Shown piece by piece: positions 1 to 64,000 of a stretch of DNA of 64,000 nucleotides. Numbering within the stretch: the stretch's first letter is position 1; each line of letters starts with the position of its first letter. The notes beneath the pieces are model-generated. The model was not told where the DNA came from, made no database searches, and was given only the letters and a program-made list of their open reading frames with translations. The translations under genes and the position numbers were made by a program. This stretch comes from an uncultured virus (IMG/VR IMGVR_UViG_3300011211_000002) (lineage: Duplodnaviria; Heunggongvirae; Uroviricota; Caudoviricetes), in IMG/VR virus record IMGVR_UViG_3300011211_000002; one strand, written 5' to 3'.

Positions 1-12
1 TGAGAATCATTA

Positions 13-1815
13 TTGTCACATGAGTACTTTCCAGAAAACAAATCCATGCTTTTACTAAGAAATCATATGTTTAAATCTGCATCTTTCAATTGTAATATAC
101 AGCAATTTCTTGTAGACCATAAACCTGATGAGATTGATTATGACAAATGGCAGATATTAAATATGTTTGGTGAAAGGATTCATGCTAAAGATATTGAAAT
201 GATTTGTACCCCTTCTAGTTTAAAAGCATTAAAATTTTCTAATATATTACCTACTAAAACAGAAAAGGAAATGTGGAATTATTGGAAAGATGTTGTTAAG
301 ACTGATGGGTGTATATTTGGAGTTTGTAAAAGTGAAAAACAAACTAAAATAGGTCATCAAGAAGATGGTACACCTTTACAACAAACTTCATATCAAATGA
401 TCAACTGCTTACCAGTTAATGAAATGGATGTTAATGATCTACTACAAACTGAATATGAATATCTTGATAAATTAAAAAATAATCATAACTTTCTTTTAGA
501 AGAAATATATAAAAATAAAGATTTAACAAACTCTAATGAAGCTCTATATGAGTTGTACAAAATAAACAAGAACATTATTAATACTCCTATGTTTAAAAGA
601 TTTAAAAGAAATTTCATATACAAAAAGAACAACCATGCGAAGAAAGGTAAAATAAAAGTAACTGGAGATTATTCGGTATTACTTGGTAATCCTTTAGAGT
701 TTTTATACCATTCAATTGGTAAATTCAATGTAGGTACTTTTGAACCTATACTAAAAAGTAATCAAGTATATTGTCCAATGTTTAATATAGATGAAGAGTT
801 AATTGGTTTTAGAAATCCAAATACCTCCCCTTCTAATGTATTGATTATGAAAAATACTCATGATGTCAAAATAAATAAATACTTTAATTTAACTGGTAAC
901 ATTATTGTAGTGAATGCAATCAACTTCCCAATACAGGACATATTAAGTGGATGTGATTATGATAGTGATACTATGCTAGTAAGTAATAATACAAAATTAA
1001 TTGAAATAGGTAAACGCTGCTTTGGTAATTATAATGTATGCCTAAATAAGATTGAAGGAGATAAAAAGAAATATAAATTAACTAAAGAAGATCATTTTAC
1101 CATTGATAATCAATTATCCTTTAGTCAAAAGAATATAGGTAGAGTTGTTAATTTAGGGCAATTCTGCATGTCGGTGTATTGGGACTTAATTAACAATGGA
1201 TTACTAGGAGATGATGTGGAAGAGTTATTAAGGAAAGTTGATGTAATGACCATATTGAGTGGTATAGCCATCGACATGGCTAAAAAATTTTATGATATAG
1301 ATATAGATGATGAAATCAGACATGTTAGTAATAACAGAATGTTAAGAGATAAGAATAAAAAACCCTTATTCTGGACTACAGTAAGTGTTAATCCTTCCAT
1401 AAAAGATAGAGTTGAATTTTATAAATGTCCAATGGATTTCTTAATTCAGCATCTTAATAATACTGATTCATCAGAAAGAAATAATACTAAAGCTGATTTT
1501 GAAGAACTTTTATTAGATTTCTCTACTAAAAATATTAATACAGTTCAAATGAATAATGTAGAATTTCTAATAGATACCTATATTTCTGATATGAAAAATA
1601 TTAGACATAATAATTCCGATGATATGCGTAGCATGTTATTAGAGTTAGAAAATTCATTTTCTTATAAGTTAAAGAAATGGAAATTAAAATCGGATACTAT
1701 AGCATTAATACTGAAGAAAATGAACAATGATAGTAATGAAAAATTATTGAAAGTTATCAAACTTCTTTATGAAAATCATTGGATAGAATTAAAAAAAGTT
1801 CTAATAAAAGCTTAA
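13..1815 (+). CDS. yonO: YonO-like single-subunit DNA-dependent RNA polymerase (C-terminal part; gene begins upstream of window)
   Basis: FRNP motif and catalytic GCDYDSD (DxDxD) motif; position directly upstream of HU and head genes as in SPbeta. Confidence 0.85.
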   Translation: MSHEYFPENKSMLLLRNHMFKSASFNCNIQQFLVDHKPDEIDYDKWQILNMFGERIHAKDIEMICTPSSLKALKFSNILPTKTEKEMWNYWKDVVKTDGCIFGVCKSEKQTKIGHQEDGTPLQQTSYQMINCLPVNEMDVNDLLQTEYEYLDKLKNNHNFLLEEIYKNKDLTNSNEALYELYKINKNIINTPMFKRFKRNFIYKKNNHAKKGKIKVTGDYSVLLGNPLEFLYHSIGKFNVGTFEPILKSNQVYCPMFNIDEELIGFRNPNTSPSNVLIMKNTHDVKINKYFNLTGNIIVVNAINFPIQDILSGCDYDSDTMLVSNNTKLIEIGKRCFGNYNVCLNKIEGDKKKYKLTKEDHFTIDNQLSFSQKNIGRVVNLGQFCMSVYWDLINNGLLGDDVEELLRKVDVMTILSGIAIDMAKKFYDIDIDDEIRHVSNNRMLRDKNKKPLFWTTVSVNPSIKDRVEFYKCPMDFLIQHLNNTDSSERNNTKADFEELLLDFSTKNINTVQMNNVEFLIDTYISDMKNIRHNNSDDMRSMLLELENSFSYKLKKWKLKSDTIALILKKMNNDSNEKLLKVIKLLYENHWIELKKVLIKA

Positions 1816-1964
1816 AAACAGGCATTTTTGCAAGAAAATCTTCGCAAAAGTAGCTGAAAACGTTGATATATCAATATTCTTTGTGTCACCTATAGGAAGG
1901 AAAGAGAATTTTTAATTAATAAATACATAAAACGAAAATAATATACAAAAGGGGAAATTAACTT

Positions 1965-2318
1965 ATGGTTAAACAAAAAGTGAATACAACAGAATTAGGT
2001 AAAGACTTACAAGGTATTTTAGAAGCTAAAGGAATTAAAGTTAAAGCTACAGAGGGCAAAGAAATTGTAGATGCCTTTGTAGACGTAATTTTTGAACGTG
2101 TAAATAATGGCGAGGTTGTAAAATTAGGTGCTTATGCTGACTTAGTTCCTAAAACTCGATCCGCTCGTAAAGGTCATAATCCTAAATTACTTAAAGATTT
2201 AAAAGATCAAGGTGTACCAGAACAAGAAGCTAAAAAACAAGCTGAGATTGACATTGCCGAAAAACGTGCAGTAGGTTTAAAATCTCATAAAAAATTAAAC
2301 GACTTATTAGAAGGTTAA
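1965..2318 (+). CDS. HU-family histone-like DNA-binding protein (YonN-like)
   Basis: HU signature V.L....F/L...R.ARKG.NP; RBS AAGGGG. Confidence 0.88.
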   Translation: MVKQKVNTTELGKDLQGILEAKGIKVKATEGKEIVDAFVDVIFERVNNGEVVKLGAYADLVPKTRSARKGHNPKLLKDLKDQGVPEQEAKKQAEIDIAEKRAVGLKSHKKLNDLLEG

Positions 2319-2445
2319 TTTTAAATACATAGCAAATTAATACAGACGATTTTACATTCGGATAGAGTTAGAGGTAGGGTTCTCCCCTTCACTGCTCTAT
2401 CCTTTTAATTTTAATAAAAATCATATATGGAGAAAAGGTGATATC

Positions 2446-2643
2446 ATGGCAGAGTTAACAAAGAATTATAAATTTAAAAATGCAGAGGTTAATTTAAAAG
2501 AAGGATTAATCTATGAATATGGTAAAACTGATGATGAAATACAAACCCATTCATTAAATGAAGTTCTAAAAGAATTAGCTTCTCGTGGACGTACCAATTT
2601 TTCCATTATTACAACTACTATCCCTACCCCAATTGAAGATTAA
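2446..2643 (+). CDS. YonK-like small protein
   Basis: 65-aa ORF with RBS AAGGTGA; size and position match SPbeta yonK. Confidence 0.65.
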   Translation: MAELTKNYKFKNAEVNLKEGLIYEYGKTDDEIQTHSLNEVLKELASRGRTNFSIITTTIPTPIED

Positions 2644-2654
2644 GAGGTGATTAA

Positions 2655-3887
2655 ATGACTTCTTATGATTTAAAACGTAAAGAAAATGAGAGTTTCAAAG
2701 ATTATCACATCAGATTATATTCAAACTTAGATACTTATGGAATCACTTCTGATGACGCTACTCTTCTTTTAAATAAGGAATATGGTTCTAATTACAGTGA
2801 ATCCAAGTGGCGTAAGGACTTTGGACAGTATATCAATTGGAAAGATTATATCGAGTCTAAGTTAATTGGAGACAATGAATTACCGACTTATAAACATTCG
2901 AATGAAATTAAAGGTGACGGAACTCATTCATCAGATAAGCTTATTCGTATTAGTGAAAGCGATAAGCTAGATAACAAAGCAATTTTAGAGGCTCATGGAT
3001 TCAATATTGATGAGTTTGATTTAGTCAATGCTAAAAACTCCATCTGGAATCAATCTATAGATAAGACTTTATATTCAAGTAAAATCACAGTCAAACCTAA
3101 ATCAGTTAAATTCGATATTGAAAATGTGCTTTCACAATTACAAGATAAAGTTAAAAAAGTAGTAATAAAAAAGAGTGATTTTAAAGGTGAAAATTTATTA
3201 GAAATACCTTTAGTAGATATGCACTTCGGAATCAATGATTTAGTATACTACAATGAAACATTAAACGAGGTTATAGAGCTAATTGAGTCTAAAAAATGGG
3301 ATACAATCTATATTCCAATTGGGAATGACCTACTTCATCATGATGACTTTAAAGGACATACTAGCAATGGTACAGCAATAGAAAAAGTAGATATAGAGAA
3401 TGCTTGGACAGATGCTTTTACTTTCTATAGTTGCATTTTTGAAGCTTCATTAAAGAATTCTAACCATGTGGTATCGGATTATGTTTGTGGCAATCATGAT
3501 AAGGTTATGACTTATGGATTAGTTAGAGCGTTAGAAGTTAGATTTCCCCAAGTTAAATTCGATACTTCTATTAAAAATAAGAAGATGTTTACATGGAAAG
3601 ACGTTGCTATATTGAGTCTACACGGAGATAAAGGTTCGAATCGAGTTAGTAAAACCATTTATAAAGAATATGGCAAGGTTATTGCTGATAAAAAAGTTGT
3701 TGAAATTCATAGTGGTCATTTACACTTCTCACAGTCGAAGGATGATTTCGGTGTAGTATTTAGAACATTACCTACTAAAGCTCAAACTGATGAGTGGCAT
3801 CGAGAAGAATCGTTTGTAGGTGCGGGTAAATATTTCAGTTTATTTGAGTATAAATCAGATTTATTAAAAACTATACATAATATTTAG
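2655..3887 (+). CDS. Calcineurin-like metallophosphoesterase (YonJ-like)
   Basis: DMHFG, GND, GNHD, HGD, GHLH motifs. Confidence 0.85.
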   Translation: MTSYDLKRKENESFKDYHIRLYSNLDTYGITSDDATLLLNKEYGSNYSESKWRKDFGQYINWKDYIESKLIGDNELPTYKHSNEIKGDGTHSSDKLIRISESDKLDNKAILEAHGFNIDEFDLVNAKNSIWNQSIDKTLYSSKITVKPKSVKFDIENVLSQLQDKVKKVVIKKSDFKGENLLEIPLVDMHFGINDLVYYNETLNEVIELIESKKWDTIYIPIGNDLLHHDDFKGHTSNGTAIEKVDIENAWTDAFTFYSCIFEASLKNSNHVVSDYVCGNHDKVMTYGLVRALEVRFPQVKFDTSIKNKKMFTWKDVAILSLHGDKGSNRVSKTIYKEYGKVIADKKVVEIHSGHLHFSQSKDDFGVVFRTLPTKAQTDEWHREESFVGAGKYFSLFEYKSDLLKTIHNI

Positions 3888-4031
3888 TTGATACATATGA
3901 AAAATCTAATATTTGAAATCAAATTTACTACCTTCATATACATACATGAATTTAAAATTTTATTAAAACGGTTATTTTATTCAAATTAATACATATATAG
4001 AATATTAAAAATGGAATGAGGTGAATTATAT

Positions 4032-4958
4032 TTGCCTACTCTATTAGACAAGGATAAATATAAGAACTGTTCCATGTGTGGGAATAACAAAAAGTTAACG
4101 GATTACTATAAGTCTTATAGTCCTTTAGATAAAGTAGATGAGCGTCTTAGGGTTTGTAAGGTATGTCTTAAAAATGAATCTGATATTAATAATGTGGATA
4201 GTGTAAAAAATAATTTAAGAATGGTGGATAAACCATTCAATATTTTTTTATGGGAATCTGCATTAACAAAACCAGACGTAATTGGTGAGTATTTTAAACT
4301 TATTAATGCAAAAGACTATAGGCACGAAACATGGGAACAGAGCGTTTTTGAGAAGCAAAACGAATATAAAAATGAAATAAATCAACAGGACAATTTATCA
4401 ATCGAAGATATAGATGATACTTTGTTAGGCGATTTAAAAGAAAAGTATGGTTATGGCTATCCTGATGAAGAATACATATTGTTCGAAAAGAAGTTTATCA
4501 ACTTAAAGCCTAGTTTTCAACTTCCTACTACAATGCACGAAGAGTACTTACGTGAATACTGTGTGAATAAAGTTAAAGAAACTATTGCTAAAGCTAAGGG
4601 CGAATTTAAAGAAGCCAAAGAATGGGCTGCTATGGCTAAAGAATCTGCTGAAGCAGGTAAATTAAAGCCAAGTCAAATGAGTAAAGCAGATTTATCTCAA
4701 GGTTTAGATGGATTCGGTCAACTAGCTCGTATGGTGGAAGAACATCAAGACATAATTCCCCTACTGCCAAAGTTTATCAAACAACCTAAAGATGATGTTG
4801 ACATTACATTATGGCTTTATATTAATTATGTTCGAGATTTACAAGGGTTGTCACCTGCTGATTATGAAGAAATATATCAATTTTATGAGGAACGTAGAAA
4901 AGATTATGAAGGTAGAGAATTAGATAGTAATCTAAGTGACGGTGACGAAAATGTCTAG
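4032..4958 (+). CDS. Zn-finger protein, probable terminase small subunit-associated protein
   Basis: CxxC...CxxC N-terminus; immediately upstream of and overlapping the large terminase. Confidence 0.55.
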   Translation: MPTLLDKDKYKNCSMCGNNKKLTDYYKSYSPLDKVDERLRVCKVCLKNESDINNVDSVKNNLRMVDKPFNIFLWESALTKPDVIGEYFKLINAKDYRHETWEQSVFEKQNEYKNEINQQDNLSIEDIDDTLLGDLKEKYGYGYPDEEYILFEKKFINLKPSFQLPTTMHEEYLREYCVNKVKETIAKAKGEFKEAKEWAAMAKESAEAGKLKPSQMSKADLSQGLDGFGQLARMVEEHQDIIPLLPKFIKQPKDDVDITLWLYINYVRDLQGLSPADYEEIYQFYEERRKDYEGRELDSNLSDGDENV

Positions 4959-6738
4959 TTACAAAAACTTTCAAGATGATAACTTCAAATACTCTAAAGA
5001 ATCTTCTAGAACAAATGATAACCCTGCTTTCAATTCTCAAGTGAAAGTTAATGACTTTAAGAAAAATTCATTTAACGAAAACTTTAATACTTGGGTTGAA
5101 TTCTTACAGTGGGCTAGATGGTTTCCTGATCTCTGGTTTGATCTTATAAAGCCAGAAAAAGGCGGTATGAGATTAGATTTAGACCAACGAGTGTTTCTTA
5201 GATGCCTCAGCAGATTTATCAGTACATACGGTGTTTTCCCTCGTGGATTTGGAAAGACAATGATTGAATTAATGTCAATTTACCATACTGCAATATTCTT
5301 TCCTGATGTTAATTTATCAATGTCGGCTCAAACTAAGGAAAATGCAGCGTCTATTAGTGAAGATAAGCATAAAGAGTTGATAAAGAAATTTCCATTGCTA
5401 ATGAACGAAATTACAAAAGCAAGTCACACTAAAGACAGCGTAGAGGTTATTTTTAAGTCTGGCGGTACTTATTCTATTTTAGCTAATGCTCAAAGTACAA
5501 AAGGTCAACGTAGACACAGGTTGAATGTGGAAGAATCAGCACTTTTAAACAATGAGCTATTTAAAGATGTACTTGAACCAGTAGTAAACGTTCCAAGACG
5601 TACTATAGGCGAACAGTCAGTAATAAGCCCTTACGAATTAAACGGTATGATTAACTTTGTAACAACTTCTGGATATCGTGGATCAGATGAGTTTAATCGA
5701 ATATTAAATATGATCAACGAGATGGCTGAATTAAAAGGAAAAATTGTACTAGGTGCAAGTTGGGAGCTTCCTTGTCATTATGGTCGAGGAGAAACTAGAA
5801 ATCAATTATTAGCAAAGAAAAATGACCCTACTACATCTACTACAGCATTCGCCATGAACTACGAATCAAAGTGGGTAGGTGCAACGGACGGGGCATTGGT
5901 AAATATTTCAAAGCTACTTAATTTAAGAACATTACCAAAAGTAGAATTAGGATGCCCAAAAGATACTAGAGGAAATTTCGAACTCAATGAATATGTAATT
6001 GGTGTGGACGTTGCACGTTCGTCTGCTCAAAGTAATAATAAAACAGCTATTGTAATCTTAAAAATTATTAGAAATCCAAAAGGTTTAATTCGGCAAATTC
6101 AATTAGTGAATATTATCGAACCTCCAAACGGATTGAACTTCAAAGAACAAAGTATCATTGTCAAAAGGTTATTTAAAAAATATGGTGGGAATGAGAATTT
6201 AAATAAATCTCGTGTTAAAGCAATAGTTATAGACGGGAATGTTATCGGCAAAGGTTTAATTGACAGGCTTTTAGAAGATGTTACAGACCCAGATACAAAC
6301 GAAGAATTAGGTTGTTTCGACACTATAAATACGGATCAAAAACCTGACCACGAAAAAGCTATAAAAATAGTTTATGATTTGACTGCTACAGGTATCAACG
6401 ATGAAATTATTCGTACATTTATAGATTACGTTGAAACAGAAAAATTGAAGCTTCTTAAAATAAATGATGAGATTAAAAAGACATCTGTATATGGTGATGA
6501 CAATCTAGTAGAAGAAGAAAGAGCAAGGCTTCATACTCAATATTTAATTGATGAAGTTTCTAATCTTAAACTTAAGAAAACAAAGAATTCAATAACTGTA
6601 GAACAAGTTCAAAAAAAGATTGATAAGGATAGATATTCTGCATTAGCATATGCGCTATATTACATTTTTTTATTTTTGGAAAAAGAAATAGATGAAAAAG
6701 ATAACTACGAAGAAGATGATGAATTAATTTATTTTTAA
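4951..6738 (+). CDS. Terminase large subunit (YonF-like)
   Basis: Walker A-like PRGFGKT, Walker B LNVEE, nuclease GVDVAR and KDRYSA motifs. Confidence 0.92.
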   Translation: MSSYKNFQDDNFKYSKESSRTNDNPAFNSQVKVNDFKKNSFNENFNTWVEFLQWARWFPDLWFDLIKPEKGGMRLDLDQRVFLRCLSRFISTYGVFPRGFGKTMIELMSIYHTAIFFPDVNLSMSAQTKENAASISEDKHKELIKKFPLLMNEITKASHTKDSVEVIFKSGGTYSILANAQSTKGQRRHRLNVEESALLNNELFKDVLEPVVNVPRRTIGEQSVISPYELNGMINFVTTSGYRGSDEFNRILNMINEMAELKGKIVLGASWELPCHYGRGETRNQLLAKKNDPTTSTTAFAMNYESKWVGATDGALVNISKLLNLRTLPKVELGCPKDTRGNFELNEYVIGVDVARSSAQSNNKTAIVILKIIRNPKGLIRQIQLVNIIEPPNGLNFKEQSIIVKRLFKKYGGNENLNKSRVKAIVIDGNVIGKGLIDRLLEDVTDPDTNEELGCFDTINTDQKPDHEKAIKIVYDLTATGINDEIIRTFIDYVETEKLKLLKINDEIKKTSVYGDDNLVEEERARLHTQYLIDEVSNLKLKKTKNSITVEQVQKKIDKDRYSALAYALYYIFLFLEKEIDEKDNYEEDDELIYF

Positions 6739-6784
6739 AGATAAAAATACATAATGCTATTAAAATTGTATTGGAGGTGAATAA

Positions 6785-8308
6785 ATGTCAGAAATTGTAC
6801 AAATAGATACAGAGACAGAAGAATACAAAAGAATGGTGAACGATTATAACGACTATATTAGTACTTTTGTTTCTGGATTTGTTACCAATTTATTCTCACA
6901 AGGAATAATTGAAGAAGTTGATGCAGAAACACTAAAAAAGTATTTTTCTAATCCTGATACTTTTCAAAAAGAAATTGAGGATTTAGCACAGTATTATTAT
7001 ATTTCTTCAGGTGAAATACATCAATTATTCGAATTAATAGAAGCACTCCCCTCTTTAAATTACAAAATAGATTCATTCGATAAGAATAAACATACAGATA
7101 AATATATTGGAATGATAAACAAAGCACTCCACAAAATTAAACATAAACGTTTGACTCGTGATTTACTTAAACAAACATCTGCTTCTGGAACACTAGTTGG
7201 TATCTGGTTAGGCGACAAGAATAATATTTATCCTTATGTATTCGATGATGTAAAATTTGTATTCCCTGCTTATAGAAATAATGGTGAATGGCAATGTGTT
7301 ATAGATATGGAATATTTCTCAAAATTACAAGATGATTTTCGTAATGAACAATTTAACAACATGTCCCCCTACTTAACAAAAGAAGATTTTGAGAAATATC
7401 AAAACGATACTTCAAAACACAAATATAAAGAGTTACCGCAAGATAGAACTTTTGTTTTGAGAACTGGAACATTAAAAAGAAATCAAGGCTTAGGTACGTC
7501 CTTAGTAACTCCTGGTTTATATGATGTATTACATAAAAAGAAATTAAAAGATGTGGAATACTCTATTGCTAATAAAATTATTAATGCTGTGGCAGTGTTG
7601 ACAGTTGGTGTAAATGGTGATGAAAAGTATGACACAATGACAAACTTGAAACTGCCTAAGGCTGTGAAACAGAAAGTTCACTCTGGAGTTAAGCAAGCAT
7701 TAGAAAAAAGTAATACTAAAGGGGTAACTGTAGTAACAATACCAGACTTCGCCAAGTTAGATTTTCCTGACGTTTCTACAGATGGATTAGGAGACAAGAA
7801 GTACGGAAATGTTAATTCGGATATTAAGACTGCATATGGTATATCTGGAGCGTTATTGAATGGTGATGGTGGTAACTTTAGTGCATCTAAACTTAATCTT
7901 GATACTTTCTATAAGAGACTTGGAGTAATGTTAGAAGATATTGAACAAGAATGTTATCAGAAATTAATCAACTTGATTCTCCCCTCTTCTCAAAAGGATA
8001 ATTTTGTAATGGAATACGACAAATCAACTCCACTTACTCATAAAGAGAAAGTGGATATTTTAATGCGATTAAATGACAAAGGATGGTCAATTAAGCATGT
8101 TGTAGATCAACTAGATGGTGTTTCATGGGAGAGCTTCTTTGAACAAACTATCTATGAAACTGAAGAACTTAATTTACAAGACAGAATTCGACCTTATCGA
8201 AGTACTCATACTATGACTAGTGATAAAGGTGGAAGACCTGAAATGGATTCCAATAACGATAATACCGTTAAATCAAAAACAAGTAATGGTAATGATTTAC
8301 CCGAATAA
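6785..8308 (+). CDS. Portal protein (YonE-like)
   Basis: 507 aa directly after terminase; C-terminal GGRP motif common in portals. Confidence 0.8.
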   Translation: MSEIVQIDTETEEYKRMVNDYNDYISTFVSGFVTNLFSQGIIEEVDAETLKKYFSNPDTFQKEIEDLAQYYYISSGEIHQLFELIEALPSLNYKIDSFDKNKHTDKYIGMINKALHKIKHKRLTRDLLKQTSASGTLVGIWLGDKNNIYPYVFDDVKFVFPAYRNNGEWQCVIDMEYFSKLQDDFRNEQFNNMSPYLTKEDFEKYQNDTSKHKYKELPQDRTFVLRTGTLKRNQGLGTSLVTPGLYDVLHKKKLKDVEYSIANKIINAVAVLTVGVNGDEKYDTMTNLKLPKAVKQKVHSGVKQALEKSNTKGVTVVTIPDFAKLDFPDVSTDGLGDKKYGNVNSDIKTAYGISGALLNGDGGNFSASKLNLDTFYKRLGVMLEDIEQECYQKLINLILPSSQKDNFVMEYDKSTPLTHKEKVDILMRLNDKGWSIKHVVDQLDGVSWESFFEQTIYETEELNLQDRIRPYRSTHTMTSDKGGRPEMDSNNDNTVKSKTSNGNDLPE

Positions 8309-8344
8309 GTAGAATTTGCCTTTCAAAGGAGGTGAAATATTAAT

Positions 8345-9814
8345 TTGGTCAAAAAACAAACATTAAATTTAGTTTTAAATGAAATAAAACAAAGTGATGA
8401 CCCAACTATTCTTCCTTGTACTTTTATAATAATGGACTTCGAAAAGTCAGGAAATAATGTTGTAGTTGCAGAAGACGTAGTACTTGAAGGCGGCAAATCC
8501 CTTTTAAACAAGCCTATAGTTGCTGCATACAAAGATGTTGAAGAAGCAAATACCAAAACAGATAATTTTGAGGGTCATAATCAATATATCAGTGAAGATA
8601 GGTATGGTAATCAAATAATTAAATCTAATACAGTTCCTATCGGGGTATTTACAACTGAGGGGTATAAACTTTCTGTAAATATTGAAGGTGAACAAAAAGA
8701 TGTGATGGCTTGTGATGCTGTACTTTGGAAAACTAGATTTCCAGATGCTTGCGATTTGTTATTAGAGTGGTATGAAAGTGGTATTAAAATCAATACAAGT
8801 TGCGAATATTTGTATTCAAACTATTCTTATCAAGATGGTATTGAATATCATTACCCCCCTATTTATTTTGAAGGTCATGCTATTTTAGCAAGTGAAAATC
8901 GAGGTGATCAAAATATAGTATTACCTGCCTATGAGTCATCAAAACTGTTGAGCTTTAATGAGATAAACAAATTTAATAAATTAGTTGCACAAGCAATTAA
9001 TCAGAAAGACAAGGAGGAAAAAGAAAATATGAAATTCTTTAAGAAAGTATATGAATTATCTCATAGTGATGTCCGTTCCCTACTTTATACACAACTTGAA
9101 ACATTCTTAGATAAAAAAGAATACTCTTATATTTCAGATGTGTATGAGACATATTTCGTAGTTAATACATACAAATATGATGAGGATGATAATTTAGAGT
9201 ACGATAAGTACTTTAAATTCAATTATTCTAAAGGTGAAAACGATACGATTACTATTGATGGTGATTCAAAAGTAGAGGTTACTATTAAACGTGATTGGGT
9301 AGAAGTTAGTCAATTTGAGTCAATTCAGAATGAAGTAAAAGAATTAACTATACAGTTAAGTGAGAAAGAATCAAAAGTAACTGAATTAGAAAGACAATTA
9401 AATGCTACTTCTACAGATAAGAAAACTATCGAAGAAAAATTCAATACTGCATCTGAAAAAATCGTTCAACTAAATTCAAAAGTGGAGGAACTTACACCAT
9501 TCAAAGAACAATTCGAACAACAAGAGTTAGAAAAGTCTTTAAATGAGAAGAAAGAGTTTTATGGTGGCAAATTTGAAGCGTTAAATGCTAAAGAAAGATT
9601 CGAATCAGAAGAAGTACAAGAATTAATAAATAAAACAGTTTGTAAAAATGAAGAAGGTTCTAATGCAATTCTTCAATTAAATTCAATGCTAGTTGATATG
9701 GTTGTATTGAACAAAGAAACAAATTCGGAAAAAACTGCAATCAGAGAAGTTTCTAGTAAGCGTGAAAATCTAATTCCGTCTAGTGATGATTTTGATAGCA
9801 GATATTCACTTTAA
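8345..9814 (+). CDS. Prohead protease/scaffold (YonD-like)
   Basis: N-terminal protease-like domain plus long acidic coiled coil; between portal and capsid genes. Confidence 0.7.
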   Translation: MVKKQTLNLVLNEIKQSDDPTILPCTFIIMDFEKSGNNVVVAEDVVLEGGKSLLNKPIVAAYKDVEEANTKTDNFEGHNQYISEDRYGNQIIKSNTVPIGVFTTEGYKLSVNIEGEQKDVMACDAVLWKTRFPDACDLLLEWYESGIKINTSCEYLYSNYSYQDGIEYHYPPIYFEGHAILASENRGDQNIVLPAYESSKLLSFNEINKFNKLVAQAINQKDKEEKENMKFFKKVYELSHSDVRSLLYTQLETFLDKKEYSYISDVYETYFVVNTYKYDEDDNLEYDKYFKFNYSKGENDTITIDGDSKVEVTIKRDWVEVSQFESIQNEVKELTIQLSEKESKVTELERQLNATSTDKKTIEEKFNTASEKIVQLNSKVEELTPFKEQFEQQELEKSLNEKKEFYGGKFEALNAKERFESEEVQELINKTVCKNEEGSNAILQLNSMLVDMVVLNKETNSEKTAIREVSSKRENLIPSSDDFDSRYSL

Positions 9815-9844
9815 AAAATACATAATAATCGGAGGAAATTTAAA

Positions 9845-10381
9845 ATGGCAAGCGATATCTTAAAAGCTTTACAACAAACAGGAACTCATTCAGTGGGTAA
9901 TTTGAACAGCCTAAAAATTAAAACGGTAGCAAATGGTGCTATTGTTGAAGGAGCAGATATTGATAATTTCACATTGGGCGAATTAGGTTTTAATACAGAA
10001 GGAGAACGTACAGTAAAACAATTATCTGCAAATGATAAAAAAGCTGTATTAGTAGCTTCTCCTGAAACTCGTTATCTTGGTGAAGAAATGACTAAATTCT
10101 TCAATGCTGTTGGAGAGCGTGTTCGATGTGTAATTTTAGAAGAAGGTTATACTCGCTTTGAGACTTCAGCATTCACTAAAAATTCAGGAGTTAGTCAAAT
10201 TAAGAATGGTCAGGTCGCTCACTTTGATGCAGCTACTAAAAAGTTTATTGTTTCTGATGCAGCTTCAGCACATGCTGATTACTCTACTGCTTCTGCACAA
10301 TTCTTGGTTGTGAATGATGAAGAAGACATACAATATACTCTTGGAAAACCAATGATTCGACTTGAAGTAATTAAGGCTTAA
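9845..10381 (+). CDS. Head decoration/capsid-associated protein (YonC-like)
   Basis: Position before major capsid gene; strong RBS GGAGG. Confidence 0.6.
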   Translation: MASDILKALQQTGTHSVGNLNSLKIKTVANGAIVEGADIDNFTLGELGFNTEGERTVKQLSANDKKAVLVASPETRYLGEEMTKFFNAVGERVRCVILEEGYTRFETSAFTKNSGVSQIKNGQVAHFDAATKKFIVSDAASAHADYSTASAQFLVVNDEEDIQYTLGKPMIRLEVIKA

Positions 10382-10422
10382 TATTAAAAAATACATAACA
10401 TATATTAAAGGAGATTGAAATA

Positions 10423-11439
10423 ATGGCACTAGACAATACAAAATTAAAAGGTTTATTTAGTCGTGTATACAATAACAAAATGGAAGAAACTGATTCAACT
10501 GATATTAAAGCATATATCACAAAAGTATTTGGTGATGGTGGCGCAAATCCTGACCCAACATTGTTACATCAATTCAATCAATTAGTTGTTGAAGCAGCAG
10601 ATCAAATTGCTAAACCAATGGTATCTGATTTACTATCATTATTCGCAAATACTCAAACTCGCCAACGTGGAGACTTAGTTGAATTACGAATTCCACAAAA
10701 GAATAAGGCAAAAGTAGTATGGTCTGCAACTGGTTCGGGTGTAGATTTAGTACGTGTAGAAGGACGCAAATCAATTATTGCTGTACCTGCTCACCTCTCT
10801 ACTGGTTTCTATTATGAACCACTTGATTTAGTGAAAGAATCTGAAGAATATTTCCGAAAATTAGTAAATGATGTAGCTAATGCGAAAGTTAAATTATATC
10901 TTGATAAAATCAATGAATTAACAGCTTCTGCAATTAGTTCTGGTAAAATTCCAGCAGCAAATGTCGTTGCTGGTTCAGGTTTAACTTTAGCACAATATAA
11001 TAAGGCTGCATCTGTACTTCAACGTTATGGTGGTCGCCCTGTATTTGTTGCAGACTCATTACTTATCGATCATTTTGCGTTCCAACAAGCTAGTGATTCC
11101 GTTGTAAAAGAATTACTTACTGATGGTGTCAAAGAGGAATTGCTTACTTCTCTCAACCCTACTACTATTCAACGCACAACTGCTGTAAACCTTGTAAATC
11201 CATTTACTGATGAAACTAACTCTAAAGTTGAATTACCAGTAAATAAAGGTTACATGTTTGCAGGTAGCGTTACTCAAAAACCGTTTTCTATCGTAGAATA
11301 TGGTGGTCTACGTCAAATGACTGAACAAGATATTGAAGATGAGCGAATTAAAGTTAAAATTACTCAAGATGTAGCAATTAACCTTGTATATGGTGAAGCA
11401 ATCGCTGTAATTGAAGATGATAGCATTACTTTAAATTAA
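10423..11439 (+). CDS. Major capsid protein (YonB-like)
   Basis: 338 aa, position, followed by terminator hairpin. Confidence 0.75.
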   Translation: MALDNTKLKGLFSRVYNNKMEETDSTDIKAYITKVFGDGGANPDPTLLHQFNQLVVEAADQIAKPMVSDLLSLFANTQTRQRGDLVELRIPQKNKAKVVWSATGSGVDLVRVEGRKSIIAVPAHLSTGFYYEPLDLVKESEEYFRKLVNDVANAKVKLYLDKINELTASAISSGKIPAANVVAGSGLTLAQYNKAASVLQRYGGRPVFVADSLLIDHFAFQQASDSVVKELLTDGVKEELLTSLNPTTIQRTTAVNLVNPFTDETNSKVELPVNKGYMFAGSVTQKPFSIVEYGGLRQMTEQDIEDERIKVKITQDVAINLVYGEAIAVIEDDSITLN

Positions 11440-11452
11440 TACATAAACATGT

Positions 11453-11482
11453 AAGGTGACTGCTTAATATGTGGTCACCTTT
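11453..11482 (+). terminator. Hairpin after capsid gene
   Basis: AAGGTGAC...GTCACCTT inverted repeat. Confidence 0.6.
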
Positions 11483-11514
11483 CAATTTAAGGATTATAGG
11501 AGGAAGAAAGAAAA

Positions 11515-11979
11515 ATGAACGAGACTGTTAAATTAGCACGTTATCGCAACACATCATATTTTGTTAAGTACACAGGAAATGGACAAGAAAGACAATACAC
11601 ATGGAGTGGAAGTAAAAATGGTCGTCCAGATATCAAGGTTGTCCCTCGTGAAGTGGTCGATTGGTTAACTATGAATACATCATGTTTTGATAAAGGACAA
11701 TTAGTAATTCAAGAAGATGATGTGATTGTAAATGAAATAAAAGACACTATTACTGAAGTAGATACTTATGAAAACAACACTAATACAAAGGAAGATATCG
11801 AGAAATTATTAGGCGGCAATATTAACAAACTTAAAGCCGAACTAAAGAAAATTACAGTTGATTCTGAAAAACAATTTGTAATTGATATCGCTTCTGATAT
11901 GAAAGAAAACTTAACAAAAGGTAAATTAGATGCTCTAGCTGAATGGATGGGAGTTAGCGCTGATATTCTATTTGATTAA
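11515..11979 (+). CDS. Virion morphogenesis protein (YonA-like)
   Basis: ORF with RBS AGGAGG; synteny. Confidence 0.55.
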
Positions 11980-11991
11980 GAGGTGGTATAA

Positions 11992-12390
11992 ATGAATACC
12001 ACTTTTGATGATGTGTGGAAATGTTTCTTGAATAACTGTAAAGTATCCGATATTGATTTACCTAATACGAATGAAAAAATTCACGAAGCAATTAAGAATG
12101 CGACTATGTACTTTAACAATAGAATGAGGACTTCTATTCAATGTAATACTGAAATCGAAGCTTTTAGCGTTGAATTATCAGAAGATCACCTTTTAATTCT
12201 AGCTAACTTTATTCGATTGACATTCTTAGTTAATCAACGTACATATTTTGAGTCATTATGGCAACCATTCGCTTCAGATGTTGGATTAAGAAATTTCGGC
12301 ACTCAAATAAACTCATTAAAAGCATCTGTTCAAGAGCAAGAAAAGAAGCTTGATATCTTAATTATTAATACAATGGAGGACTTTCTATGA
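11992..12390 (+). CDS. Head-tail adaptor-like protein
   Basis: ORF with RBS; synteny with SPbeta yomZ. Confidence 0.5.
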   Translation: MNTTFDDVWKCFLNNCKVSDIDLPNTNEKIHEAIKNATMYFNNRMRTSIQCNTEIEAFSVELSEDHLLILANFIRLTFLVNQRTYFESLWQPFASDVGLRNFGTQINSLKASVQEQEKKLDILIINTMEDFL

Positions 12391-12641
12391 GTGATATTAA
12401 AGTGAAATCCTCTTATAGCAATAATGAATTTGAAGATGAAAGTGTTTATACTTATTGCTCTAAATTAAGCAAAAGAAACAATGCAATACTCTACTTACTT
12501 GAATCATACCTAAATAAAAGGTTACTTAGTGACAGTGAATTAGCTGAAATAAGAAGTGTCGTTTTGACAGTTAGTGCTGATATAGCGAGACTCCCTTCCC
12601 TACTGTTTGTTGAGGATGGTGACAGAAATGAAGGATTATAG
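12387..12641 (+). CDS. Hypothetical phage protein
   Basis: ATGA overlap with upstream gene; RBS GGAGG. Confidence 0.6.
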   Translation: MSDIKVKSSYSNNEFEDESVYTYCSKLSKRNNAILYLLESYLNKRLLSDSELAEIRSVVLTVSADIARLPSLLFVEDGDRNEGL

Positions 12642-13284
12642 TAATTATCATAATACTAATACAGGCAACAAAATAACTCATGATGCATTATTGCTACTTA
12701 ATAAATCCTTAGATAGTTATGCATCGTATGAAGTAGTAGTTAATTATGAGAAATCTACAAAGATCTTAATGAATCAGAAGTGGGATGCCGATGGTGAGGC
12801 AGTTAAAATAATTGGACATATTGCAGATATCGAAAGAGGAAACTTAATTGAGCATAATGGTGAATATTGGTTAGTAGTAACTAAACCTGAAGATAATAGG
12901 ATTTATCGAAAAGCTGAAGCAAGGTTATGTAGTGCAGAATTTCCAGTAAAATATGCTGATCAAAAAGTTGAAATCGGTAAGGACGACTTAAATAGACCTG
13001 CTTATAAAATTATTGAAGGTGAAGTTAAGATGTTACCTTGTGTCCCTAAGATGAATGATGCTTCTACTTCTATTGCTGATACTAATAACCCAATTAACCT
13101 TTTAGACAATCAGGTAATGATTACTATCCCTTACACTGAAGCTCCATCAATTAAGTACAATGAGAAATTTAAACTGTTCAATGATACATACCGAATTATC
13201 AGTATTGATCCTTCTAAATCTATCAATAAAGTTGGCGTTCTTAGAATTACTGGGGAACGTGTTGAAAGTGTTGGTGATAGTTAA
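12628..13284 (+). CDS. Head closure/neck protein-like
   Basis: Synteny; beta-rich sequence. Confidence 0.5.
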   Translation: MKDYSNYHNTNTGNKITHDALLLLNKSLDSYASYEVVVNYEKSTKILMNQKWDADGEAVKIIGHIADIERGNLIEHNGEYWLVVTKPEDNRIYRKAEARLCSAEFPVKYADQKVEIGKDDLNRPAYKIIEGEVKMLPCVPKMNDASTSIADTNNPINLLDNQVMITIPYTEAPSIKYNEKFKLFNDTYRIISIDPSKSINKVGVLRITGERVESVGDS

Positions 13285-13805
13285 TGGATTTGCGAGGAAG
13301 TCTTAAAAAATTATTCATTACATTGTCATCTCATGAAAAATTATTACGCTTGCTTCATTATAAACCTGTAAACGCATTGGATAATCCGCTAGATACTAAG
13401 AAGCCCGACATTAATTCACTACCTGACAAGTATGACATAGTTGAAAAGGTATTAATGCCTTCTGATAAAAAATATGATTTAGATTTAAAGTCTGAGTTAT
13501 GTAGGATTTGTTTCTATACAGGGACTAGAAAACCTCAAGAAAGCTACAACCCTGCTGCACATAGACAACAAGATAATGTGTATATGGCTGACCAAGTATA
13601 CAACTTTGATGTTTATGTACATGTAGATATTGATATTAAAGATTTCAGAATGACTTGGATTTGTGATACTTTGAATGAAATTCTAGATAAGGAACATGTA
13701 ACTGATATAGGTGACTTTAGATTGGCGTTCTCCTCCCCTATCAATAATACTCCAGATGGCTTCATTGGCTATAAAATGGCATATGTTACAAATTCAGTTC
13801 AGTGA
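13284..13805 (+). CDS. Tail terminator/completion-like protein
   Basis: TAATG coupling; synteny. Confidence 0.5.
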   Translation: MDLRGSLKKLFITLSSHEKLLRLLHYKPVNALDNPLDTKKPDINSLPDKYDIVEKVLMPSDKKYDLDLKSELCRICFYTGTRKPQESYNPAAHRQQDNVYMADQVYNFDVYVHVDIDIKDFRMTWICDTLNEILDKEHVTDIGDFRLAFSSPINNTPDGFIGYKMAYVTNSVQ

Positions 13806-13816
13806 GGTGAGGATTT

Positions 13817-14575
13817 GTGAATGTTGATTTAGATAATGTTTGGGGCGACCCTAAGTATATTAATGAAGTCCCTATATATCCAGTTTTTATGAAAGACATA
13901 CTTAATCTTTATGAAGCAACCACTTGTCTTTTGATACCTAAAAATTCTATGAGTGATCCGAAGATAATTAAAATGTCATATCTGTCTTTCCTAATAAGCA
14001 TAAGTCAAAGTGACGAAAATAAGCATTTATTAGATAAATTAGATAATCTTATTAAGTTAGTAACTAGGACAGATAATATTGATTACCATTTTGACGAAAA
14101 GAATAAGTTGGTAATTTCAGTAGATAATACTGGTATTATTATGGAAAAGGATTTTGAAAAATTTCGAGAAATCATAAGTGTTCAGAATATAATTAAGACT
14201 AAGGACGATTCTTTGGGTAGTGATTTTGACAAGGCTAAAGCAGATGCTAAGGCGTATTTATCAAAACGAAATGGACGTATTGCAGATCTCGAGCAACAAA
14301 TAATCGCTTACAAATGTATTCAAAAAGTGTCTTATGAGGATATTAAAAAATCAACAATTTATCAATTTAACAAAGAGATAGAAAGAATTGATTTAATAAA
14401 AACAGCAGATGTCTTACAGAATGCAAAATACAACAGTATGGTTTCGTTTAAAGAAGGTACAACTTTCCCTCACTGGTTGGACTACATTAAAGATAAATCA
14501 GATGATGATGGAGTAGTTTTAACTGGAGACCAACTTAAACAAATTAATAAAAAGAACGGATTAGTAAGTATATAA
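13817..14575 (+). CDS. Tail-associated hypothetical protein (YomV-like)
   Basis: GTG start with RBS GAGGTGA; synteny. Confidence 0.5.
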   Translation: MNVDLDNVWGDPKYINEVPIYPVFMKDILNLYEATTCLLIPKNSMSDPKIIKMSYLSFLISISQSDENKHLLDKLDNLIKLVTRTDNIDYHFDEKNKLVISVDNTGIIMEKDFEKFREIISVQNIIKTKDDSLGSDFDKAKADAKAYLSKRNGRIADLEQQIIAYKCIQKVSYEDIKKSTIYQFNKEIERIDLIKTADVLQNAKYNSMVSFKEGTTFPHWLDYIKDKSDDDGVVLTGDQLKQINKKNGLVSI

Positions 14576-14603
14576 AATACATAAAGACGAAAGAGGTATT
14601 TAA

Positions 14604-15572
14604 ATGACAGAAAAACTATTTGCTGTTTCAACAGCCGATGCACTATTGATTGATCCATCTAATGATACACTTGTTGTTAAGGCTACGGCATTATTAACTT
14701 CAAGTATGGAACAATCAATGCAACAAACAGATATCAATTCAGGTCGTGGTTCACAGTTACAAACTATCTATAATTATCAAAAAGTTTTATCTTTCCAAAT
14801 TGAGGCTGCTGACTTCTCTCCAGTTTATTTAGCTCTACAAACTGGTTCAGAAATTAAGAACAAAATGAGTAATTACTTTACGGAAGAGTTTGTTACATTT
14901 GATTCAACTGGTAAAGGTACTTTATCTCAAACACCTATTGGTAACGTATATGTAGAATCACCTGCCAACCATGTTACAAAAACTCCTACTGGATCAGTTA
15001 TTACAGACATCGCTTATGCTGATAAAGAATTAAAAGTTGTTTATCAATATGATGCACAAGTGGATGAACTTACAATCGGTGCTAATGACTTCCCTAAAGC
15101 ATATAGATTAGTTTTAATTTCGGATATTTTCAATGCCGATGGAGACAAAGCTTATGAACAACAAATTGAAGTGCCTCGTTATAAGTTAGATGGTGCATTA
15201 TCAATGAGCTTAGCACATGATAGTGTTGCTCAATTCACTATGAATGGTAAAGCTTTAACTGATAATGATATGTATGCTACTGTAAAGTGGAAACCTGTCA
15301 AAGGTACTTCTATTAAAGTATCTTCATTGGCTACTGATGTTTCAGAAGTAACATTAGCTGTAGGTGAAAAACAAAAAGTGATGACGTTGGGTATCCGTGG
15401 CGGTGGCTATAGCAATGTTTTAATGGATAATTCTAAACTTACTTTTACATCTGACGATGAAGCAGTTGCTACATTTGTAAATGGAGAAATCACTGGTGTT
15501 GGTACAGGTGAAACAAATGTAAAAGTATCTGATGGTACATATACAGATGTAGTTGAAGTTGTAGTATCATAA
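14604..15572 (+). CDS. Major tail tube protein with C-terminal Ig-like (Big_2) domain
   Basis: C-terminal FTSDDEAVAT..NGEITGVGTGETNVKV Ig-like motif; position. Confidence 0.75.
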   Translation: MTEKLFAVSTADALLIDPSNDTLVVKATALLTSSMEQSMQQTDINSGRGSQLQTIYNYQKVLSFQIEAADFSPVYLALQTGSEIKNKMSNYFTEEFVTFDSTGKGTLSQTPIGNVYVESPANHVTKTPTGSVITDIAYADKELKVVYQYDAQVDELTIGANDFPKAYRLVLISDIFNADGDKAYEQQIEVPRYKLDGALSMSLAHDSVAQFTMNGKALTDNDMYATVKWKPVKGTSIKVSSLATDVSEVTLAVGEKQKVMTLGIRGGGYSNVLMDNSKLTFTSDDEAVATFVNGEITGVGTGETNVKVSDGTYTDVVEVVVS

Positions 15573-15586
15573 AAAATACATAATTC

Positions 15587-15616
15587 GAGTAGGGTTAATT
15601 CCCTACTCTACTTTTA
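15587..15616 (+). terminator. Intrinsic terminator-like hairpin
   Basis: GAGTAGGG-ttaatt-CCCTACTC followed by T-rich tract. Confidence 0.65.
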
Positions 15617-15643
15617 TATTGGAGAAAAGGAGAAATTTTTAAT

Positions 15644-16129
15644 ATGGGACAATTAACATTATCTGATATTCAAAAACAAGTTGCTGAGTTGGATAAAAAA
15701 GAGAAGTTTTATTTAGATAAAGAAAATGATCATTTCATTTATTATTATCCTAAGTTCTCTGAAGATAAAATCAACGAAGTATTTGAAGAACTACTTAGTA
15801 CAGGTAAATATTGTGAAGAAAATAAAATGAGTAAGTTACAAACAGATGACCAAGTAACAGAATACTTACAATTCCTGATTATAAAACACTTTACTTCACT
15901 TAATGATGAACTTGTAAATGAATCATTTGATACTCACTATAGAACTATGAAAGCATTAGGAAAAAATGGACTACATCGTGTTTTCTTAGATCATATGTTT
16001 GATACTGCTGAAGTCATCAAAGTTTTAAAACGTAAGAATGAAGTAGAAAAATTAGGTGAATTAGTATTGCTTGAACTTGAAAAAGATGAACGGAATAAAA
16101 ATAGACAATTACACGTTTTAGGTAAGTAA
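15644..16129 (+). CDS. Probable tail assembly chaperone
   Basis: After tail tube gene; paralogous to 21282-21809. Confidence 0.5.
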   Translation: MGQLTLSDIQKQVAELDKKEKFYLDKENDHFIYYYPKFSEDKINEVFEELLSTGKYCEENKMSKLQTDDQVTEYLQFLIIKHFTSLNDELVNESFDTHYRTMKALGKNGLHRVFLDHMFDTAEVIKVLKRKNEVEKLGELVLLELEKDERNKNRQLHVLGK

Positions 16130-16131
16130 AT

Positions 16132-16626
16132 ATGGTTCAGTTCAATGATTTAGATCAATTGCAACGCTACCTTGAACGTAATTCCAATCAAGTGTTCAAT
16201 GATAAGAATATCGAAAAGGTTTTAGCAGTTACAATGTCTCAAGCTGTATATGATGTCGTATACAGTAGATATGTACCAGTTGAATATAAACGTAGACGTA
16301 ATAGTGGTGGTTTATCTGACGTTCGTAACATGAAGATAACTAGGGTCGAAGTAAAAAACGGAAAAGTTGTAGTGTTATTTGAAAACTTAACATTAGGTCA
16401 AGGACACTTCACCCCTATTTATGAACAGAGTCAAGATTCCATGTATGGGCAATTCATTACCGATACGATTGAAGATGGTATTAGTGACAATTGGTACAGG
16501 AAAGGTAAGTGGAGTGAGAGTAGAAAATTCGTCCAAGAAACCATCGCTAGAATTGAAGCCAACCCTACATATTTAATAAATGCAATTAAGAATGCTTATA
16601 AAAAATTAGGATTTGAAGTGAGGTAA
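16132..16626 (+). CDS. Tail/neck-associated protein (YomN-like)
   Basis: VYDVVY..Y.P..Y.RR...GGL motif seen in SPbeta-like tail regions. Confidence 0.5.
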   Translation: MVQFNDLDQLQRYLERNSNQVFNDKNIEKVLAVTMSQAVYDVVYSRYVPVEYKRRRNSGGLSDVRNMKITRVEVKNGKVVVLFENLTLGQGHFTPIYEQSQDSMYGQFITDTIEDGISDNWYRKGKWSESRKFVQETIARIEANPTYLINAIKNAYKKLGFEVR

Positions 16627-16668
16627 CTTCAAGTCTCTTTTTCATTCTTTTGAAAGGAGAATGATGAA

Positions 16669-17646
16669 TTGAGTAAAATTAAACAAGTAACAGATACAGA
16701 ATGGGATTTAGTAAATGATGAAAATAAAGAAATCGCAGAATCTTTTTTAAATCAATTACACCTATCACCACACACATTAAAACAGTATGATTCCGCAGTT
16801 AAGATATTCTTTAGATGGGTAAAAGATTTTCAACGTAATAAACCTTTATATCAATTAAAGCCACGTAACGGATTAGAGTACCAGAACTATCTTATCAAAT
16901 CAGGATTAGCAAATGGTTCAGTAAGGTTTAAACGTTCTGTAGTTTCTTCGATGTGTGGATTTGTAGAAAACTTTTATGATGATTTAGATGAATATAAATT
17001 ATTTAGAAATATATTTAATAAGAAAATTCCCAATGTGTCCAATGAAAAAGCTAAAGAGAAAATTCCTCTTACAGTTGAAGAGTATGAATTAATCTGTAAA
17101 ACCTTAGAAGAACAAGAACAATGGCAAATGTTAGCCTTTTTAAAGTTCACATACTCATCAGGTTGTCGTAAAGGTGAGGTACATCAATTACTCAAAGAAG
17201 TAGTTGACTATAACAGAGTTAAAGATAAAGACGGAAATGAAAAGAAATACTATTTAACTCATAATGTACGTACCAAGGGGAAAGGTATCGAAGGTTTAGT
17301 TAGAAAGTTAAAATTTGATGATGAAGCAATGGATGCTATCAAAAAGTGGTTAGAGGTACGAGGAGAAGATGATTGTCCATATGTTTTTGTTAACAAAACA
17401 AAAGATGGTAAAGTCTCTCAATTATCCACTGCAACTTTTAATTATTGGACTTCGAATAATTTCTCAAAAATCATTGATAGACATATGTTTGTTCACTTAA
17501 TCCGTAGTACTCGTGCAACACATATTGTAGTTGATGGAAATCAAGATATCAAAACTGCTCAAGACATCCTTGGTCATAAATCAAGCGAAACAACTGAGAT
17601 TTATGTAGTTCGTGATGAAAGTGATTTAGCTGATGGTGCATTTTAA
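16669..17646 (+). CDS. Tyrosine recombinase (YomM-like)
   Basis: Catalytic R (GCRKGE), K (KGK), HxxR (HLIR), LGH and Y (TTEIY). Confidence 0.9.
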   Translation: MSKIKQVTDTEWDLVNDENKEIAESFLNQLHLSPHTLKQYDSAVKIFFRWVKDFQRNKPLYQLKPRNGLEYQNYLIKSGLANGSVRFKRSVVSSMCGFVENFYDDLDEYKLFRNIFNKKIPNVSNEKAKEKIPLTVEEYELICKTLEEQEQWQMLAFLKFTYSSGCRKGEVHQLLKEVVDYNRVKDKDGNEKKYYLTHNVRTKGKGIEGLVRKLKFDDEAMDAIKKWLEVRGEDDCPYVFVNKTKDGKVSQLSTATFNYWTSNNFSKIIDRHMFVHLIRSTRATHIVVDGNQDIKTAQDILGHKSSETTEIYVVRDESDLADGAF

Positions 17647-17738
17647 ATAATTGAACTACTCCCCTACTCAACATTAGGGGGTTACTTGAGTTATTTAGTA
17701 AAATAAGAATTTTATTTAAATAAATACATAAACAAAAC

Positions 17739-17767
17739 TTGATATTAATTTCTCCTCATGTTAGTAT
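17739..17767 (+). promoter_or_regulatory. SigA-like promoter for antirepressor gene
   Basis: TTGATA-17 bp-TAGTAT with TG extension, overlapped by imperfect inverted repeat TCTCC..ATGT/ACATGGAGA. Confidence 0.5.
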
Positions 17768-17842
17768 TTAGACATGGAGATAAATCAGTAATTGATTTTA
17801 CCCATTGAATGAATAAATACATAAAATTAAAGGGGAGATTTA

Positions 17843-18787
17843 ATGACAGAAATTAAATTGTTTCAAAATGGTACAGTAAAAAGTAAAGACAGAGAATTTA
17901 CTCGTCTAGTCGGTGGATTTGGCGAAAAAGAAAGTGTTATTTCTGATTTACAGGTGGCAGAATTATTAGGTTATAAAATGGGCGCAAGACAAGTTCGTCA
18001 ACATATTCAAAGAAACATATCTCATTTTGAAAAAGGTATTCATATCAATGATTTAAAATCTAGTGTGGCTGAGAGCAACACTAGAGAAATGTTGAAATTA
18101 GTAGGATACTCAGACCAATCATGTAATTTATCTAAAAACATTTACATCTTATCTAAAGCAGGATTTTTACTTTATTTAAAATTTGCTGAAGGCGATAAGG
18201 CTGTTGAGATTTATAAAGATTTCTTAGAAGATTACTTCCAAACTAAAGCAGAAAATGAACATATGAAATCAGGCATTCACGAACAGATTGAAAAATGGAA
18301 AGAAAAGAAGGCTTTCGCATTCGGTATGAGCATCATGTCTCAATCAGATGATGATAAGGTTAAATATTTAAATGAAGTAGAAGAAGCTAACACTCAAATT
18401 TTAGAATTAGAGAAGATTGTTTCTAAAGAAGAAGTAGTTAAAAGTTTACAGTCTAAAATTCATATGAGTGAACTGATTGAAAATACTGATGGTCATTTTG
18501 ATATTGGAAACTTTGCTAAAATAATCGGAGTTGAAGGATTAGGTAGAAATAATTTATTCAAATGGTTACGTGAACAAAAGATTCTACAAAGTAATAATAT
18601 CCCCTATCAAAAGTATATGGATTACTTTAAAGTCATTCCAGTTGTAAATCAGTTTGGAAAAACAAATGATAAACCTTTACTTAAATCAAAGGGTGTAGAC
18701 TTCTTAGTCAAAAGGTTGATTAAAGATAATCAGATTGTAACAAAAAGCGTTAGTCAAATACTTAATGAATTACCTCAAGCTAATTAA
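17843..18787 (+). CDS. Phage antirepressor (ORF6N-like N-terminus, KilA-C/ANT-like C-terminus)
   Basis: GGFGE..S...QVAELLG N-terminal motif; C-terminal FAKII..GLGRNNLFKWLRE..IL...N.PYQKY. Confidence 0.85.
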   Translation: MTEIKLFQNGTVKSKDREFTRLVGGFGEKESVISDLQVAELLGYKMGARQVRQHIQRNISHFEKGIHINDLKSSVAESNTREMLKLVGYSDQSCNLSKNIYILSKAGFLLYLKFAEGDKAVEIYKDFLEDYFQTKAENEHMKSGIHEQIEKWKEKKAFAFGMSIMSQSDDDKVKYLNEVEEANTQILELEKIVSKEEVVKSLQSKIHMSELIENTDGHFDIGNFAKIIGVEGLGRNNLFKWLREQKILQSNNIPYQKYMDYFKVIPVVNQFGKTNDKPLLKSKGVDFLVKRLIKDNQIVTKSVSQILNELPQAN

Positions 18788-18833
18788 TATAATAAATACA
18801 TATACTTAAAATATAAATAAAGGAGACGATTTT

Positions 18834-19037
18834 ATGACAAACGAACAGCTATCATTCCTTGATGAATTAACGAATATGTTAACAAATGTACTTCTAGATA
18901 AGAGTGACTCTTATGAAATTATTACTAATGATGAGAATGGCAACAGTAAACAATTAATTAATCGTGAAGAATATTTAGAACGTGTCATCTCTACAACGAT
19001 TGTAGATTTAGGAAGTATGTTTCCTGATATTAGTTAA
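18834..19037 (+). CDS. Hypothetical protein
   Basis: RBS AAGGAG; 67 aa. Confidence 0.6.
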   Translation: MTNEQLSFLDELTNMLTNVLLDKSDSYEIITNDENGNSKQLINREEYLERVISTTIVDLGSMFPDIS

Positions 19038-19046
19038 TAAAAATAA

Positions 19047-19073
19047 AAGGTGAGAACCAACCACTCTCACCTT
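19047..19073. terminator. Hairpin between convergent genes
   Basis: AAGGTGAGA...TCTCACCTT. Confidence 0.6.
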
Positions 19074-19081
19074 CCCTATTA

Positions 19082-19522
19082 TTAATAAGTATCAATTACT
19101 TCTACTCCTACAATTTCAATAACTGACATACACGAATCAAATAAATAACAATCATCCTTGAAAATGAATTTATCGATTGTGATTTGACAAGGTGTCACCA
19201 GAGTGTCAATATTGCTGATTAAATCATCAGACGCATTTTCAATTAATACACAGAGATCAAATTCTAATTCACCTTCGGATATTACATTAAATTTAAAGTA
19301 ATTGGTGAAATTGTATGTACAATCTGGAAGACTACTCACAGACATATTGAAGTTTTCTATGCTGCAATCTAAACTGTTTTCTTCATCATAATTGTACTCT
19401 TGATAGATTTTTTCAAATGATTTTAACTTACCATTTTCGTAAACAAGCTCACCTAGTAATTCAACTTGTGATGGCATGTCCCCTTTTGCAATAAGTTTGA
19501 TTGATGTGATTAATGTATTCAT
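19082..19522 (-). CDS. Acidic hypothetical protein (accessory)
   Basis: Likely start MNTL with RBS AAGGGG; own SigA-like promoter. Confidence 0.6.
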   Translation of the reverse strand: MNTLITSIKLIAKGDMPSQVELLGELVYENGKLKSFEKIYQEYNYDEENSLDCSIENFNMSVSSLPDCTYNFTNYFKFNVISEGELEFDLCVLIENASDDLISNIDTLVTPCQITIDKFIFKDDCYLFDSCMSVIEIVGVEVIDTY

Positions 19523-19566
19523 GTACACTCTCCCCTTCTTTATTTGTATATTATAGTGGTATTTTT

Positions 19567-19654
19567 GCACATTAAAGTGTGCTTTATGAGTTAAATAATA
19601 TACACTACAATGTGCATTGTCAACCTTAAATTGTAAAAAAGCACCCTTCAGTGT
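19567..19654. promoter_or_regulatory. Divergent control region: three RCAC-N6-GTGY operators and leftward SigA promoter
   Basis: Sites at 19567-19580, 19602-19615, 19641-19654; TTGACA (19623-19618)-17 bp-TATTAT (19600-19595) on - strand. Confidence 0.7.
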
Positions 19655-19680
19655 AAAATAAACTATAGAGGTGAGTCATT

Positions 19681-19890
19681 ATGATAAAAGTACACTTATC
19701 ACGTTTATTAGGTGAACGTAAAATGAAAGTTTCAGAACTTGCAGAAAAAACTGGACTACATCGAAATGGATTATCCAGACTGTATAATGAAGAAACAGAT
19801 GGTATTAAATTCCAAACATTAGAATTGATTTGCAAAGCGTTAGATTGTCAAATTACTGATTTAATTGAGATTGTAGAAGATAAGGATTAA
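19681..19890 (+). CDS. Xre/Cro-family HTH regulator
   Basis: LSRLLGERKMKVSELAEKTGLHRNGLSRLYN...TLELICKALDC HTH pattern. Confidence 0.9.
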   Translation: MIKVHLSRLLGERKMKVSELAEKTGLHRNGLSRLYNEETDGIKFQTLELICKALDCQITDLIEIVEDKD

Positions 19891-20141
19891 CCCTTATTTA
19901 ACACTAACCCTTCACATTTAATTATTAATGGTAATATAGGAATAATTTAGTAAATAATAACTACTTATACTAACTTAAAATTGAATATAAACACCCTCTT
20001 TTTAGACAAAACAAAATAATTTCGTATCAAAAATATAACATAATTACAGAAATACGTAAATATGTAATAAATTGAATTCTATACCTCGTGTGCATATAAT
20101 GAATTTTAGTGGATTTATATATACATATGAGGTGTTGAATA

Positions 20142-20369
20142 TTGATAAAATTGACAATTGATAAGGCAGCTACTTCTAAGGGAATTAGTTCTCAAAAAGA
20201 GTTGAGGGAATTGATCATAGAAAAAACTGGAGTGGAATTAAGGGCAGCTACAATTTCAGATTTATACAGAAACAATAAAAATCAAATTAACAGAGAACAC
20301 CTTTTTGCGGTAATGGAAGCATTGGAAATTACTGATTTTAATGAAGTCCTTACAATAAAGAGGAGATAA
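20142..20369 (+). CDS. Xre-family HTH protein
   Basis: SQKELRE..EKTGVELRAATISDLYRN pattern; TTG start with RBS GAGGTG. Confidence 0.75.
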   Translation: MIKLTIDKAATSKGISSQKELRELIIEKTGVELRAATISDLYRNNKNQINREHLFAVMEALEITDFNEVLTIKRR

Positions 20370-20502
20370 TTGAATATGTTTCCTTAACTCCATAATCATG
20401 TTATCCTATAGTAAATAATGTATCTGGAGGCATGAATATGGAATTTAAAGTGATACCTAGTATTACATGCTGTATCATTCATATTGGTCGGGGTAATACT
20501 GT

Positions 20503-21192
20503 ATGAGTGATAAAAATCTAAAATTAATATTAGTCGGTCTATTGTCTATCTTGAGTGCACTATTAATTTTTATTCCATTTGTAATTGAAGGTTTATTGGA
20601 TAACTTCATTGGTGTAACTACATTAATAATTGGACTTTTGTTAGGCGGAGTATCAATAGGTTTATATTTTAGATTTAATGAAAATAAACCTCACTTAGTA
20701 AAGAAGTTAAAAGATGAAATAAAATTTAAATATCAATTAGATGATCTCTTTGTTTCAAATGACTTAAGTGGAGTTGTCGGTTATTCAAAAGAACGAAGTA
20801 CTTTATATTTAATGACTAGGGCAGATATTGCTACAGGAGTTGAATTCTTAGATAACCAATACTTGATTGATGCATTTCCATTAGATAGCGTAACAAAGTT
20901 AAATATTATTGAAAATGACAATGTCATTATTAACTCCTCTAGTACAAGTTCAATTGGTCAATCAGTTAGTGGTGGGTTTGGTAATGAAGGTATTCAAAAC
21001 AAAAAGATTATATATAAAGTTAGATTACAAGCTATCACAAAGGATGTTATAAAACCTTCATCAGAAGTCTTTTTATTCAGCAGTAACATTGGGCTAAAAC
21101 GAAATTCAAGTGAACAATTGGAATTGTACAAAACCCTAAATGATCTGCTTGATAAAATGAAAATGGTTTTAAAGAAGCAAATGACTTACTAG
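20503..21192 (+). CDS. Membrane protein with two N-terminal TM helices (accessory)
   Basis: Two hydrophobic segments in first 60 aa. Confidence 0.7.
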   Translation: MSDKNLKLILVGLLSILSALLIFIPFVIEGLLDNFIGVTTLIIGLLLGGVSIGLYFRFNENKPHLVKKLKDEIKFKYQLDDLFVSNDLSGVVGYSKERSTLYLMTRADIATGVEFLDNQYLIDAFPLDSVTKLNIIENDNVIINSSSTSSIGQSVSGGFGNEGIQNKKIIYKVRLQAITKDVIKPSSEVFLFSSNIGLKRNSSEQLELYKTLNDLLDKMKMVLKKQMTY

Positions 21193-21281
21193 TTACTCCC
21201 CTACTTACCCACCTCAAAAGTGGGTTTGGTTTTAATTGTTAAAACAATAAATACATAAATTTATATAAAGGAGAATTATAT

Positions 21282-21809
21282 ATGCCAAATAAAATTAATT
21301 CAGTTGATACTTCATTCTTTACTCAACGAGCTGAAAACGTTAATCGGAAAGAGGTTTATCATTTCGATAAAGAAAAAGGACACAGCATTACATACTTTCC
21401 TGTATTCCCTAAGTCAAAAAAAGATGAATTGATTGTGGAGTTAATTGAAACAATTCAATATTGTAAAAACAATAACATTGATTATCTTAAAGATGATGCT
21501 GATATTACCCAATATACAGGTTATCTTATTATTAAACACTTCACTTCCCTATATGATACTTTGTCTAAATGGTCTGTCGAAGACAACATTGCATATTTAA
21601 AAGGATTGTATGATAGTGGAGATTTTGAAATGTTCTTTGACGAAATATTTACTATTGAAGAAGTGGACAAAATATTTAATCAACTGAAAGAAACTAATAA
21701 AATTGCTGAAATCTATAAAAAAGAATTAGATAAACAAAAACAAATTATTGAATCCAATGTAAATAGTAATGTGTTAAAGGAAAAAGCATTAAAACAATTG
21801 CCAAATTGA
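21282..21809 (+). CDS. Paralog of probable tail assembly chaperone
   Basis: Shares Y(Y/F)P.F, YC..N and LIIKHFTSL with 15644-16129. Confidence 0.6.
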   Translation: MPNKINSVDTSFFTQRAENVNRKEVYHFDKEKGHSITYFPVFPKSKKDELIVELIETIQYCKNNNIDYLKDDADITQYTGYLIIKHFTSLYDTLSKWSVEDNIAYLKGLYDSGDFEMFFDEIFTIEEVDKIFNQLKETNKIAEIYKKELDKQKQIIESNVNSNVLKEKALKQLPN

Positions 21810-22005
21810 TATGTTAAAAATTCACATACAACTTCAATAAATAAAATAAATACATATTATCTAAATTGACACCTCCTTTTATTATGTTAATATTTATCTA
21901 TAGGGATAGATTAAGAAATAGCTAGCTTAATTGACAAGTAAAGAATCCTAACTTCACTTCCCTATTCTATACAAATGGAAAATTACTGTAGGAGGTAATT
22001 TAATT

Positions 22006-23709
22006 ATGTATGATAATACATATATAAATATTCACGCTGTTGAAATATTGAACATGAGGTATGTAGAGAGTTTGAAAGACAACGCTATGCTAAAACACTC
22101 CCCTCACCTATTTGAGGAATGGTATTTTGAGAAGAATAATGAGTTAGGATTGGATATTTATAAAGTAACTAAAGGTAGCAGCAGGAAAGTTTGGTGGTTT
22201 TGTCCAAAGTGCAAAAGTTGTTATGATTTAAGTGTATCCCAAAGAGTTCGCGGAAATAAATGTCCTTATTGTAGAGGTTACAGAGTTAATAATTCAAATT
22301 CATTAGCATCATTACGTCCAGACATAGCTAATCAATGGCACCCTACTAAAAATGGAGATTTATCTCCAGATAAAGTATCTTGTGGTAGTGATATAAAAGC
22401 TTGGTGGATTTGTAATAATGACAGTAGTCATATTTGGGAATCTACAATTAGCAATAGAAATACTGGTCGAAACTGCCCGTATTGTTCTGGAAAAAAAGTC
22501 CTTAAAGGATTTAATGACATGTGGACTACCAATCCTAGACTTGCATCATTATTAGCTGATCCTGAAGATGGTTATAATTATAAAGAAAATAGTAATGCTT
22601 ATGTTAACTGGAAGTGCCCTGATTGTGGAGGAATCATTAACAATAGACAAATTAACTCTATAAACAAAACAAGACTAGTTTGTCCAATGTGTTCTGATGG
22701 AATATCTTTTCCAGAAAAAGTTTTATTTAATGTTTTAACAAGCTTGAATATAAAATTTGTACGGGATATAAATTTTATATGGTCTAACAATAAGAGATAT
22801 GACGCTTATTTAGGGGATTATAATTGTATTATTGAAATTCATGGTGAACATCATTACAATGGGAGATTTGAAGCTTTAGGTGGAAGATCATTACAAGAAG
22901 AACAAGAGAATGATTCATTAAAACAAAAATTAGCTAGCGAGAACGGCATTGAATATTACATTGTTGTTGATGCTAGAGAAAGTAATATTAACTATATAAA
23001 GAATTCAATGTTGAAAAGTGGGTTAAGTAAAGTTCTTAAAATAAATGAAATTGATTGGGATATAATCAACTTAAAAAGTAAAAAATCGAAATTAGTAGAA
23101 GTATGTGAAATTTATCAAAACAACTCTCTATCTTTTAAAGACATATCTAGTAAAGTAAATTTATCTCCAGACACTGTTTGGTCGTACTTAAAACAAGGAC
23201 ACGTTGTTGGCTTATGTGATTATATTCCAAATAGTGATAAAAATAAAGACTTAGCAATAAAAAAGAGTCTTAAACCAGTCATACAACTAAATTTAGATGG
23301 TGAGGTTCTTCATGAGTATAATTCAATTAAAGAAGCAGGAGAAACTCTAGGAAAGAATAATTATTCTTCTATATCAGCTTGCTGTAAAGGTAAAGCTAAA
23401 TCGGCTTTTGGATATCGATGGATGTACAAAAAAGATTATATCAATTTCATGTCTAACAATTTAGTTATCCCAAAAATAATAAAGAATTATCGTCGTTCTA
23501 GAGAAATAGTTAGAATAGATGAGGAATCAAATAAAATTGACTTCTACAAAACAATAACGGAAGCAGCAAAAGAAAATAATCTAAATTCAAATAGTGATAT
23601 AGCTTCTATATCTAAATGTTGTAGAGGTAAGTTCAATCATACCTATGGTGGTTATCGATGGATGTATCTCGAAGATTATGAAAAACAGTACGGAAAAATA
23701 GATGAATAG
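22006..23709 (+). CDS. Putative homing endonuclease: Zn-ribbon repeats + PD-(D/E)xK/Vsr-like nuclease + NUMOD1 repeats
   Basis: Repeated WW.C..C/CPYC ribbons, YD......IIEIHGEHH nuclease motif, two ISACC.GK....GYRW repeats. Confidence 0.8.
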   Translation: MYDNTYINIHAVEILNMRYVESLKDNAMLKHSPHLFEEWYFEKNNELGLDIYKVTKGSSRKVWWFCPKCKSCYDLSVSQRVRGNKCPYCRGYRVNNSNSLASLRPDIANQWHPTKNGDLSPDKVSCGSDIKAWWICNNDSSHIWESTISNRNTGRNCPYCSGKKVLKGFNDMWTTNPRLASLLADPEDGYNYKENSNAYVNWKCPDCGGIINNRQINSINKTRLVCPMCSDGISFPEKVLFNVLTSLNIKFVRDINFIWSNNKRYDAYLGDYNCIIEIHGEHHYNGRFEALGGRSLQEEQENDSLKQKLASENGIEYYIVVDARESNINYIKNSMLKSGLSKVLKINEIDWDIINLKSKKSKLVEVCEIYQNNSLSFKDISSKVNLSPDTVWSYLKQGHVVGLCDYIPNSDKNKDLAIKKSLKPVIQLNLDGEVLHEYNSIKEAGETLGKNNYSSISACCKGKAKSAFGYRWMYKKDYINFMSNNLVIPKIIKNYRRSREIVRIDEESNKIDFYKTITEAAKENNLNSNSDIASISKCCRGKFNHTYGGYRWMYLEDYEKQYGKIDE

Positions 23710-23771
23710 TTTTCTTATACATCTCACCTACTCTAATTATTGGATCAGTTTATAAAAATTGAATAAATTTA

Positions 23772-23800
23772 TTGACTATCAGTTCGAATTGTAAGATAAT
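23772..23800 (+). promoter_or_regulatory. SigA-like promoter for hairpin-array RNA
   Basis: TTGACT-17 bp-GATAAT with no downstream ORF/RBS on this strand. Confidence 0.65.
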
Positions 23801-23805
23801 GATGG

Positions 23806-24063
23806 TACAAACAACTTGCTCACACGCTGTGTATGACTAAGTTGTACATACTACAATGAATTTGCTCGCACGTTGTGTACGACTAAATTCAATATTTATT
23901 AGGAGCGTTAGTAACTAACTCACACGTTGTGTATGACTTAGAACTTATGCTCTTAAAATTTTTAGTCATATTTTAAAATCTTTTGAATATACTTATTAAT
24001 AAGTCGTACGTTGTGTACGACACAAAAGAGGGTTCGCACGTTGTGTACGTCCCCTCTTTTTTT
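23806..24063 (+). ncRNA. Putative structured ncRNA of five hairpins with conserved core TCRYACGYTGTGTAYGWC, convergent with DUF3800 gene
   Basis: Cores at 23820, 23866, 23920, 24004, 24034; each closed by a different complementary stem; TCA/TGA vs TCG/CGA covariation; ends in hairpin plus T-run. Confidence 0.75.
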
Positions 24064-24823
24064 ATTTGTGTTCACTAAATATAATTTTACTTTGAAGAAA
24101 TTGCGTGTAGAACTGAATAATTTCAGATTGATGTCTCTTTCTTGGTGGATGACCATATTTCTGTCTGAAGTATACAGATGTAATGAAATTAACTAAGTCA
24201 GCTAATTGAATTAAATTACAATTAGGATCGTGAGATTCTTTAATTTGTAAGTCAGGATAAACCCTCTTATTTGAAGGGTTTTTTAATGCGCTATAAAAAT
24301 TACTAATTTCACTCGATTTGCCATCGTCGCATATGACAAATGAAAAGTCATCATTTTGACTTAATTCTGTGTTTATTAAGGTGACTAATTCAGAATACCC
24401 GTCCACATGCATTTTATTGTGATCATTAATACCAGTAGTAGATTGATATGTTTGTTTATCAGTTATAGAAGCAACTATCTTTATCTCACTATCTTGTAAT
24501 AAGGTAAGTAAATCTTCAACTACTTTAAATCTATCATTATTTTCAAGGCTGTAATAAAAATCTTCTCCGTCTATGAAGGCTTTACCATGAATCTCAAAAT
24601 TCTTAAAAAACGGTAAATCCTTAATATTTTTAGAAGGAATACCTTGAACTTTTAATTTAATATCTCTCTTCAAATTATCCGAAATTTTTTGTACTTCATT
24701 ATGAAGATATATTTGTCTATGAATAGGCACTAAAATGCCTGCATAGCACAGTATTGGTTGATTCCTCAGATCATTAAAGCCATTATTTCCTGATTCATCT
24801 GTATAAAACCCGTATAGTCCCAA
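24062..24823 (-). CDS. DUF3800 family protein (predicted RNase H-like fold)
   Basis: N-terminal FYTDESGN, EIHG, ICDDG and C-terminal LIQLADLV motifs; TTG start with RBS GAGGGG. Confidence 0.85.
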   Translation of the reverse strand: MGLYGFYTDESGNNGFNDLRNQPILCYAGILVPIHRQIYLHNEVQKISDNLKRDIKLKVQGIPSKNIKDLPFFKNFEIHGKAFIDGEDFYYSLENNDRFKVVEDLLTLLQDSEIKIVASITDKQTYQSTTGINDHNKMHVDGYSELVTLINTELSQNDDFSFVICDDGKSSEISNFYSALKNPSNKRVYPDLQIKESHDPNCNLIQLADLVNFITSVYFRQKYGHPPRKRHQSEIIQFYTQFLQSKIIFSEHK

Positions 24824-25221
24824 AGTTGAGTCCCCTCTCTTTCCATAGTGTGATTATTGGTTTGTTTTTTTAAATTAAAATACAGTGAAATTACTCATAG
24901 TAAGTAAAGACATTTTTCCTATCAATTCATTATATTCTACTATAATTGGAATATAAAGACTATATTTCAACTTTAGTTAATAGTATTATATCTTTCTTCA
25001 ATTAAGTATATGCATTAATTACGAAAAGTATAACTTTTTAAACTTTATTATCAAAATATGTCGATATAAAACTTAGATTTTTTAAATTATATTTCGTTTA
25101 CATTCTTCTTTTAAGTTGAGTCTATTCCTTACAGAGATTAAATATTACAACTTATATCAAAATTATATCAACGACTTATGTTTCCAATTTACTTATAATT
25201 AAGTAGATTGGAGGTGAATTT

Positions 25222-25785
25222 ATGCAATTTAGGAAGCGTTTTTTATTTCTCATCTTATGTACTTCCCTATTTTTAGTTGCTTGTGGTAAAGAAGATGGAA
25301 CAGTTGATGCTGAAGTAAAAGAAAAATCCAAAGTAGAAACAAAGGCTGATGTTGTCGAAGAAATTAAGGAAGTACCAATTGAAAATGAAGTAAAAGATGA
25401 GTTGCCTAACAATGATTTGAGTGCCCAAGTAGATGTCATCTTGTATGATTTTGTTGGAGATTTAACGAAAGTCAATGAAATTGTGAAGAATTATATAACT
25501 AACTCCCCTTTGGAAGATTATCAAAAGAAGGAACTAATTGAAAAAGGTTCTGCACTTAATGATAAATTAAATACAATTAATATAACACCTACTTCGAAAG
25601 GTGAAGAAGATGTTGCATACTTGTTAGGTGAATTGAAACAGTATCAGCTCATAAGATACCAAGCCATTGAAAATTACACAGATAAACAAAATGACCATGA
25701 TTTCGGAATCATAAAAGCTCAATCTGAAATCATATACGATATCACATTAAAATTAATCGATATCGCAATGGTCGGTAGTAAATAA
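25222..25785 (+). CDS. Lipoprotein (accessory)
   Basis: Signal peptide with lipobox LVAC; RBS GGAGGTG. Confidence 0.8.
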   Translation: MQFRKRFLFLILCTSLFLVACGKEDGTVDAEVKEKSKVETKADVVEEIKEVPIENEVKDELPNNDLSAQVDVILYDFVGDLTKVNEIVKNYITNSPLEDYQKKELIEKGSALNDKLNTINITPTSKGEEDVAYLLGELKQYQLIRYQAIENYTDKQNDHDFGIIKAQSEIIYDITLKLIDIAMVGSK

Positions 25786-25925
25786 TATTATAATTGCATC
25801 CAAAGTAGGATGCATTAATATTTTATATAAATAAATACATAAAAATAAAAAGAAGAAGTTGAGTGATTTTATTTCGCTTACCTTCTTCTTTTTATTTTGC
25901 AAATTAATTAAGGAGGGTAAAAAAA

Positions 25926-28900
25926 ATGGCTACTAAGAATCCTATCGCACTATTGATGTCCCTAGACATAAATGGTAGTACCTCACAACAAAATGTTAAT
26001 CAATATGTAAAATCATTAAAAAAATATTATGATAGAAATCCACTACTCATATCATTAGGTGTTAATAAAGGTAATTTAGAAAAAGAATTAAATGAAATAT
26101 CTAAAATAATCAGCAAAAAACAAAATGAGATAAAAATAAATATTAACTCAAATAATGCTACGAAAGAAATGCAGGAATTAGAAAGTCAAATAAATAAAGT
26201 AATTGCCAGATTAAATGAATTGAATGCTAGGATGAGAACATCTAGTTCAAATGGAATTAACTCTAATATTGGTAATGCTTCTACTACATCTCTTAGTAAT
26301 TCCATATCACAACTGCAAGCACTAAATTCCAACACACAACAATCAACCTCTCATTTTAGTAATTTGCAAAATGCTATAAATAATACTGGAACAAGTTTGA
26401 ATTCAGTTAGTAATAATGCTAATCAGGCAGCTAGATCAACAAATGAACTTGGTAATGCATTCAGTCAAGCATTTACAAAATTCCCTATTTGGTTAATTGC
26501 CTCATCATCTGTGTTCTTACCATTGCAGGCTATGAGAGATATGACAGAACGAGTAGTGGAATTGGATTCTGCCCTTATATCACTTCAAAGGGTTGCTGAC
26601 GCGCCATTGTATCAGTTTGAACAAACGATTGAAAAATCACTTGTGAATGTACGTGAATTATCTGGTGTGACCACTGAGTATTTAGAAATACTAAATGAGT
26701 TTGCTCGTATGGATAACACCCTGACAGAAGCATTGGATTTAGCAAATACTGCTCAAATATTCTCTAACATTTCTGATTTAAATGCGAAGGAATCTGTAGA
26801 TGCTTTGACTGCTGCTACACTTGCTTTCAACATCTCAAAGGAAGATTCTATTCGCATTGCTGACACTTTAAACGAACTAGATAACAATTACAGCATTACT
26901 ACTCGTGATCTCGCACTTTCACTAAATAAAGCAGCTCAATCCAGTAAGACATATGGGGTCAGTCTAGAACAATTGACCAGTTATACAACTGCAATTGGCT
27001 CGGCAACTCGCGAATCTGGTAATATTATTGGTAATAGCTTAAAAACCATTTTTTCTCGTATAGGAACACTGAGTAAGGCTCAAGATGCATTGGCTGAAGT
27101 AGGAGTTTCAGTAAGAGATTCCTCAGGCGAAATGAGAGAAGTCTCAGAAGTAATTGATGAACTTGGTAACAAGTGGCAGAACCTATCAAAAGAGCAACAG
27201 CAAAATACGCTTATAAATGTCGCAGGAACCTATCAACAGAATAGGTTATCGGCATTAATGAATAACTGGTCAATGGCTATCTCAGCAAATGAGACTGCAT
27301 TGAATTCACAAGGTTCAGCAATGCGTGAACAAGAAAAATACAATGAAAGTTTGGAAGCAAGATTAAATAGACTTTCAACAAGTTGGACAGACTTCAGTTC
27401 TACCGTTGGAGACAAAGTATTATATGATGGTATTATTGTAGTAACTTCTGCTTTAGAAACGATGACAGATTCAGGTAACGGAGTTGTCTCAACAATTGGA
27501 CTATTACCTCCAGCAATTACAGTGGCAACTGTTGCTGTGTACGCATTCAGTGGTAGCTTCAGAGCATTAGTTGCTTCTACATATGCTTCAACGTCTGCTA
27601 CTATGGCTGCTACTGGAGCAACTGGTATATTTTCTGGTGCATTAGTTGGACTTAAAACTGTGGCAGGATTAGCTACAGTTGCATTAAGAGGGCTAGCTAT
27701 TGCAACTGGAATCGGTGTAGTTTTTGCTGTAGCAGGTGTTGCAATTGAAAAATTAACAAAAATAATATCAGAAAATATACAAAAGCAAGAAGAACTTGAT
27801 TTATATTTAGAAAAGAATACAACTGCCCTATCAAGCAACAAAGAAGAAGTAGAAAAACTAATTGTTCAATATAATTCATTATCCGATGCTAAAGCAAATG
27901 ACAATACTTGGGATTCAACTAAAGAAGAAGAGTATTTAAAAGTACAACAAAGACTTGGTGAAATATTCCCTGCTCTAATAGCTAGTGTTGACTCTACTGG
28001 ACAAACTCATCTAAAGAATAAAGACGCTATTGAACAAGAAATTAAAGCTACGGAAAAATTAATCGAAGCACAAAATAAAGTGACAGTTAATACCGCTATT
28101 GAAGAGTTCGAGAAACTAAATGATGAAATTAATGGTTCTTGGTATGACTCCTTGTCTAATTACGTATATGGTAGTTTAGAATCTAGAATTAAGCAACAAA
28201 AACAAATAATTGAGTCCATGAAAAAAAATGGCTCAGACACTTCTGTTCAAGAACTTGAGTTATTACAACTAGAACAATTATATCAACAAGCTAGTGAAAA
28301 AATTAAAGCTAAAATATTTGAAGTTGCAGATGCACAATCCTCCTTAAAAATTGATTCCAATATATCTGAGTCCTTGCAAAATTTCGTATCTTCATTAGAT
28401 TTTTCTGGGTTTGATAATGGACAATTAAAGGGTTTTGCAGATGAATTTGGCAGAATTCAAGAACAGATACAAAAAGCAATCAATACTGATGACGCTGAAT
28501 TGTATAATAAGAGCATTAAAAGCTTAAATGACTTAGCCTCAGCTAGTAAAGGATTCGACAAAGAGTTAAATTCATTTACATTGAGTTATGAAGAATTTTC
28601 TAACGCAATTGAAAAAGGACAGATTAAAATTGTTGAGGGCGAAGTTGTTATTGAAGATATGGCTAACCTCATGGGCAGTGCTGCAAATTCAGTTACAGAT
28701 TTATCCTCAAAAATGAAGGATTTCAAAGATGTCACCGAATCAATGGCAGGAGTATCGCAATCTGGTGTTGATGCATTAAATGATCTGGTTCTTCAATATG
28801 ATATGTTAACTTATCAATTAGCAGGATATACTGAACAACAGTTACAAGACATTTACACTAAAGAGAATTTAACTACCAAAGAACGTGAAGTTAAAAAGAC

Positions 28901-31900
28901 TTTAGATGATCGAATTGCTGTGATGAAGGAAATATCCAGTCTATATCCTGACTTATTCGGTAAGGATGGAAAAGCAATTGCGCTATCAGAGGAAAAACGA
29001 AAAGCTATTGAAAAAGAAAGTAAAGCTTACGAGGTTCTTTTGAAGGCATATAAACTTGCTCGTGATGGAAAGCTTGATGCTGAACAAAAAGCAACCTTAG
29101 CCTCAGCAAGTGGTACTATTGCTCGTATTGAGAATATGAAAACTGAAATTCGTATGCTTGAAAAATATACTAGAGCTAATAATATCGCAGCTAAAGTAGC
29201 AGGTGCAATATCATTAGTAGCAGGCGTTGCTATGACTGCTCAACAAATTGCTGCTGAACAAGCATTATCAGGTTATAGAGCTGAATTAGATGGATTAATG
29301 GGTAGTCTGAATAATGATATTGGGAAAATAGAGTCATTCACGTCAGCTATAGAAAACTCTGACAAAGCGACCAAAGGTTCAAGTAAATCTCAAAAGGATA
29401 AAAATTCTACAACTAAAGATTCAATTTACATAACAGATAAGTATAAACAAGCCATTGAAGCCTTAAATCTTGAAATTGAAAAACAACAAAAATTACAAGC
29501 TAAGTATCCTGAGCATTCCAATGAATACCGTAAACATCTTGAGGCACAAATCAAACTTGAGAAAGAAAAATTAGCCTTACAAGAAAAGCAAGCTAAAGCT
29601 ATTCAATCACAAATTGCATCAGGTAAAATTCAGCAAACTGGTAATGTTTCCAGTAAGTCTTCTACCACGTCTACTTCAAATGCTAAAGTTAACGGATTTG
29701 GTGGACGAATTTCAAGTAACTATGGTCAACGTGGTGGAGAATTCCATCGAGGTGTAGACATCGCTTCCTCTCTTGGTAGCCGTCTTGACGCTCCAGTATC
29801 AGGTAAGGTAATTAAAGCAGGTGATGCAACTGCAAATGGTATGTCATGGACTTATGGAAACCTAGTTGTTGTCCAAGATGATTCAGGCGTAAAACATATC
29901 ATGGCTCATATGGATAAAGTGGTTGCAAAAATTGGAGATTATGTACAGGCAGGTACTCAAATTGGTACGGTTGGAAGTACAGGAAATTCTTCGGGACCCC
30001 ACGTACACTATGAACAAAATACGGCTAACGGTAAATTAATTGATCCAACATCATATGTAAATCAAGTACGTTCTGGTAAGGTTCAAGTAATGTCTACGGC
30101 AAATGGTGGTACTTCAACTGTAGATACATCTCAGCAAGCTATTGATCAAGCTAGATCGGATTTTTACGGAGTACAAAATGATGCACTAAATACTAGAGAA
30201 ATAATTAAAGATTTAAATGAAAAATTAGTCAAATCTAATATTGCTTATTATAACCATTTATCTGATGGTGTAGATCGTTCCATTAAGAAGTCTAATATCC
30301 TTGCCAACCAACAACTCGAACATTCTCAAGCTTATCGTAATGAATTAGAAAAAGAAACTAAGCACTTAGAATACAAGCAATCTCTATTACATAAAGAAGC
30401 AAACTTCATTCGTGAACAACTTAAACGTACTGACCTCTCCTCTGCTTTCAAAGTTGAATTAACAACTCAACTTAGTGAACTATCACTTTCTTGGTGGGAT
30501 GTTGAAGAAAGTATTAAAAGTGTAAATGAGCAGATTGAAAATAGTAAAATTGCAGAATTTGATAAAAAGATTGAAAGTCTTAACTATTCTATCTCTAAAT
30601 CAAATAAACTAATGGATATGTATGCTAAAGGTACAAAAGAATATAATGACGAGCAGAAGAAAATCATATCAACATTATACGAAAAACAAAAAGCATACGA
30701 GTCTGAAGCTGAAGCATTACGTAGATCAATTCAACTCGAAAAACTATCTATAAAAGAGATTGAGCGAAAAAAGGAACGTCTTAAGGAATTATCATCAGCG
30801 TGGCTTGATATTCAATCTGAAATTATCCGAATTAATTCGGAGATTGCTGATGAGTTAATTAACGCAATGAAAGATGCTTATGGTCAACAACGTGACTATG
30901 AAATAGCTCTAAAAGATAAGCAAATTGAAGATTTAGAGGAATTACGGGATGCTAGATTAAAAGCTCTTGATGAAGAAGGTAAAGCTTACGAAGAATCCAT
31001 GAAAGAACAAATGGACGCTTTGGATAAAGCTCATAAGGACAAGTTAGACAAACTAGATGAAGAATCCAAAGCATTTGAGGATGCTATTAATCGTCAACTT
31101 GAACTAATGAGAAAGCAACGTGATGAAGAGGATTTCAATAAAGATATTGGTAAGCTTCAGAAAGAAGAAGTTAGTATTGTTGCTAAGATTAATGAATTAT
31201 CGATGGATGATTCTAGAGAGGCAAAATTACAGCGCAAAAAGCTTGAAGAAGAATTAGCTAATATTCGTGAACAGATTGCTGATAAACAAAATGATAGACA
31301 ATATGAACTTCGTGAGCAGAATCTTCAAGATGAATTGGATGCTTATAAATCACAACAAGATGCAAAGAAAGAAACGGAAGATAATAATTACAATACGTCT
31401 AAAGAAGCTTTAGATGATCAGTTGGAGTTATATAAAAAAGAATTAGAAGCTAAGAAAAAGTTAGAAGAAGAAAAGTTCAAAGCTACTAAAGCTCAATTAG
31501 AAAGAGAACGTAAAGATATTGTTAATCATTATGATCAATTAATTAATAATGAACAAGAATATGCTAATTTACGTGCACAGATTATTAATGGTAGTGTTGA
31601 TGGAATGAGTGAAAAGCTGTCCACCTTCCTTGGCAATTTTAAAACCATGAATAAAGACTTAATTAATGAGCTAGGTATTAGTTGGCAAGAGTTAGAGAAT
31701 AAGATTTATAGAATTACTCAAGCTCAAGGAAGTCTTGGTAATGTATCTACACCTAGTCAAAATATTGACTTAAATGATGGTTCAATAATTGGTTCGAATC
31801 CTAACAATTCTTCATCTAATAATAACACTTCTAGGGATAATGCGTGGCAACAATACTTAGCTAATAAAAAAGCATGGGATTCCGCATCAGCAGCAGAAAA

Positions 31901-32324
31901 AGCACGTTTAAATAAAGAAAATGAAAAATTACGTAGTCAATGGGGATTCCAAGATGGATCATATGATTCACTAAAGAACCTCAAGAAATATCATAGTGGT
32001 GGTATTGTTGGTGGTAAAGGTAATAAATTAACAGAGCTTACTAACAAATTATTCAATACTAAGCCTAATGAAGAAACTGTACTTGCACTTAAACGTGAAT
32101 TGTATGTTCCAGAAAATAATGTATCAAATATGTTTACAAATATTCGAGCTGCCATGCCTAATTTCAAAGTAAACAGTCCTCAAGGTGGATCGATAAAAAT
32201 TGATAGTTTACTTTCTATAGATAGCGTTTCTCAGAATGCTAATTTAGACATAGCTAGATTGACTGATCAAGTTATGGATACATTAATTGATAAAATGAGA
32301 CCGTATGGATTCAATGTACGATAA
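25926..32324 (+). CDS. Tape measure protein with M23 peptidase domain (YomI/CwlP-like)
   Basis: TP901-type tape measure core, TM region, HRGVD and GNSSGPHVHYE M23 motifs, long coiled coils. Confidence 0.92.
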   Translation: MATKNPIALLMSLDINGSTSQQNVNQYVKSLKKYYDRNPLLISLGVNKGNLEKELNEISKIISKKQNEIKININSNNATKEMQELESQINKVIARLNELNARMRTSSSNGINSNIGNASTTSLSNSISQLQALNSNTQQSTSHFSNLQNAINNTGTSLNSVSNNANQAARSTNELGNAFSQAFTKFPIWLIASSSVFLPLQAMRDMTERVVELDSALISLQRVADAPLYQFEQTIEKSLVNVRELSGVTTEYLEILNEFARMDNTLTEALDLANTAQIFSNISDLNAKESVDALTAATLAFNISKEDSIRIADTLNELDNNYSITTRDLALSLNKAAQSSKTYGVSLEQLTSYTTAIGSATRESGNIIGNSLKTIFSRIGTLSKAQDALAEVGVSVRDSSGEMREVSEVIDELGNKWQNLSKEQQQNTLINVAGTYQQNRLSALMNNWSMAISANETALNSQGSAMREQEKYNESLEARLNRLSTSWTDFSSTVGDKVLYDGIIVVTSALETMTDSGNGVVSTIGLLPPAITVATVAVYAFSGSFRALVASTYASTSATMAATGATGIFSGALVGLKTVAGLATVALRGLAIATGIGVVFAVAGVAIEKLTKIISENIQKQEELDLYLEKNTTALSSNKEEVEKLIVQYNSLSDAKANDNTWDSTKEEEYLKVQQRLGEIFPALIASVDSTGQTHLKNKDAIEQEIKATEKLIEAQNKVTVNTAIEEFEKLNDEINGSWYDSLSNYVYGSLESRIKQQKQIIESMKKNGSDTSVQELELLQLEQLYQQASEKIKAKIFEVADAQSSLKIDSNISESLQNFVSSLDFSGFDNGQLKGFADEFGRIQEQIQKAINTDDAELYNKSIKSLNDLASASKGFDKELNSFTLSYEEFSNAIEKGQIKIVEGEVVIEDMANLMGSAANSVTDLSSKMKDFKDVTESMAGVSQSGVDALNDLVLQYDMLTYQLAGYTEQQLQDIYTKENLTTKEREVKKTLDDRIAVMKEISSLYPDLFGKDGKAIALSEEKRKAIEKESKAYEVLLKAYKLARDGKLDAEQKATLASASGTIARIENMKTEIRMLEKYTRANNIAAKVAGAISLVAGVAMTAQQIAAEQALSGYRAELDGLMGSLNNDIGKIESFTSAIENSDKATKGSSKSQKDKNSTTKDSIYITDKYKQAIEALNLEIEKQQKLQAKYPEHSNEYRKHLEAQIKLEKEKLALQEKQAKAIQSQIASGKIQQTGNVSSKSSTTSTSNAKVNGFGGRISSNYGQRGGEFHRGVDIASSLGSRLDAPVSGKVIKAGDATANGMSWTYGNLVVVQDDSGVKHIMAHMDKVVAKIGDYVQAGTQIGTVGSTGNSSGPHVHYEQNTANGKLIDPTSYVNQVRSGKVQVMSTANGGTSTVDTSQQAIDQARSDFYGVQNDALNTREIIKDLNEKLVKSNIAYYNHLSDGVDRSIKKSNILANQQLEHSQAYRNELEKETKHLEYKQSLLHKEANFIREQLKRTDLSSAFKVELTTQLSELSLSWWDVEESIKSVNEQIENSKIAEFDKKIESLNYSISKSNKLMDMYAKGTKEYNDEQKKIISTLYEKQKAYESEAEALRRSIQLEKLSIKEIERKKERLKELSSAWLDIQSEIIRINSEIADELINAMKDAYGQQRDYEIALKDKQIEDLEELRDARLKALDEEGKAYEESMKEQMDALDKAHKDKLDKLDEESKAFEDAINRQLELMRKQRDEEDFNKDIGKLQKEEVSIVAKINELSMDDSREAKLQRKKLEEELANIREQIADKQNDRQYELREQNLQDELDAYKSQQDAKKETEDNNYNTSKEALDDQLELYKKELEAKKKLEEEKFKATKAQLERERKDIVNHYDQLINNEQEYANLRAQIINGSVDGMSEKLSTFLGNFKTMNKDLINELGISWQELENKIYRITQAQGSLGNVSTPSQNIDLNDGSIIGSNPNNSSSNNNTSRDNAWQQYLANKKAWDSASAAEKARLNKENEKLRSQWGFQDGSYDSLKNLKKYHSGGIVGGKGNKLTELTNKLFNTKPNEETVLALKRELYVPENNVSNMFTNIRAAMPNFKVNSPQGGSIKIDSLLSIDSVSQNANLDIARLTDQVMDTLIDKMRPYGFNVR

Positions 32325-32385
32325 CAATTTAGAGGTGGAGCTTAGTCTCCCCCTCTTTTTTAATTTTAGGAGGTGGAATCATAAA

Positions 32386-33153
32386 TTGAGTTCAATTGAT
32401 TTTTATTATAATGGTAGGCATTCTTCAGAAATGGGAGTATGCATGGTTAACCTTAATAGTGGATTAACTAAATCAAACTATTTATCTAATAAGAAAATAA
32501 TATCTGAAAAAATAGCAGGAAATCCAATACCCTATGTATATGGATCTGAATACGAGCCATTAGAATATACTCTTACTTTGGCTTGTATAGACGGTGAAAG
32601 ATGGACTGATGCGAAACGTAGAGAGATTGCTATATGGTTAGATACTAATAATTTTGAGGAATTTTATACAGATGACGAACCAAACAGATACTATTATCTC
32701 CAATATCAAGGATTAGTTGAATTAAATCATAATGACGCTATGGATGGGTATGTAGAAGTTTCAATGATGAATGACTCCCCTTTTATCTACTCTCCATATC
32801 AAGAAAAACGATATGAGTTAACAACCATTACAACTCCTACGATTATTGAGTTTGATAATACTGGCGATGATTTAATTTATCCTGAAATGTGGATTTACCT
32901 TATAAATGATGGTGATTTTCAAATTAGAAACTTATCTAATGGTGGTAAGGATTTTAAATTCACGGGATTGGCTAATGCTGAAACTATTTATGTTGATAAC
33001 AAACATCATGATATTGAATCTGATATCACTCTCACCTATCGCTATGATAACTTTAACAACAATTACCTTGAGTTAGTAAGAGGAATTAATAGATTGGAAG
33101 TTACAGGAGCATGTAGTTTGACATTTAGATATCAATTCCAATTAAAAGGATAA
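32386..33153 (+). CDS. Distal tail (Dit-like) protein
   Basis: TTG start after AGGAGGT; directly after TMP; C-terminal L..G.N.L.V.G motif. Confidence 0.75.
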   Translation: MSSIDFYYNGRHSSEMGVCMVNLNSGLTKSNYLSNKKIISEKIAGNPIPYVYGSEYEPLEYTLTLACIDGERWTDAKRREIAIWLDTNNFEEFYTDDEPNRYYYLQYQGLVELNHNDAMDGYVEVSMMNDSPFIYSPYQEKRYELTTITTPTIIEFDNTGDDLIYPEMWIYLINDGDFQIRNLSNGGKDFKFTGLANAETIYVDNKHHDIESDITLTYRYDNFNNNYLELVRGINRLEVTGACSLTFRYQFQLKG

Positions 33154-33158
33154 AGGAG

Positions 33159-35048
33159 GTGTCTACCCTGTTAGGAATAATTGATAGATATAAAAAGCCT
33201 GAAAAGTCACGATTATATTTATGTAAACCAGATAGATCTACTATCGCTGAATTAACTGAAGCTTATAATAAAAACCTTTCAACTAATTACAATGGGATAC
33301 ATGAATTGTCATTTGATATTCCCTATCTGGTAAATCGTAATCATAAATATGTTCGAAATAAAAATGTCGATTTAATTCGTGGACATTACCTAATTCGCTA
33401 CGAACGTGGGAATGAAAAAGAGTATTTTATAATTATCAATCCTAAGAACACTACTAATAATGGTGTGGAAGTTAAGAATGTTCAATGCTACTTACTTCCT
33501 TATGAGCTTAATAAAAAGATTATTCGTGAGTTCAGTGGTACAAAACCCTTATATTTTGATGTTGGATCAGAAGGTGTTTTAAACGAAACCTTACTTGCTA
33601 AATCTGATTGGTCAGTTGGTTATATTGATGTAGATATCGCTCAAAAGCATCGAACTTTTGATGTTAGTGAACAAGGTTTAATTGAGTTTATTGGTGATTT
33701 ATCAGATCTATACGATGCGGTTATTGTTTGGGATACAGACAATAAGAAAATTAACTTTCATAAGAATGAAGACATTGGTGTAAATAAAGGATTATCTATT
33801 GAACATGGAAAGTATTTAAAGTCATTAGAAGAGAATCCAGACTTTGATTCTGTTGTTACAAGGCTTTATGTATATGGTAATGAAGGTATATCTTTTGCAA
33901 GTGTCAACCCTACAGGTGTCCCATTCATAGAGTCATTTGATTTCTATATGTACCCTTTTAAGCGTGATGATATTACCCGAGAAATAATAACACACTCAAA
34001 CTATATGACTGATTCACTATGTCATGCAATTCTTGATTACAATGCACTCCTTGACAGTAAACAAGGTGAATTTACAAATATGCTTGAACGTAAAAAACCA
34101 ATTCTAGAAACTTTACAAGGAAAGCAAAATGAACTATTTGTATTACAAACTCAATTAAATACTATCGAAGATGAATTAGCTGTTGCAAATGCGACAATGA
34201 AACCTACTGATGCACTCATAACACAAAAAATAAATAAATTAGCTGAGATTACAAGTAAAAATGGTGAAATAGAAATAGTCAAAGACTCTTTGCAGAGTAT
34301 TGATAATGAAATTACTGTATTGAAAAACACAATAGCAATTGAAAATAACTTTACTCGTGATCAAATTATTGAACGTGAAAAATTTGCAAATGAATTAGTT
34401 TGGTCTAATACAAGTATTTTTGAGGTTGACGATTTGTACGAAGAAGGTAAAAAGGAATTACTAAAAGTAAGTCAACCTCGTATCTCCTACTCTATTGATA
34501 TTGTAGACTTTTTAAATGTAACCAAATGTCAAAGGGATTGGGATAAATTAGTTTTAGGTGATTTAGTTACAATCAAATATCCTAATTTTGGAGTAGATGT
34601 TTTAGCTAAAATTATTTCAATTAAACATGCTGAAGATACAAATAGTTTAAGTATTGAAATTGCAAATGCCCATGATATTAAGAACGGATTTATGACACTG
34701 AAAGAGTTATTTAATCGTACTGTATCAAGCTCTACCACCCTAGATATGTCTAAGTTTAAATGGGATGAGACGACTAAAAATACAAATGAGATTGGTCAAA
34801 TCCTTAATGACACATGGTCGGCAATTGATAGAGAGATAAAAGCAGGAGTAAATGAAAGTGTAGATATTTCTAGAAAAGGCATTGTTATTACAGATCCTAA
34901 TGACCCAAAACGATTATTAGTAATGCAGCATGGTGTAGTCGGTTTATCTAATGATGGTGGTAATACGTTTAAACATGCAATTACACCTGAGGGAATCATT
35001 GGTGAAAAAGTTAAATATAAAAAAATCAAAGGAGTCTTCCATGTGTAG
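33159..35048 (+). CDS. Tail spike/baseplate hub (Tal/prophage endopeptidase-like), N-terminal part
   Basis: VVTRLYVYG, LGDLVTI motifs; ends just after GGNTFKHAITPEGIIGEK. Confidence 0.8.
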   Translation: MSTLLGIIDRYKKPEKSRLYLCKPDRSTIAELTEAYNKNLSTNYNGIHELSFDIPYLVNRNHKYVRNKNVDLIRGHYLIRYERGNEKEYFIIINPKNTTNNGVEVKNVQCYLLPYELNKKIIREFSGTKPLYFDVGSEGVLNETLLAKSDWSVGYIDVDIAQKHRTFDVSEQGLIEFIGDLSDLYDAVIVWDTDNKKINFHKNEDIGVNKGLSIEHGKYLKSLEENPDFDSVVTRLYVYGNEGISFASVNPTGVPFIESFDFYMYPFKRDDITREIITHSNYMTDSLCHAILDYNALLDSKQGEFTNMLERKKPILETLQGKQNELFVLQTQLNTIEDELAVANATMKPTDALITQKINKLAEITSKNGEIEIVKDSLQSIDNEITVLKNTIAIENNFTRDQIIEREKFANELVWSNTSIFEVDDLYEEGKKELLKVSQPRISYSIDIVDFLNVTKCQRDWDKLVLGDLVTIKYPNFGVDVLAKIISIKHAEDTNSLSIEIANAHDIKNGFMTLKELFNRTVSSSTTLDMSKFKWDETTKNTNEIGQILNDTWSAIDREIKAGVNESVDISRKGIVITDPNDPKRLLVMQHGVVGLSNDGGNTFKHAITPEGIIGEKVKYKKIKGVFHV

Positions 35049-35075
35049 ATTCCTTTTTTATTTGGTGGTGAAATA

Positions 35076-35999
35076 GTGTTAATTACCAAAAAAGTTATAA
35101 TGCGATGGAATAATAAGAATAAAAAGTATTATACAGAAAAAGGATATCATTATACGTTCATTAATGATGAGTTTGATGTTGATGTAAGTGATTTATCAAA
35201 AGGCAGTCATTGTAAAGTTGAAGTAATGTGTGATTATTGTTTAGACGGAAAGATTCAGAAAGAATATAGGATTTACTTAAAACAAAATGAAAAATCAATA
35301 ATTAAAAAAGATTGTTGTGAAAAATGTAAATCATTAAAGACAGCAGAAAGTAATTCATTGGTCTATGGAGTTGTAAATGTATTTCAAACTGAAGTAGTAA
35401 AGGACAAAACTAAGAAAACTTTAATGAGTAAGTATGGCATAGAAAACCCTTCTCAAATGGATGACTATAGGAAAAAATTCACACAAACATCTTTAAAAAG
35501 ATATGGAGTCCCTCATCCTTTCCAAAGTCAAATAGTAAAAGATAAGATAATTAAAACCACTATTAAACGTTACGGTTATAAAGTAGCCATCCAAAATCCA
35601 AAAATTAAAGAAAAAGCAATAAAAACATTATATAAGAATGGAAATGCTCCAGTATCATCTGAACAGTTGAAAATATTTGAAATGCTATCAGATGAAGGAT
35701 TTGATGTTGTTTTAAACTACCCTTTTAAAAATTTCAACTTTGATGTCGCTATTTTTAAAGATGATATAAAAATAGATTTGGAGTATGACTGTTGGTATTG
35801 GCATAAGAATAGACTTCAAATAGATAGACGTAGGGACGAAATATCCAAACAAAATGGTTGGAAAATAATACGTATAAAAAGCGCAAAACTCTTACCTACT
35901 ATTGAAGAATTAAAAGTTGAAATTGAAAAGATAATCAATACTGACAGAATGTTTACTCAAATAGTATTAGATGATTGGGGAGATAAGGAGGTTTCTTAA
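35076..35999 (+). CDS. Putative homing endonuclease (Zn-finger + KYG repeats + DUF559/Vsr-like nuclease)
   Basis: CDYC/CEKC, repeated (K/R)YG..P..., FDVA...IDLEYD.WYWH...D.RRD....GWKIIRI. Confidence 0.8.
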   Translation: MLITKKVIMRWNNKNKKYYTEKGYHYTFINDEFDVDVSDLSKGSHCKVEVMCDYCLDGKIQKEYRIYLKQNEKSIIKKDCCEKCKSLKTAESNSLVYGVVNVFQTEVVKDKTKKTLMSKYGIENPSQMDDYRKKFTQTSLKRYGVPHPFQSQIVKDKIIKTTIKRYGYKVAIQNPKIKEKAIKTLYKNGNAPVSSEQLKIFEMLSDEGFDVVLNYPFKNFNFDVAIFKDDIKIDLEYDCWYWHKNRLQIDRRRDEISKQNGWKIIRIKSAKLLPTIEELKVEIEKIINTDRMFTQIVLDDWGDKEVS

Positions 36000-37621
36000 T
36001 GAGTAATGTAACCGTGATTCAAACAAAAAATACAATTTACATGGGTTCTGATAGTGCAGTTTCAACAAAATTAAACAATAAGTATTATCGCATCGATACT
36101 AGTGGAAAAAAACTATTTACTTTTGATAATAAAGTAATATTCTGTTCAGGAAACCTTCTTCTTTCTTACACAATCATTGAAGAGTTTAAAAAACAACCAT
36201 TTAAGGATATTAAAACTTTAAGAGAAATTGCTTCGCATTATTATCATGTATATAAAATAAATGAAGCATGTGAAGGTTTTGACTTGGATATTTTAATTGG
36301 TGAGGCATTTAATGATCATACGATAGTATATCAAATTTCACCTTACTATAACTTTGAAATTATTGAAAGTGTAATAAGTAACACTGAAGAAGTTGCAATT
36401 ATAACTGGTGGAATAAAAACTCAGGAATCATTTGATTTAGCATATGAAAAATTATTATCTCAAATGAAAATAGAAGATTTATATCAATCTATATTTAATC
36501 AACTTTCAGATGAGACAATTGGTGGTACTTTAAAAGTATTAAAGATAACAAAACCCCAAATTATTGAGTTACTTGACTCCCCTATCGTTGAGAAATTGAA
36601 TTTAAAATTACTTAATGATTTTGTTGAAACAAACAAGCATTTAATCATCGGAGAAAGAATCATTGGTAAGCTTCTTCTTGGTGAGAAATTAATCATTGGT
36701 GATAGCAACGGTACTTTCACAATCAATGGCAATTTGTTAACTATTCAAGATTTGAACGAAAAGCCACGAGTTAAATTAGGCGAGTATTCAAAAGGAAAAT
36801 ACGGATTGCAGTTATTCGATAAGACTGGTAATCAAGTTGTTTTAGATGAAGATGGAATGCTGCAAACATGGCAAGAAGGAAGAACTGATAATGTGGACGG
36901 ATATCATCCCCTTACACTCTATGTGTATATTCCTGAACAAACCTTATCAATAAAAAAAGCACTACTTAGGTTTAAATTATTGGAGTTCAGAGCATATAGT
37001 CAAACAACTGAATCAGGTGGTGGTACATACTCTTCCACTAGTTCAGGTGGTGGCACGTATGGTTCTACAGGTTCTGGAGGCGGTACATATGGCTCAACTG
37101 ATAGTGGTGGAGGTACATACTCATCTACTGATGGTGGAGGTAATGCAATTGTTACATCTGGCAATAGTGGCATTGATGTTATATATGGAACTGGACAAAC
37201 TGATCCGTCATCAGGTCACAGTCATACATATAGAACTGTAGAAGGTCATAAACACAATATTACCCTACCATCTCATACACATTCATTCTCAGTCCCATCT
37301 CATTATCATACTGTCAATATACCCTCCCACTCTCATACAGTAGATATACCTTCTCATTCGCATTCGTTTTCTGTACCTGCTCACTCTCACCCTATATCTC
37401 ATGGGATTTATAAGAGTACTACAGCTAGACAAATATCTATACATATCAATGGTATAAATAGAGATTATGAGTTAGGTGGTAAATTTAATATTGATAAATT
37501 TAACTTGAACATCACTCCATACCTAATTAAAGGACAATGGAATGTGATTGATTTATACAGTAGTCAATTAGGAAGATTAGATGCAACGGTGTTTATTCAA
37601 GCATTAATGGGTCACGAATAA
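35999..37621 (+). CDS. Fusion: N-terminal Ntn-hydrolase/proteasome-beta-like domain + C-terminal tail spike portion with Gly-rich and His-rich repeats
   Basis: Starts M-S-NVTVI....IYMGSDS..S, K..., CSG; after about residue 215 switches to IIGERIIGKLLLGE tail-type sequence, GGGTY repeats and HxH repeats. Confidence 0.65.
   Translation: MSNVTVIQTKNTIYMGSDSAVSTKLNNKYYRIDTSGKKLFTFDNKVIFCSGNLLLSYTIIEEFKKQPFKDIKTLREIASHYYHVYKINEACEGFDLDILIGEAFNDHTIVYQISPYYNFEIIESVISNTEEVAIITGGIKTQESFDLAYEKLLSQMKIEDLYQSIFNQLSDETIGGTLKVLKITKPQIIELLDSPIVEKLNLKLLNDFVETNKHLIIGERIIGKLLLGEKLIIGDSNGTFTINGNLLTIQDLNEKPRVKLGEYSKGKYGLQLFDKTGNQVVLDEDGMLQTWQEGRTDNVDGYHPLTLYVYIPEQTLSIKKALLRFKLLEFRAYSQTTESGGGTYSSTSSGGGTYGSTGSGGGTYGSTDSGGGTYSSTDGGGNAIVTSGNSGIDVIYGTGQTDPSSGHSHTYRTVEGHKHNITLPSHTHSFSVPSHYHTVNIPSHSHTVDIPSHSHSFSVPAHSHPISHGIYKSTTARQISIHINGINRDYELGGKFNIDKFNLNITPYLIKGQWNVIDLYSSQLGRLDATVFIQALMGHE
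37013..37142 (+). repeat. Degenerate 30-bp tandem repeat encoding SGGGTY(S/G)ST units
   Basis: Four to five units visible in DNA and protein. Confidence 0.75.
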
Positions 37622-37650
37622 TAATTACATAAAATATAAATATTATTTAA

Positions 37651-37842
37651 ATGGAGGAAGTTATGGATACTATCAAAGTGATTTTACAAAATAACAAAGA
37701 CTTTGTAACACAAGTAGAAAATTATAACGCATTAGAATTAACAAAATCAATCAGTAACTCCGAAAGTGTTATCGTACAAATAGGCGATATCATTGTTAAT
37801 AAACATCATATCGAATGCATTCACAAAGTAACTAATCAATAG
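37651..37842 (+). CDS. Small tail-associated protein
   Basis: RBS GGAGG; 63 aa or shorter. Confidence 0.55.
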   Translation: MEEVMDTIKVILQNNKDFVTQVENYNALELTKSISNSESVIVQIGDIIVNKHHIECIHKVTNQ

Positions 37843-37882
37843 AGGGTTAGTTACTTTTTTTATTTTATAAAGGAGGTAACTT

Positions 37883-40594
37883 ATGAAAAGATATGAAGGT
37901 AGTCCTGCTATAGTTATCGAACGAAGAAAAGGTACACCTGACTCCCCTTTCAGTGACATGAATGAAACCCTTGTTGTTGCAGGAGATGGTAAAGTAGTAT
38001 TGTCTGAAATTCCTAACGAATTAAATCGAGTTATTGTAACATCAGATGACAATATAACTTGGTATGAAATTACAAATGGTCAAGTTCCTTTAAATGGCTT
38101 TAAAGTAGACTACATAAATAAATTAGTAACTTTTAATATTGCTCATGTAGGTAAACAACTTCATTTTAAATATTTTGGAGAAGGAAACCATTATTATAGT
38201 CTACATTCTATATATACAAAATTAGAGAAAGGTTCAGTTGTCGAAACACTAGGTGATCTAATCGAAAATGGTACTGGCGCATTAGACGCTTTAGATAAAT
38301 TAGATGAAAAATTAAATGAAGTTAATCAAGCTACAAATAATGCAATTACAGTAACTAATGATGCTAGAGATATAATCAATGAAGGAAATCAGGTTATCAA
38401 TACTGTAAATAATAAGATTACAGAAATTGATAACAAAAATGATGAAGCAACATCAAAAATTTTAGAATTAGACTCAAAATTAGATGAAGCGAGAACCACT
38501 ATAGCCGATGTTCAACAAAAATCTAATATAGTGGATGGTATTATTACAGACGGTCAAACTGTCATTGATAATGTCCAGACCCTTATAGATGAAGTTAAGT
38601 CAGTAGGAGAGTTTAATTTAACAAGCTTTTATAAAAAGAATAACACTGTCTTAAATAATGGTTCAACTTGGATAGCATTACAAGATACTCAAAATAACCC
38701 CCTCCCAATCTTACCAGTAACAGAAAATACATATTGGAGACTGACTGCGTTACATGGTTTAAAAGGAGATAAAGGAGAAACAGGTACAGCCTTAAGTATT
38801 TTAGGAAAACTAACAGATGTAACACAATTGCCTCCTACTGGTCAAGCAGGTGACGGTTACACTGTAAATGGAGAATTATATGTCTGGTCTGAAAATACTA
38901 ATGCTTGGGAAAATGTAGGCAACATCAAGGGAGAAAAAGGCGATAAAGGTGAAATTGGTGAAGATGGAAGATCAGCATATGAGGTTGCTGTAGATAATGG
39001 ATTTGTTGGTACGATTGAAGATTGGTTTGCGTCTCTAAAAGGAGAAAGAGGAGACAAAGGACAGGATGCAGATTTAACAGATGTTAATCAAGAAATAGCG
39101 AACTTACAACAAACAGTTACAGATAACAAATTAGAAGTAAATAAGTATTTTGAAAATAGTACCAAAATATTTATTAATGCTGCAAATCCTCCTGCGCCTC
39201 TGAATAGTATGAAGTTTGACGAACAAACAGATGACACTGTAGCATTACAGAACATAATTAATTACTTAGAAACCAAAGGTGGAGGATCAATTCTCTTTCC
39301 TCAAGGAATATCATTAATTTCCTCTAAAATTGTAATTAAGAAACCGATATTTCTTATTGGTCAAGGAAAAGGCGGAAACTCTGATAACACAAATGGTTCA
39401 GGAATCGGCAACACTACGTTTAGATGGTCTACTTTACAATCAGGTACAATGTTTGAATTTGTTTCCGAAACGCCATCAAGTACCTTATTTGACGGAGGAA
39501 TGTCAAACATTTTATTAGATGGTGGAAGTACTGCCACAAGAGGTTTCAAATGTAAAAGTTGTGGATATATGGATTTCAAATCAATCGAAGGTCGTAGCTT
39601 TGTATCTGAATTAGGATTAATTGACGATAGCAATGGAGTCCTTTCCCAGTTTAATCGATTTGAAGATATAAAATATGTTTATGGTGCAGGAGTAGATACT
39701 CAAAACTCACATGGCTTAGTGTTTCACGGAGTTTCTGAAATTGGAGTAACTCAAAATCATATTATAAGTATTACTGGTTTAATGCATAGTGGTTATTTAT
39801 TAGTATTCAAAACTTCAGATAATAATGTAGTTGAAAAATGTCATAGTGCCACTATAGGTACAGGTGGTTCAATATGGTTTGCAAATGGTATCTATTCTGA
39901 TAGTCATTTAATTAATTATCTTGTAGGTAGAGTTAAATCTGACTCTATGGCAAAAGGAAATAGAATAGTTCATTGGAATTCCGAAGGTGGAGGGCTAGAT
40001 ATAACAGAAGGAAGCGTTATCCACTATGAGGTATATGATTATTACCAATGTAATTTATTCACTACGAGAAAGTATATCATGACTGATCAAAAAAACTTAA
40101 CAATTGGTGATTTTGATATTGTTGATGGAGGAGCAATCAAAGGAATCGCAGCAAATCAATGGTCATGTATAAACCTTCCTGATAATGCAACAGATTCTAG
40201 AATATCCTGTATAGTACCACCAGAATACGAATGGTATGATGGTACTATTAACACTCTTAGAATCAGATTTTCACAAGACAGTGAAAACTCAGGAGGACGC
40301 TTTAGAATTACCATAAAGGCATCGACCTCTTCGAATAATGGAGGTGTTCATTTACTTGAATATGATGCTTCAACTCTAGTACCTGCTAACACATTTCCAT
40401 ACACCAATCAACACATTGATATTCCTATTAATTTAGAATATAAAAAAGACGATTTAATTTTAATTAGTATTACACGTAATGGTTCACATACAGAAGATAC
40501 TGCCATTGGCAATATGCAAATAATAGGTGCACAACTGATTTATAATTCCGTAGGACCCAATTCTAGTGGATCTGGATCTTACCCTATCAGATAA
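37883..40594 (+). CDS. Tail fibre/receptor-binding protein with collagen-like segments and pectate-lyase-like beta-helix
   Basis: GxKGDKG repeats; DDTVALQNII....GG.ILFPQG motif. Confidence 0.8.
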   Translation: MKRYEGSPAIVIERRKGTPDSPFSDMNETLVVAGDGKVVLSEIPNELNRVIVTSDDNITWYEITNGQVPLNGFKVDYINKLVTFNIAHVGKQLHFKYFGEGNHYYSLHSIYTKLEKGSVVETLGDLIENGTGALDALDKLDEKLNEVNQATNNAITVTNDARDIINEGNQVINTVNNKITEIDNKNDEATSKILELDSKLDEARTTIADVQQKSNIVDGIITDGQTVIDNVQTLIDEVKSVGEFNLTSFYKKNNTVLNNGSTWIALQDTQNNPLPILPVTENTYWRLTALHGLKGDKGETGTALSILGKLTDVTQLPPTGQAGDGYTVNGELYVWSENTNAWENVGNIKGEKGDKGEIGEDGRSAYEVAVDNGFVGTIEDWFASLKGERGDKGQDADLTDVNQEIANLQQTVTDNKLEVNKYFENSTKIFINAANPPAPLNSMKFDEQTDDTVALQNIINYLETKGGGSILFPQGISLISSKIVIKKPIFLIGQGKGGNSDNTNGSGIGNTTFRWSTLQSGTMFEFVSETPSSTLFDGGMSNILLDGGSTATRGFKCKSCGYMDFKSIEGRSFVSELGLIDDSNGVLSQFNRFEDIKYVYGAGVDTQNSHGLVFHGVSEIGVTQNHIISITGLMHSGYLLVFKTSDNNVVEKCHSATIGTGGSIWFANGIYSDSHLINYLVGRVKSDSMAKGNRIVHWNSEGGGLDITEGSVIHYEVYDYYQCNLFTTRKYIMTDQKNLTIGDFDIVDGGAIKGIAANQWSCINLPDNATDSRISCIVPPEYEWYDGTINTLRIRFSQDSENSGGRFRITIKASTSSNNGGVHLLEYDASTLVPANTFPYTNQHIDIPINLEYKKDDLILISITRNGSHTEDTAIGNMQIIGAQLIYNSVGPNSSGSGSYPIR

Positions 40595-40700
40595 CCTACT
40601 TAAAAGTTTGGTTAATTGTTGTATTATAACGAAAATATTCCACTTAATAAGATTATATGTTATTTTATATATAATAAGTAATAAGGGGTGGAAAGAAATA

Positions 40701-41486
40701 ATGGAAAGTTTTACTAAAGTTAATAATACAGTTAGGTATGGTCATTATACTAAAATTTATGATAATGTGGAAATTGGTAACAATGTAGAAATCGGAGAAT
40801 TCACAATTATCTACCCAAACGTAGTGATTAAAGATAACACTAAAATAGGTAGTCATTGTATCATTGGTGAACCTACAGCTAGTTATTATGAAGATTCGAA
40901 AAATCATCAGTTCAAAACTACGATAATCGGAGAAAATTCTATTATTCGTTCAAATTCTATCATTTATGAAGATGTTAAAATAGGTGATAATTTCCAAAGT
41001 GGACATCGAGTAACTATAAGAGAACAATCTGAAATTGGTAATAATTGTAGCGTGGGAACACTTTGTGATCTACAAGGGAAATTAAAAATCGGTAATTTTG
41101 TTCGATTACATTCCAATGTTCATATTGGGCAAATGTCTAATATTGAGGACTATGTATGGATTTATCCGTATGTAGTACTTACTAATGATCCATATCCTCC
41201 TATGGGCGTTTTAAAAGGAGTAACAATTCGTAAGTTTGCTCAGGTAGCTACATCATCTGTTGTGATGCCGGGGGTAGAGATTGGTGAAAATGCATTGATT
41301 GGTGCTCAATCATTAGTAAGAAAAGATGTTCCTGCTGAAAGAGTGATTGTAGGTGTTCCAGGAAAAGATATTTGCTCTGTACGAGATTTAAAAGATGATA
41401 AAGGTAATCAGATATATCCATGGAAAGAGCACCTTAAGGATTTTAGAGGTTATCCATGGCAAAGAGAAGAAGATTTTGAAGTTTAA
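40701..41486 (+). CDS. Hexapeptide-repeat (left-handed beta-helix) acyltransferase
   Basis: Repeated [IV]G.N..IG, TND.YPP, VGVPGK motifs. Confidence 0.88.
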   Translation: MESFTKVNNTVRYGHYTKIYDNVEIGNNVEIGEFTIIYPNVVIKDNTKIGSHCIIGEPTASYYEDSKNHQFKTTIIGENSIIRSNSIIYEDVKIGDNFQSGHRVTIREQSEIGNNCSVGTLCDLQGKLKIGNFVRLHSNVHIGQMSNIEDYVWIYPYVVLTNDPYPPMGVLKGVTIRKFAQVATSSVVMPGVEIGENALIGAQSLVRKDVPAERVIVGVPGKDICSVRDLKDDKGNQIYPWKEHLKDFRGYPWQREEDFEV

Positions 41487-41532
41487 GTTAAGCAACAGTT
41501 AATGTTAAAAGTTCTAAATATTGTTCAGTATA

Positions 41533-41559
41533 CGCTACTCATATTGAGTGGCGTTTTTT
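41533..41559 (+). terminator. Intrinsic terminator after acyltransferase
   Basis: ACGCTACTCA-tat-TGAGTGGCGT followed by T-run. Confidence 0.7.
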
Positions 41560-41644
41560 TAGTTATTTTAATAATTGACATATTTTATTAGAGTAGGTGT
41601 GAGTTTAATCTCCCCTACTCTTTTTTATTATTTTAAAGAAGTCG

Positions 41645-42067
41645 GTGATTATATTGGAGAACGAAAAGCTTGGTGAAAGATTAGCAAGCGTGGAAACCGA
41701 GTTAAAAAATCAGAATCATAGAGTTTCAAAATTGGAAGGTAACAATGAATTACTTTATCGTTTAACAGTTGTTTCAGAACAGCAACAGGAAATGAATAAA
41801 CATCAACAAATACAATTAAATAAAATGGATGAAACCTTTAATAACATCAATATCAATTTGACAAAACTAAATATGTCACAAGATGAGTTGCAAGATGATG
41901 TAAAAAATATCGGAAGACGTGTTGACAGTATTGAGGAAGATTTAAAAAACGAATCTGACAAAGACAATATTTCAATTAGTGAATTTTTTAAAAAATACAT
42001 ACATTGGTGGTTGCTACTCCCCCTCACAATCATCGGAGCGTATTTCATGAAGTGGCTAGGATTATAA
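41645..42067 (+). CDS. XhlA/BhlA-like lysis-associated membrane protein
   Basis: ERLASVE N-terminus, coiled coil, single C-terminal TM. Confidence 0.65.
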   Translation: MIILENEKLGERLASVETELKNQNHRVSKLEGNNELLYRLTVVSEQQQEMNKHQQIQLNKMDETFNNININLTKLNMSQDELQDDVKNIGRRVDSIEEDLKNESDKDNISISEFFKKYIHWWLLLPLTIIGAYFMKWLGL

Positions 42068-42084
42068 GAAAGGAAATGATAAAT

Positions 42085-42342
42085 ATGAAAATTAACTGGA
42101 AAGTACGTTTAAAACACAAACCATTCTTAGTGGGTGCATTTGCTTTACTATTACTATTAGTGCAACAAATCGGGGTGCTATTTGGCTATGATACAACAAT
42201 TTATAATGAGCAAGTTACGGAGTTATTTAACACTGTGCTCGCTTTTTTAGTGCTGATTGGTGTGGTCGTTGATCCAACGACTAGTGGGACATCAGATAGT
42301 GAACAAGCATTAAAATATGAAAAACCAAAGGATGATGAATAA
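42085..42342 (+). CDS. Holin (phi LC3 family)
   Basis: MKINWKVRLK...GVVVDPTT.G.SDSEQAL.Y..PK signature. Confidence 0.92.
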   Translation: MKINWKVRLKHKPFLVGAFALLLLLVQQIGVLFGYDTTIYNEQVTELFNTVLAFLVLIGVVVDPTTSGTSDSEQALKYEKPKDDE

Positions 42343-43076
42343 TGGCTTACACATTCAAACAATCCTTTTTACCGTCTAATAAATATTCAATCAAGGCGCC
42401 ATATAACATGGTGCCTCAATATATCACAGTACACAACACAGCCAATGATGCACCAGCAACTAACGAAATTGCTTATATGATCAATAACAACAATCAAGTA
42501 TCTTACCACGTTGCTGTAGATGATAGAGAAGTAATTCAAGCAATTCCGTTTAATCGGAGTGCTTGGCATTGTGGGGATGGCGGAGGTAGTACGGATCCTA
42601 ATGCATTAAAGAAAGGCAACCGTATTTCTATTGGGATAGAAATTTGCTACAGCAAAAGTGGTGGTGTTCGCTATGGAGTTGCAGAGGAAAACGCTGTTCA
42701 ATACATTGCAAAGCTTTTAAAGCAGTATAGTTGGGGTATTGAACGAGTGAAGAAACATCAAGATTGGAATGGCAAATACTGTCCTCATCGTATTCTTGAT
42801 AATAAATCTTGGGGTAGCTTCCTGAATAGAGTTCAAAATGAATTAAGTAAGTTAAATAGCAACATCAGCATTAAACCTCCAATTACTAATGACGAAAGGG
42901 ATGATGATATAATGAAATTTACGAACGAGACAACAAAAGCAGCAGTACGCAATCACCTCAAACAAACGATTGATAAAAATCTGATTGATAAGTCATGGCT
43001 TGATAAATTTGATAATGGTACGATGACTGTTGGCGATTATGAAGGTTTGAAACTCATTATTTCACAACGTAGTTAA
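42342..43076 (+). CDS. Endolysin, N-acetylmuramoyl-L-alanine amidase (Amidase_2)
   Basis: ITVHNTAN, AWHCGDG, SIGIEIC, HQDW.GKYCP motifs. Confidence 0.93.
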   Translation: MAYTFKQSFLPSNKYSIKAPYNMVPQYITVHNTANDAPATNEIAYMINNNNQVSYHVAVDDREVIQAIPFNRSAWHCGDGGGSTDPNALKKGNRISIGIEICYSKSGGVRYGVAEENAVQYIAKLLKQYSWGIERVKKHQDWNGKYCPHRILDNKSWGSFLNRVQNELSKLNSNISIKPPITNDERDDDIMKFTNETTKAAVRNHLKQTIDKNLIDKSWLDKFDNGTMTVGDYEGLKLIISQRS

Positions 43077-43091
43077 TTAAAGAATAAACTT

Positions 43092-43137
43092 TTTATAAAT
43101 CCCTATCAGAAAACAAAACTGTATAGGGATTTATAAA
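43092..43137. terminator. Long inverted repeat between convergent genes (bidirectional terminator candidate)
   Basis: TTTATAAATCCCTAT / ATAGGGATTTATAAA 15-bp perfect arms. Confidence 0.65.
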
Positions 43138-43160
43138 GCTTTTTAATATATGCAAATTTC

Positions 43161-45440
43161 TCAATTCAACCACTTTACCTTTTCTTCTTCGCTAACAATC
43201 AGCCTATATCCAGACTGTTTTGTTTTTGGAGCCTCTAACCACCCCTCGTCAACTAAATCTCTCATTAAATCATTTAATTTATTTATATTTATTTTCATTA
43301 AATTACGCAAAGGCGATACCCTTGTTTCTCCTGTATTAGCTATAATTCTTTTTAATTTATCCAATTCACTTTCTTCAAATGCTTCCTCAACTTCAGGTAA
43401 GTCAAATTTCACCTTCTTCTGAGTAATTTTTCTTGCTATACTCCTAATCAATTTACCTTCTAGCCCATCATCATTTGGATCATCGACAATTAAACAACCT
43501 TGAAACCTAACATGTTCTTCCATTTGACCTTCTAAACACATTGTTCCATCCCCATTACCCAACAATTCATGCGGTGGCTTTGTATTTAAAAACGTCAAAT
43601 AGGTACGTGTATTTGAACAATAAAATCCTATTTTACTTGGTAAATTACTTTTAATTATTGAAGGAATTACATCAACACTAGGTCTTTGTGTGGCAATAAC
43701 TAGATGGATTCCTGCTGCCCTAGCTAATTGTGACAAACTTGCAACATGTTCATGTACCCTGTTATCTCTACTGCTCAATTCCGCATACTCATCAACAACA
43801 CAAATAATATAAGGCAGTTTATTAGGAAATTGTTTATTGTAATGAGCAATATTTTTCACATTACATTTCTTAAATAAATCGTATCTTCTATTCATTTCTT
43901 TAATTAATTGATTTAATAAAGCAATTGCTTCATTAACATCTGTAACAACAGATTGAACATGTGGGAAATCTTCAAACACGGTTAATTCAACTTGTTTAAT
44001 ATCGATCATATAGAATTGTACTTCTGATGGATTTTTAGTTGTTAAAAGAGTCAATATTAATTGATTTAACCATACCGATTTTCCTGAACCAGTTGTTCCG
44101 GCAACCAACAAGTGCTTTATTTTACTTATACATGAGAATAGAGGATCTCCAACTTCATTTACACCAACTAAAAATGCAAGTGGATTTTCTTTTGAATATT
44201 GTTTGAAATCATCTGTATCAATGTAATTTCTTAATAACACCTTCTGCCTTTTCTCCAATGGTAGCAATATATCAATTTCTCCTACTCCATCCCCTTGTTT
44301 TATCTGTAGATGTTTAACACCCATTTTTATTTGAATATCATCGACCACTGTAGATTTATTTAATTCTGAGAATCTCACCTCATCAGGTAGTTCAAATGTG
44401 AACCTCATTAATGTAGAACCTGACCTAGATCGTTTCATTGTTATTTCTTTATTAAAATTCTTAAATTCTCTCAACGCTGTAATAAATTTTTCTGCTATTA
44501 CCTTACCATTTACCTCAGATAAAACATTTCCCAATGGAAGTAATTTCACAAGATTATTACCAGTTTCTATATTTGTTAATTGATCATTTGTATTTGTTTT
44601 TTCTACATACAATCCTTCATCAATCATCATGAATGGCAAGACTTCTGAAGATGATAGTACATAATGTTTACTATTGTAGTCTAATTTCCTCTTTAATATA
44701 TTACCGATTAATTCTGAAGAGGAATCCGTATTGACTATCCATTGATTTGTGTATGAATACTCATTAATTTTACTTTCAATTTGTCGAATCAAATTTTTAT
44801 GTTCTTCTCTATTTCCACCACTCAAAATAAATCTCAGGTTGAATCGATACCCATTCTCTTCTAATTTCCTCTTTACCTCTTCTATTTCTGAATGTTTATT
44901 TTCCCATTTTAGAAAATTATCAAGTTTATCATTTATTCCACGTTGTATTTTTCTAAGAAATCCATAATTAGATGGGTTCTGAACGCCATTTAAATAGTCT
45001 TCATACTGATCATTTAGTCTTTCTTTCCAGTTATCTTGTCTGAATACAAGTAATATCTGGTACATGATATCAATATGAGGGGGACATACTGAGCAAATTA
45101 ATTTCCAAAATGAGTCATTCATATTCATTTCTACAGGAAATAATGAGCTTTTAGAAGTGAACAGCTCTCCACACGTCAAATTCTCACTCTTTGGATTTAA
45201 ATTATACTGTAGATTTTGATTACCTATTGAATTATCAAATATAAATTTAAAGTTTGGTGGAGAAAAGAATATGAAACTTTCTACATTTGATACTCTATTA
45301 GCTTCTACTCCAAAAACTCCATCAATAAATGAATTTGATAATATTTCTTTTACAACACTCTTACTCAAAGAGGATATATCATAATCACTGTATTTTTCAT
45401 TTGAAGTTATGCTTGGATTTATCAGCCTTTTCAAGCTCAT
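43161..45440 (-). CDS. FtsK/SpoIIIE-family ATPase
   Basis: HLLVAGTTGSGKS, IDIKQVEL, VVDEYAEL, ARAAGIHLVIATQRP, LLGNGD. Confidence 0.93.
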   Translation of the reverse strand: MSLKRLINPSITSNEKYSDYDISSLSKSVVKEILSNSFIDGVFGVEANRVSNVESFIFFSPPNFKFIFDNSIGNQNLQYNLNPKSENLTCGELFTSKSSLFPVEMNMNDSFWKLICSVCPPHIDIMYQILLVFRQDNWKERLNDQYEDYLNGVQNPSNYGFLRKIQRGINDKLDNFLKWENKHSEIEEVKRKLEENGYRFNLRFILSGGNREEHKNLIRQIESKINEYSYTNQWIVNTDSSSELIGNILKRKLDYNSKHYVLSSSEVLPFMMIDEGLYVEKTNTNDQLTNIETGNNLVKLLPLGNVLSEVNGKVIAEKFITALREFKNFNKEITMKRSRSGSTLMRFTFELPDEVRFSELNKSTVVDDIQIKMGVKHLQIKQGDGVGEIDILLPLEKRQKVLLRNYIDTDDFKQYSKENPLAFLVGVNEVGDPLFSCISKIKHLLVAGTTGSGKSVWLNQLILTLLTTKNPSEVQFYMIDIKQVELTVFEDFPHVQSVVTDVNEAIALLNQLIKEMNRRYDLFKKCNVKNIAHYNKQFPNKLPYIICVVDEYAELSSRDNRVHEHVASLSQLARAAGIHLVIATQRPSVDVIPSIIKSNLPSKIGFYCSNTRTYLTFLNTKPPHELLGNGDGTMCLEGQMEEHVRFQGCLIVDDPNDDGLEGKLIRSIARKITQKKVKFDLPEVEEAFEESELDKLKRIIANTGETRVSPLRNLMKININKLNDLMRDLVDEGWLEAPKTKQSGYRLIVSEEEKVKWLN

Positions 45441-46470
45441 TTAAATTTCCCACTCCTTATTGGATTTCTACTGTTTAATTTAAACTTCTTCTTAATCATT
45501 GTGACAGGTCTAACAGCATTAAATGCACCATTCCACATCGAAGTAACGTCTTCTCCTCTATCAATATATCTAAATAAGAAATTTGGAGGAGTATTCATTC
45601 TCCAAAGTCCCCCTATGACAACCCCCAATTGAATTAAAACATCCCATGAATCATTAGTTATTTTCGTTCCAAATAATAAAGTTCCAATTAGCAGTAAGAA
45701 TATTGCATAGACAACTTGAACAAAAGCACATTTTTTAATGTGTTCTCTCCACATAATGAACCAGTGTTCTTGTGCCGCAAATACCCAACATGCCAATGCT
45801 AATGGTGTCATAACACCTAAAGCAAGTAGATCAAACCATCTTCTGAAATTCTGTAAGAGTATAGGAATTAACATAGTGATCAAAGCTATATCAAATCCGA
45901 TAAAGCCAAACATTTGCAGTAAAGATATATCATTAGCTGACAGTTGACTCATACCTTTTTCCATTTGGAACTTTCCAAAATCAATTATTATATCAGTAAG
46001 TTTATTTAATCCTTTAAACATGTAATAAAACGCACTAGGTGCAATAGCTGAACCTAAAACAACTAACGGAATCCTTTTAGTTATCCGTTTTAAATCAGTT
46101 GGCTTTTTATTTTCTATTAGATCACCAGACATCATTTTCAACCCTTCAAACATTGAAAGTATTATGGATGCTGCAATAGATAACCCTGTGAATGTTAAGA
46201 TATTTCCCTTAAACCACTCAGTATTAAATAAAAGTGAAGGTGTATGTAGGACTACTTTTGACAATGTCTCATAAACCCAAAACATTAAGTCAGTTGATAA
46301 TTCAGTTATGTTTTGTTTTATGTTTTTAAACCAATCAAATATTTTATATATGGTGTCAATGATTGAGCTTACTTTTGTTTGTGTCTCTTTAGGAATAGGA
46401 TTTAATTTGTCATACCAAGCAGCAGATACTTTTATCTGGAATGTAGTTAATGTAGCAAATGGTACAGTTA
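45437..46470 (-). CDS. Multi-pass membrane protein, VirB6/TrbL-like (start uncertain)
   Basis: Five to six hydrophobic segments, R..DL..L...PLA pattern; upstream part of computed ORF overlaps neighbouring gene. Confidence 0.6.
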
Positions 46471-46473
46471 ATG

Positions 46474-47025
46474 TTAAAAGAATGCATCTAAGCCACGGAC
46501 GTTTTTGAAGATTAAAGCAGTTAGAGTGGTTAGTATAAGAATAATTACTGGTGCTAGTAACACCTGACCAAAGCCTTTTATCACATTCACTGACCATTCC
46601 CTTGCTTTTCTTTCGTTCCCTATCATTCTGTAAACTCCTGCACCCATTAGAAACAGAATTGCCAATGCAACTGAAACTGTCCCAAAGGCTAAAATCAACT
46701 GTTTCAGGATGTCTATAACTTCTGGAGGTAATAACTCTATCCCGTGTGATTTCTCTAACAGTGGAAAGTTTGTTATTTCTTGTGCATGAGTTATTTTTGT
46801 TGACGCAAGTATCGGTATTATCAGCAAAGATAACTTTTTTAGTTTTGTATAAAATCGTATTTGTACTTTTTTCGGTAACAGTTTCACCTCCTTTGTTAAC
46901 TCTTCTATAAAAGGTGCAATTTGTTCTGTATTTCTTTTCATTCTTAATTCGCATGAATCATTGTCGTAAATTGACATATGTCGAACACCATTATTGTAAT
47001 GGTAGTTTACTATTAGACTTGTCAT
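46474..47025 (-). CDS. Membrane protein, VirB2/TrbC pilin-like C-terminus
   Basis: Signal-like segment ending THA-QE followed by two TM helices with basic linker. Confidence 0.55.
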   Translation of the reverse strand: MTSLIVNYHYNNGVRHMSIYDNDSCELRMKRNTEQIAPFIEELTKEVKLLPKKVQIRFYTKLKKLSLLIIPILASTKITHAQEITNFPLLEKSHGIELLPPEVIDILKQLILAFGTVSVALAILFLMGAGVYRMIGNERKAREWSVNVIKGFGQVLLAPVIILILTTLTALIFKNVRGLDAFF

Positions 47026-47128
47026 TCTGTTTCCCTCCTCCATGATACCAATTCAAAATAGATGACATACCAATAAATCCACCTAAAACAATTCCTACTT
47101 GACCTAACAACACAACAATTCCACTCAT
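46991..47128 (-). CDS. Small hydrophobic protein (45 aa, not in ORF track)
   Basis: RBS AGGAGG, ATG, MSGIVVLLGQVGIVLGGFIGMSSILNW. Confidence 0.5.
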   Translation of the reverse strand: MSGIVVLLGQVGIVLGGFIGMSSILNWYHGGGKQNDKSNSKLPLQ

Positions 47129-47209
47129 GATATTCCTCCTTTAAAATGTATTAAATAAATTTAAATGGACAGATTAATAGTGTAAAACTTAAAAAGGAGT
47201 TGCTGTTGT

Positions 47210-47386
47210 ATGGGTATGTTCTTTAATGATTGGTTACATCGTCCTCAATCTGATTGGAAAGTAAATTTAGATAGCTGCGACCCTAGATTATTTAGTGAAT
47301 TAAAAATGGAAAGAAAAGAAGTTGAAGAGATTTTAGAAATTCTTGATGAGTTTGGAGTATTTGCAAAAGTACATTACGAAGAGTAA
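47210..47386 (+). CDS. Small hypothetical protein (58 aa, not in ORF track)
   Basis: RBS AAGGAG; MGMFFNDWLHRPQSDWK...HYEE. Confidence 0.5.
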   Translation: MGMFFNDWLHRPQSDWKVNLDSCDPRLFSELKMERKEVEEILEILDEFGVFAKVHYEE

Positions 47387-47773
47387 TTCTTATTTGTATT
47401 TGTATAATTTTTAAGTAGATTTTTCTTATTATTATCGGTGTCAATGTGTTGATCCCTGTGATAATTAAGCTAATTCTTAGCGATAATTTGATTTTTTGAT
47501 AATTAGCTCTGTTCAATGCCATATTATCTCAAATAAATTGAAAATATACCTTAACTTTTAAAAACAGTTTTGATGTTTCATTTACAATGACTCATTGCAT
47601 TTTTGTAATGGGATTTTTTAATTTAAAAATGTTTTAAATTCTTTTGAACTTACTCGTAATTTATGTAGCTATGATAAAAAGAATTACAAATTATTAAAAA
47701 TTATTTTAAATAATTTCAAACATATCCCCTTCAAGATTGGCATAAATATTAAATATGAAGGGAGTGGTATGTC

Positions 47774-47986
47774 TTGGCTATAGTCAGATCAGAACAAGAA
47801 GCTGAACGTATAATAGAAGAACTTTTGCAAAAAGGAAAAGGAAAATACATCACTCAAAGTGTTTTATTTAAAAAGGACAGTCCCCAACAATTAGAATTGT
47901 TAAAAAACGTATTAATGAGGACTACATCATTTGGCGAATTTGCAAGAAAAGCTTTAATTGAATATCTTGAAACAGAAAATAAATAA
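47774..47986 (+). CDS. ParR-like small DNA-binding protein, paralog of 49054-49359
   Basis: Shares RSE.EAE....KGKYITQ.V.F.K.S..Q.ELLK. Confidence 0.6.
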   Translation: MAIVRSEQEAERIIEELLQKGKGKYITQSVLFKKDSPQQLELLKNVLMRTTSFGEFARKALIEYLETENK

Positions 47987-48230
47987 GGTAAAGAAACCAT
48001 CAATTATCTCTAATTAAAGAGTAAAAGATGGTTTTTGTTTGGAGATTTATTACTTTAAATAATATCCCCATTTTATTTAATTTTAAGGACTTTAAAACCC
48101 AATGTTTACAAGGGTTTCGTAAATCAAAAAAGTTTAAAACATCTCAAATATCTTTAAAATTTTACTCATTTTTATAAATGTCCCACATAAACTAAATTAA
48201 CATCAATAAATTGAGCGAAAGGGGATTTTA

Positions 48231-49067
48231 TTGAATAACAATGTTGTGGGAGTAGTTGCGATTGATGACGGAGGCAATTCAACTTGTGTCGTAACGAAAG
48301 ATGTGAAAGAAAACTTCCCTAGTGTGAAAGGTTATTTTGGTAAAAGAAATCTAACTGAAATAACACATAAACATGATTTCATAGTCGATTACAAAGGACA
48401 GAAATATGTTGCAGGAATGTTAGCTAAATATGATTGCACCCTACCCTTACAAATGCATACGGAAACAAAACAACATGATTTTTATGACTTGTCCGTCTTA
48501 ATTGCGATACATCAATATGGTTACTTGGCAAATAACATAGTTGTTTCTGTTCCAATAAAAAGCTATTCATTACAAGAAAGAGATGGTCGATTACAACGCC
48601 TTAAAGGATCACATACTATAATGGTTAACGGTGTTTCCAAAACCTTTTCTATCAATGATGTAAAAGTTGCTCCTGAAACTGCTTCAGCATTTTTTATAAA
48701 TGAACCTAATGGTAAGTCAAGATTCATTGATTTTGGATCACGGACTATTGGTGCTGCCACAACTATAAAAGAAGGCGATGTAATTAGATTTATTGACACT
48801 GAAAGTGATACATTTTTCGGAGTAGGATTAGAAGCTTTAGATGGTAATTATAGCCCTAAAGGATTGGCAGAATATATCTGTGGAATGTTATGTAAAATGT
48901 GGGGAAAACACGATATTGTATATCTTCTTGGTGGAGGAGCTTTAGATACTCAATTAGTTACTTATGTTAAAGAATTCTTTCCGAACGCAGAAGTAATGGA
49001 GAATCCAAAAATGTGTAATGCAATTGGAATGTATAACTCAGGGAGGTCAGCATATGGGATATCTTAG
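48231..49067 (+). CDS. ParM/StbA-family actin-like ATPase
   Basis: IDDGGNST phosphate-1, PE, IDFGSRT phosphate-2, LGGGA, NAIGMY. Confidence 0.85.
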   Translation: MNNNVVGVVAIDDGGNSTCVVTKDVKENFPSVKGYFGKRNLTEITHKHDFIVDYKGQKYVAGMLAKYDCTLPLQMHTETKQHDFYDLSVLIAIHQYGYLANNIVVSVPIKSYSLQERDGRLQRLKGSHTIMVNGVSKTFSINDVKVAPETASAFFINEPNGKSRFIDFGSRTIGAATTIKEGDVIRFIDTESDTFFGVGLEALDGNYSPKGLAEYICGMLCKMWGKHDIVYLLGGGALDTQLVTYVKEFFPNAEVMENPKMCNAIGMYNSGRSAYGIS

Positions 49068-49359
49068 ATCAGAAGAAGAAGCCGAAGTAATGATTAGAGA
49101 AATGAAGAGGAAGACTAAAGGTAAGTATATAACTCAAGCAGTCACCTTTAATAAAGAAAGTGAACGTCAAATGGAGCTATTGAAATATGCTTTAATGCAT
49201 TCTACATCCTTTAGTGGACTTGGTAAGGAATTAATTGCAGAAAAATTTGAAAGTAAAGTGGAGCAACGTGAGAAAAAAGTTATTAACTCCCCTACTTCTC
49301 CAACATATAATCCAACTGAGATAGTTGAAAAGAAAAGTACAGGTAACTTCCTTTTATAA
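49054..49359 (+). CDS. ParR-like adaptor
   Basis: Small gene overlapping ParM end; RHH-like core plus low-complexity C-tail. Confidence 0.65.
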   Translation: MGYLRSEEEAEVMIREMKRKTKGKYITQAVTFNKESERQMELLKYALMHSTSFSGLGKELIAEKFESKVEQREKKVINSPTSPTYNPTEIVEKKSTGNFLL

Positions 49360-49414
49360 ATTATTAAAATGTTTAAAATTCAACATTTCTTCGTTTAAAA
49401 GTATTTAAATATAA

Positions 49415-49468
49415 ATAAGAAATCATGAGATATCTTTAAATTTATGAAGATAGTACATGATTTCTTAT
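49415..49468. terminator. Inverted repeat between convergent parR-like and yfkA-like genes
   Basis: ATAAGAAATCATG / CATGATTTCTTAT arms. Confidence 0.55.
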
Positions 49469-49479
49469 GATGTTAGTAC

Positions 49480-50583
49480 CTATTTAACTGAACCACTAAT
49501 AAAAGTTTTATCAGGATAGTACATGTTTTTAACAATGATATTTGAACCCAAGCACTTAACAGCAGGACAGTGACAGTTAATGCTATTTGAAATATTGGTA
49601 CTTAACCACTTGTCATAAATATTAATTAGCGATTGTTCTTTAATATTACCTAATGCTGCTCCATCATCAGTGAAATCTGATACTGAAATATCTCCAGTAA
49701 ATATGTTTAGGTTCATTCTTGATCGACCATCTACATCATTTCTGATTGTAGTATTAGATGTATTGTTAATTCTTTGTAATAAGTCTAAGTCACGCTTATC
49801 TGAACTACAAGCATAGAAAGGTAATGTACCAAATAGTATCCAAATATCTTCATTTCTGAAGTCTAGAATATTATTAACCGTTTCTCTGTATTCATCTAAA
49901 CCTATAGTTTCTAAGTTTTCAGCGTAGTCACTGGCATACATAGGGTGAATCTCGTGCCTCTTACATAGCATTTCACTAGCTACTTCATTATGAATCTTCT
50001 CAAGATAAGGAACTGTATTGCGATTTAACATCGTTTCAGCAGATACAAACATTCCACCTTTTGATAACTCTCTAGCATTATCTAGGATGTTTCTGTATAA
50101 TTCTGTTCTTTTTTGTACAGGAGGCTTTCTTTCCATCATTGCAAATCCTGTTTCAACAAATTCCTCTTCATTGCACCAGTTATGTGAAATGTGCATAACG
50201 TCAAGATATGGAGCTACCAATTCATAATGATCCATAGGTAACGTTAAATTTGAGTTGATTTGAGTTTTAATGTTTCTACTTTTGGCATATTTAAGAAGTG
50301 GCAATAAATTATCTCTAATACCCTTCTTAGTTAATAATGGCTCTCCACCAGTAAAACTCATTGTACGTAGAGTATCCACTTCATCTAATTGTCTTAGGAT
50401 ATCATCTATTGAAAGTGATTGGGCTTCTTTGGTTGTTAAAGCGTAACCTACTGCACAATGGGCGCAACGCATATTGCATAAATTTGTAGTTGTAAATTCA
50501 ATATTTGATAAAGTTAGTTTTCCATACTTCTCAATGTCATGGTAGCTCTCCCATGTGTCATATGGCTTATATATAGTATTCAT
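49480..50583 (-). CDS. yfkA: YfkA/YfkAB-family radical SAM protein
   Basis: EFTTT.LCNMRC.HCAVGY CxxxCxxC motif, TGGEP, HEIHPMY, C-terminal CHCP...CLG. Confidence 0.88.
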   Translation of the reverse strand: MNTIYKPYDTWESYHDIEKYGKLTLSNIEFTTTNLCNMRCAHCAVGYALTTKEAQSLSIDDILRQLDEVDTLRTMSFTGGEPLLTKKGIRDNLLPLLKYAKSRNIKTQINSNLTLPMDHYELVAPYLDVMHISHNWCNEEEFVETGFAMMERKPPVQKRTELYRNILDNARELSKGGMFVSAETMLNRNTVPYLEKIHNEVASEMLCKRHEIHPMYASDYAENLETIGLDEYRETVNNILDFRNEDIWILFGTLPFYACSSDKRDLDLLQRINNTSNTTIRNDVDGRSRMNLNIFTGDISVSDFTDDGAALGNIKEQSLINIYDKWLSTNISNSINCHCPAVKCLGSNIIVKNMYYPDKTFISGSVK

Positions 50584-50646
50584 GTATAAAAAATCTCCTT
50601 TTCTGCTATACAATTCTCGCATAGTTTGAAGAGATAATAAAGTACT

Positions 50647-53118
50647 TTAACCTTTATATTTAACAGTTATTGTTCCATCAGTTTCCAAGTAAATATGATG
50701 AATTAGTTTAGATGCCTTTGTTTTATTTGTCAACTCAATACCTTTTTCTTCCTTTATATGATTCAATATCTTACTTTGTGAAATAGTCTTCATTTTTCCA
50801 TTGCACTCATTGTTCTTCTTGTCATGTGTCCTGCAACAATATCTGACCATTTCTGATAAACCTTTAACTGACATATACTCCCCGCAACCCTGACAAATAA
50901 TCTTATCTCTAAAATAAGCTTTATTGTACATTATTTCTTGTTTTCTTCTTTTGTGGTAAGCTGTTCTTTTTTCTCTTCCAAAATATAAATAATGGGTTAA
51001 GGACTCTTCTTCCAAATTAAATGCGTGCTTTCGTTCAAGGTAATCAATAAAGTCTTTTAGAGTTAAATTTAATGCTTCTAACAATTTAATTATGAGTGGC
51101 GCAGATAATCCATCTTTAAATGAATGTGTTAAGGATGTATATGGTATATCATAAGTATTCATTACATACCTCATGTAAGTACTGTCAGACAGTTTTTCCC
51201 TCTTTTTTGAAGGCGTGTCTTCAGAAATTAGGAGTAATCTATTTTTAGGATGTAGATATTTATCATAACCCTCTACAAAATCATAGAACTTTTCTGTAAT
51301 GAAATCAGCTATTTTTATTAGTTCTGTATGGTAGTTGAATTTAACTGACAAATTATTTTTGTGTTCTGTTATGTTCTTTATAATCATAGGAGAACCTCCT
51401 GTTGTAAAGAGCATAACTTCATTAGAATTTTCAGCATTGGATTCATCAGTTGATGGTGTTATCAACCTAACTAATCCAAGATTCCATTGCATATAAACTT
51501 CTCCATATTTATCAATTCTGATATCAGCAAATAGATTCTCAATTAATTGCTTTTGAATACCAATTGGAGCAATACCTATCACTTGGGAATATTCTTTAGC
51601 TAGTTCTCTAAATGATTCAAAATTAAAATCTTTGCTTGTTTCATCACTAACTTTCTCTTCAACAAGAAGGAGACTATTCTTCATCTCATTGATTTTTGAA
51701 ATTAACTGTGATTGTTCAGAAATATAGACCTTTTGTAATTCAACATCTTCAATTTGCGTTGTTGTTTTAATTAGCCTTGATAATTCTTCTTCTTTTTTTG
51801 CAATTTCTTCTGAAATTAAATCATAATGACTTGCATAAGATTTTTTGTCATCTTTCATTTTTTTGTTAGCTTTTTCATAGAAATCATCTGTCATAATAAA
51901 TTTTGTTTTCTCTTTCGTAGCTTTAATCACGCTTGCTTCAAGTGCATCTTTATTGTAATGTACATTTTCACATTTTTTTAACCCACTATAATAACTTTTC
52001 TTTGTAGGACAACTATAATAACAGAACTTCTTTTCACTATCTTTTTTCTGAGTAGTAGTTCCAATCATTTTTGCCCCACATTCACCACAATAGAGTATTC
52101 CTGTTAGTAAAAAGGATGTACTATATGCTCTAGGTGGCTTCTTACCTTCTTCTTTTTTCATTTTAAAAGCGTTTATTTGTTTTTGTCTTTCCAGTGTTCG
52201 AATAGGTTCTATATAGTCTACTTCTTTAATAATTCTATTCATCTCAATATTCTTCTTGCTTTGATATGAAACATGACCTGTATAAAATGGATTGAATAAT
52301 ATAGTACTTATATTCCGATGATTCCATAGCGTTTCTTTTTTACCGTCTATAGGTTTTTTTATACTCGATTCTAATTGAGGTAAATCAGCAATTTTCTCCC
52401 CGTTTAACCATCGGGCTATGGACAGTAATCCTATCCCTTGTAAATATAATTCCTCAATCATGTGGAAAAGGTCTCTTACTCCATTTTTAGGCAAAAATCT
52501 TCCTTCAATACGTTCATATCCAATTGGAGTAGAACCACCAGTGTATTCACCTTTTTTAGCTTTAGAAATCATAGTATCAGATACACGAGTAGATGTAATT
52601 TCAGATTCCATTTCAGCAAGCATCGCAAGAATAGATTCCATCATCTTAGTTGTTCCTGCTTTTTTAATTTCTTCAATATTAACTTGAGTTTCTCCACTAG
52701 CAGTTAAGAAAATTTTACAATCATGTTCTGCTAATAAAGACCAAAACCACATATTCTCAGCTTGATTACGAAACAATCTATCTCGTCTATAAGCTATAAG
52801 GTAGTTGATCTTTCCATCTTGTATATCTTGTATGATCTCTTGCATTACTGGACGTTTATTTAATGGATTCTTTCGAGCAGATAAACCATTTTCTTCGTAG
52901 TACTTAAACACCACTCCCCCTATTTCTTTGGCATGATTATTTGCTAATTCTTGTTGCATTTCTAACGAATCTCCATCTTGAAACTGTTTATCTGTGGATA
53001 CTCGTTTGTGTACTCCAATAACAATCTTTTCTCTTTCGAATCCATTGTTACTACTTTTCTCTATTGATTTTTTATATTTGTTTTCAGTAGAAAATATATC
53101 ATTAATATCTAGTGTCAT
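50647..53118 (-). CDS. Large serine recombinase (SprA-like integrase)
   Basis: RVST..Q, YRRDRL.R catalytic domain, P.GY, ILFNPFYTG recombinase domain, LLTGILYCGECG Zn ribbon, coiled coil. Confidence 0.93.
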   Translation of the reverse strand: MTLDINDIFSTENKYKKSIEKSSNNGFEREKIVIGVHKRVSTDKQFQDGDSLEMQQELANNHAKEIGGVVFKYYEENGLSARKNPLNKRPVMQEIIQDIQDGKINYLIAYRRDRLFRNQAENMWFWSLLAEHDCKIFLTASGETQVNIEEIKKAGTTKMMESILAMLAEMESEITSTRVSDTMISKAKKGEYTGGSTPIGYERIEGRFLPKNGVRDLFHMIEELYLQGIGLLSIARWLNGEKIADLPQLESSIKKPIDGKKETLWNHRNISTILFNPFYTGHVSYQSKKNIEMNRIIKEVDYIEPIRTLERQKQINAFKMKKEEGKKPPRAYSTSFLLTGILYCGECGAKMIGTTTQKKDSEKKFCYYSCPTKKSYYSGLKKCENVHYNKDALEASVIKATKEKTKFIMTDDFYEKANKKMKDDKKSYASHYDLISEEIAKKEEELSRLIKTTTQIEDVELQKVYISEQSQLISKINEMKNSLLLVEEKVSDETSKDFNFESFRELAKEYSQVIGIAPIGIQKQLIENLFADIRIDKYGEVYMQWNLGLVRLITPSTDESNAENSNEVMLFTTGGSPMIIKNITEHKNNLSVKFNYHTELIKIADFITEKFYDFVEGYDKYLHPKNRLLLISEDTPSKKREKLSDSTYMRYVMNTYDIPYTSLTHSFKDGLSAPLIIKLLEALNLTLKDFIDYLERKHAFNLEEESLTHYLYFGREKRTAYHKRRKQEIMYNKAYFRDKIICQGCGEYMSVKGLSEMVRYCCRTHDKKNNECNGKMKTISQSKILNHIKEEKGIELTNKTKASKLIHHIYLETDGTITVKYKG

Positions 53119-53227
53119 TTAATTCATTCCTTTATTATGTTTTCTATAACAACTTACTTATGTTCAATATAACAATTATGAAAAATAAGTACAAGCAAAA
53201 AATATCACTCATACTTATTTTATGTAT

Positions 53228-53380
53228 TTATTTATTTTTTATCGTCTTATAATAGTAAAGAAACATATTTAAAAGAACTTCTTCTAGACTATTCATAGCT
53301 TCCTTTTCTTCTTCAGAAGTAACTTCTCTATTCTCAAAAGTGATTTCTTTTATTTTTGGGACATTCTTAATTCTACCCAT
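53228..53380 (-). CDS. 50-aa protein, candidate recombination directionality factor (not in ORF track)
   Basis: RBS AGGAG, MGRIKNVPKIKEITFENRE...YYYKTIKNK; position analogous to SPbeta sprB. Confidence 0.5.
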   Translation of the reverse strand: MGRIKNVPKIKEITFENREVTSEEEKEAMNSLEEVLLNMFLYYYKTIKNK

Positions 53381-53897
53381 TCACTTCTCCCTTTCTTTCA
53401 TAATTAATAAACTCAAATCTTAATCCATCTTCTTCATGTTCTTCACTATGTATTATCTTAAATTGATGCTTAACTTGTTGATATGGTAAGTATGTATCTC
53501 CCTTTTTATTATCGTGTATGTAAGTAATAAAAACTTTATCAGCAAAAGGTAATGCTTGTTCATATAAAGATTGTCCTCCACAAATCCATAAGTCTTTGTC
53601 TTGTCTTCCACTTTGTAAATAATGATTTAATACTTTATCAAATGATGATTCTACAATGACATCTTTTGGAGCTTTGTATTTCTTGTTAGTCGTTAGAACT
53701 ACATTTATACGCTTATCTAATGGTTTAGGTAATTCTTCAAATGTTCTTTTACCCATTAAACAAATATTGGGATGACCACTGCTATTTTGAGTAAGATTTT
53801 TAAAACGTTGCAAATCCTTTTTAATTCTATATAGTAATTGTCCATTCTTACCTATGGTATGTGTTTCATTGATTGCTGCAATGATATTAATTGACAT
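53373..53897 (-). CDS. dfrA: Dihydrofolate reductase
   Basis: IIAA....IGKNGQL, DLQRFK, MGKRTFE, R.NVVLT, ICGGQSLY. Confidence 0.95.
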   Translation of the reverse strand: MSINIIAAINETHTIGKNGQLLYRIKKDLQRFKNLTQNSSGHPNICLMGKRTFEELPKPLDKRINVVLTTNKKYKAPKDVIVESSFDKVLNHYLQSGRQDKDLWICGGQSLYEQALPFADKVFITYIHDNKKGDTYLPYQQVKHQFKIIHSEEHEEDGLRFEFINYERKGEVNG

Positions 53898-54042
53898 TTA
53901 ATCCTCCTGCTCAAAATTGACTATATATGTGTGTAAATTGTAAAATGTAAATGTGACTAAACCGCATCTTACTTCTGAAAATGAAGAATCACTTCCATAG
54001 TTCTTTTAAGTGAGTGCTTAATCTGCATTCACTCTTTTTTAT

Positions 54043-54885
54043 TTAAATTGCTACATCTGGTATTTTTAACTTTCCTAAATGTGTATAACCTATAATTTCT
54101 ACGTCATCTGAAGTTAATTCAAAGAATGGTTTCTTAGCTATTTTAATTTCTACTTTCTGAGAAGGATTAACTTTACCGTTTGTCATACGTTCATATAGGA
54201 TATTACCTACTTCTTGATGCTTATTGTATTCATGAAGATCTTGAACTAAATGAGCAAAATTTCCAACCTCTAATCCAACCTCTTGAGCAATAGCATGTTG
54301 TAAGAATGCATATTGAACTGTATTCCAACCTCCAAATCCTGCTGCTGTGTGCATGTCACCTGAACGCTGTATAAGAGTCATATCTAACTTTCCATCATCT
54401 ACGCTAAAATGAGTTGCATATGCACATTCAATCAATGATTTCATTGATTTATCTAATTGTTCCTTAGCATCAAACATACTCATCATGATGCGTCTTGAAG
54501 AAGGATTTGTTTTTAATTCACCTAATACATATTCAATTTGAGAATTGTAACCCATAGTAGGTTTAGCAATTTGATATCCATAGGCTTTATGTATCTTGTT
54601 TTGTTCGTCTTTCCATGAATCCCAAATTTTAGAGTTTAAATCATTTACATCATTGGACAATTTCATGTAAATCCAAATGATTTCATCAATTGAAGCTTTC
54701 CAATTAATTTCACGTAGCGATAGAATAGGGAAACTCTCTTGTAAATTCACCTTATTAAATACCTGCGTAATCTTACGTGTACTAATTGGAGAACCATCCT
54801 TCCATGAAGCTCTATTATCTGAAACCCATTGTTTCTTTTGAATCTGAATTAGATCATTTATGTAAATACCATCTGTTCTATTCAT
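54043..54885 (-). CDS. thyA: Thymidylate synthase
   Basis: YGYQ, SRR, catalytic C, QRSGD, N, HEY motifs. Confidence 0.93.
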   Translation of the reverse strand: MNRTDGIYINDLIQIQKKQWVSDNRASWKDGSPISTRKITQVFNKVNLQESFPILSLREINWKASIDEIIWIYMKLSNDVNDLNSKIWDSWKDEQNKIHKAYGYQIAKPTMGYNSQIEYVLGELKTNPSSRRIMMSMFDAKEQLDKSMKSLIECAYATHFSVDDGKLDMTLIQRSGDMHTAAGFGGWNTVQYAFLQHAIAQEVGLEVGNFAHLVQDLHEYNKHQEVGNILYERMTNGKVNPSQKVEIKIAKKPFFELTSDDVEIIGYTHLGKLKIPDVAI

Positions 54886-54956
54886 ACTATAACAACACTC
54901 CTAATGTAAAAGTAATGAGAGTAGAAATTAATCCACTCTCATATTAAATTATGTAT

Positions 54957-55274
54957 TTATTTGTTAAATAGTTTCTTTAAAGCCTTCTTAATTTTACCTT
55001 TCTTCTTTTTAGGTTCTTTCTCGAACGACTTTGTTTCAATAACTTCAACTTTTTCTAATTCACTTTCAATCTCTGGAACATTTACGATTTCTTCTACAGG
55101 TTTTAAAAATTGTATAAATTTATTGTTGAATCGTTCAATACCTTGTCCATAGTATTCTTCAAATGAAACTACTCCATTATCATTGTATTGAGGTGTGAAA
55201 GGTACACCTTTATGCTTTGCTTCTAATTTACGCTGTTTTCGTGATTTCAAAATATCATTCTCCTTTATATGCAT
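54957..55274 (-). CDS. Hypothetical protein
   Basis: ORF in co-directional operon. Confidence 0.6.
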   Translation of the reverse strand: MHIKENDILKSRKQRKLEAKHKGVPFTPQYNDNGVVSFEEYYGQGIERFNNKFIQFLKPVEEIVNVPEIESELEKVEVIETKSFEKEPKKKKGKIKKALKKLFNK

Positions 55275-55277
55275 TTA

Positions 55278-55526
55278 TTAATTTACTAATTCAATTGCAT
55301 GTAAATCTTGTTCAAAAATAATCCCACCTGAATGACTCCCATCTTTCCTAGTTTCTAAAATTACACTTATTGAACCTGCATTTACACTATATACTTCATA
55401 CTTCTCTTTTAGTGGTGAATTAAGAAATAATAAAGCTTTTGTTCCCAACACCTTAAAATCCTTTATTTTAATAAAATTCCCTACCTCGATGTCTTGTAAT
55501 TTCAGCAAAATATCACTCCTATTCAT
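55278..55526 (-). CDS. Hypothetical protein
   Basis: ORF in co-directional operon. Confidence 0.5.
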   Translation of the reverse strand: MNRSDILLKLQDIEVGNFIKIKDFKVLGTKALLFLNSPLKEKYEVYSVNAGSISVILETRKDGSHSGGIIFEQDLHAIELVN

Positions 55527-55567
55527 AATATTTTAATTTTATGTAATTAATTAACTTATGTTATGCA

Positions 55568-56818
55568 TTACGCTAATTGCTTTTGATCTTCTATGTATTT
55601 ATCATAATCTTCTTTATACATCCATTTGTACCCACCTGCTGTCTCATAACCATGTTTCTTTTTACAACAGGAGTTTATCTGACCATTGTTTATTTTTAAA
55701 TCTTTATATATATCAATTGCACTACACCATGTGTTAATATAGTTACCATTAATAGAAAGTTGTACTATGGCTTTCCTTCTCTTTTTTCCGCTTTGATAAC
55801 CAGCTCGTTTTCTATTATTAGCAATTTCTTTTTCCAAGTTATAATCACATAAACCTGCTTCCCATCCTCTAATTAGGTATGCTCTCGCTGTATCACGGCA
55901 TACTCTTAAATCTTCCACTATTGTTTCTATACTATCTCCATTTGACCATTTATTACATGTTTCTAAAACTATCGATTTTGAAGTTTTTTCTTGGCATATT
56001 TTAATATCAATCCTATTTAAATCAAAAATTTCTTTTAGTTTCGTTTTTTTAATAGAAGATAGTATATACTCAAACGTGCTCTCTCGACAGTCGATAACTA
56101 TATAATCTTCTATTCCATTCTCTTTAGCTAATAGCTCTTTAAATCTATCATTCTCTTGTTCTTCTTCTAAAGTCCTTCCTCCGCAAGACTTGAAACCACT
56201 CTGCACATAATGTTGTCCTCCATGAACTTCTATTATCATGTTATATTTAGGTAAATAAAAATCATATCTTACTTTTCTACTAAATGGTGTTACCTGCGTT
56301 TCAAATTCTACCTGTAATTGACTTAATATATTTGCCAGTAGCCTCTCTGGATATGAAATTCCATTAGAACATAGTGGGCAAGATAACCCTTGTTTTTTTA
56401 CATTTTTTAAAATTTTGTTCTTTATAAGAGAATCACAACCACTACATTTAAAATCAATCTTTTGATGGCTATTTTCTGTGTATTTAAATCCATCTTCAGG
56501 ATTGGCTAATAGGGAAGCAAGTTCAGGATTTGTAGTCCACATATCATTGAAACCTTTTAGCACCCTATTTCCTGAACAATACGGACATCCAGTTCCTTTC
56601 ACTCTATTTACTATAGAAGCTTCCCATTTATGTCCACACTCACCTATCCACCATGCTTTAACTCCAGTTCCTTTAGTCACCTTATAAATATCTAATCCCA
56701 ACTCAGTATTCTTCTCAAAATCCCATTCATCAAATAAGTGAGGTGAGTGACGTAGCATTGCATTATCTTTTAACTCACTGTTCTCATCAAACTTAGGTTT
56801 TACATATGTATTACACAA
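55568..56818 (-). CDS. Putative homing endonuclease, paralog of 22006-23709
   Basis: LKDNAML.HSPHLF.EW, CPYCSG..VLKGFNDMWTTNP, IIEVHGGQH, NUMOD1-like C-terminus. Confidence 0.8.
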   Translation of the reverse strand: MCNTYVKPKFDENSELKDNAMLRHSPHLFDEWDFEKNTELGLDIYKVTKGTGVKAWWIGECGHKWEASIVNRVKGTGCPYCSGNRVLKGFNDMWTTNPELASLLANPEDGFKYTENSHQKIDFKCSGCDSLIKNKILKNVKKQGLSCPLCSNGISYPERLLANILSQLQVEFETQVTPFSRKVRYDFYLPKYNMIIEVHGGQHYVQSGFKSCGGRTLEEEQENDRFKELLAKENGIEDYIVIDCRESTFEYILSSIKKTKLKEIFDLNRIDIKICQEKTSKSIVLETCNKWSNGDSIETIVEDLRVCRDTARAYLIRGWEAGLCDYNLEKEIANNRKRAGYQSGKKRRKAIVQLSINGNYINTWCSAIDIYKDLKINNGQINSCCKKKHGYETAGGYKWMYKEDYDKYIEDQKQLA

Positions 56819-56960
56819 CTTATCTTATTCCTCCTCGTCAGGAGGGTAGCTACCACTTTTACTGTACAGTCGTCCCTATTCATTCGTTTTATGTATTTTA
56901 TTATTTAAAATTCACTAAATGGTTTATCAATAGTGCAATTTGCTTTATCTGCGATTTTCT

Positions 56961-57149
56961 TTAAGTTATCATAATTAAATAATTTAACTTCCCACAATTA
57001 TGGAGTCTCATTAATTCATCAAACATCTCGTTCAATACAGAATTATACTCTTCACACATTTTCTTATAATTAATAGTATCTGTTACTAAACAATTCCCTT
57101 TGATCACTGTACCTGTTTGTGAATCAATTAATTGAACATCTTTTGACAT
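56961..57149 (-). CDS. Hypothetical protein
   Basis: Short ORF in operon direction. Confidence 0.4.
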   Translation of the reverse strand: MSKDVQLIDSQTGTVIKGNCLVTDTINYKKMCEEYNSVLNEMFDELMRLHNCGKLNYLIMIT

Positions 57150-57276
57150 AATTAATCAAACTTCTTCTATTTTAATTTTTTAAATAATATCCATGTTTTA
57201 TTGAAAGTTAATGATACAAATATGATATTCATACCATTAAATAATTTAATTTATCATATACACATTATAGATTTTA

Positions 57277-57777
57277 TTATTTACCACTGCTGCCTAAAGC
57301 ACCTGTACCACGTTCAGATGGAATCTTTAATAATTCTTCATAAGGAATCACTTCTTCTGTTACTTCAGGTGCTATTTCAACTGCCATCTGACATACTGCT
57401 TTAGTAATTGGATACTTAACTTCCGTTTCAGTTTCTACTTTTTCTGTAACTAGTTTAGAAATTACAATGTTTTTATTAGTTGTATTTTGTAGCTTTAAGA
57501 ACACTTCTCCTCGATATCCACTATCTACTTGACCACATCGAGGTACTAATCCAATTGAACCTGTTGAACCACGTTCACGTTGAAAATCTAAACGATATTT
57601 ATAGCTTACTGCCGTTGCAATACCAGTATCGAATCCTACAATTTCATGCGGTTTAATTGTTACTTCATCCTCATTGAATAATACATAAATGTCATAACAT
57701 CCATCTTCTTTACGTTTGGTTGGAGTGACTGCATTTTCTTTTACTTTTGCGAAGTATAATGTGTCATTTAAATTCAT
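57277..57777 (-). CDS. dut: dUTPase (trimeric family)
   Basis: YDIY, ERGS, GQVDSGYRGE, SERGTGALGSSG motifs. Confidence 0.92.
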   Translation of the reverse strand: MNLNDTLYFAKVKENAVTPTKRKEDGCYDIYVLFNEDEVTIKPHEIVGFDTGIATAVSYKYRLDFQRERGSTGSIGLVPRCGQVDSGYRGEVFLKLQNTTNKNIVISKLVTEKVETETEVKYPITKAVCQMAVEIAPEVTEEVIPYEELLKIPSERGTGALGSSGK

Positions 57778-57793
57778 ATTAAAATATCCCCTT

Positions 57794-58768
57794 TTAATTT
57801 AAGTTTGAAAAGTCAAAAGTGTCGTCATTAATTGGTTCTACCTTAGCTTTAGCATATGTAGCACCCTTTTGTGAAAAGAAGTCATAGGTACTACCTTCGT
57901 TGCGAATACCATTCATTACAATAGGATTAACTTCTTCATCTGGGAACATAGTATCTAATCCAAGATTCATTAAGGCTTTGTTTGCATTGTATCTTACATA
58001 AGCTTTAACATCAGGACTTAATCCTGTTTCAGCATAAATATCATCAGTGTATTTCACTTCATTTTGATACAAATCTAGTAACAATTCATATCCCCATACT
58101 TTTAAATCGTTTTGCTTTTCAGTGTTAAACTTGCTGAAAATGCCTTGTGCAAAAAATCCAACAGCTACACCATGTATAGATTCATCTCTTAATATAAGCG
58201 AAATTACCTCTGCACTATTACGCAATACTCCTTGTCCACCTAAATATAATGGATAGAAGAATCCTGAATAAAATAAGAAGCTCTCCAACATTACTGAAGC
58301 AAACATAGCTTTCCACAATGATTCATCATCATTTTCCTTAATAGATGTATATATGTCTGCAATTTTATTTGCCTTATATTGTAGAAATTCATTCTTTTTG
58401 ATCCATTCAAATATTTCATCTATTTCTTTGTTTGTACAAAGCGTTGTAAATATATAAGAATATGATTTAGCATGTATTGCCTCAAATGCATCAAAAACGG
58501 TTAATACAGCCTTTTCCTGTAAATCATCTGTATAAGCAGCAACACGATTCATCCCGATATTTGTCTGGACAGTATCAAGCAAAGTTAGTCCTGCAAACAA
58601 TTTTTTGTATGTGTCTTGATGCTCAAAACTCTTCCACTGCTGAATATCTTTACTCACTGCAATTTCTTCAGGAAACCAAATTTGCTTCCATTGCTGATCC
58701 CAAAAAATTTGAGCAAGTTCACTTGTAGCCTTATTCCAGTTTACTGCCTCATAGACTATATTTGACAT
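57794..58768 (-). CDS. nrdF: Class Ib ribonucleotide reductase beta subunit
   Basis: W.PEEI, LTLLD, EAIHAKSY, LESFLFYSGF, RDESIHG, DFFS. Confidence 0.95.
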   Translation of the reverse strand: MSNIVYEAVNWNKATSELAQIFWDQQWKQIWFPEEIAVSKDIQQWKSFEHQDTYKKLFAGLTLLDTVQTNIGMNRVAAYTDDLQEKAVLTVFDAFEAIHAKSYSYIFTTLCTNKEIDEIFEWIKKNEFLQYKANKIADIYTSIKENDDESLWKAMFASVMLESFLFYSGFFYPLYLGGQGVLRNSAEVISLILRDESIHGVAVGFFAQGIFSKFNTEKQNDLKVWGYELLLDLYQNEVKYTDDIYAETGLSPDVKAYVRYNANKALMNLGLDTMFPDEEVNPIVMNGIRNEGSTYDFFSQKGATYAKAKVEPINDDTFDFSNLN

Positions 58769-60849
58769 GCTACACACTCCTCTAAGCTTTGTAATCGTTG
58801 ACGAACATAATAAACGGACTTAATCCCTTTAACCCATGCATAAATGTATACTTTAGCTAGTTGTTCTGTTGTCCATTGGTCTGTTACATAAAGCGTCATT
58901 GAAATACCTTGGTCAACATGTTTTTGTGCCGCAGCATATAAATCAATTAATTTATAAGGGTTAACATCATATGATTCTTCATATAAATGCATATTCTCAT
59001 TAGTCATATATGGCATAGGATAAATTGTACGACTATCAGCATAATCACGAATTTCCACACGTTCTGTAATAGGTGACATTGATGCTGTGCAGCTTCGAAT
59101 ATAACTGATACTTCCTGTAGGTGCAGTTGCTAAACGATATGAATGAAATAGACCATATTTCATTACATCTACTTTAAGTTGCTTCCACATCTCAGAAGTG
59201 ATAATTGGTATGTTACCTAGTGCTTTTTGCACTTTCTCATTCGGTAAGGTGTCTTCTTTGGAAACATATGTAGCAAAATAATTGCCATTTGCATATTCAC
59301 TCTTCTCAAATCCGAAGAAACTTTCACATTTTTCTTTAGCTAACGCCATAGATGATTTAAGTGAGTAATAGTTCAATGCTTCCATAAAATGATCTACAAA
59401 TTTAATCGAATCAGGAGAGCCGTAAATGATATCTTGTGTTGCTAAATGTCCATGAAGGTTCATACAACCAAGTCCTACAGAATGCATTAATTGATTGGCT
59501 TTTGCAACAGACGGTACATTCACAATATTTGTCTGTGTTGTAACGTTCGTAAGCAATCTCATTGATGTGTCTACTAAATCTTCAAAATTATTTACTTGAC
59601 TTGCTGCATGAATATCAATTGACCCTAAATTACACGAAACATCTAACCCGTATTCGTTAGGTTGATCTTGATCAGTGATAATACTTTTTTGTTGTAATTG
59701 TAGGATTTCCGTACAGAGGTTAGACATTTGTACTCGTCCAATACCCTTGAGTGGATGCACATCGTTTACATTATCATCAAATATCTCAAAAGGATATCCT
59801 GATTCAAATTGTGCTTTTTTTACTTCAGTGTATAAATTACGTGCATTTAAACGTTTAATTTTTCGAATTCTAGGATTATCTAGTAGCTCATAGTACATGT
59901 CCGTAATACTGATTTCAGACATACGCTTACCATATTCCTTATGGATGTCATATGGGCTAAATAGAACAATATCCTTATCCTTTTTCATTAACTCAAAGAA
60001 AATGCTTGGTATAATGATTCCTGTTGATAATGTTGCTAGGCGAATTTTATCATCTGCATTAGGTTTCTTTGATGAAATAAAGTTTTCAATGTCTGCATGG
60101 AAAATGTTCAGATAAACTACTCCTGAGCCATTTCGTTGTCCCATTTGGTTGGAATAACTAAATGAGTTTTCTAAAAGTTTAGCTACTGGAATAACTCCAC
60201 TTGCTCTATTGAGAATCTCCTTAATAGGATCACCTAATGGTCGAAGATCAGTTAGATTAACTCCAACTCCTCCACCTAGTCTACTCAACTCTAGGCAGTA
60301 TCCAATATTCTCTGCAATACTATTCATGGAGTCATCCATTGATAATTTGAAACAACTTACTAATTCACCTCTAGCTTTTTTGCCACTATTTAAAGCTGTT
60401 GGCGTTGCAGGTTGATAGGCTTCCATCATCACCCTTACTGCCTTCTCTGCAAGTTGTTCATCACCTTGAGAAAGATATAATGCAATTATAGAAATTCTGT
60501 CTTCATATTTTTCTAAAATTTCTTCCCCATCACGACTCTTCATTGCATAACTCTCATAGAATTTACTTGCACTCATAAATGAAGGAAAACGGAAATTATA
60601 CGAATATGCAATCTTATAAATTTTCTTAATGAAATCAAATGAGTACATGTCTAAGAATTCTTTTTCATAATAACCTTCTGATACAAGGTATTTAAGTTTT
60701 TCTTCTAGATCAATAAAGTATCGTAACTTAATATTCACATGTTCTAAGAAGTACTTCCTAGTCGCTTCTTTATCTTTTTCTGATGCTAATCTTCCAGTTC
60801 GTTCATATGTATTTAAAACCTCATTATTCAACTTTAAGTACTCTTTCAA
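58756..60849 (-). CDS. nrdE: Class Ib ribonucleotide reductase alpha subunit
   Basis: QPATPT, LVSCF, GGGVG, SNLCTE, CNLGS, APTGSIS, YYVR, C-terminal CxxC; probable TTG start at 60849. Confidence 0.95.
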   Translation of the reverse strand: MKEYLKLNNEVLNTYERTGRLASEKDKEATRKYFLEHVNIKLRYFIDLEEKLKYLVSEGYYEKEFLDMYSFDFIKKIYKIAYSYNFRFPSFMSASKFYESYAMKSRDGEEILEKYEDRISIIALYLSQGDEQLAEKAVRVMMEAYQPATPTALNSGKKARGELVSCFKLSMDDSMNSIAENIGYCLELSRLGGGVGVNLTDLRPLGDPIKEILNRASGVIPVAKLLENSFSYSNQMGQRNGSGVVYLNIFHADIENFISSKKPNADDKIRLATLSTGIIIPSIFFELMKKDKDIVLFSPYDIHKEYGKRMSEISITDMYYELLDNPRIRKIKRLNARNLYTEVKKAQFESGYPFEIFDDNVNDVHPLKGIGRVQMSNLCTEILQLQQKSIITDQDQPNEYGLDVSCNLGSIDIHAASQVNNFEDLVDTSMRLLTNVTTQTNIVNVPSVAKANQLMHSVGLGCMNLHGHLATQDIIYGSPDSIKFVDHFMEALNYYSLKSSMALAKEKCESFFGFEKSEYANGNYFATYVSKEDTLPNEKVQKALGNIPIITSEMWKQLKVDVMKYGLFHSYRLATAPTGSISYIRSCTASMSPITERVEIRDYADSRTIYPMPYMTNENMHLYEESYDVNPYKLIDLYAAAQKHVDQGISMTLYVTDQWTTEQLAKVYIYAWVKGIKSVYYVRQRLQSLEECVACQI

Positions 60850-60853
60850 ATTA

Positions 60854-61216
60854 TCACTCACCTTGTATATATTTGTTGTATCTCTCAACAATCAAATCAT
60901 AATCATGTTGAAATCCTCTTAATTCGACCTTATGTAGTATTGGAACGTTGTACTGCCTACTAATCTTATCTGCTGATTCACAGAACATTTTCTTTCCAAA
61001 ATTACTATTTCCACTTGCTATTACACCTTTACAAAATTTGTGGTTCATTTGAAGGAAGTCTTCAACCTTATTAGGAACCTCCCCCAACTTATCTGTGTAT
61101 GTGAATATTATGTATGGTTCGTTAACTATTAAACTTTCGGTGATTTCGATTGATGGTAAATCTAATTTACTTGCTATGTATCTGACATTACCTGTGCGAC
61201 TTGCATAAATTATCAT
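60854..61216 (-). CDS. nrdI: Flavodoxin-like NrdI
   Basis: YASRTGNV, GVIASGNSNFG..FC, KVELRG. Confidence 0.93.
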   Translation of the reverse strand: MIIYASRTGNVRYIASKLDLPSIEITESLIVNEPYIIFTYTDKLGEVPNKVEDFLQMNHKFCKGVIASGNSNFGKKMFCESADKISRQYNVPILHKVELRGFQHDYDLIVERYNKYIQGE

Positions 61217-61428
61217 TGTTCAATAATGTCTTGAATTTCTTTAATGTCAGTGTAGAGCGTGTCATCTACTTCTAGAATAGGTAACGAAGAATATCCTTTT
61301 GATTTTAATTCGTCACGTAATTCTTCATGTTGATCCAAGTTAATTAATTCTACATTCTTCCCTGATTCATTAATCCACACTTTAGCTATCATACATTTAG
61401 GGCAAATCGTTTGTGTATATACTTTCAT
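61213..61428 (-). CDS. nrdH: NrdH-like glutaredoxin
   Basis: VYT...CPKC, GY.SLP. Confidence 0.85.
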   Translation of the reverse strand: MKVYTQTICPKCMIAKVWINESGKNVELINLDQHEELRDELKSKGYSSLPILEVDDTLYTDIKEIQDIIEQ

Positions 61429-61466
61429 TACAAAACCTCTTTCTTTTAATTTTATTTATGTATTTA

Positions 61467-61973
61467 TTAATAATTAAGTAATATTTGCTCTACAATTTCT
61501 TTAGTAGCCATCTTTCCAGTATCAAATTTCACAACTTCCAAATCCTTTACTTTACTCAATGATTCTTCATATTTACCTTTAGCATATTTTATTTTGTCTA
61601 ATGGTACATAATCATCACCACGAGAATCAAATCGTTTCTCTAATACTTCATCATCTGCATACAAGTAAATGATTGTTGCTTTATCTTTCATTTCTTGTTC
61701 AATAAATCTACGCTGCTTATCAGATAACATTGCGAAGTCATCATACATTTCTGCATAAATTTCATTACAATATGTAAATCTATCGAATATCACGTCATCC
61801 AACTTAGTGAACTCTAAAAACTTTTCAAACAATTCATCTTGAGTACATTTTGAATGTTCAAATGATGATCCTTTCACCACTTCAAACTCTGAAATGTCCG
61901 AGAGCATTTCAACTAGACTTGTCTTACCACTACAATCAGTTCCTACAACGATATAATTTATATTAATCACCAC
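61467..61973 (-). CDS. Deoxynucleotide monophosphate/thymidylate kinase-like (YorR-like)
   Basis: P-loop GTDCSGKTS, IFDRF, R..RGD. Confidence 0.8.
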   Translation of the reverse strand: MVININYIVVGTDCSGKTSLVEMLSDISEFEVVKGSSFEHSKCTQDELFEKFLEFTKLDDVIFDRFTYCNEIYAEMYDDFAMLSDKQRRFIEQEMKDKATIIYLYADDEVLEKRFDSRGDDYVPLDKIKYAKGKYEESLSKVKDLEVVKFDTGKMATKEIVEQILLNY

Positions 61974-61978
61974 AATTC

Positions 61979-62410
61979 TTATGTATTTGTATATGTATTG
62001 TTATTTCCGTATGTTATCTCTGTTAGTTCTCTAGGTTTGTACTTCCTATTCTTCTGCTTATTAATGATTCCCCTTACCTCACCTAATGTATTATTAAAAA
62101 TACTAATGTTTGGAAGTTTAGGTTTTAACTTGTCATACGCACTTTTCATGACATCCAACATATCTTTAGCTTTCCTACGTTCATTCCTAACTATATGTAA
62201 TTTACGATAAGCTTCATAGCCTTTATTAGCAGGTAAAGTTTCGAACTCAATATGATGTAATAAGTCTTCTTGTTCACGTTGTTTCTGATCCACCAATTGT
62301 GATAAATATTCCACCTCTTTAGGAAGCTTATCTAAGAAATCCCTAACAAACGCTAAATCCTTTTCAAACTGAATGGCTTCTTTTAAAGTGTCTTTGGTCA
62401 AATTAATCAC
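61979..62410 (-). CDS. Hypothetical coiled-coil protein
   Basis: DLLHHIE...R.ERRKAK...R.YKPR motif seen in Firmicutes phage proteins. Confidence 0.6.
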   Translation of the reverse strand: MINLTKDTLKEAIQFEKDLAFVRDFLDKLPKEVEYLSQLVDQKQREQEDLLHHIEFETLPANKGYEAYRKLHIVRNERRKAKDMLDVMKSAYDKLKPKLPNISIFNNTLGEVRGIINKQKNRKYKPRELTEITYGNNNTYTNT

Positions 62411-62519
62411 CTAACTCTCGTTTGAGGTATTCCTCATAAGTAATTCCTTCATCTTCACGAATATTGCCATTTACAAACTTATAACCAAAGTACTCTAACA
62501 CTGAATCACTGATTTTCAT
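62403..62519 (-). CDS. Small hypothetical protein (38 aa, not in ORF track)
   Basis: RBS AAGGGAG; MKISDSVLEYFGYKF... Confidence 0.4.
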   Translation of the reverse strand: MKISDSVLEYFGYKFVNGNIREDEGITYEEYLKRELGD

Positions 62520-62611
62520 TTTCTCATCTCCCTTGCTTGCTGTATGATTTTATTATACCACCAAGCGCTAATATTTCAAGTATTATTATGTATTTATTTA
62601 TTTAATTAATT

Positions 62612-62989
62612 TTAGTAACCATCAATGTAACTTACCTCAAAATACAGACCAAGTTCATCTTCTCCATAAATAAACTGTAAATCAGAGTATTTACTGATCT
62701 TTTCTGCAATGTAATCCTTTGTGAACATGAAAATCTGTTCCAAATACCTCAAATCAAACGAAGTATAATATGCTTTATGGTACAGTTCAATTTCAAACTT
62801 AAATGACTCGTCACGTAAAGTATTAGCATTCAAATAATATCTAATTGCAGTTTTGTTATTATTAGTGAATTCATTCTTAATATGTTGATATAGGTATTTA
62901 TAAAATGGTTTCTTGAATAATAAATCTCTTAATTTAACTTTTAGCTTCTTAAGTCTTTTAATCCACTTGATTCTATTTCTAAACTTCAA
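62612..62989 (-). CDS. Hypothetical protein
   Basis: RBS AGGTGA; TTG start. Confidence 0.55.
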   Translation of the reverse strand: MKFRNRIKWIKRLKKLKVKLRDLLFKKPFYKYLYQHIKNEFTNNNKTAIRYYLNANTLRDESFKFEIELYHKAYYTSFDLRYLEQIFMFTKDYIAEKISKYSDLQFIYGEDELGLYFEVSYIDGY

Positions 62990-63058
62990 TAGTTATTCAC
63001 CTACCTTAGAATTGAGTAGAGGTAGAATAACTACCCCACTCAATATTTTTATGTATTA

Positions 63059-63757
63059 TTATGGAGCCTTCAATACTTTGATTTGTATATTATGTCTTCC
63101 TAAATTTATTGCTTCCTGAGTACTTGAAACTAAGATATCTGCCTTATGGTTCTTAATAGCGCCTCCTGTATCAAGTGAAATTGCTTTGAACGTTTCGTAT
63201 GGTGTTTTAACTTCCACAATTGTTCCCAACTTAATAACCTTTGGATCGGTTGCAATAATTCTTAATCCATTATAATAAATAGTATTCGACACATCATAAC
63301 CTGTTGCAGTAATTCCTGTGCAGCCTTCTGAACAATAAGCTGTATAATAACTTGCGTTAAAAGTCATCCAGTTACCTGTAGAGCTTGTGTCACCTCTACT
63401 TACTACATTTTCTTGCTGCTGCTTCTTTAACTCATCATTTCGTTTTTGTTCAGCTATCTTTTTTGCTTCTTCTATTTTTGCTAATCTAATTTTCTCTAAC
63501 CTTTCTAAGCGTTGTCGTTCCAATTCCTCTAATCTTTTTCGTTCTTCTTCCTTTAAACGCTCAAACTCTGCATAAAATGAGTCAACTTTACTTGTGATTG
63601 TATTCTCTTTGATCCTTTCTATAGAATTAGTAACATCTAATGATTCATTTGTACTACCCCTATTATCTTCTACGAAAGCTTTTGCAAAGAAGCACGTCCA
63701 TGCTAATATACATGTTATGATGGTTGGTACAATAAAAAACTTTTTAAATTTGTTCAT
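63059..63757 (-). CDS. Membrane-anchored/secreted 3D-domain protein (cell-wall lytic transglycosylase-like)
   Basis: Signal/TM, coiled coil, ASYYTA...GITATG, IATDP.VI.LG, DTGGAIK...DI. Confidence 0.88.
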   Translation of the reverse strand: MNKFKKFFIVPTIITCILAWTCFFAKAFVEDNRGSTNESLDVTNSIERIKENTITSKVDSFYAEFERLKEEERKRLEELERQRLERLEKIRLAKIEEAKKIAEQKRNDELKKQQQENVVSRGDTSSTGNWMTFNASYYTAYCSEGCTGITATGYDVSNTIYYNGLRIIATDPKVIKLGTIVEVKTPYETFKAISLDTGGAIKNHKADILVSSTQEAINLGRHNIQIKVLKAP

Positions 63758-64000
63758 TAATTCGCTTATTCTCTACAAAACTTATCTCATCTGAAGCTCT
63801 TATGACAACTTTAAATTGTGCGCTTCATTAATGCAGAAATAAACTCCCCTTCTTTCTAATATGTATTTTCTTATATAAAATATGGTTATTTATTATTTAA
63901 CTTTATAGCCTAATGCAGTACCATTTAAACTAGGTGCTTCATAGCTATCCTTAACTTTTTGTAGCAATTTGACACATTGATCTAGTGCTTTGTATTCTCC

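What the first reader, a model, noticed from the sequence alone, without database searches (positions are those of the whole stretch)
33159..37621. Tail spike gene split by an endonuclease + Ntn-hydrolase cassette with duplicated IIGE(K/R) junction: possible protein-ligating, intein-analogous mobile element
Seen in sequence: the 629-aa tail protein ends ...GGNTFKHAITPEGIIGEK (IIGEK at 34995-35009) plus a short 12-aa tail. Next comes a homing-endonuclease-like ORF, then an ORF whose first ~215 aa begin M-S-NVTVIQTKNTIYMGSDSAVS and which switches at KHLIIGERIIGKLLLGEKL (IIGER at 36644-36658) to tail-type sequence. Joining the two at IIGE gives AITPEGIIGERIIGKLLLGE, which reads like the continuous motif I recall from uninterrupted tail proteins of related phages (from memory, unverified). 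The ~1.65 kb insert is almost entirely coding, so it has no room for a group I/II intron core, and it has no intein C1/HN ends. Established: an N-terminal Ser/Thr followed by a beta-strand and an xDS motif is the Ntn-hydrolase/proteasome-beta pattern, and the archaeal proteasome-beta homolog Connectase performs sequence-specific transpeptidation. Inference: the Ntn domain may cleave both chains at the shared motif and re-ligate them, or at least release itself from the distal half, so the endonuclease can home into an essential gene.
Basis: partly seen in the sequence, partly recalled or inferred. Interest (0 to 1): 0.88.

Follow-up and report, generated by a model that had tools for sequence, protein, structure and literature searches.

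The report
Proteasome-like domain in split tail gene
A phage tail-tip gene is cut in two by a selfish DNA cassette carrying a homing endonuclease and a proteasome-like enzyme domain that may join or dock the two protein halves again, a job so far known only from inteins.

Summary
A YomG/Tal-like tail gene is split into a 629-aa proximal ORF and a 540-aa distal ORF, with a 307-aa homing-endonuclease ORF between them and a duplicated IIGE(K/R) junction. Uninterrupted orthologues read straight through the motif.

The first ~205 residues of the distal ORF fold as a proteasome-beta-type Ntn domain (AF2 pLDDT 84; Z 19.6 to 20S beta, 11.0 to Connectase). Ser2 aligns with the mature Thr1/Ser1. S2, D18, K38 and G51 are conserved in at least 90% of 131 diverse relatives.

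The domain family has 530 clusters, and in the 150 best hits it always sits at the extreme N-terminus of tail-fibre proteins. Twelve distinct loci show the same three-gene layout. In one pair of contigs with 94% identical flanks, 1,948 bp of cassette replace 72 bp of an uninterrupted gene, so the cassette is mobile.

It is neither an intron nor an intein. The closest known architecture is the "fractured gene", with an Ntn domain where the split intein would be. Orphan Ntn-fibre genes in Paenibacillaceae islands are an unexplained extra.

The parts
33159..35048 (+). ORF1: proximal half of a YomG/Tal-like tail-tip protein (629 aa)
   Evidence: Pfam YOMG_N E 1.6e-31 and Prophage_tail E 6.3e-20. 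phrog_6211 minor tail protein E 8.8e-196, profile positions 4-632 of 1168. It is 32-35% identical over 98% of its length to uninterrupted Tal proteins of Tsamsa, BcoS-136 and Sundance.
34995..35045 (+). Junction motif copy 1 (IIGEK, 34995-35009) plus a 12-aa C-terminal tail. This is a diverged duplicate of the native sequence that resumes in ORF3, and it is the proposed recognition segment and leaving group.
   Evidence: Sequence read. It aligns to the same Tsamsa residues as the ORF3 motif. Eleven ORF1 tails from other loci share G[IV][IVC]x[ED][KR]+hydrophobic, then 8-14 further residues before the stop.
35076..35999 (+). ORF2: free-standing homing-endonuclease-like gene (307 aa). It has an N-terminal Cys-rich region, KYG..NP repeats (DUF7487) and a C-terminal Vsr-like/PD-(D/E)xK-type nuclease region.
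   Evidence: phrog_12131 'homing endonuclease' E 2.4e-29. DUF7487 E 1.4e-17 is above cut-off. MTES_1575 (33.5 bits, cut-off 38.2) and DUF559 (17.2 bits, cut-off 20.6) are below cut-off. Homologues in L022, L024 and L025 pass the DUF559 cut-off. Homologues sit at the same place in 11 other loci.
35999..36613 (+). Proteasome-beta-like Ntn domain (ORF3 residues 1 to ~205). The putative nucleophile is Ser2, which becomes residue 1 after Met removal. D18, K38 and G51 are conserved.
   Evidence: AF2 mean pLDDT 84.4, pTM 0.80. All Foldseek hits listed are 20S beta subunits, E ~1e-9. VIA Z 19.6 to 20S beta, 17.4 Anbu, 14.6 HslV, 14.3 BPH, 11.0 Connectase, with model residue 2 aligned to chain residue 1. 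Conservation is shown.
36614..36643 (+). Flexible linker between the Ntn domain and the native tail sequence (ORF3 residues ~206-215)
   Evidence: pLDDT is below 50 for residues 211-227 in the AF2 model. Length and sequence vary in the family alignment.
36644..37621 (+). Distal half of the tail protein. It starts with junction motif copy 2 (IIGER, 36644-36658), followed by GGGTY repeats and His-x-His repeats.
   Evidence: ORF3 residues 213-295 match phrog_6211 positions 617-705. Residues 254-537 match phrog_4311, E 1.7e-58. The start aligns to Tsamsa gp223 602-631 and Sundance gp039 815-888.

Best explanation
This is a mobile 'fractured-gene' cassette in the tail-tip (Tal/YomG-like) gene of a large SPbeta-like siphophage.

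**The cassette.** It consists of:
- a short, diverged copy of the target sequence ending in a stop codon;
- translationally coupled to it, a proteasome-beta-type Ntn domain fused in frame to the rest of the tail gene.

The endonuclease spreads the cassette into uninterrupted alleles at a conserved motif ([IV][IV][GA][ED][RK]..G) that marks the border between the conserved hub half and the variable fibre half. Mobility and architecture are shown. Endonuclease activity is inferred.

**What the Ntn domain most likely does.** It is probably the price of admission, re-attaching the distal half to the proximal half after translation. The mechanism I think most likely runs as follows (inferred, not shown):
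1. Methionine aminopeptidase exposes Ser1.
2. The domain binds the duplicated motif and tail at ORF1's C-terminus.
3. Ser1 attacks the bond after the acidic residue and releases the 9-15-residue tail.
4. As in Connectase, the acyl group moves to the enzyme's own alpha-amino group.

This gives one covalent chain: hub, then Ntn domain, then fibre. A second transfer onto the motif copy behind the Ntn domain would excise the domain, giving true splicing. That is possible but less likely.
For: **Split and duplication.**

**Mobility.**
- L019 and L020 are ~131-kb viral contigs with 94% identical flanks. 1,948 bp (tail remnant + endonuclease + Ntn domain + motif) in L019 replace 72 bp of an uninterrupted 2,178-aa gene in L020. 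L021 is also uninterrupted.
- L015 and L016 have Ntn domains 94% identical, but their proximal halves are only 49% identical.
- The endonuclease is decaying in 2 of 12 loci (L015 frameshift, L026 134-aa remnant), while the Ntn domain stays intact.

**Ntn fold and active site.**
- In 131 diverse relatives G51, G175 and G176 are invariant, and M1, S2, D18, R31, K38, F48 and G138 are at least 90% conserved. These match Thr1/Ser1, Asp17, Lys33 and Gly47 of the proteasome-like family as given in PMC8665760 (passage read).

**A free N-terminus seems required.**
- In all 150 best hits of 530 family clusters the domain begins at protein residue 1-15.
- 131 of 157 proteins start [MLVI]-S.
- 6 of 12 loci use ATT/ATC/ATA start codons behind a strong ribosome-binding site, so that Ser stays at codon 2.

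**Coupled to the split.** The five uninterrupted orthologues examined lack the domain.

**Precedent.**
- Connectase is a proteasome homologue that forms an amide between its N-terminal Thr/Ser and the substrate, binding mainly ~13 residues after the scissile bond. M. jannaschii Connectase uses Ser1 (PMC7980362, passages read).
- ORF1 tails after the acidic residue are 9-15 aa long.
Against: - No result here shows binding, cleavage or ligation. The complex predictor was unavailable.
- The default activity of proteasome-like proteins is hydrolysis.
- The domain resembles 20S beta subunits (Z 19.6) much more than Connectase (Z 11.0). It keeps the H1/H2 helices that Connectase lacks.
- The acidic-basic pair in ORF1 tails is not universal: 8 of 11 tails have it, and L015 has S-K, L024 E-N and L025 E-Y.
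- In the AF2 monomer the cis linker and motif are disordered and do not dock in the cleft.
- Other split phage genes work without any joining domain, for example the intein-less SbcD-like case in PMC2677866.
- Orphan Ntn-fibre genes occur in genomes where no proximal half was found. The domain therefore has some role that does not need a resident partner.
Confidence: 0.42

Rival explanations
1. Non-covalent adaptor. The Ntn-like domain, with or without trimming the ORF1 tail or cutting itself off, holds the distal half on the hub by binding ORF1's C-terminal strand in its substrate groove. No new peptide bond is formed.
For: - Split phage genes can function as non-covalent pieces, such as the intein-less fractured SbcD-like gene (PMC2677866).
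- Proteasome-type grooves bind peptides as beta-strands; Connectase binds its substrate with nanomolar affinity (PMC7980362).
- The ORF1 tail is kept in all 11 loci where it could be read.
Against: - A pure adaptor need not keep S2, D18, K38 and G51 at 90% or more across 131 diverse members.
- It need not sit at the extreme N-terminus in all 150 best hits.
- It need not use rare ATT/ATC/ATA starts to keep Ser at codon 2.
Confidence: 0.22
2. Virion-borne hydrolase. The Ntn domain is a tail-tip peptidase acting on the host envelope or on host proteins at infection. The gene is split only because an Ntn enzyme needs a free N-terminus, and the endonuclease is merely the vehicle.
For: - Hydrolysis is the usual activity of the proteasome-like family (PMC8665760).
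- Tal proteins often carry lytic domains (established knowledge, recalled).
- Orphan Ntn-fibre genes work without a resident proximal half.
Against: - Relatives with 94% identical flanks manage without the domain (L020, L021).
- This reading leaves unexplained how the fibre half stays on the tail.
- It also does not explain why a duplicated target segment is kept at ORF1's end in all 11 tails read.
Confidence: 0.15
3. Full intein-like trans-splicing. Both motif copies are cleaved, ORF1(...IIGE) is joined to (RIIG...) of ORF3, and the Ntn domain plus the 12-aa tail are released.
For: - Both chains carry the motif.
- Connectase recombines any two substrates that carry its motif, by a ping-pong mechanism (PMC7980362).
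- In L015 both copies share the unusual variant VVGSK..GEI.
Against: - This needs two ordered reactions by an enzyme whose own N-terminus is the nucleophile and which is itself part of the second substrate.
- Connectase-type exchange is an equilibrium, giving about 50% product (PMC11961121, abstract seen in the listing).
- In several loci the two motif copies differ markedly, for example L013 IIKDK versus LIGER and L019 TDRIVS versus ADVLIG.
Confidence: 0.12
4. Nothing special at the protein level: an intron, an intein, a pseudogene, or an old gene fission with a chance ORF.
For: None beyond the bare fact of an interruption.
Against: - No Rfam match at E up to 1 in 32000-39000, and the insert is coding except for 27 nt.
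- No Hint/intein Pfam hit at E up to 0.1.
- The 215-codon domain is conserved in 530 clusters and folds with confidence.
- Presence/absence polymorphism exists between contigs with 94% identical flanks.
Confidence: 0.03

Closest known systems
'Fractured genes' (Dassa et al. 2009, NAR, PMC2677866; abstract and passages read)
   Same: [quoted passage not shown] In about half of the published loci that endonuclease is Vsr-like. The arrangement is found mainly in phages. The paper also reports an intein-less example with short extra residues at the break.
   Different: There the break is flanked by split-intein halves on both pieces, and the hosts are DNA-metabolism enzymes. Here no Hint domain is present. 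Only the downstream piece carries an added domain, that domain is a proteasome-type Ntn fold, and the host is a structural tail protein.
Connectase (MJ0548/M. mazei; Fuchs et al. 2021 PNAS, PMC7980362; passages read)
   Same: It has a proteasome-like Ntn fold and an N-terminal Thr or Ser exposed by Met removal. It makes a covalent amide between its own N-terminus and the part of a substrate upstream of a short motif. It recognises mostly ~13 residues after the scissile bond.
   Different: - It is archaeal, free-standing and multi-turnover, with a KDPGA motif in MtrA.
- It lacks helices H1/H2 and has a two-helix lid.
- The phage domain keeps H1/H2, is closer to 20S beta (Z 19.6 versus 11.0), and is fused to its presumed second substrate.
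- Ligase activity of the phage domain is untested.
Proteasome-like cluster 'FC4' (Fuchs, Alva, Lupas 2021 Bioinformatics, PMC8665760; passages read)
   Same: [quoted passage not shown] It has 62 sequences in nr90 and no assigned function. It is very probably the same family.
   Different: I could not compare sequences, because the representative accession was not retrievable with these tools. The paper showed no model for FC4. In the passages I read it mentions no homing endonuclease, no split tail gene and no joining role. Its supplements and Mendeley alignments were not seen.
Homing-endonuclease 'genes in pieces' and the T4 mobA/gene 60 cassette
   Same: A free-standing endonuclease inserts into an essential phage gene and splits it. 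In T4 the cassette brings an accessory element (the 50-nt bypass) that mitigates the damage.
   Different: The mitigation there is non-covalent assembly or translational bypass, not an added enzyme domain.

Membership tests
Proteasome-like (Ntn) family | Alpha-beta-beta-alpha sandwich with the proteasome-beta strand/helix order | tested here: met
   AF2 pLDDT 84.4. All Foldseek rows shown are 20S beta subunits, E ~1e-9, TM 0.5-0.65. VIA Z 19.6, rmsd 2.6 Å over 176 residues.
Proteasome-like (Ntn) family | Thr/Ser nucleophile at the mature N-terminus | tested here: met
   Model residue 2 (Ser) aligns to chain residue 1 of beta5i, Anbu, HslV, BPH and Connectase. S2 is at least 90% conserved in 131 sequences. 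131 of 157 proteins start [MLVI]S. Removal of Met before Ser is established knowledge, not tested here.
Proteasome-like (Ntn) family | Asp17, Lys33 and Gly47 equivalents | tested here: inconclusive
   D18 and K38 are at least 90% conserved and G51 is invariant. Their equivalence to Asp17/Lys33/Gly47 is inferred from spacing and from the family description. I could not read the model coordinates.
Proteasome-like (Ntn) family | Match to Pfam PF00227 | tested here: not met
   The window protein has no hit. Only 1 of 13 relatives (E 7e-4) and 1 of 66 (E 6.4e-5) reach it. The relationship rests on fold, not on the Pfam model.
Connectase | Loss of helices H1/H2 and a two-helix lid between S3 and S4 | tested here: not met
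   The model has helices 53-65 and 71-88 at the H1/H2 position. Only 139 residues align to 6zw0, Z 11.0.
Connectase | Sequence-specific transpeptidase activity through an N-terminal amide intermediate | not testable with these tools
Intein / split intein | Hint domain blocks on both sides of the break, with Cys/Ser at +1 and a terminal Asn | tested here: not met
   No Hint or intein Pfam hit in ORF1, ORF2 or ORF3 at E up to 0.1. ORF1 has only 12 residues after the motif, and these are homologous to host sequence.
Group I/II intron | Structured RNA core | tested here: not met
   No Rfam family at E up to 1 in 32000-39000. Only 27 non-coding nt lie within the insert.
Fractured gene (Dassa 2009) | [quoted passage not shown] | tested here: met
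   The same is seen in 11 further loci.
Fractured gene (Dassa 2009) | Split-intein halves at the break | tested here: not met
   See the intein row. An Ntn domain stands on the downstream side only.
Vsr-like / DUF559 homing endonucleases | Vsr-type nuclease domain | tested here: inconclusive
   - Window ORF2: DUF559 17.2 bits (cut-off 20.6) and MTES_1575 33.5 bits (cut-off 38.2).
- Homologues L022, L024 and L025 pass DUF559 with 24.6-27.8 bits.
- No PDB sequence match.
- That DUF559 is Vsr-related is recalled.
Vsr-like / DUF559 homing endonucleases | Site-specific cleavage of the uninterrupted allele | not testable with these tools
   Indirect support only, from the presence/absence polymorphism of L019 versus L020.
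FC4 proteasome-like cluster | Sequence membership in the published cluster | not tested
   The description fits, but the representative sequence could not be fetched.

The most novel reading that the evidence does not exclude
The Ntn domain is a single-turnover protein ligase carried by a homing element. It would be the first non-intein module that lets selfish DNA live inside an essential gene by re-joining the broken protein, using Connectase-like chemistry on its own N-terminal serine.

A corollary concerns the orphan Ntn-fibre genes in Paenibacillaceae defence and mobile islands. These could graft their own fibre onto the tail-tip protein of an incoming phage, cutting it at the same conserved motif. 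That would be tail hijacking by a satellite, or sabotage as a defence.
Probability: 0.35. Interest if true: 0.92.

Novelty: new variant of a known kind. Interest (0 to 1): 0.8.

Why it matters
Homing endonucleases can persist inside essential genes only if the gene product is restored. The known solutions are self-splicing introns, inteins, split inteins, and tolerated non-covalent pieces. Here a different protein domain, a proteasome-type Ntn enzyme, stands exactly where a split intein would stand, and it is common (530 sequence clusters).

If it joins the halves, three things follow:
- It would be a new class of protein-joining mobile element.
- It would be a natural, genetically encoded, sequence-specific ligase for structural proteins, which is of interest as a tool alongside Connectase, sortase and split inteins.
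- It would give a function to an orphan branch of the proteasome-like family.

The cassette also sits at the hub/fibre border of tail-tip proteins, so it could drive exchange of host-range modules. Even if the domain only docks or hydrolyses, the strict coupling of endonuclease, Ntn domain and split tail gene is a new and testable architecture.

Tried and rejected
**Searches that found nothing**
- Megablast of the region against 50,697 phage records: no match.
- Rfam scan: no match, so an intron is rejected.
- Pfam: no intein domain, so an intein is rejected.
- Profile of the Ntn domain against PDB sequences: only chance-level hits, E at least 0.26, none proteasomal. The fold search was needed to place it.
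- ORF2 against PDB sequences: nothing.
- Other copies of ORF1, ORF2 or ORF3 in the 64-kb window: none.
- The search of earlier findings by sequence: nothing.
- ESM Atlas: only unnamed clusters, one with PF00227 on 12% of members. This is a weak lead.

- Complex prediction (ORF1 C-terminus + Ntn domain): not available. Binding is therefore untested.
- The window's own assembly is not held. The nearest record, G001/L005, is a 97-99% identical provirus with the same layout.
- The search for related loci failed three times for lack of a conserved stretch. It worked with a four-sequence alignment.
- Two family scans exceeded the size limit and were repeated on 66 of the 131 sequences.
- L017 matched only 25 residues of a fibre and was dropped.

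**Literature**
- The 2026 Perkons phage paper (PMC13245101) was searched for ORF185-187, mass spectrometry and tail fiber: no virion proteomics of these genes.
- Three searches found no paper linking a proteasome-like domain to a split tail gene: homing endonuclease / tail fiber / split / phage; proteasome / tail fiber / Ntn / phage; Connectase. Only the FC4 remark in PMC8665760 comes close.

**Considered and dropped**
- TAG read-through from ORF1 into ORF2. They share a frame in the window and in L013, but not in L019, L022 or L025, so I attach no meaning to it.

Full report
**1.

The region holds three co-oriented ORFs:

| ORF | Coordinates | Length |
|---|---|---|
| ORF1 | 33159-35048 | 629 aa |
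| ORF2 | 35076-35999 | 307 aa |
| ORF3 | 35999-37621 | 540 aa |

- ORF1 ends ...HAITPEGIIGEK plus 12 residues. IIGEK lies at 34995-35009.
- ORF3 reads ...KHLIIGERIIGKLLLGEKL..., with IIGER at 36644-36658.
- Only 27 nt between ORF1 and ORF2 are non-coding.
- ORF3's ATG overlaps ORF2's stop (TAATG) and follows an AAGGAGG ribosome-binding site.
- G+C is 0.26-0.29 across ORF2 and the first part of ORF3, against 0.30-0.34 in ORF1 and up to 0.41 in the distal half.

**2. It is one tail gene in two pieces**

ORF1 carries YOMG_N (E 1.6e-31) and Prophage_tail (E 6.3e-20). It follows a tape-measure ORF and a Dit-like ORF, so it is the Tal/YomG-type tail-tip protein.

PHROG profile phrog_6211 (1168 positions) is matched by both ORFs:
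- ORF1 residues 3-625 match positions 4-632.
- ORF3 residues 213-295 match positions 617-705.

The two ORFs are therefore consecutive parts of one family, with about 15 positions present in both.

tblastn with ORF1 found 109 phage records, 96 of them covering at least 80% of it. I opened three of these:
- Tsamsa gp223 (887 aa)
- BcoS-136 gp217 (888 aa)
- Sundance gp039 (1610 aa)

All three are single ORFs. Tsamsa reads ...KPDGIVAERLIGQIIAGENLILTNSAGTFTF... ORF1 aligns up to ...IKG, and ORF3 aligns from IIGER onward, to that same stretch. Sundance residues 815-888 align to ORF3 residues 216-287.

**3. Not an intron, not an intein**

Rfam gave no match at E up to 1 in 32000-39000. Pfam gave no Hint or intein domain in any of the three ORFs at E up to 0.1.

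**4. ORF2 is a homing-endonuclease-type gene**

- phrog_12131 'homing endonuclease', E 2.4e-29.
- DUF7487, E 1.4e-17, above cut-off.
- Weak, sub-threshold hits to MTES_1575 and DUF559 in the C-terminal region.
- Three homologues from other loci pass the DUF559 cut-off.

Five homologues share a Cys-rich N-terminal region, a variable number of KYG..NP repeats and, in four of the five, the same C-terminal nuclease region. L013 has a different C-terminus. No PDB sequence matched.

**5. The N-terminal ~205 residues of ORF3 are a proteasome-beta-type Ntn domain**

*Model.* An AF2 model built from a 13-sequence alignment has mean pLDDT 84.4 and pTM 0.80. Its strand/helix order is bbbbbb-aa-bbbb-aa-bb, and the linker (residues 211-227) is disordered.

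*Foldseek.* At least 500 PDB matches at E up to 0.001. Every row shown is a 20S proteasome entry (E ~1e-9, TM 0.5-0.65).

*VIA-align against 48,161 representative chains*:

| Match | Z |
|---|---|
| 20S beta | 19.6 (rmsd 2.6 Å, 176 aligned) |
| Anbu | 17.4 |
| HslV | 14.6 |
| BPH | 14.3 |
| Connectase 6zw0 | 11.0 (139 aligned) |

More distant Ntn hydrolases score 7-12. In the alignments to beta5i, Anbu, HslV, BPH and Connectase, model residue 2 pairs with chain residue 1, so Ser2 occupies the nucleophile position.

*Sequence methods barely see the relationship.* PF00227 is reached by 1 of 13 relatives and 1 of 66. The profile found no proteasome among PDB sequences.

**6. The domain defines a large, unannotated family that is always N-terminal**

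A profile search of 1.84 billion representative proteins found the following:

| E-value threshold | Clusters |
|---|---|
| up to 1e-3 | 530 |
| up to 1e-10 | 424 |
| up to 1e-30 | 159 |

- In all 150 listed hits the domain starts at residue 1-15 of the protein. The other 380 were not listed.
- Of 157 stored proteins, 131 start [MLVI]-S. Of the other 26, most are gene calls that begin at an internal Met or a few codons upstream of an I-S or M-S. One has Thr at position 2.
- In an alignment of 131 diverse members, G51, G175 and G176 are invariant. M1, S2, D18, R31, K38, F48 and G138 are at least 90% conserved. The 66-sequence subset agrees.
- This pattern corresponds to the Thr1/Ser1, Asp17, Lys33 triad and the Gly47 oxyanion hole named for the proteasome-like family in PMC8665760 (passage read). 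The residue-by-residue mapping is my inference.
- The parts after the domain are tail modules. Among 66 members, the named PHROG families hit are tail fibre, tail spike, minor tail, tail protein and virion structural protein. The list also includes phrog_4311, labelled 'minor head protein', and one phosphodiesterase. Nine of the 66 carry the Peptidase_S74 fibre chaperone.
- The source databases call them hypothetical proteins or, for two UniRef entries, 'Prophage tail endopeptidase domain-containing protein'.

**7. The three-gene layout recurs**

It is present in 12 distinct loci:
- the window, and its 97-99% identical provirus L005/L007
- Psychrobacillus phage Perkons
- metagenome contigs L012, L013 (= L014), L015 and L016
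- viral contigs L019 and L022-L026

In L012 only the end of the proximal half is on the contig.

The endonuclease is intact in 10 of the 12 loci. It is frameshifted in L015 and reduced to 134 aa in L026, while the Ntn domain stays intact in both.

The proximal halves span very different Tal lineages. Pairwise identity runs from 19% to 49%, and those of L019, L022 and L024 have no Pfam match.

In 6 of the 12 loci ORF3 starts at ATT, ATC or ATA directly after the endonuclease stop. Each has a GAGGTG-type ribosome-binding site and Ser as codon 2. Gene callers had truncated several of these.

**8. The cassette is mobile**

L019 and L020 are viral contigs of about 131 kb whose flanks are 94% identical.
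- L020 has one 2,178-aa gene.
- L019 has an 814-aa proximal ORF, a 401-aa endonuclease ORF and a 1,165-aa Ntn-fibre ORF.
- Homology stops at L019:4711 / L020:5966 and resumes at L019:6660 / L020:6039. So 1,948 bp replace 72 bp.

The 24 codons of L020 (RGLFNGQEKYGVWCDVLVGDIVAS) have two diverged descendants in L019:
- the ORF1 tail, KMNINEQDCYGICTDRIVSCSLGGDISLC-stop
- the segment behind the Ntn domain, ...HFVVADVLIGDLIAG

L021, with 90% identical flanks, is also uninterrupted.

The tail remnant is far more diverged than the flanks. This suggests it arrived with the cassette and destroys the target site (inference).

Further incongruence comes from other pairs:
- L015 and L016 have Ntn domains 94% identical, but proximal halves only 49% identical.
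- L013 against L015/L016 gives 68% for the Ntn domain and 30-35% for the proximal half.

**9. The duplicated junction is a constant feature**

Eleven ORF1 tails could be read:

| Locus | ORF1 tail |
|---|---|
| window | GIIGEKVKYKKIKGVFHV |
| Perkons | GVIGEKMYCKKIGGMMNACI |
| L013 | GIIKDKIKCSIINF |
| L015 | GVVGSKIVGEIIKIIY |
| L016 | GVINEKIISKIIKKFISLI |
| L019 | GICTDRIVSCSLGGDISLC |
| L022 | GICTEKLFVKNFEEVNLC |
| L023 | GIITEKISNIVVSDFKELKV |
| L024 | GICCENAIFDYIEEVELC |
| L025 | GSVLEYIKFKIIKL |
| L026 | GIVKEKLYMNAVKFKTQRME |

- Eight of the eleven have an acidic residue followed by Lys or Arg. The exceptions are L015 (S-K), L024 (E-N) and L025 (E-Y).
- In L019 the basic residue replaces the Val of the uninterrupted allele.
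- From the residue after the acidic one to the stop, the tails are 9-15 residues long.

**10. How it most likely works**

*Shown:*
- the split
- the duplicated junction
- the Ntn fold
- the conserved putative catalytic residues
- the obligatory N-terminal position of the domain
- the linkage to an endonuclease gene
- mobility

*Inferred:* the domain restores the link between hub and fibre.

The argument is one of economy. A start codon and ribosome-binding site alone would make a free distal half, and the intein-less fractured SbcD-like gene in PMC2677866 does just that. Yet all 12 loci carry a 200-residue enzyme domain with an intact active-site pattern. Its position is fixed so that Ser follows the initiator.

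Connectase shows that a proteasome-type enzyme can do three relevant things (PMC7980362, passages read):
- use its N-terminal Thr or Ser to cleave a short motif, passing the acyl group to its own amino group to form a stable amide-linked conjugate
- recognise mostly the ~13 residues after the scissile bond
- avoid hydrolysis

Transferred to this case, the domain would capture ORF1 at the acidic-basic bond, release the 9-15-residue tail, and yield one chain. I rate this, or a closely related covalent outcome, at about 0.4.

*Against a covalent outcome:*
- there is no direct evidence
- the domain resembles hydrolytic beta subunits more than Connectase
- the motif is imperfectly conserved
- the cis linker is disordered in the model

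The complex predictor was not available.

**11. What is known**

- *Fractured genes.* The architecture is that of 'fractured genes' (PMC2677866), with an Ntn domain in place of split-intein halves.
- *Earlier sighting of the fold family.* Fuchs, Alva and Lupas listed a Firmicute cluster 'FC4' whose C-terminal domains resemble phage tail proteins. They showed no model and assigned no function (PMC8665760). I could not confirm by sequence that FC4 is this family.
- *Literature searches.* Three full-text searches found no paper connecting such a domain with a homing endonuclease or a split tail gene. The Perkons paper has no proteomics of these genes.

**12. An unexplained extra: orphans**

Five genomic or proviral loci encode about 1,010-1,071-aa proteins made of the Ntn domain plus a region 62-69% identical to Sundance Tal residues 815-1610:
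- L006, Paenibacillus tianmuensis by the cluster name
- L008, L010 and L011, three Paenibacillus species
- L009, Cohnella soli

That region starts exactly at the motif. None has a proximal half or a DUF7487 endonuclease upstream.

Their neighbours are recombinases, AEP-type primases, NUMOD4-HNH endonucleases (3 of 5, on the opposite strand), AbiH, Hachiman, Mrr and Schlafen-like genes.

A search of the four host genomes with Sundance residues 1-814 found no proximal half. The single weak hit (E 2.2e-6) is to an inserted domain in a 1,993-aa ORF.

The orphans are 53-77% identical to each other over their full length. Being intact across species, they look functional.

A sixth orphan of a different subfamily lies in viral contig L018.

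Whether these are satellite or defence genes that act on the tail protein of an incoming phage is speculation. It follows naturally from the capture mechanism.

**13. Verdict**

The cassette is a new variant of the fractured-gene kind. Its protein-level mechanism is open and directly testable.

Noticed in passing
L006:7001-10213; L008:7001-10033; L009:7001-10024; L010:7001-10033; L011:7001-10027: Orphan Ntn-fibre genes (Ntn domain plus 62-69% identity to Sundance Tal residues 815-1610) sit alone in Paenibacillus and Cohnella islands. Their neighbours are recombinases, AEP primases, NUMOD4-HNH endonucleases, AbiH, Hachiman and Mrr. No proximal tail half was found in 4 host genomes.
   Followed up: partly
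L018:10698-11420: In the viral contig that holds the orphan P0085, a 241-aa ORF begins MTVVISYVSDSFSIIATDTRV. By eye this looks like another proteasome-like N-terminus (Thr2..TDTR). It has no Pfam hit at E up to 1e-4.
   Followed up: no
L012:1685; L013:6182; L015:6055; L016:4555; L025:6001; L026:6001: The Ntn-fibre ORF starts at ATA, ATT or ATC directly after the endonuclease stop, behind a strong ribosome-binding site and with Ser as codon 2. Gene callers therefore truncated several family members.
   Followed up: partly
L013:5198-6178; L015:4757-6054; L026:5585-5986: Variation in the endonuclease. L013 keeps the shared N-terminal region but has a different C-terminal part with no Pfam hit. 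L015 is frameshifted. L026 is an internally deleted 134-aa remnant.
   Followed up: partly
L015 and L016: The Ntn domains are 94% identical, while the proximal tail halves are only 49% identical. This points to lateral exchange at the junction. L015 also has a second copy of the endonuclease homologue at 11653-12317.
   Followed up: partly
window 36990-37400: The distal half has GGGTY(S/G)ST repeats followed by about eight His-x-His repeats (PSHSHT-like), and G+C rises to 0.41. By recall, HxH repeats bind metal ions in trimeric phage fibres. Not tested.
   Followed up: no
L004:4766-5347 (Sundance gp039 residues ~256-450): The uninterrupted Sundance Tal has an insertion of about 190 aa in its proximal half relative to ORF1. 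A weak match to this insertion occurs in a 1,993-aa Paenibacillus ORF (L030).
   Followed up: no
window 35046-35078; L013:5162-5200: ORF1 and the endonuclease ORF are in the same frame, separated by one stop codon, in the window and in L013. This is not so in L019, L022 or L025, so it is probably without meaning.
   Followed up: partly
window 25926-32324: The 2,132-aa tape-measure ORF contains a stretch that by eye resembles an M23 peptidase motif (HRGVDIA ... HVHYE). Not tested.
   Followed up: no
window 40566-41486: A 306-aa ORF downstream of the 903-aa fibre-like ORF looks by eye like a hexapeptide-repeat acyltransferase. Not tested.
   Followed up: no
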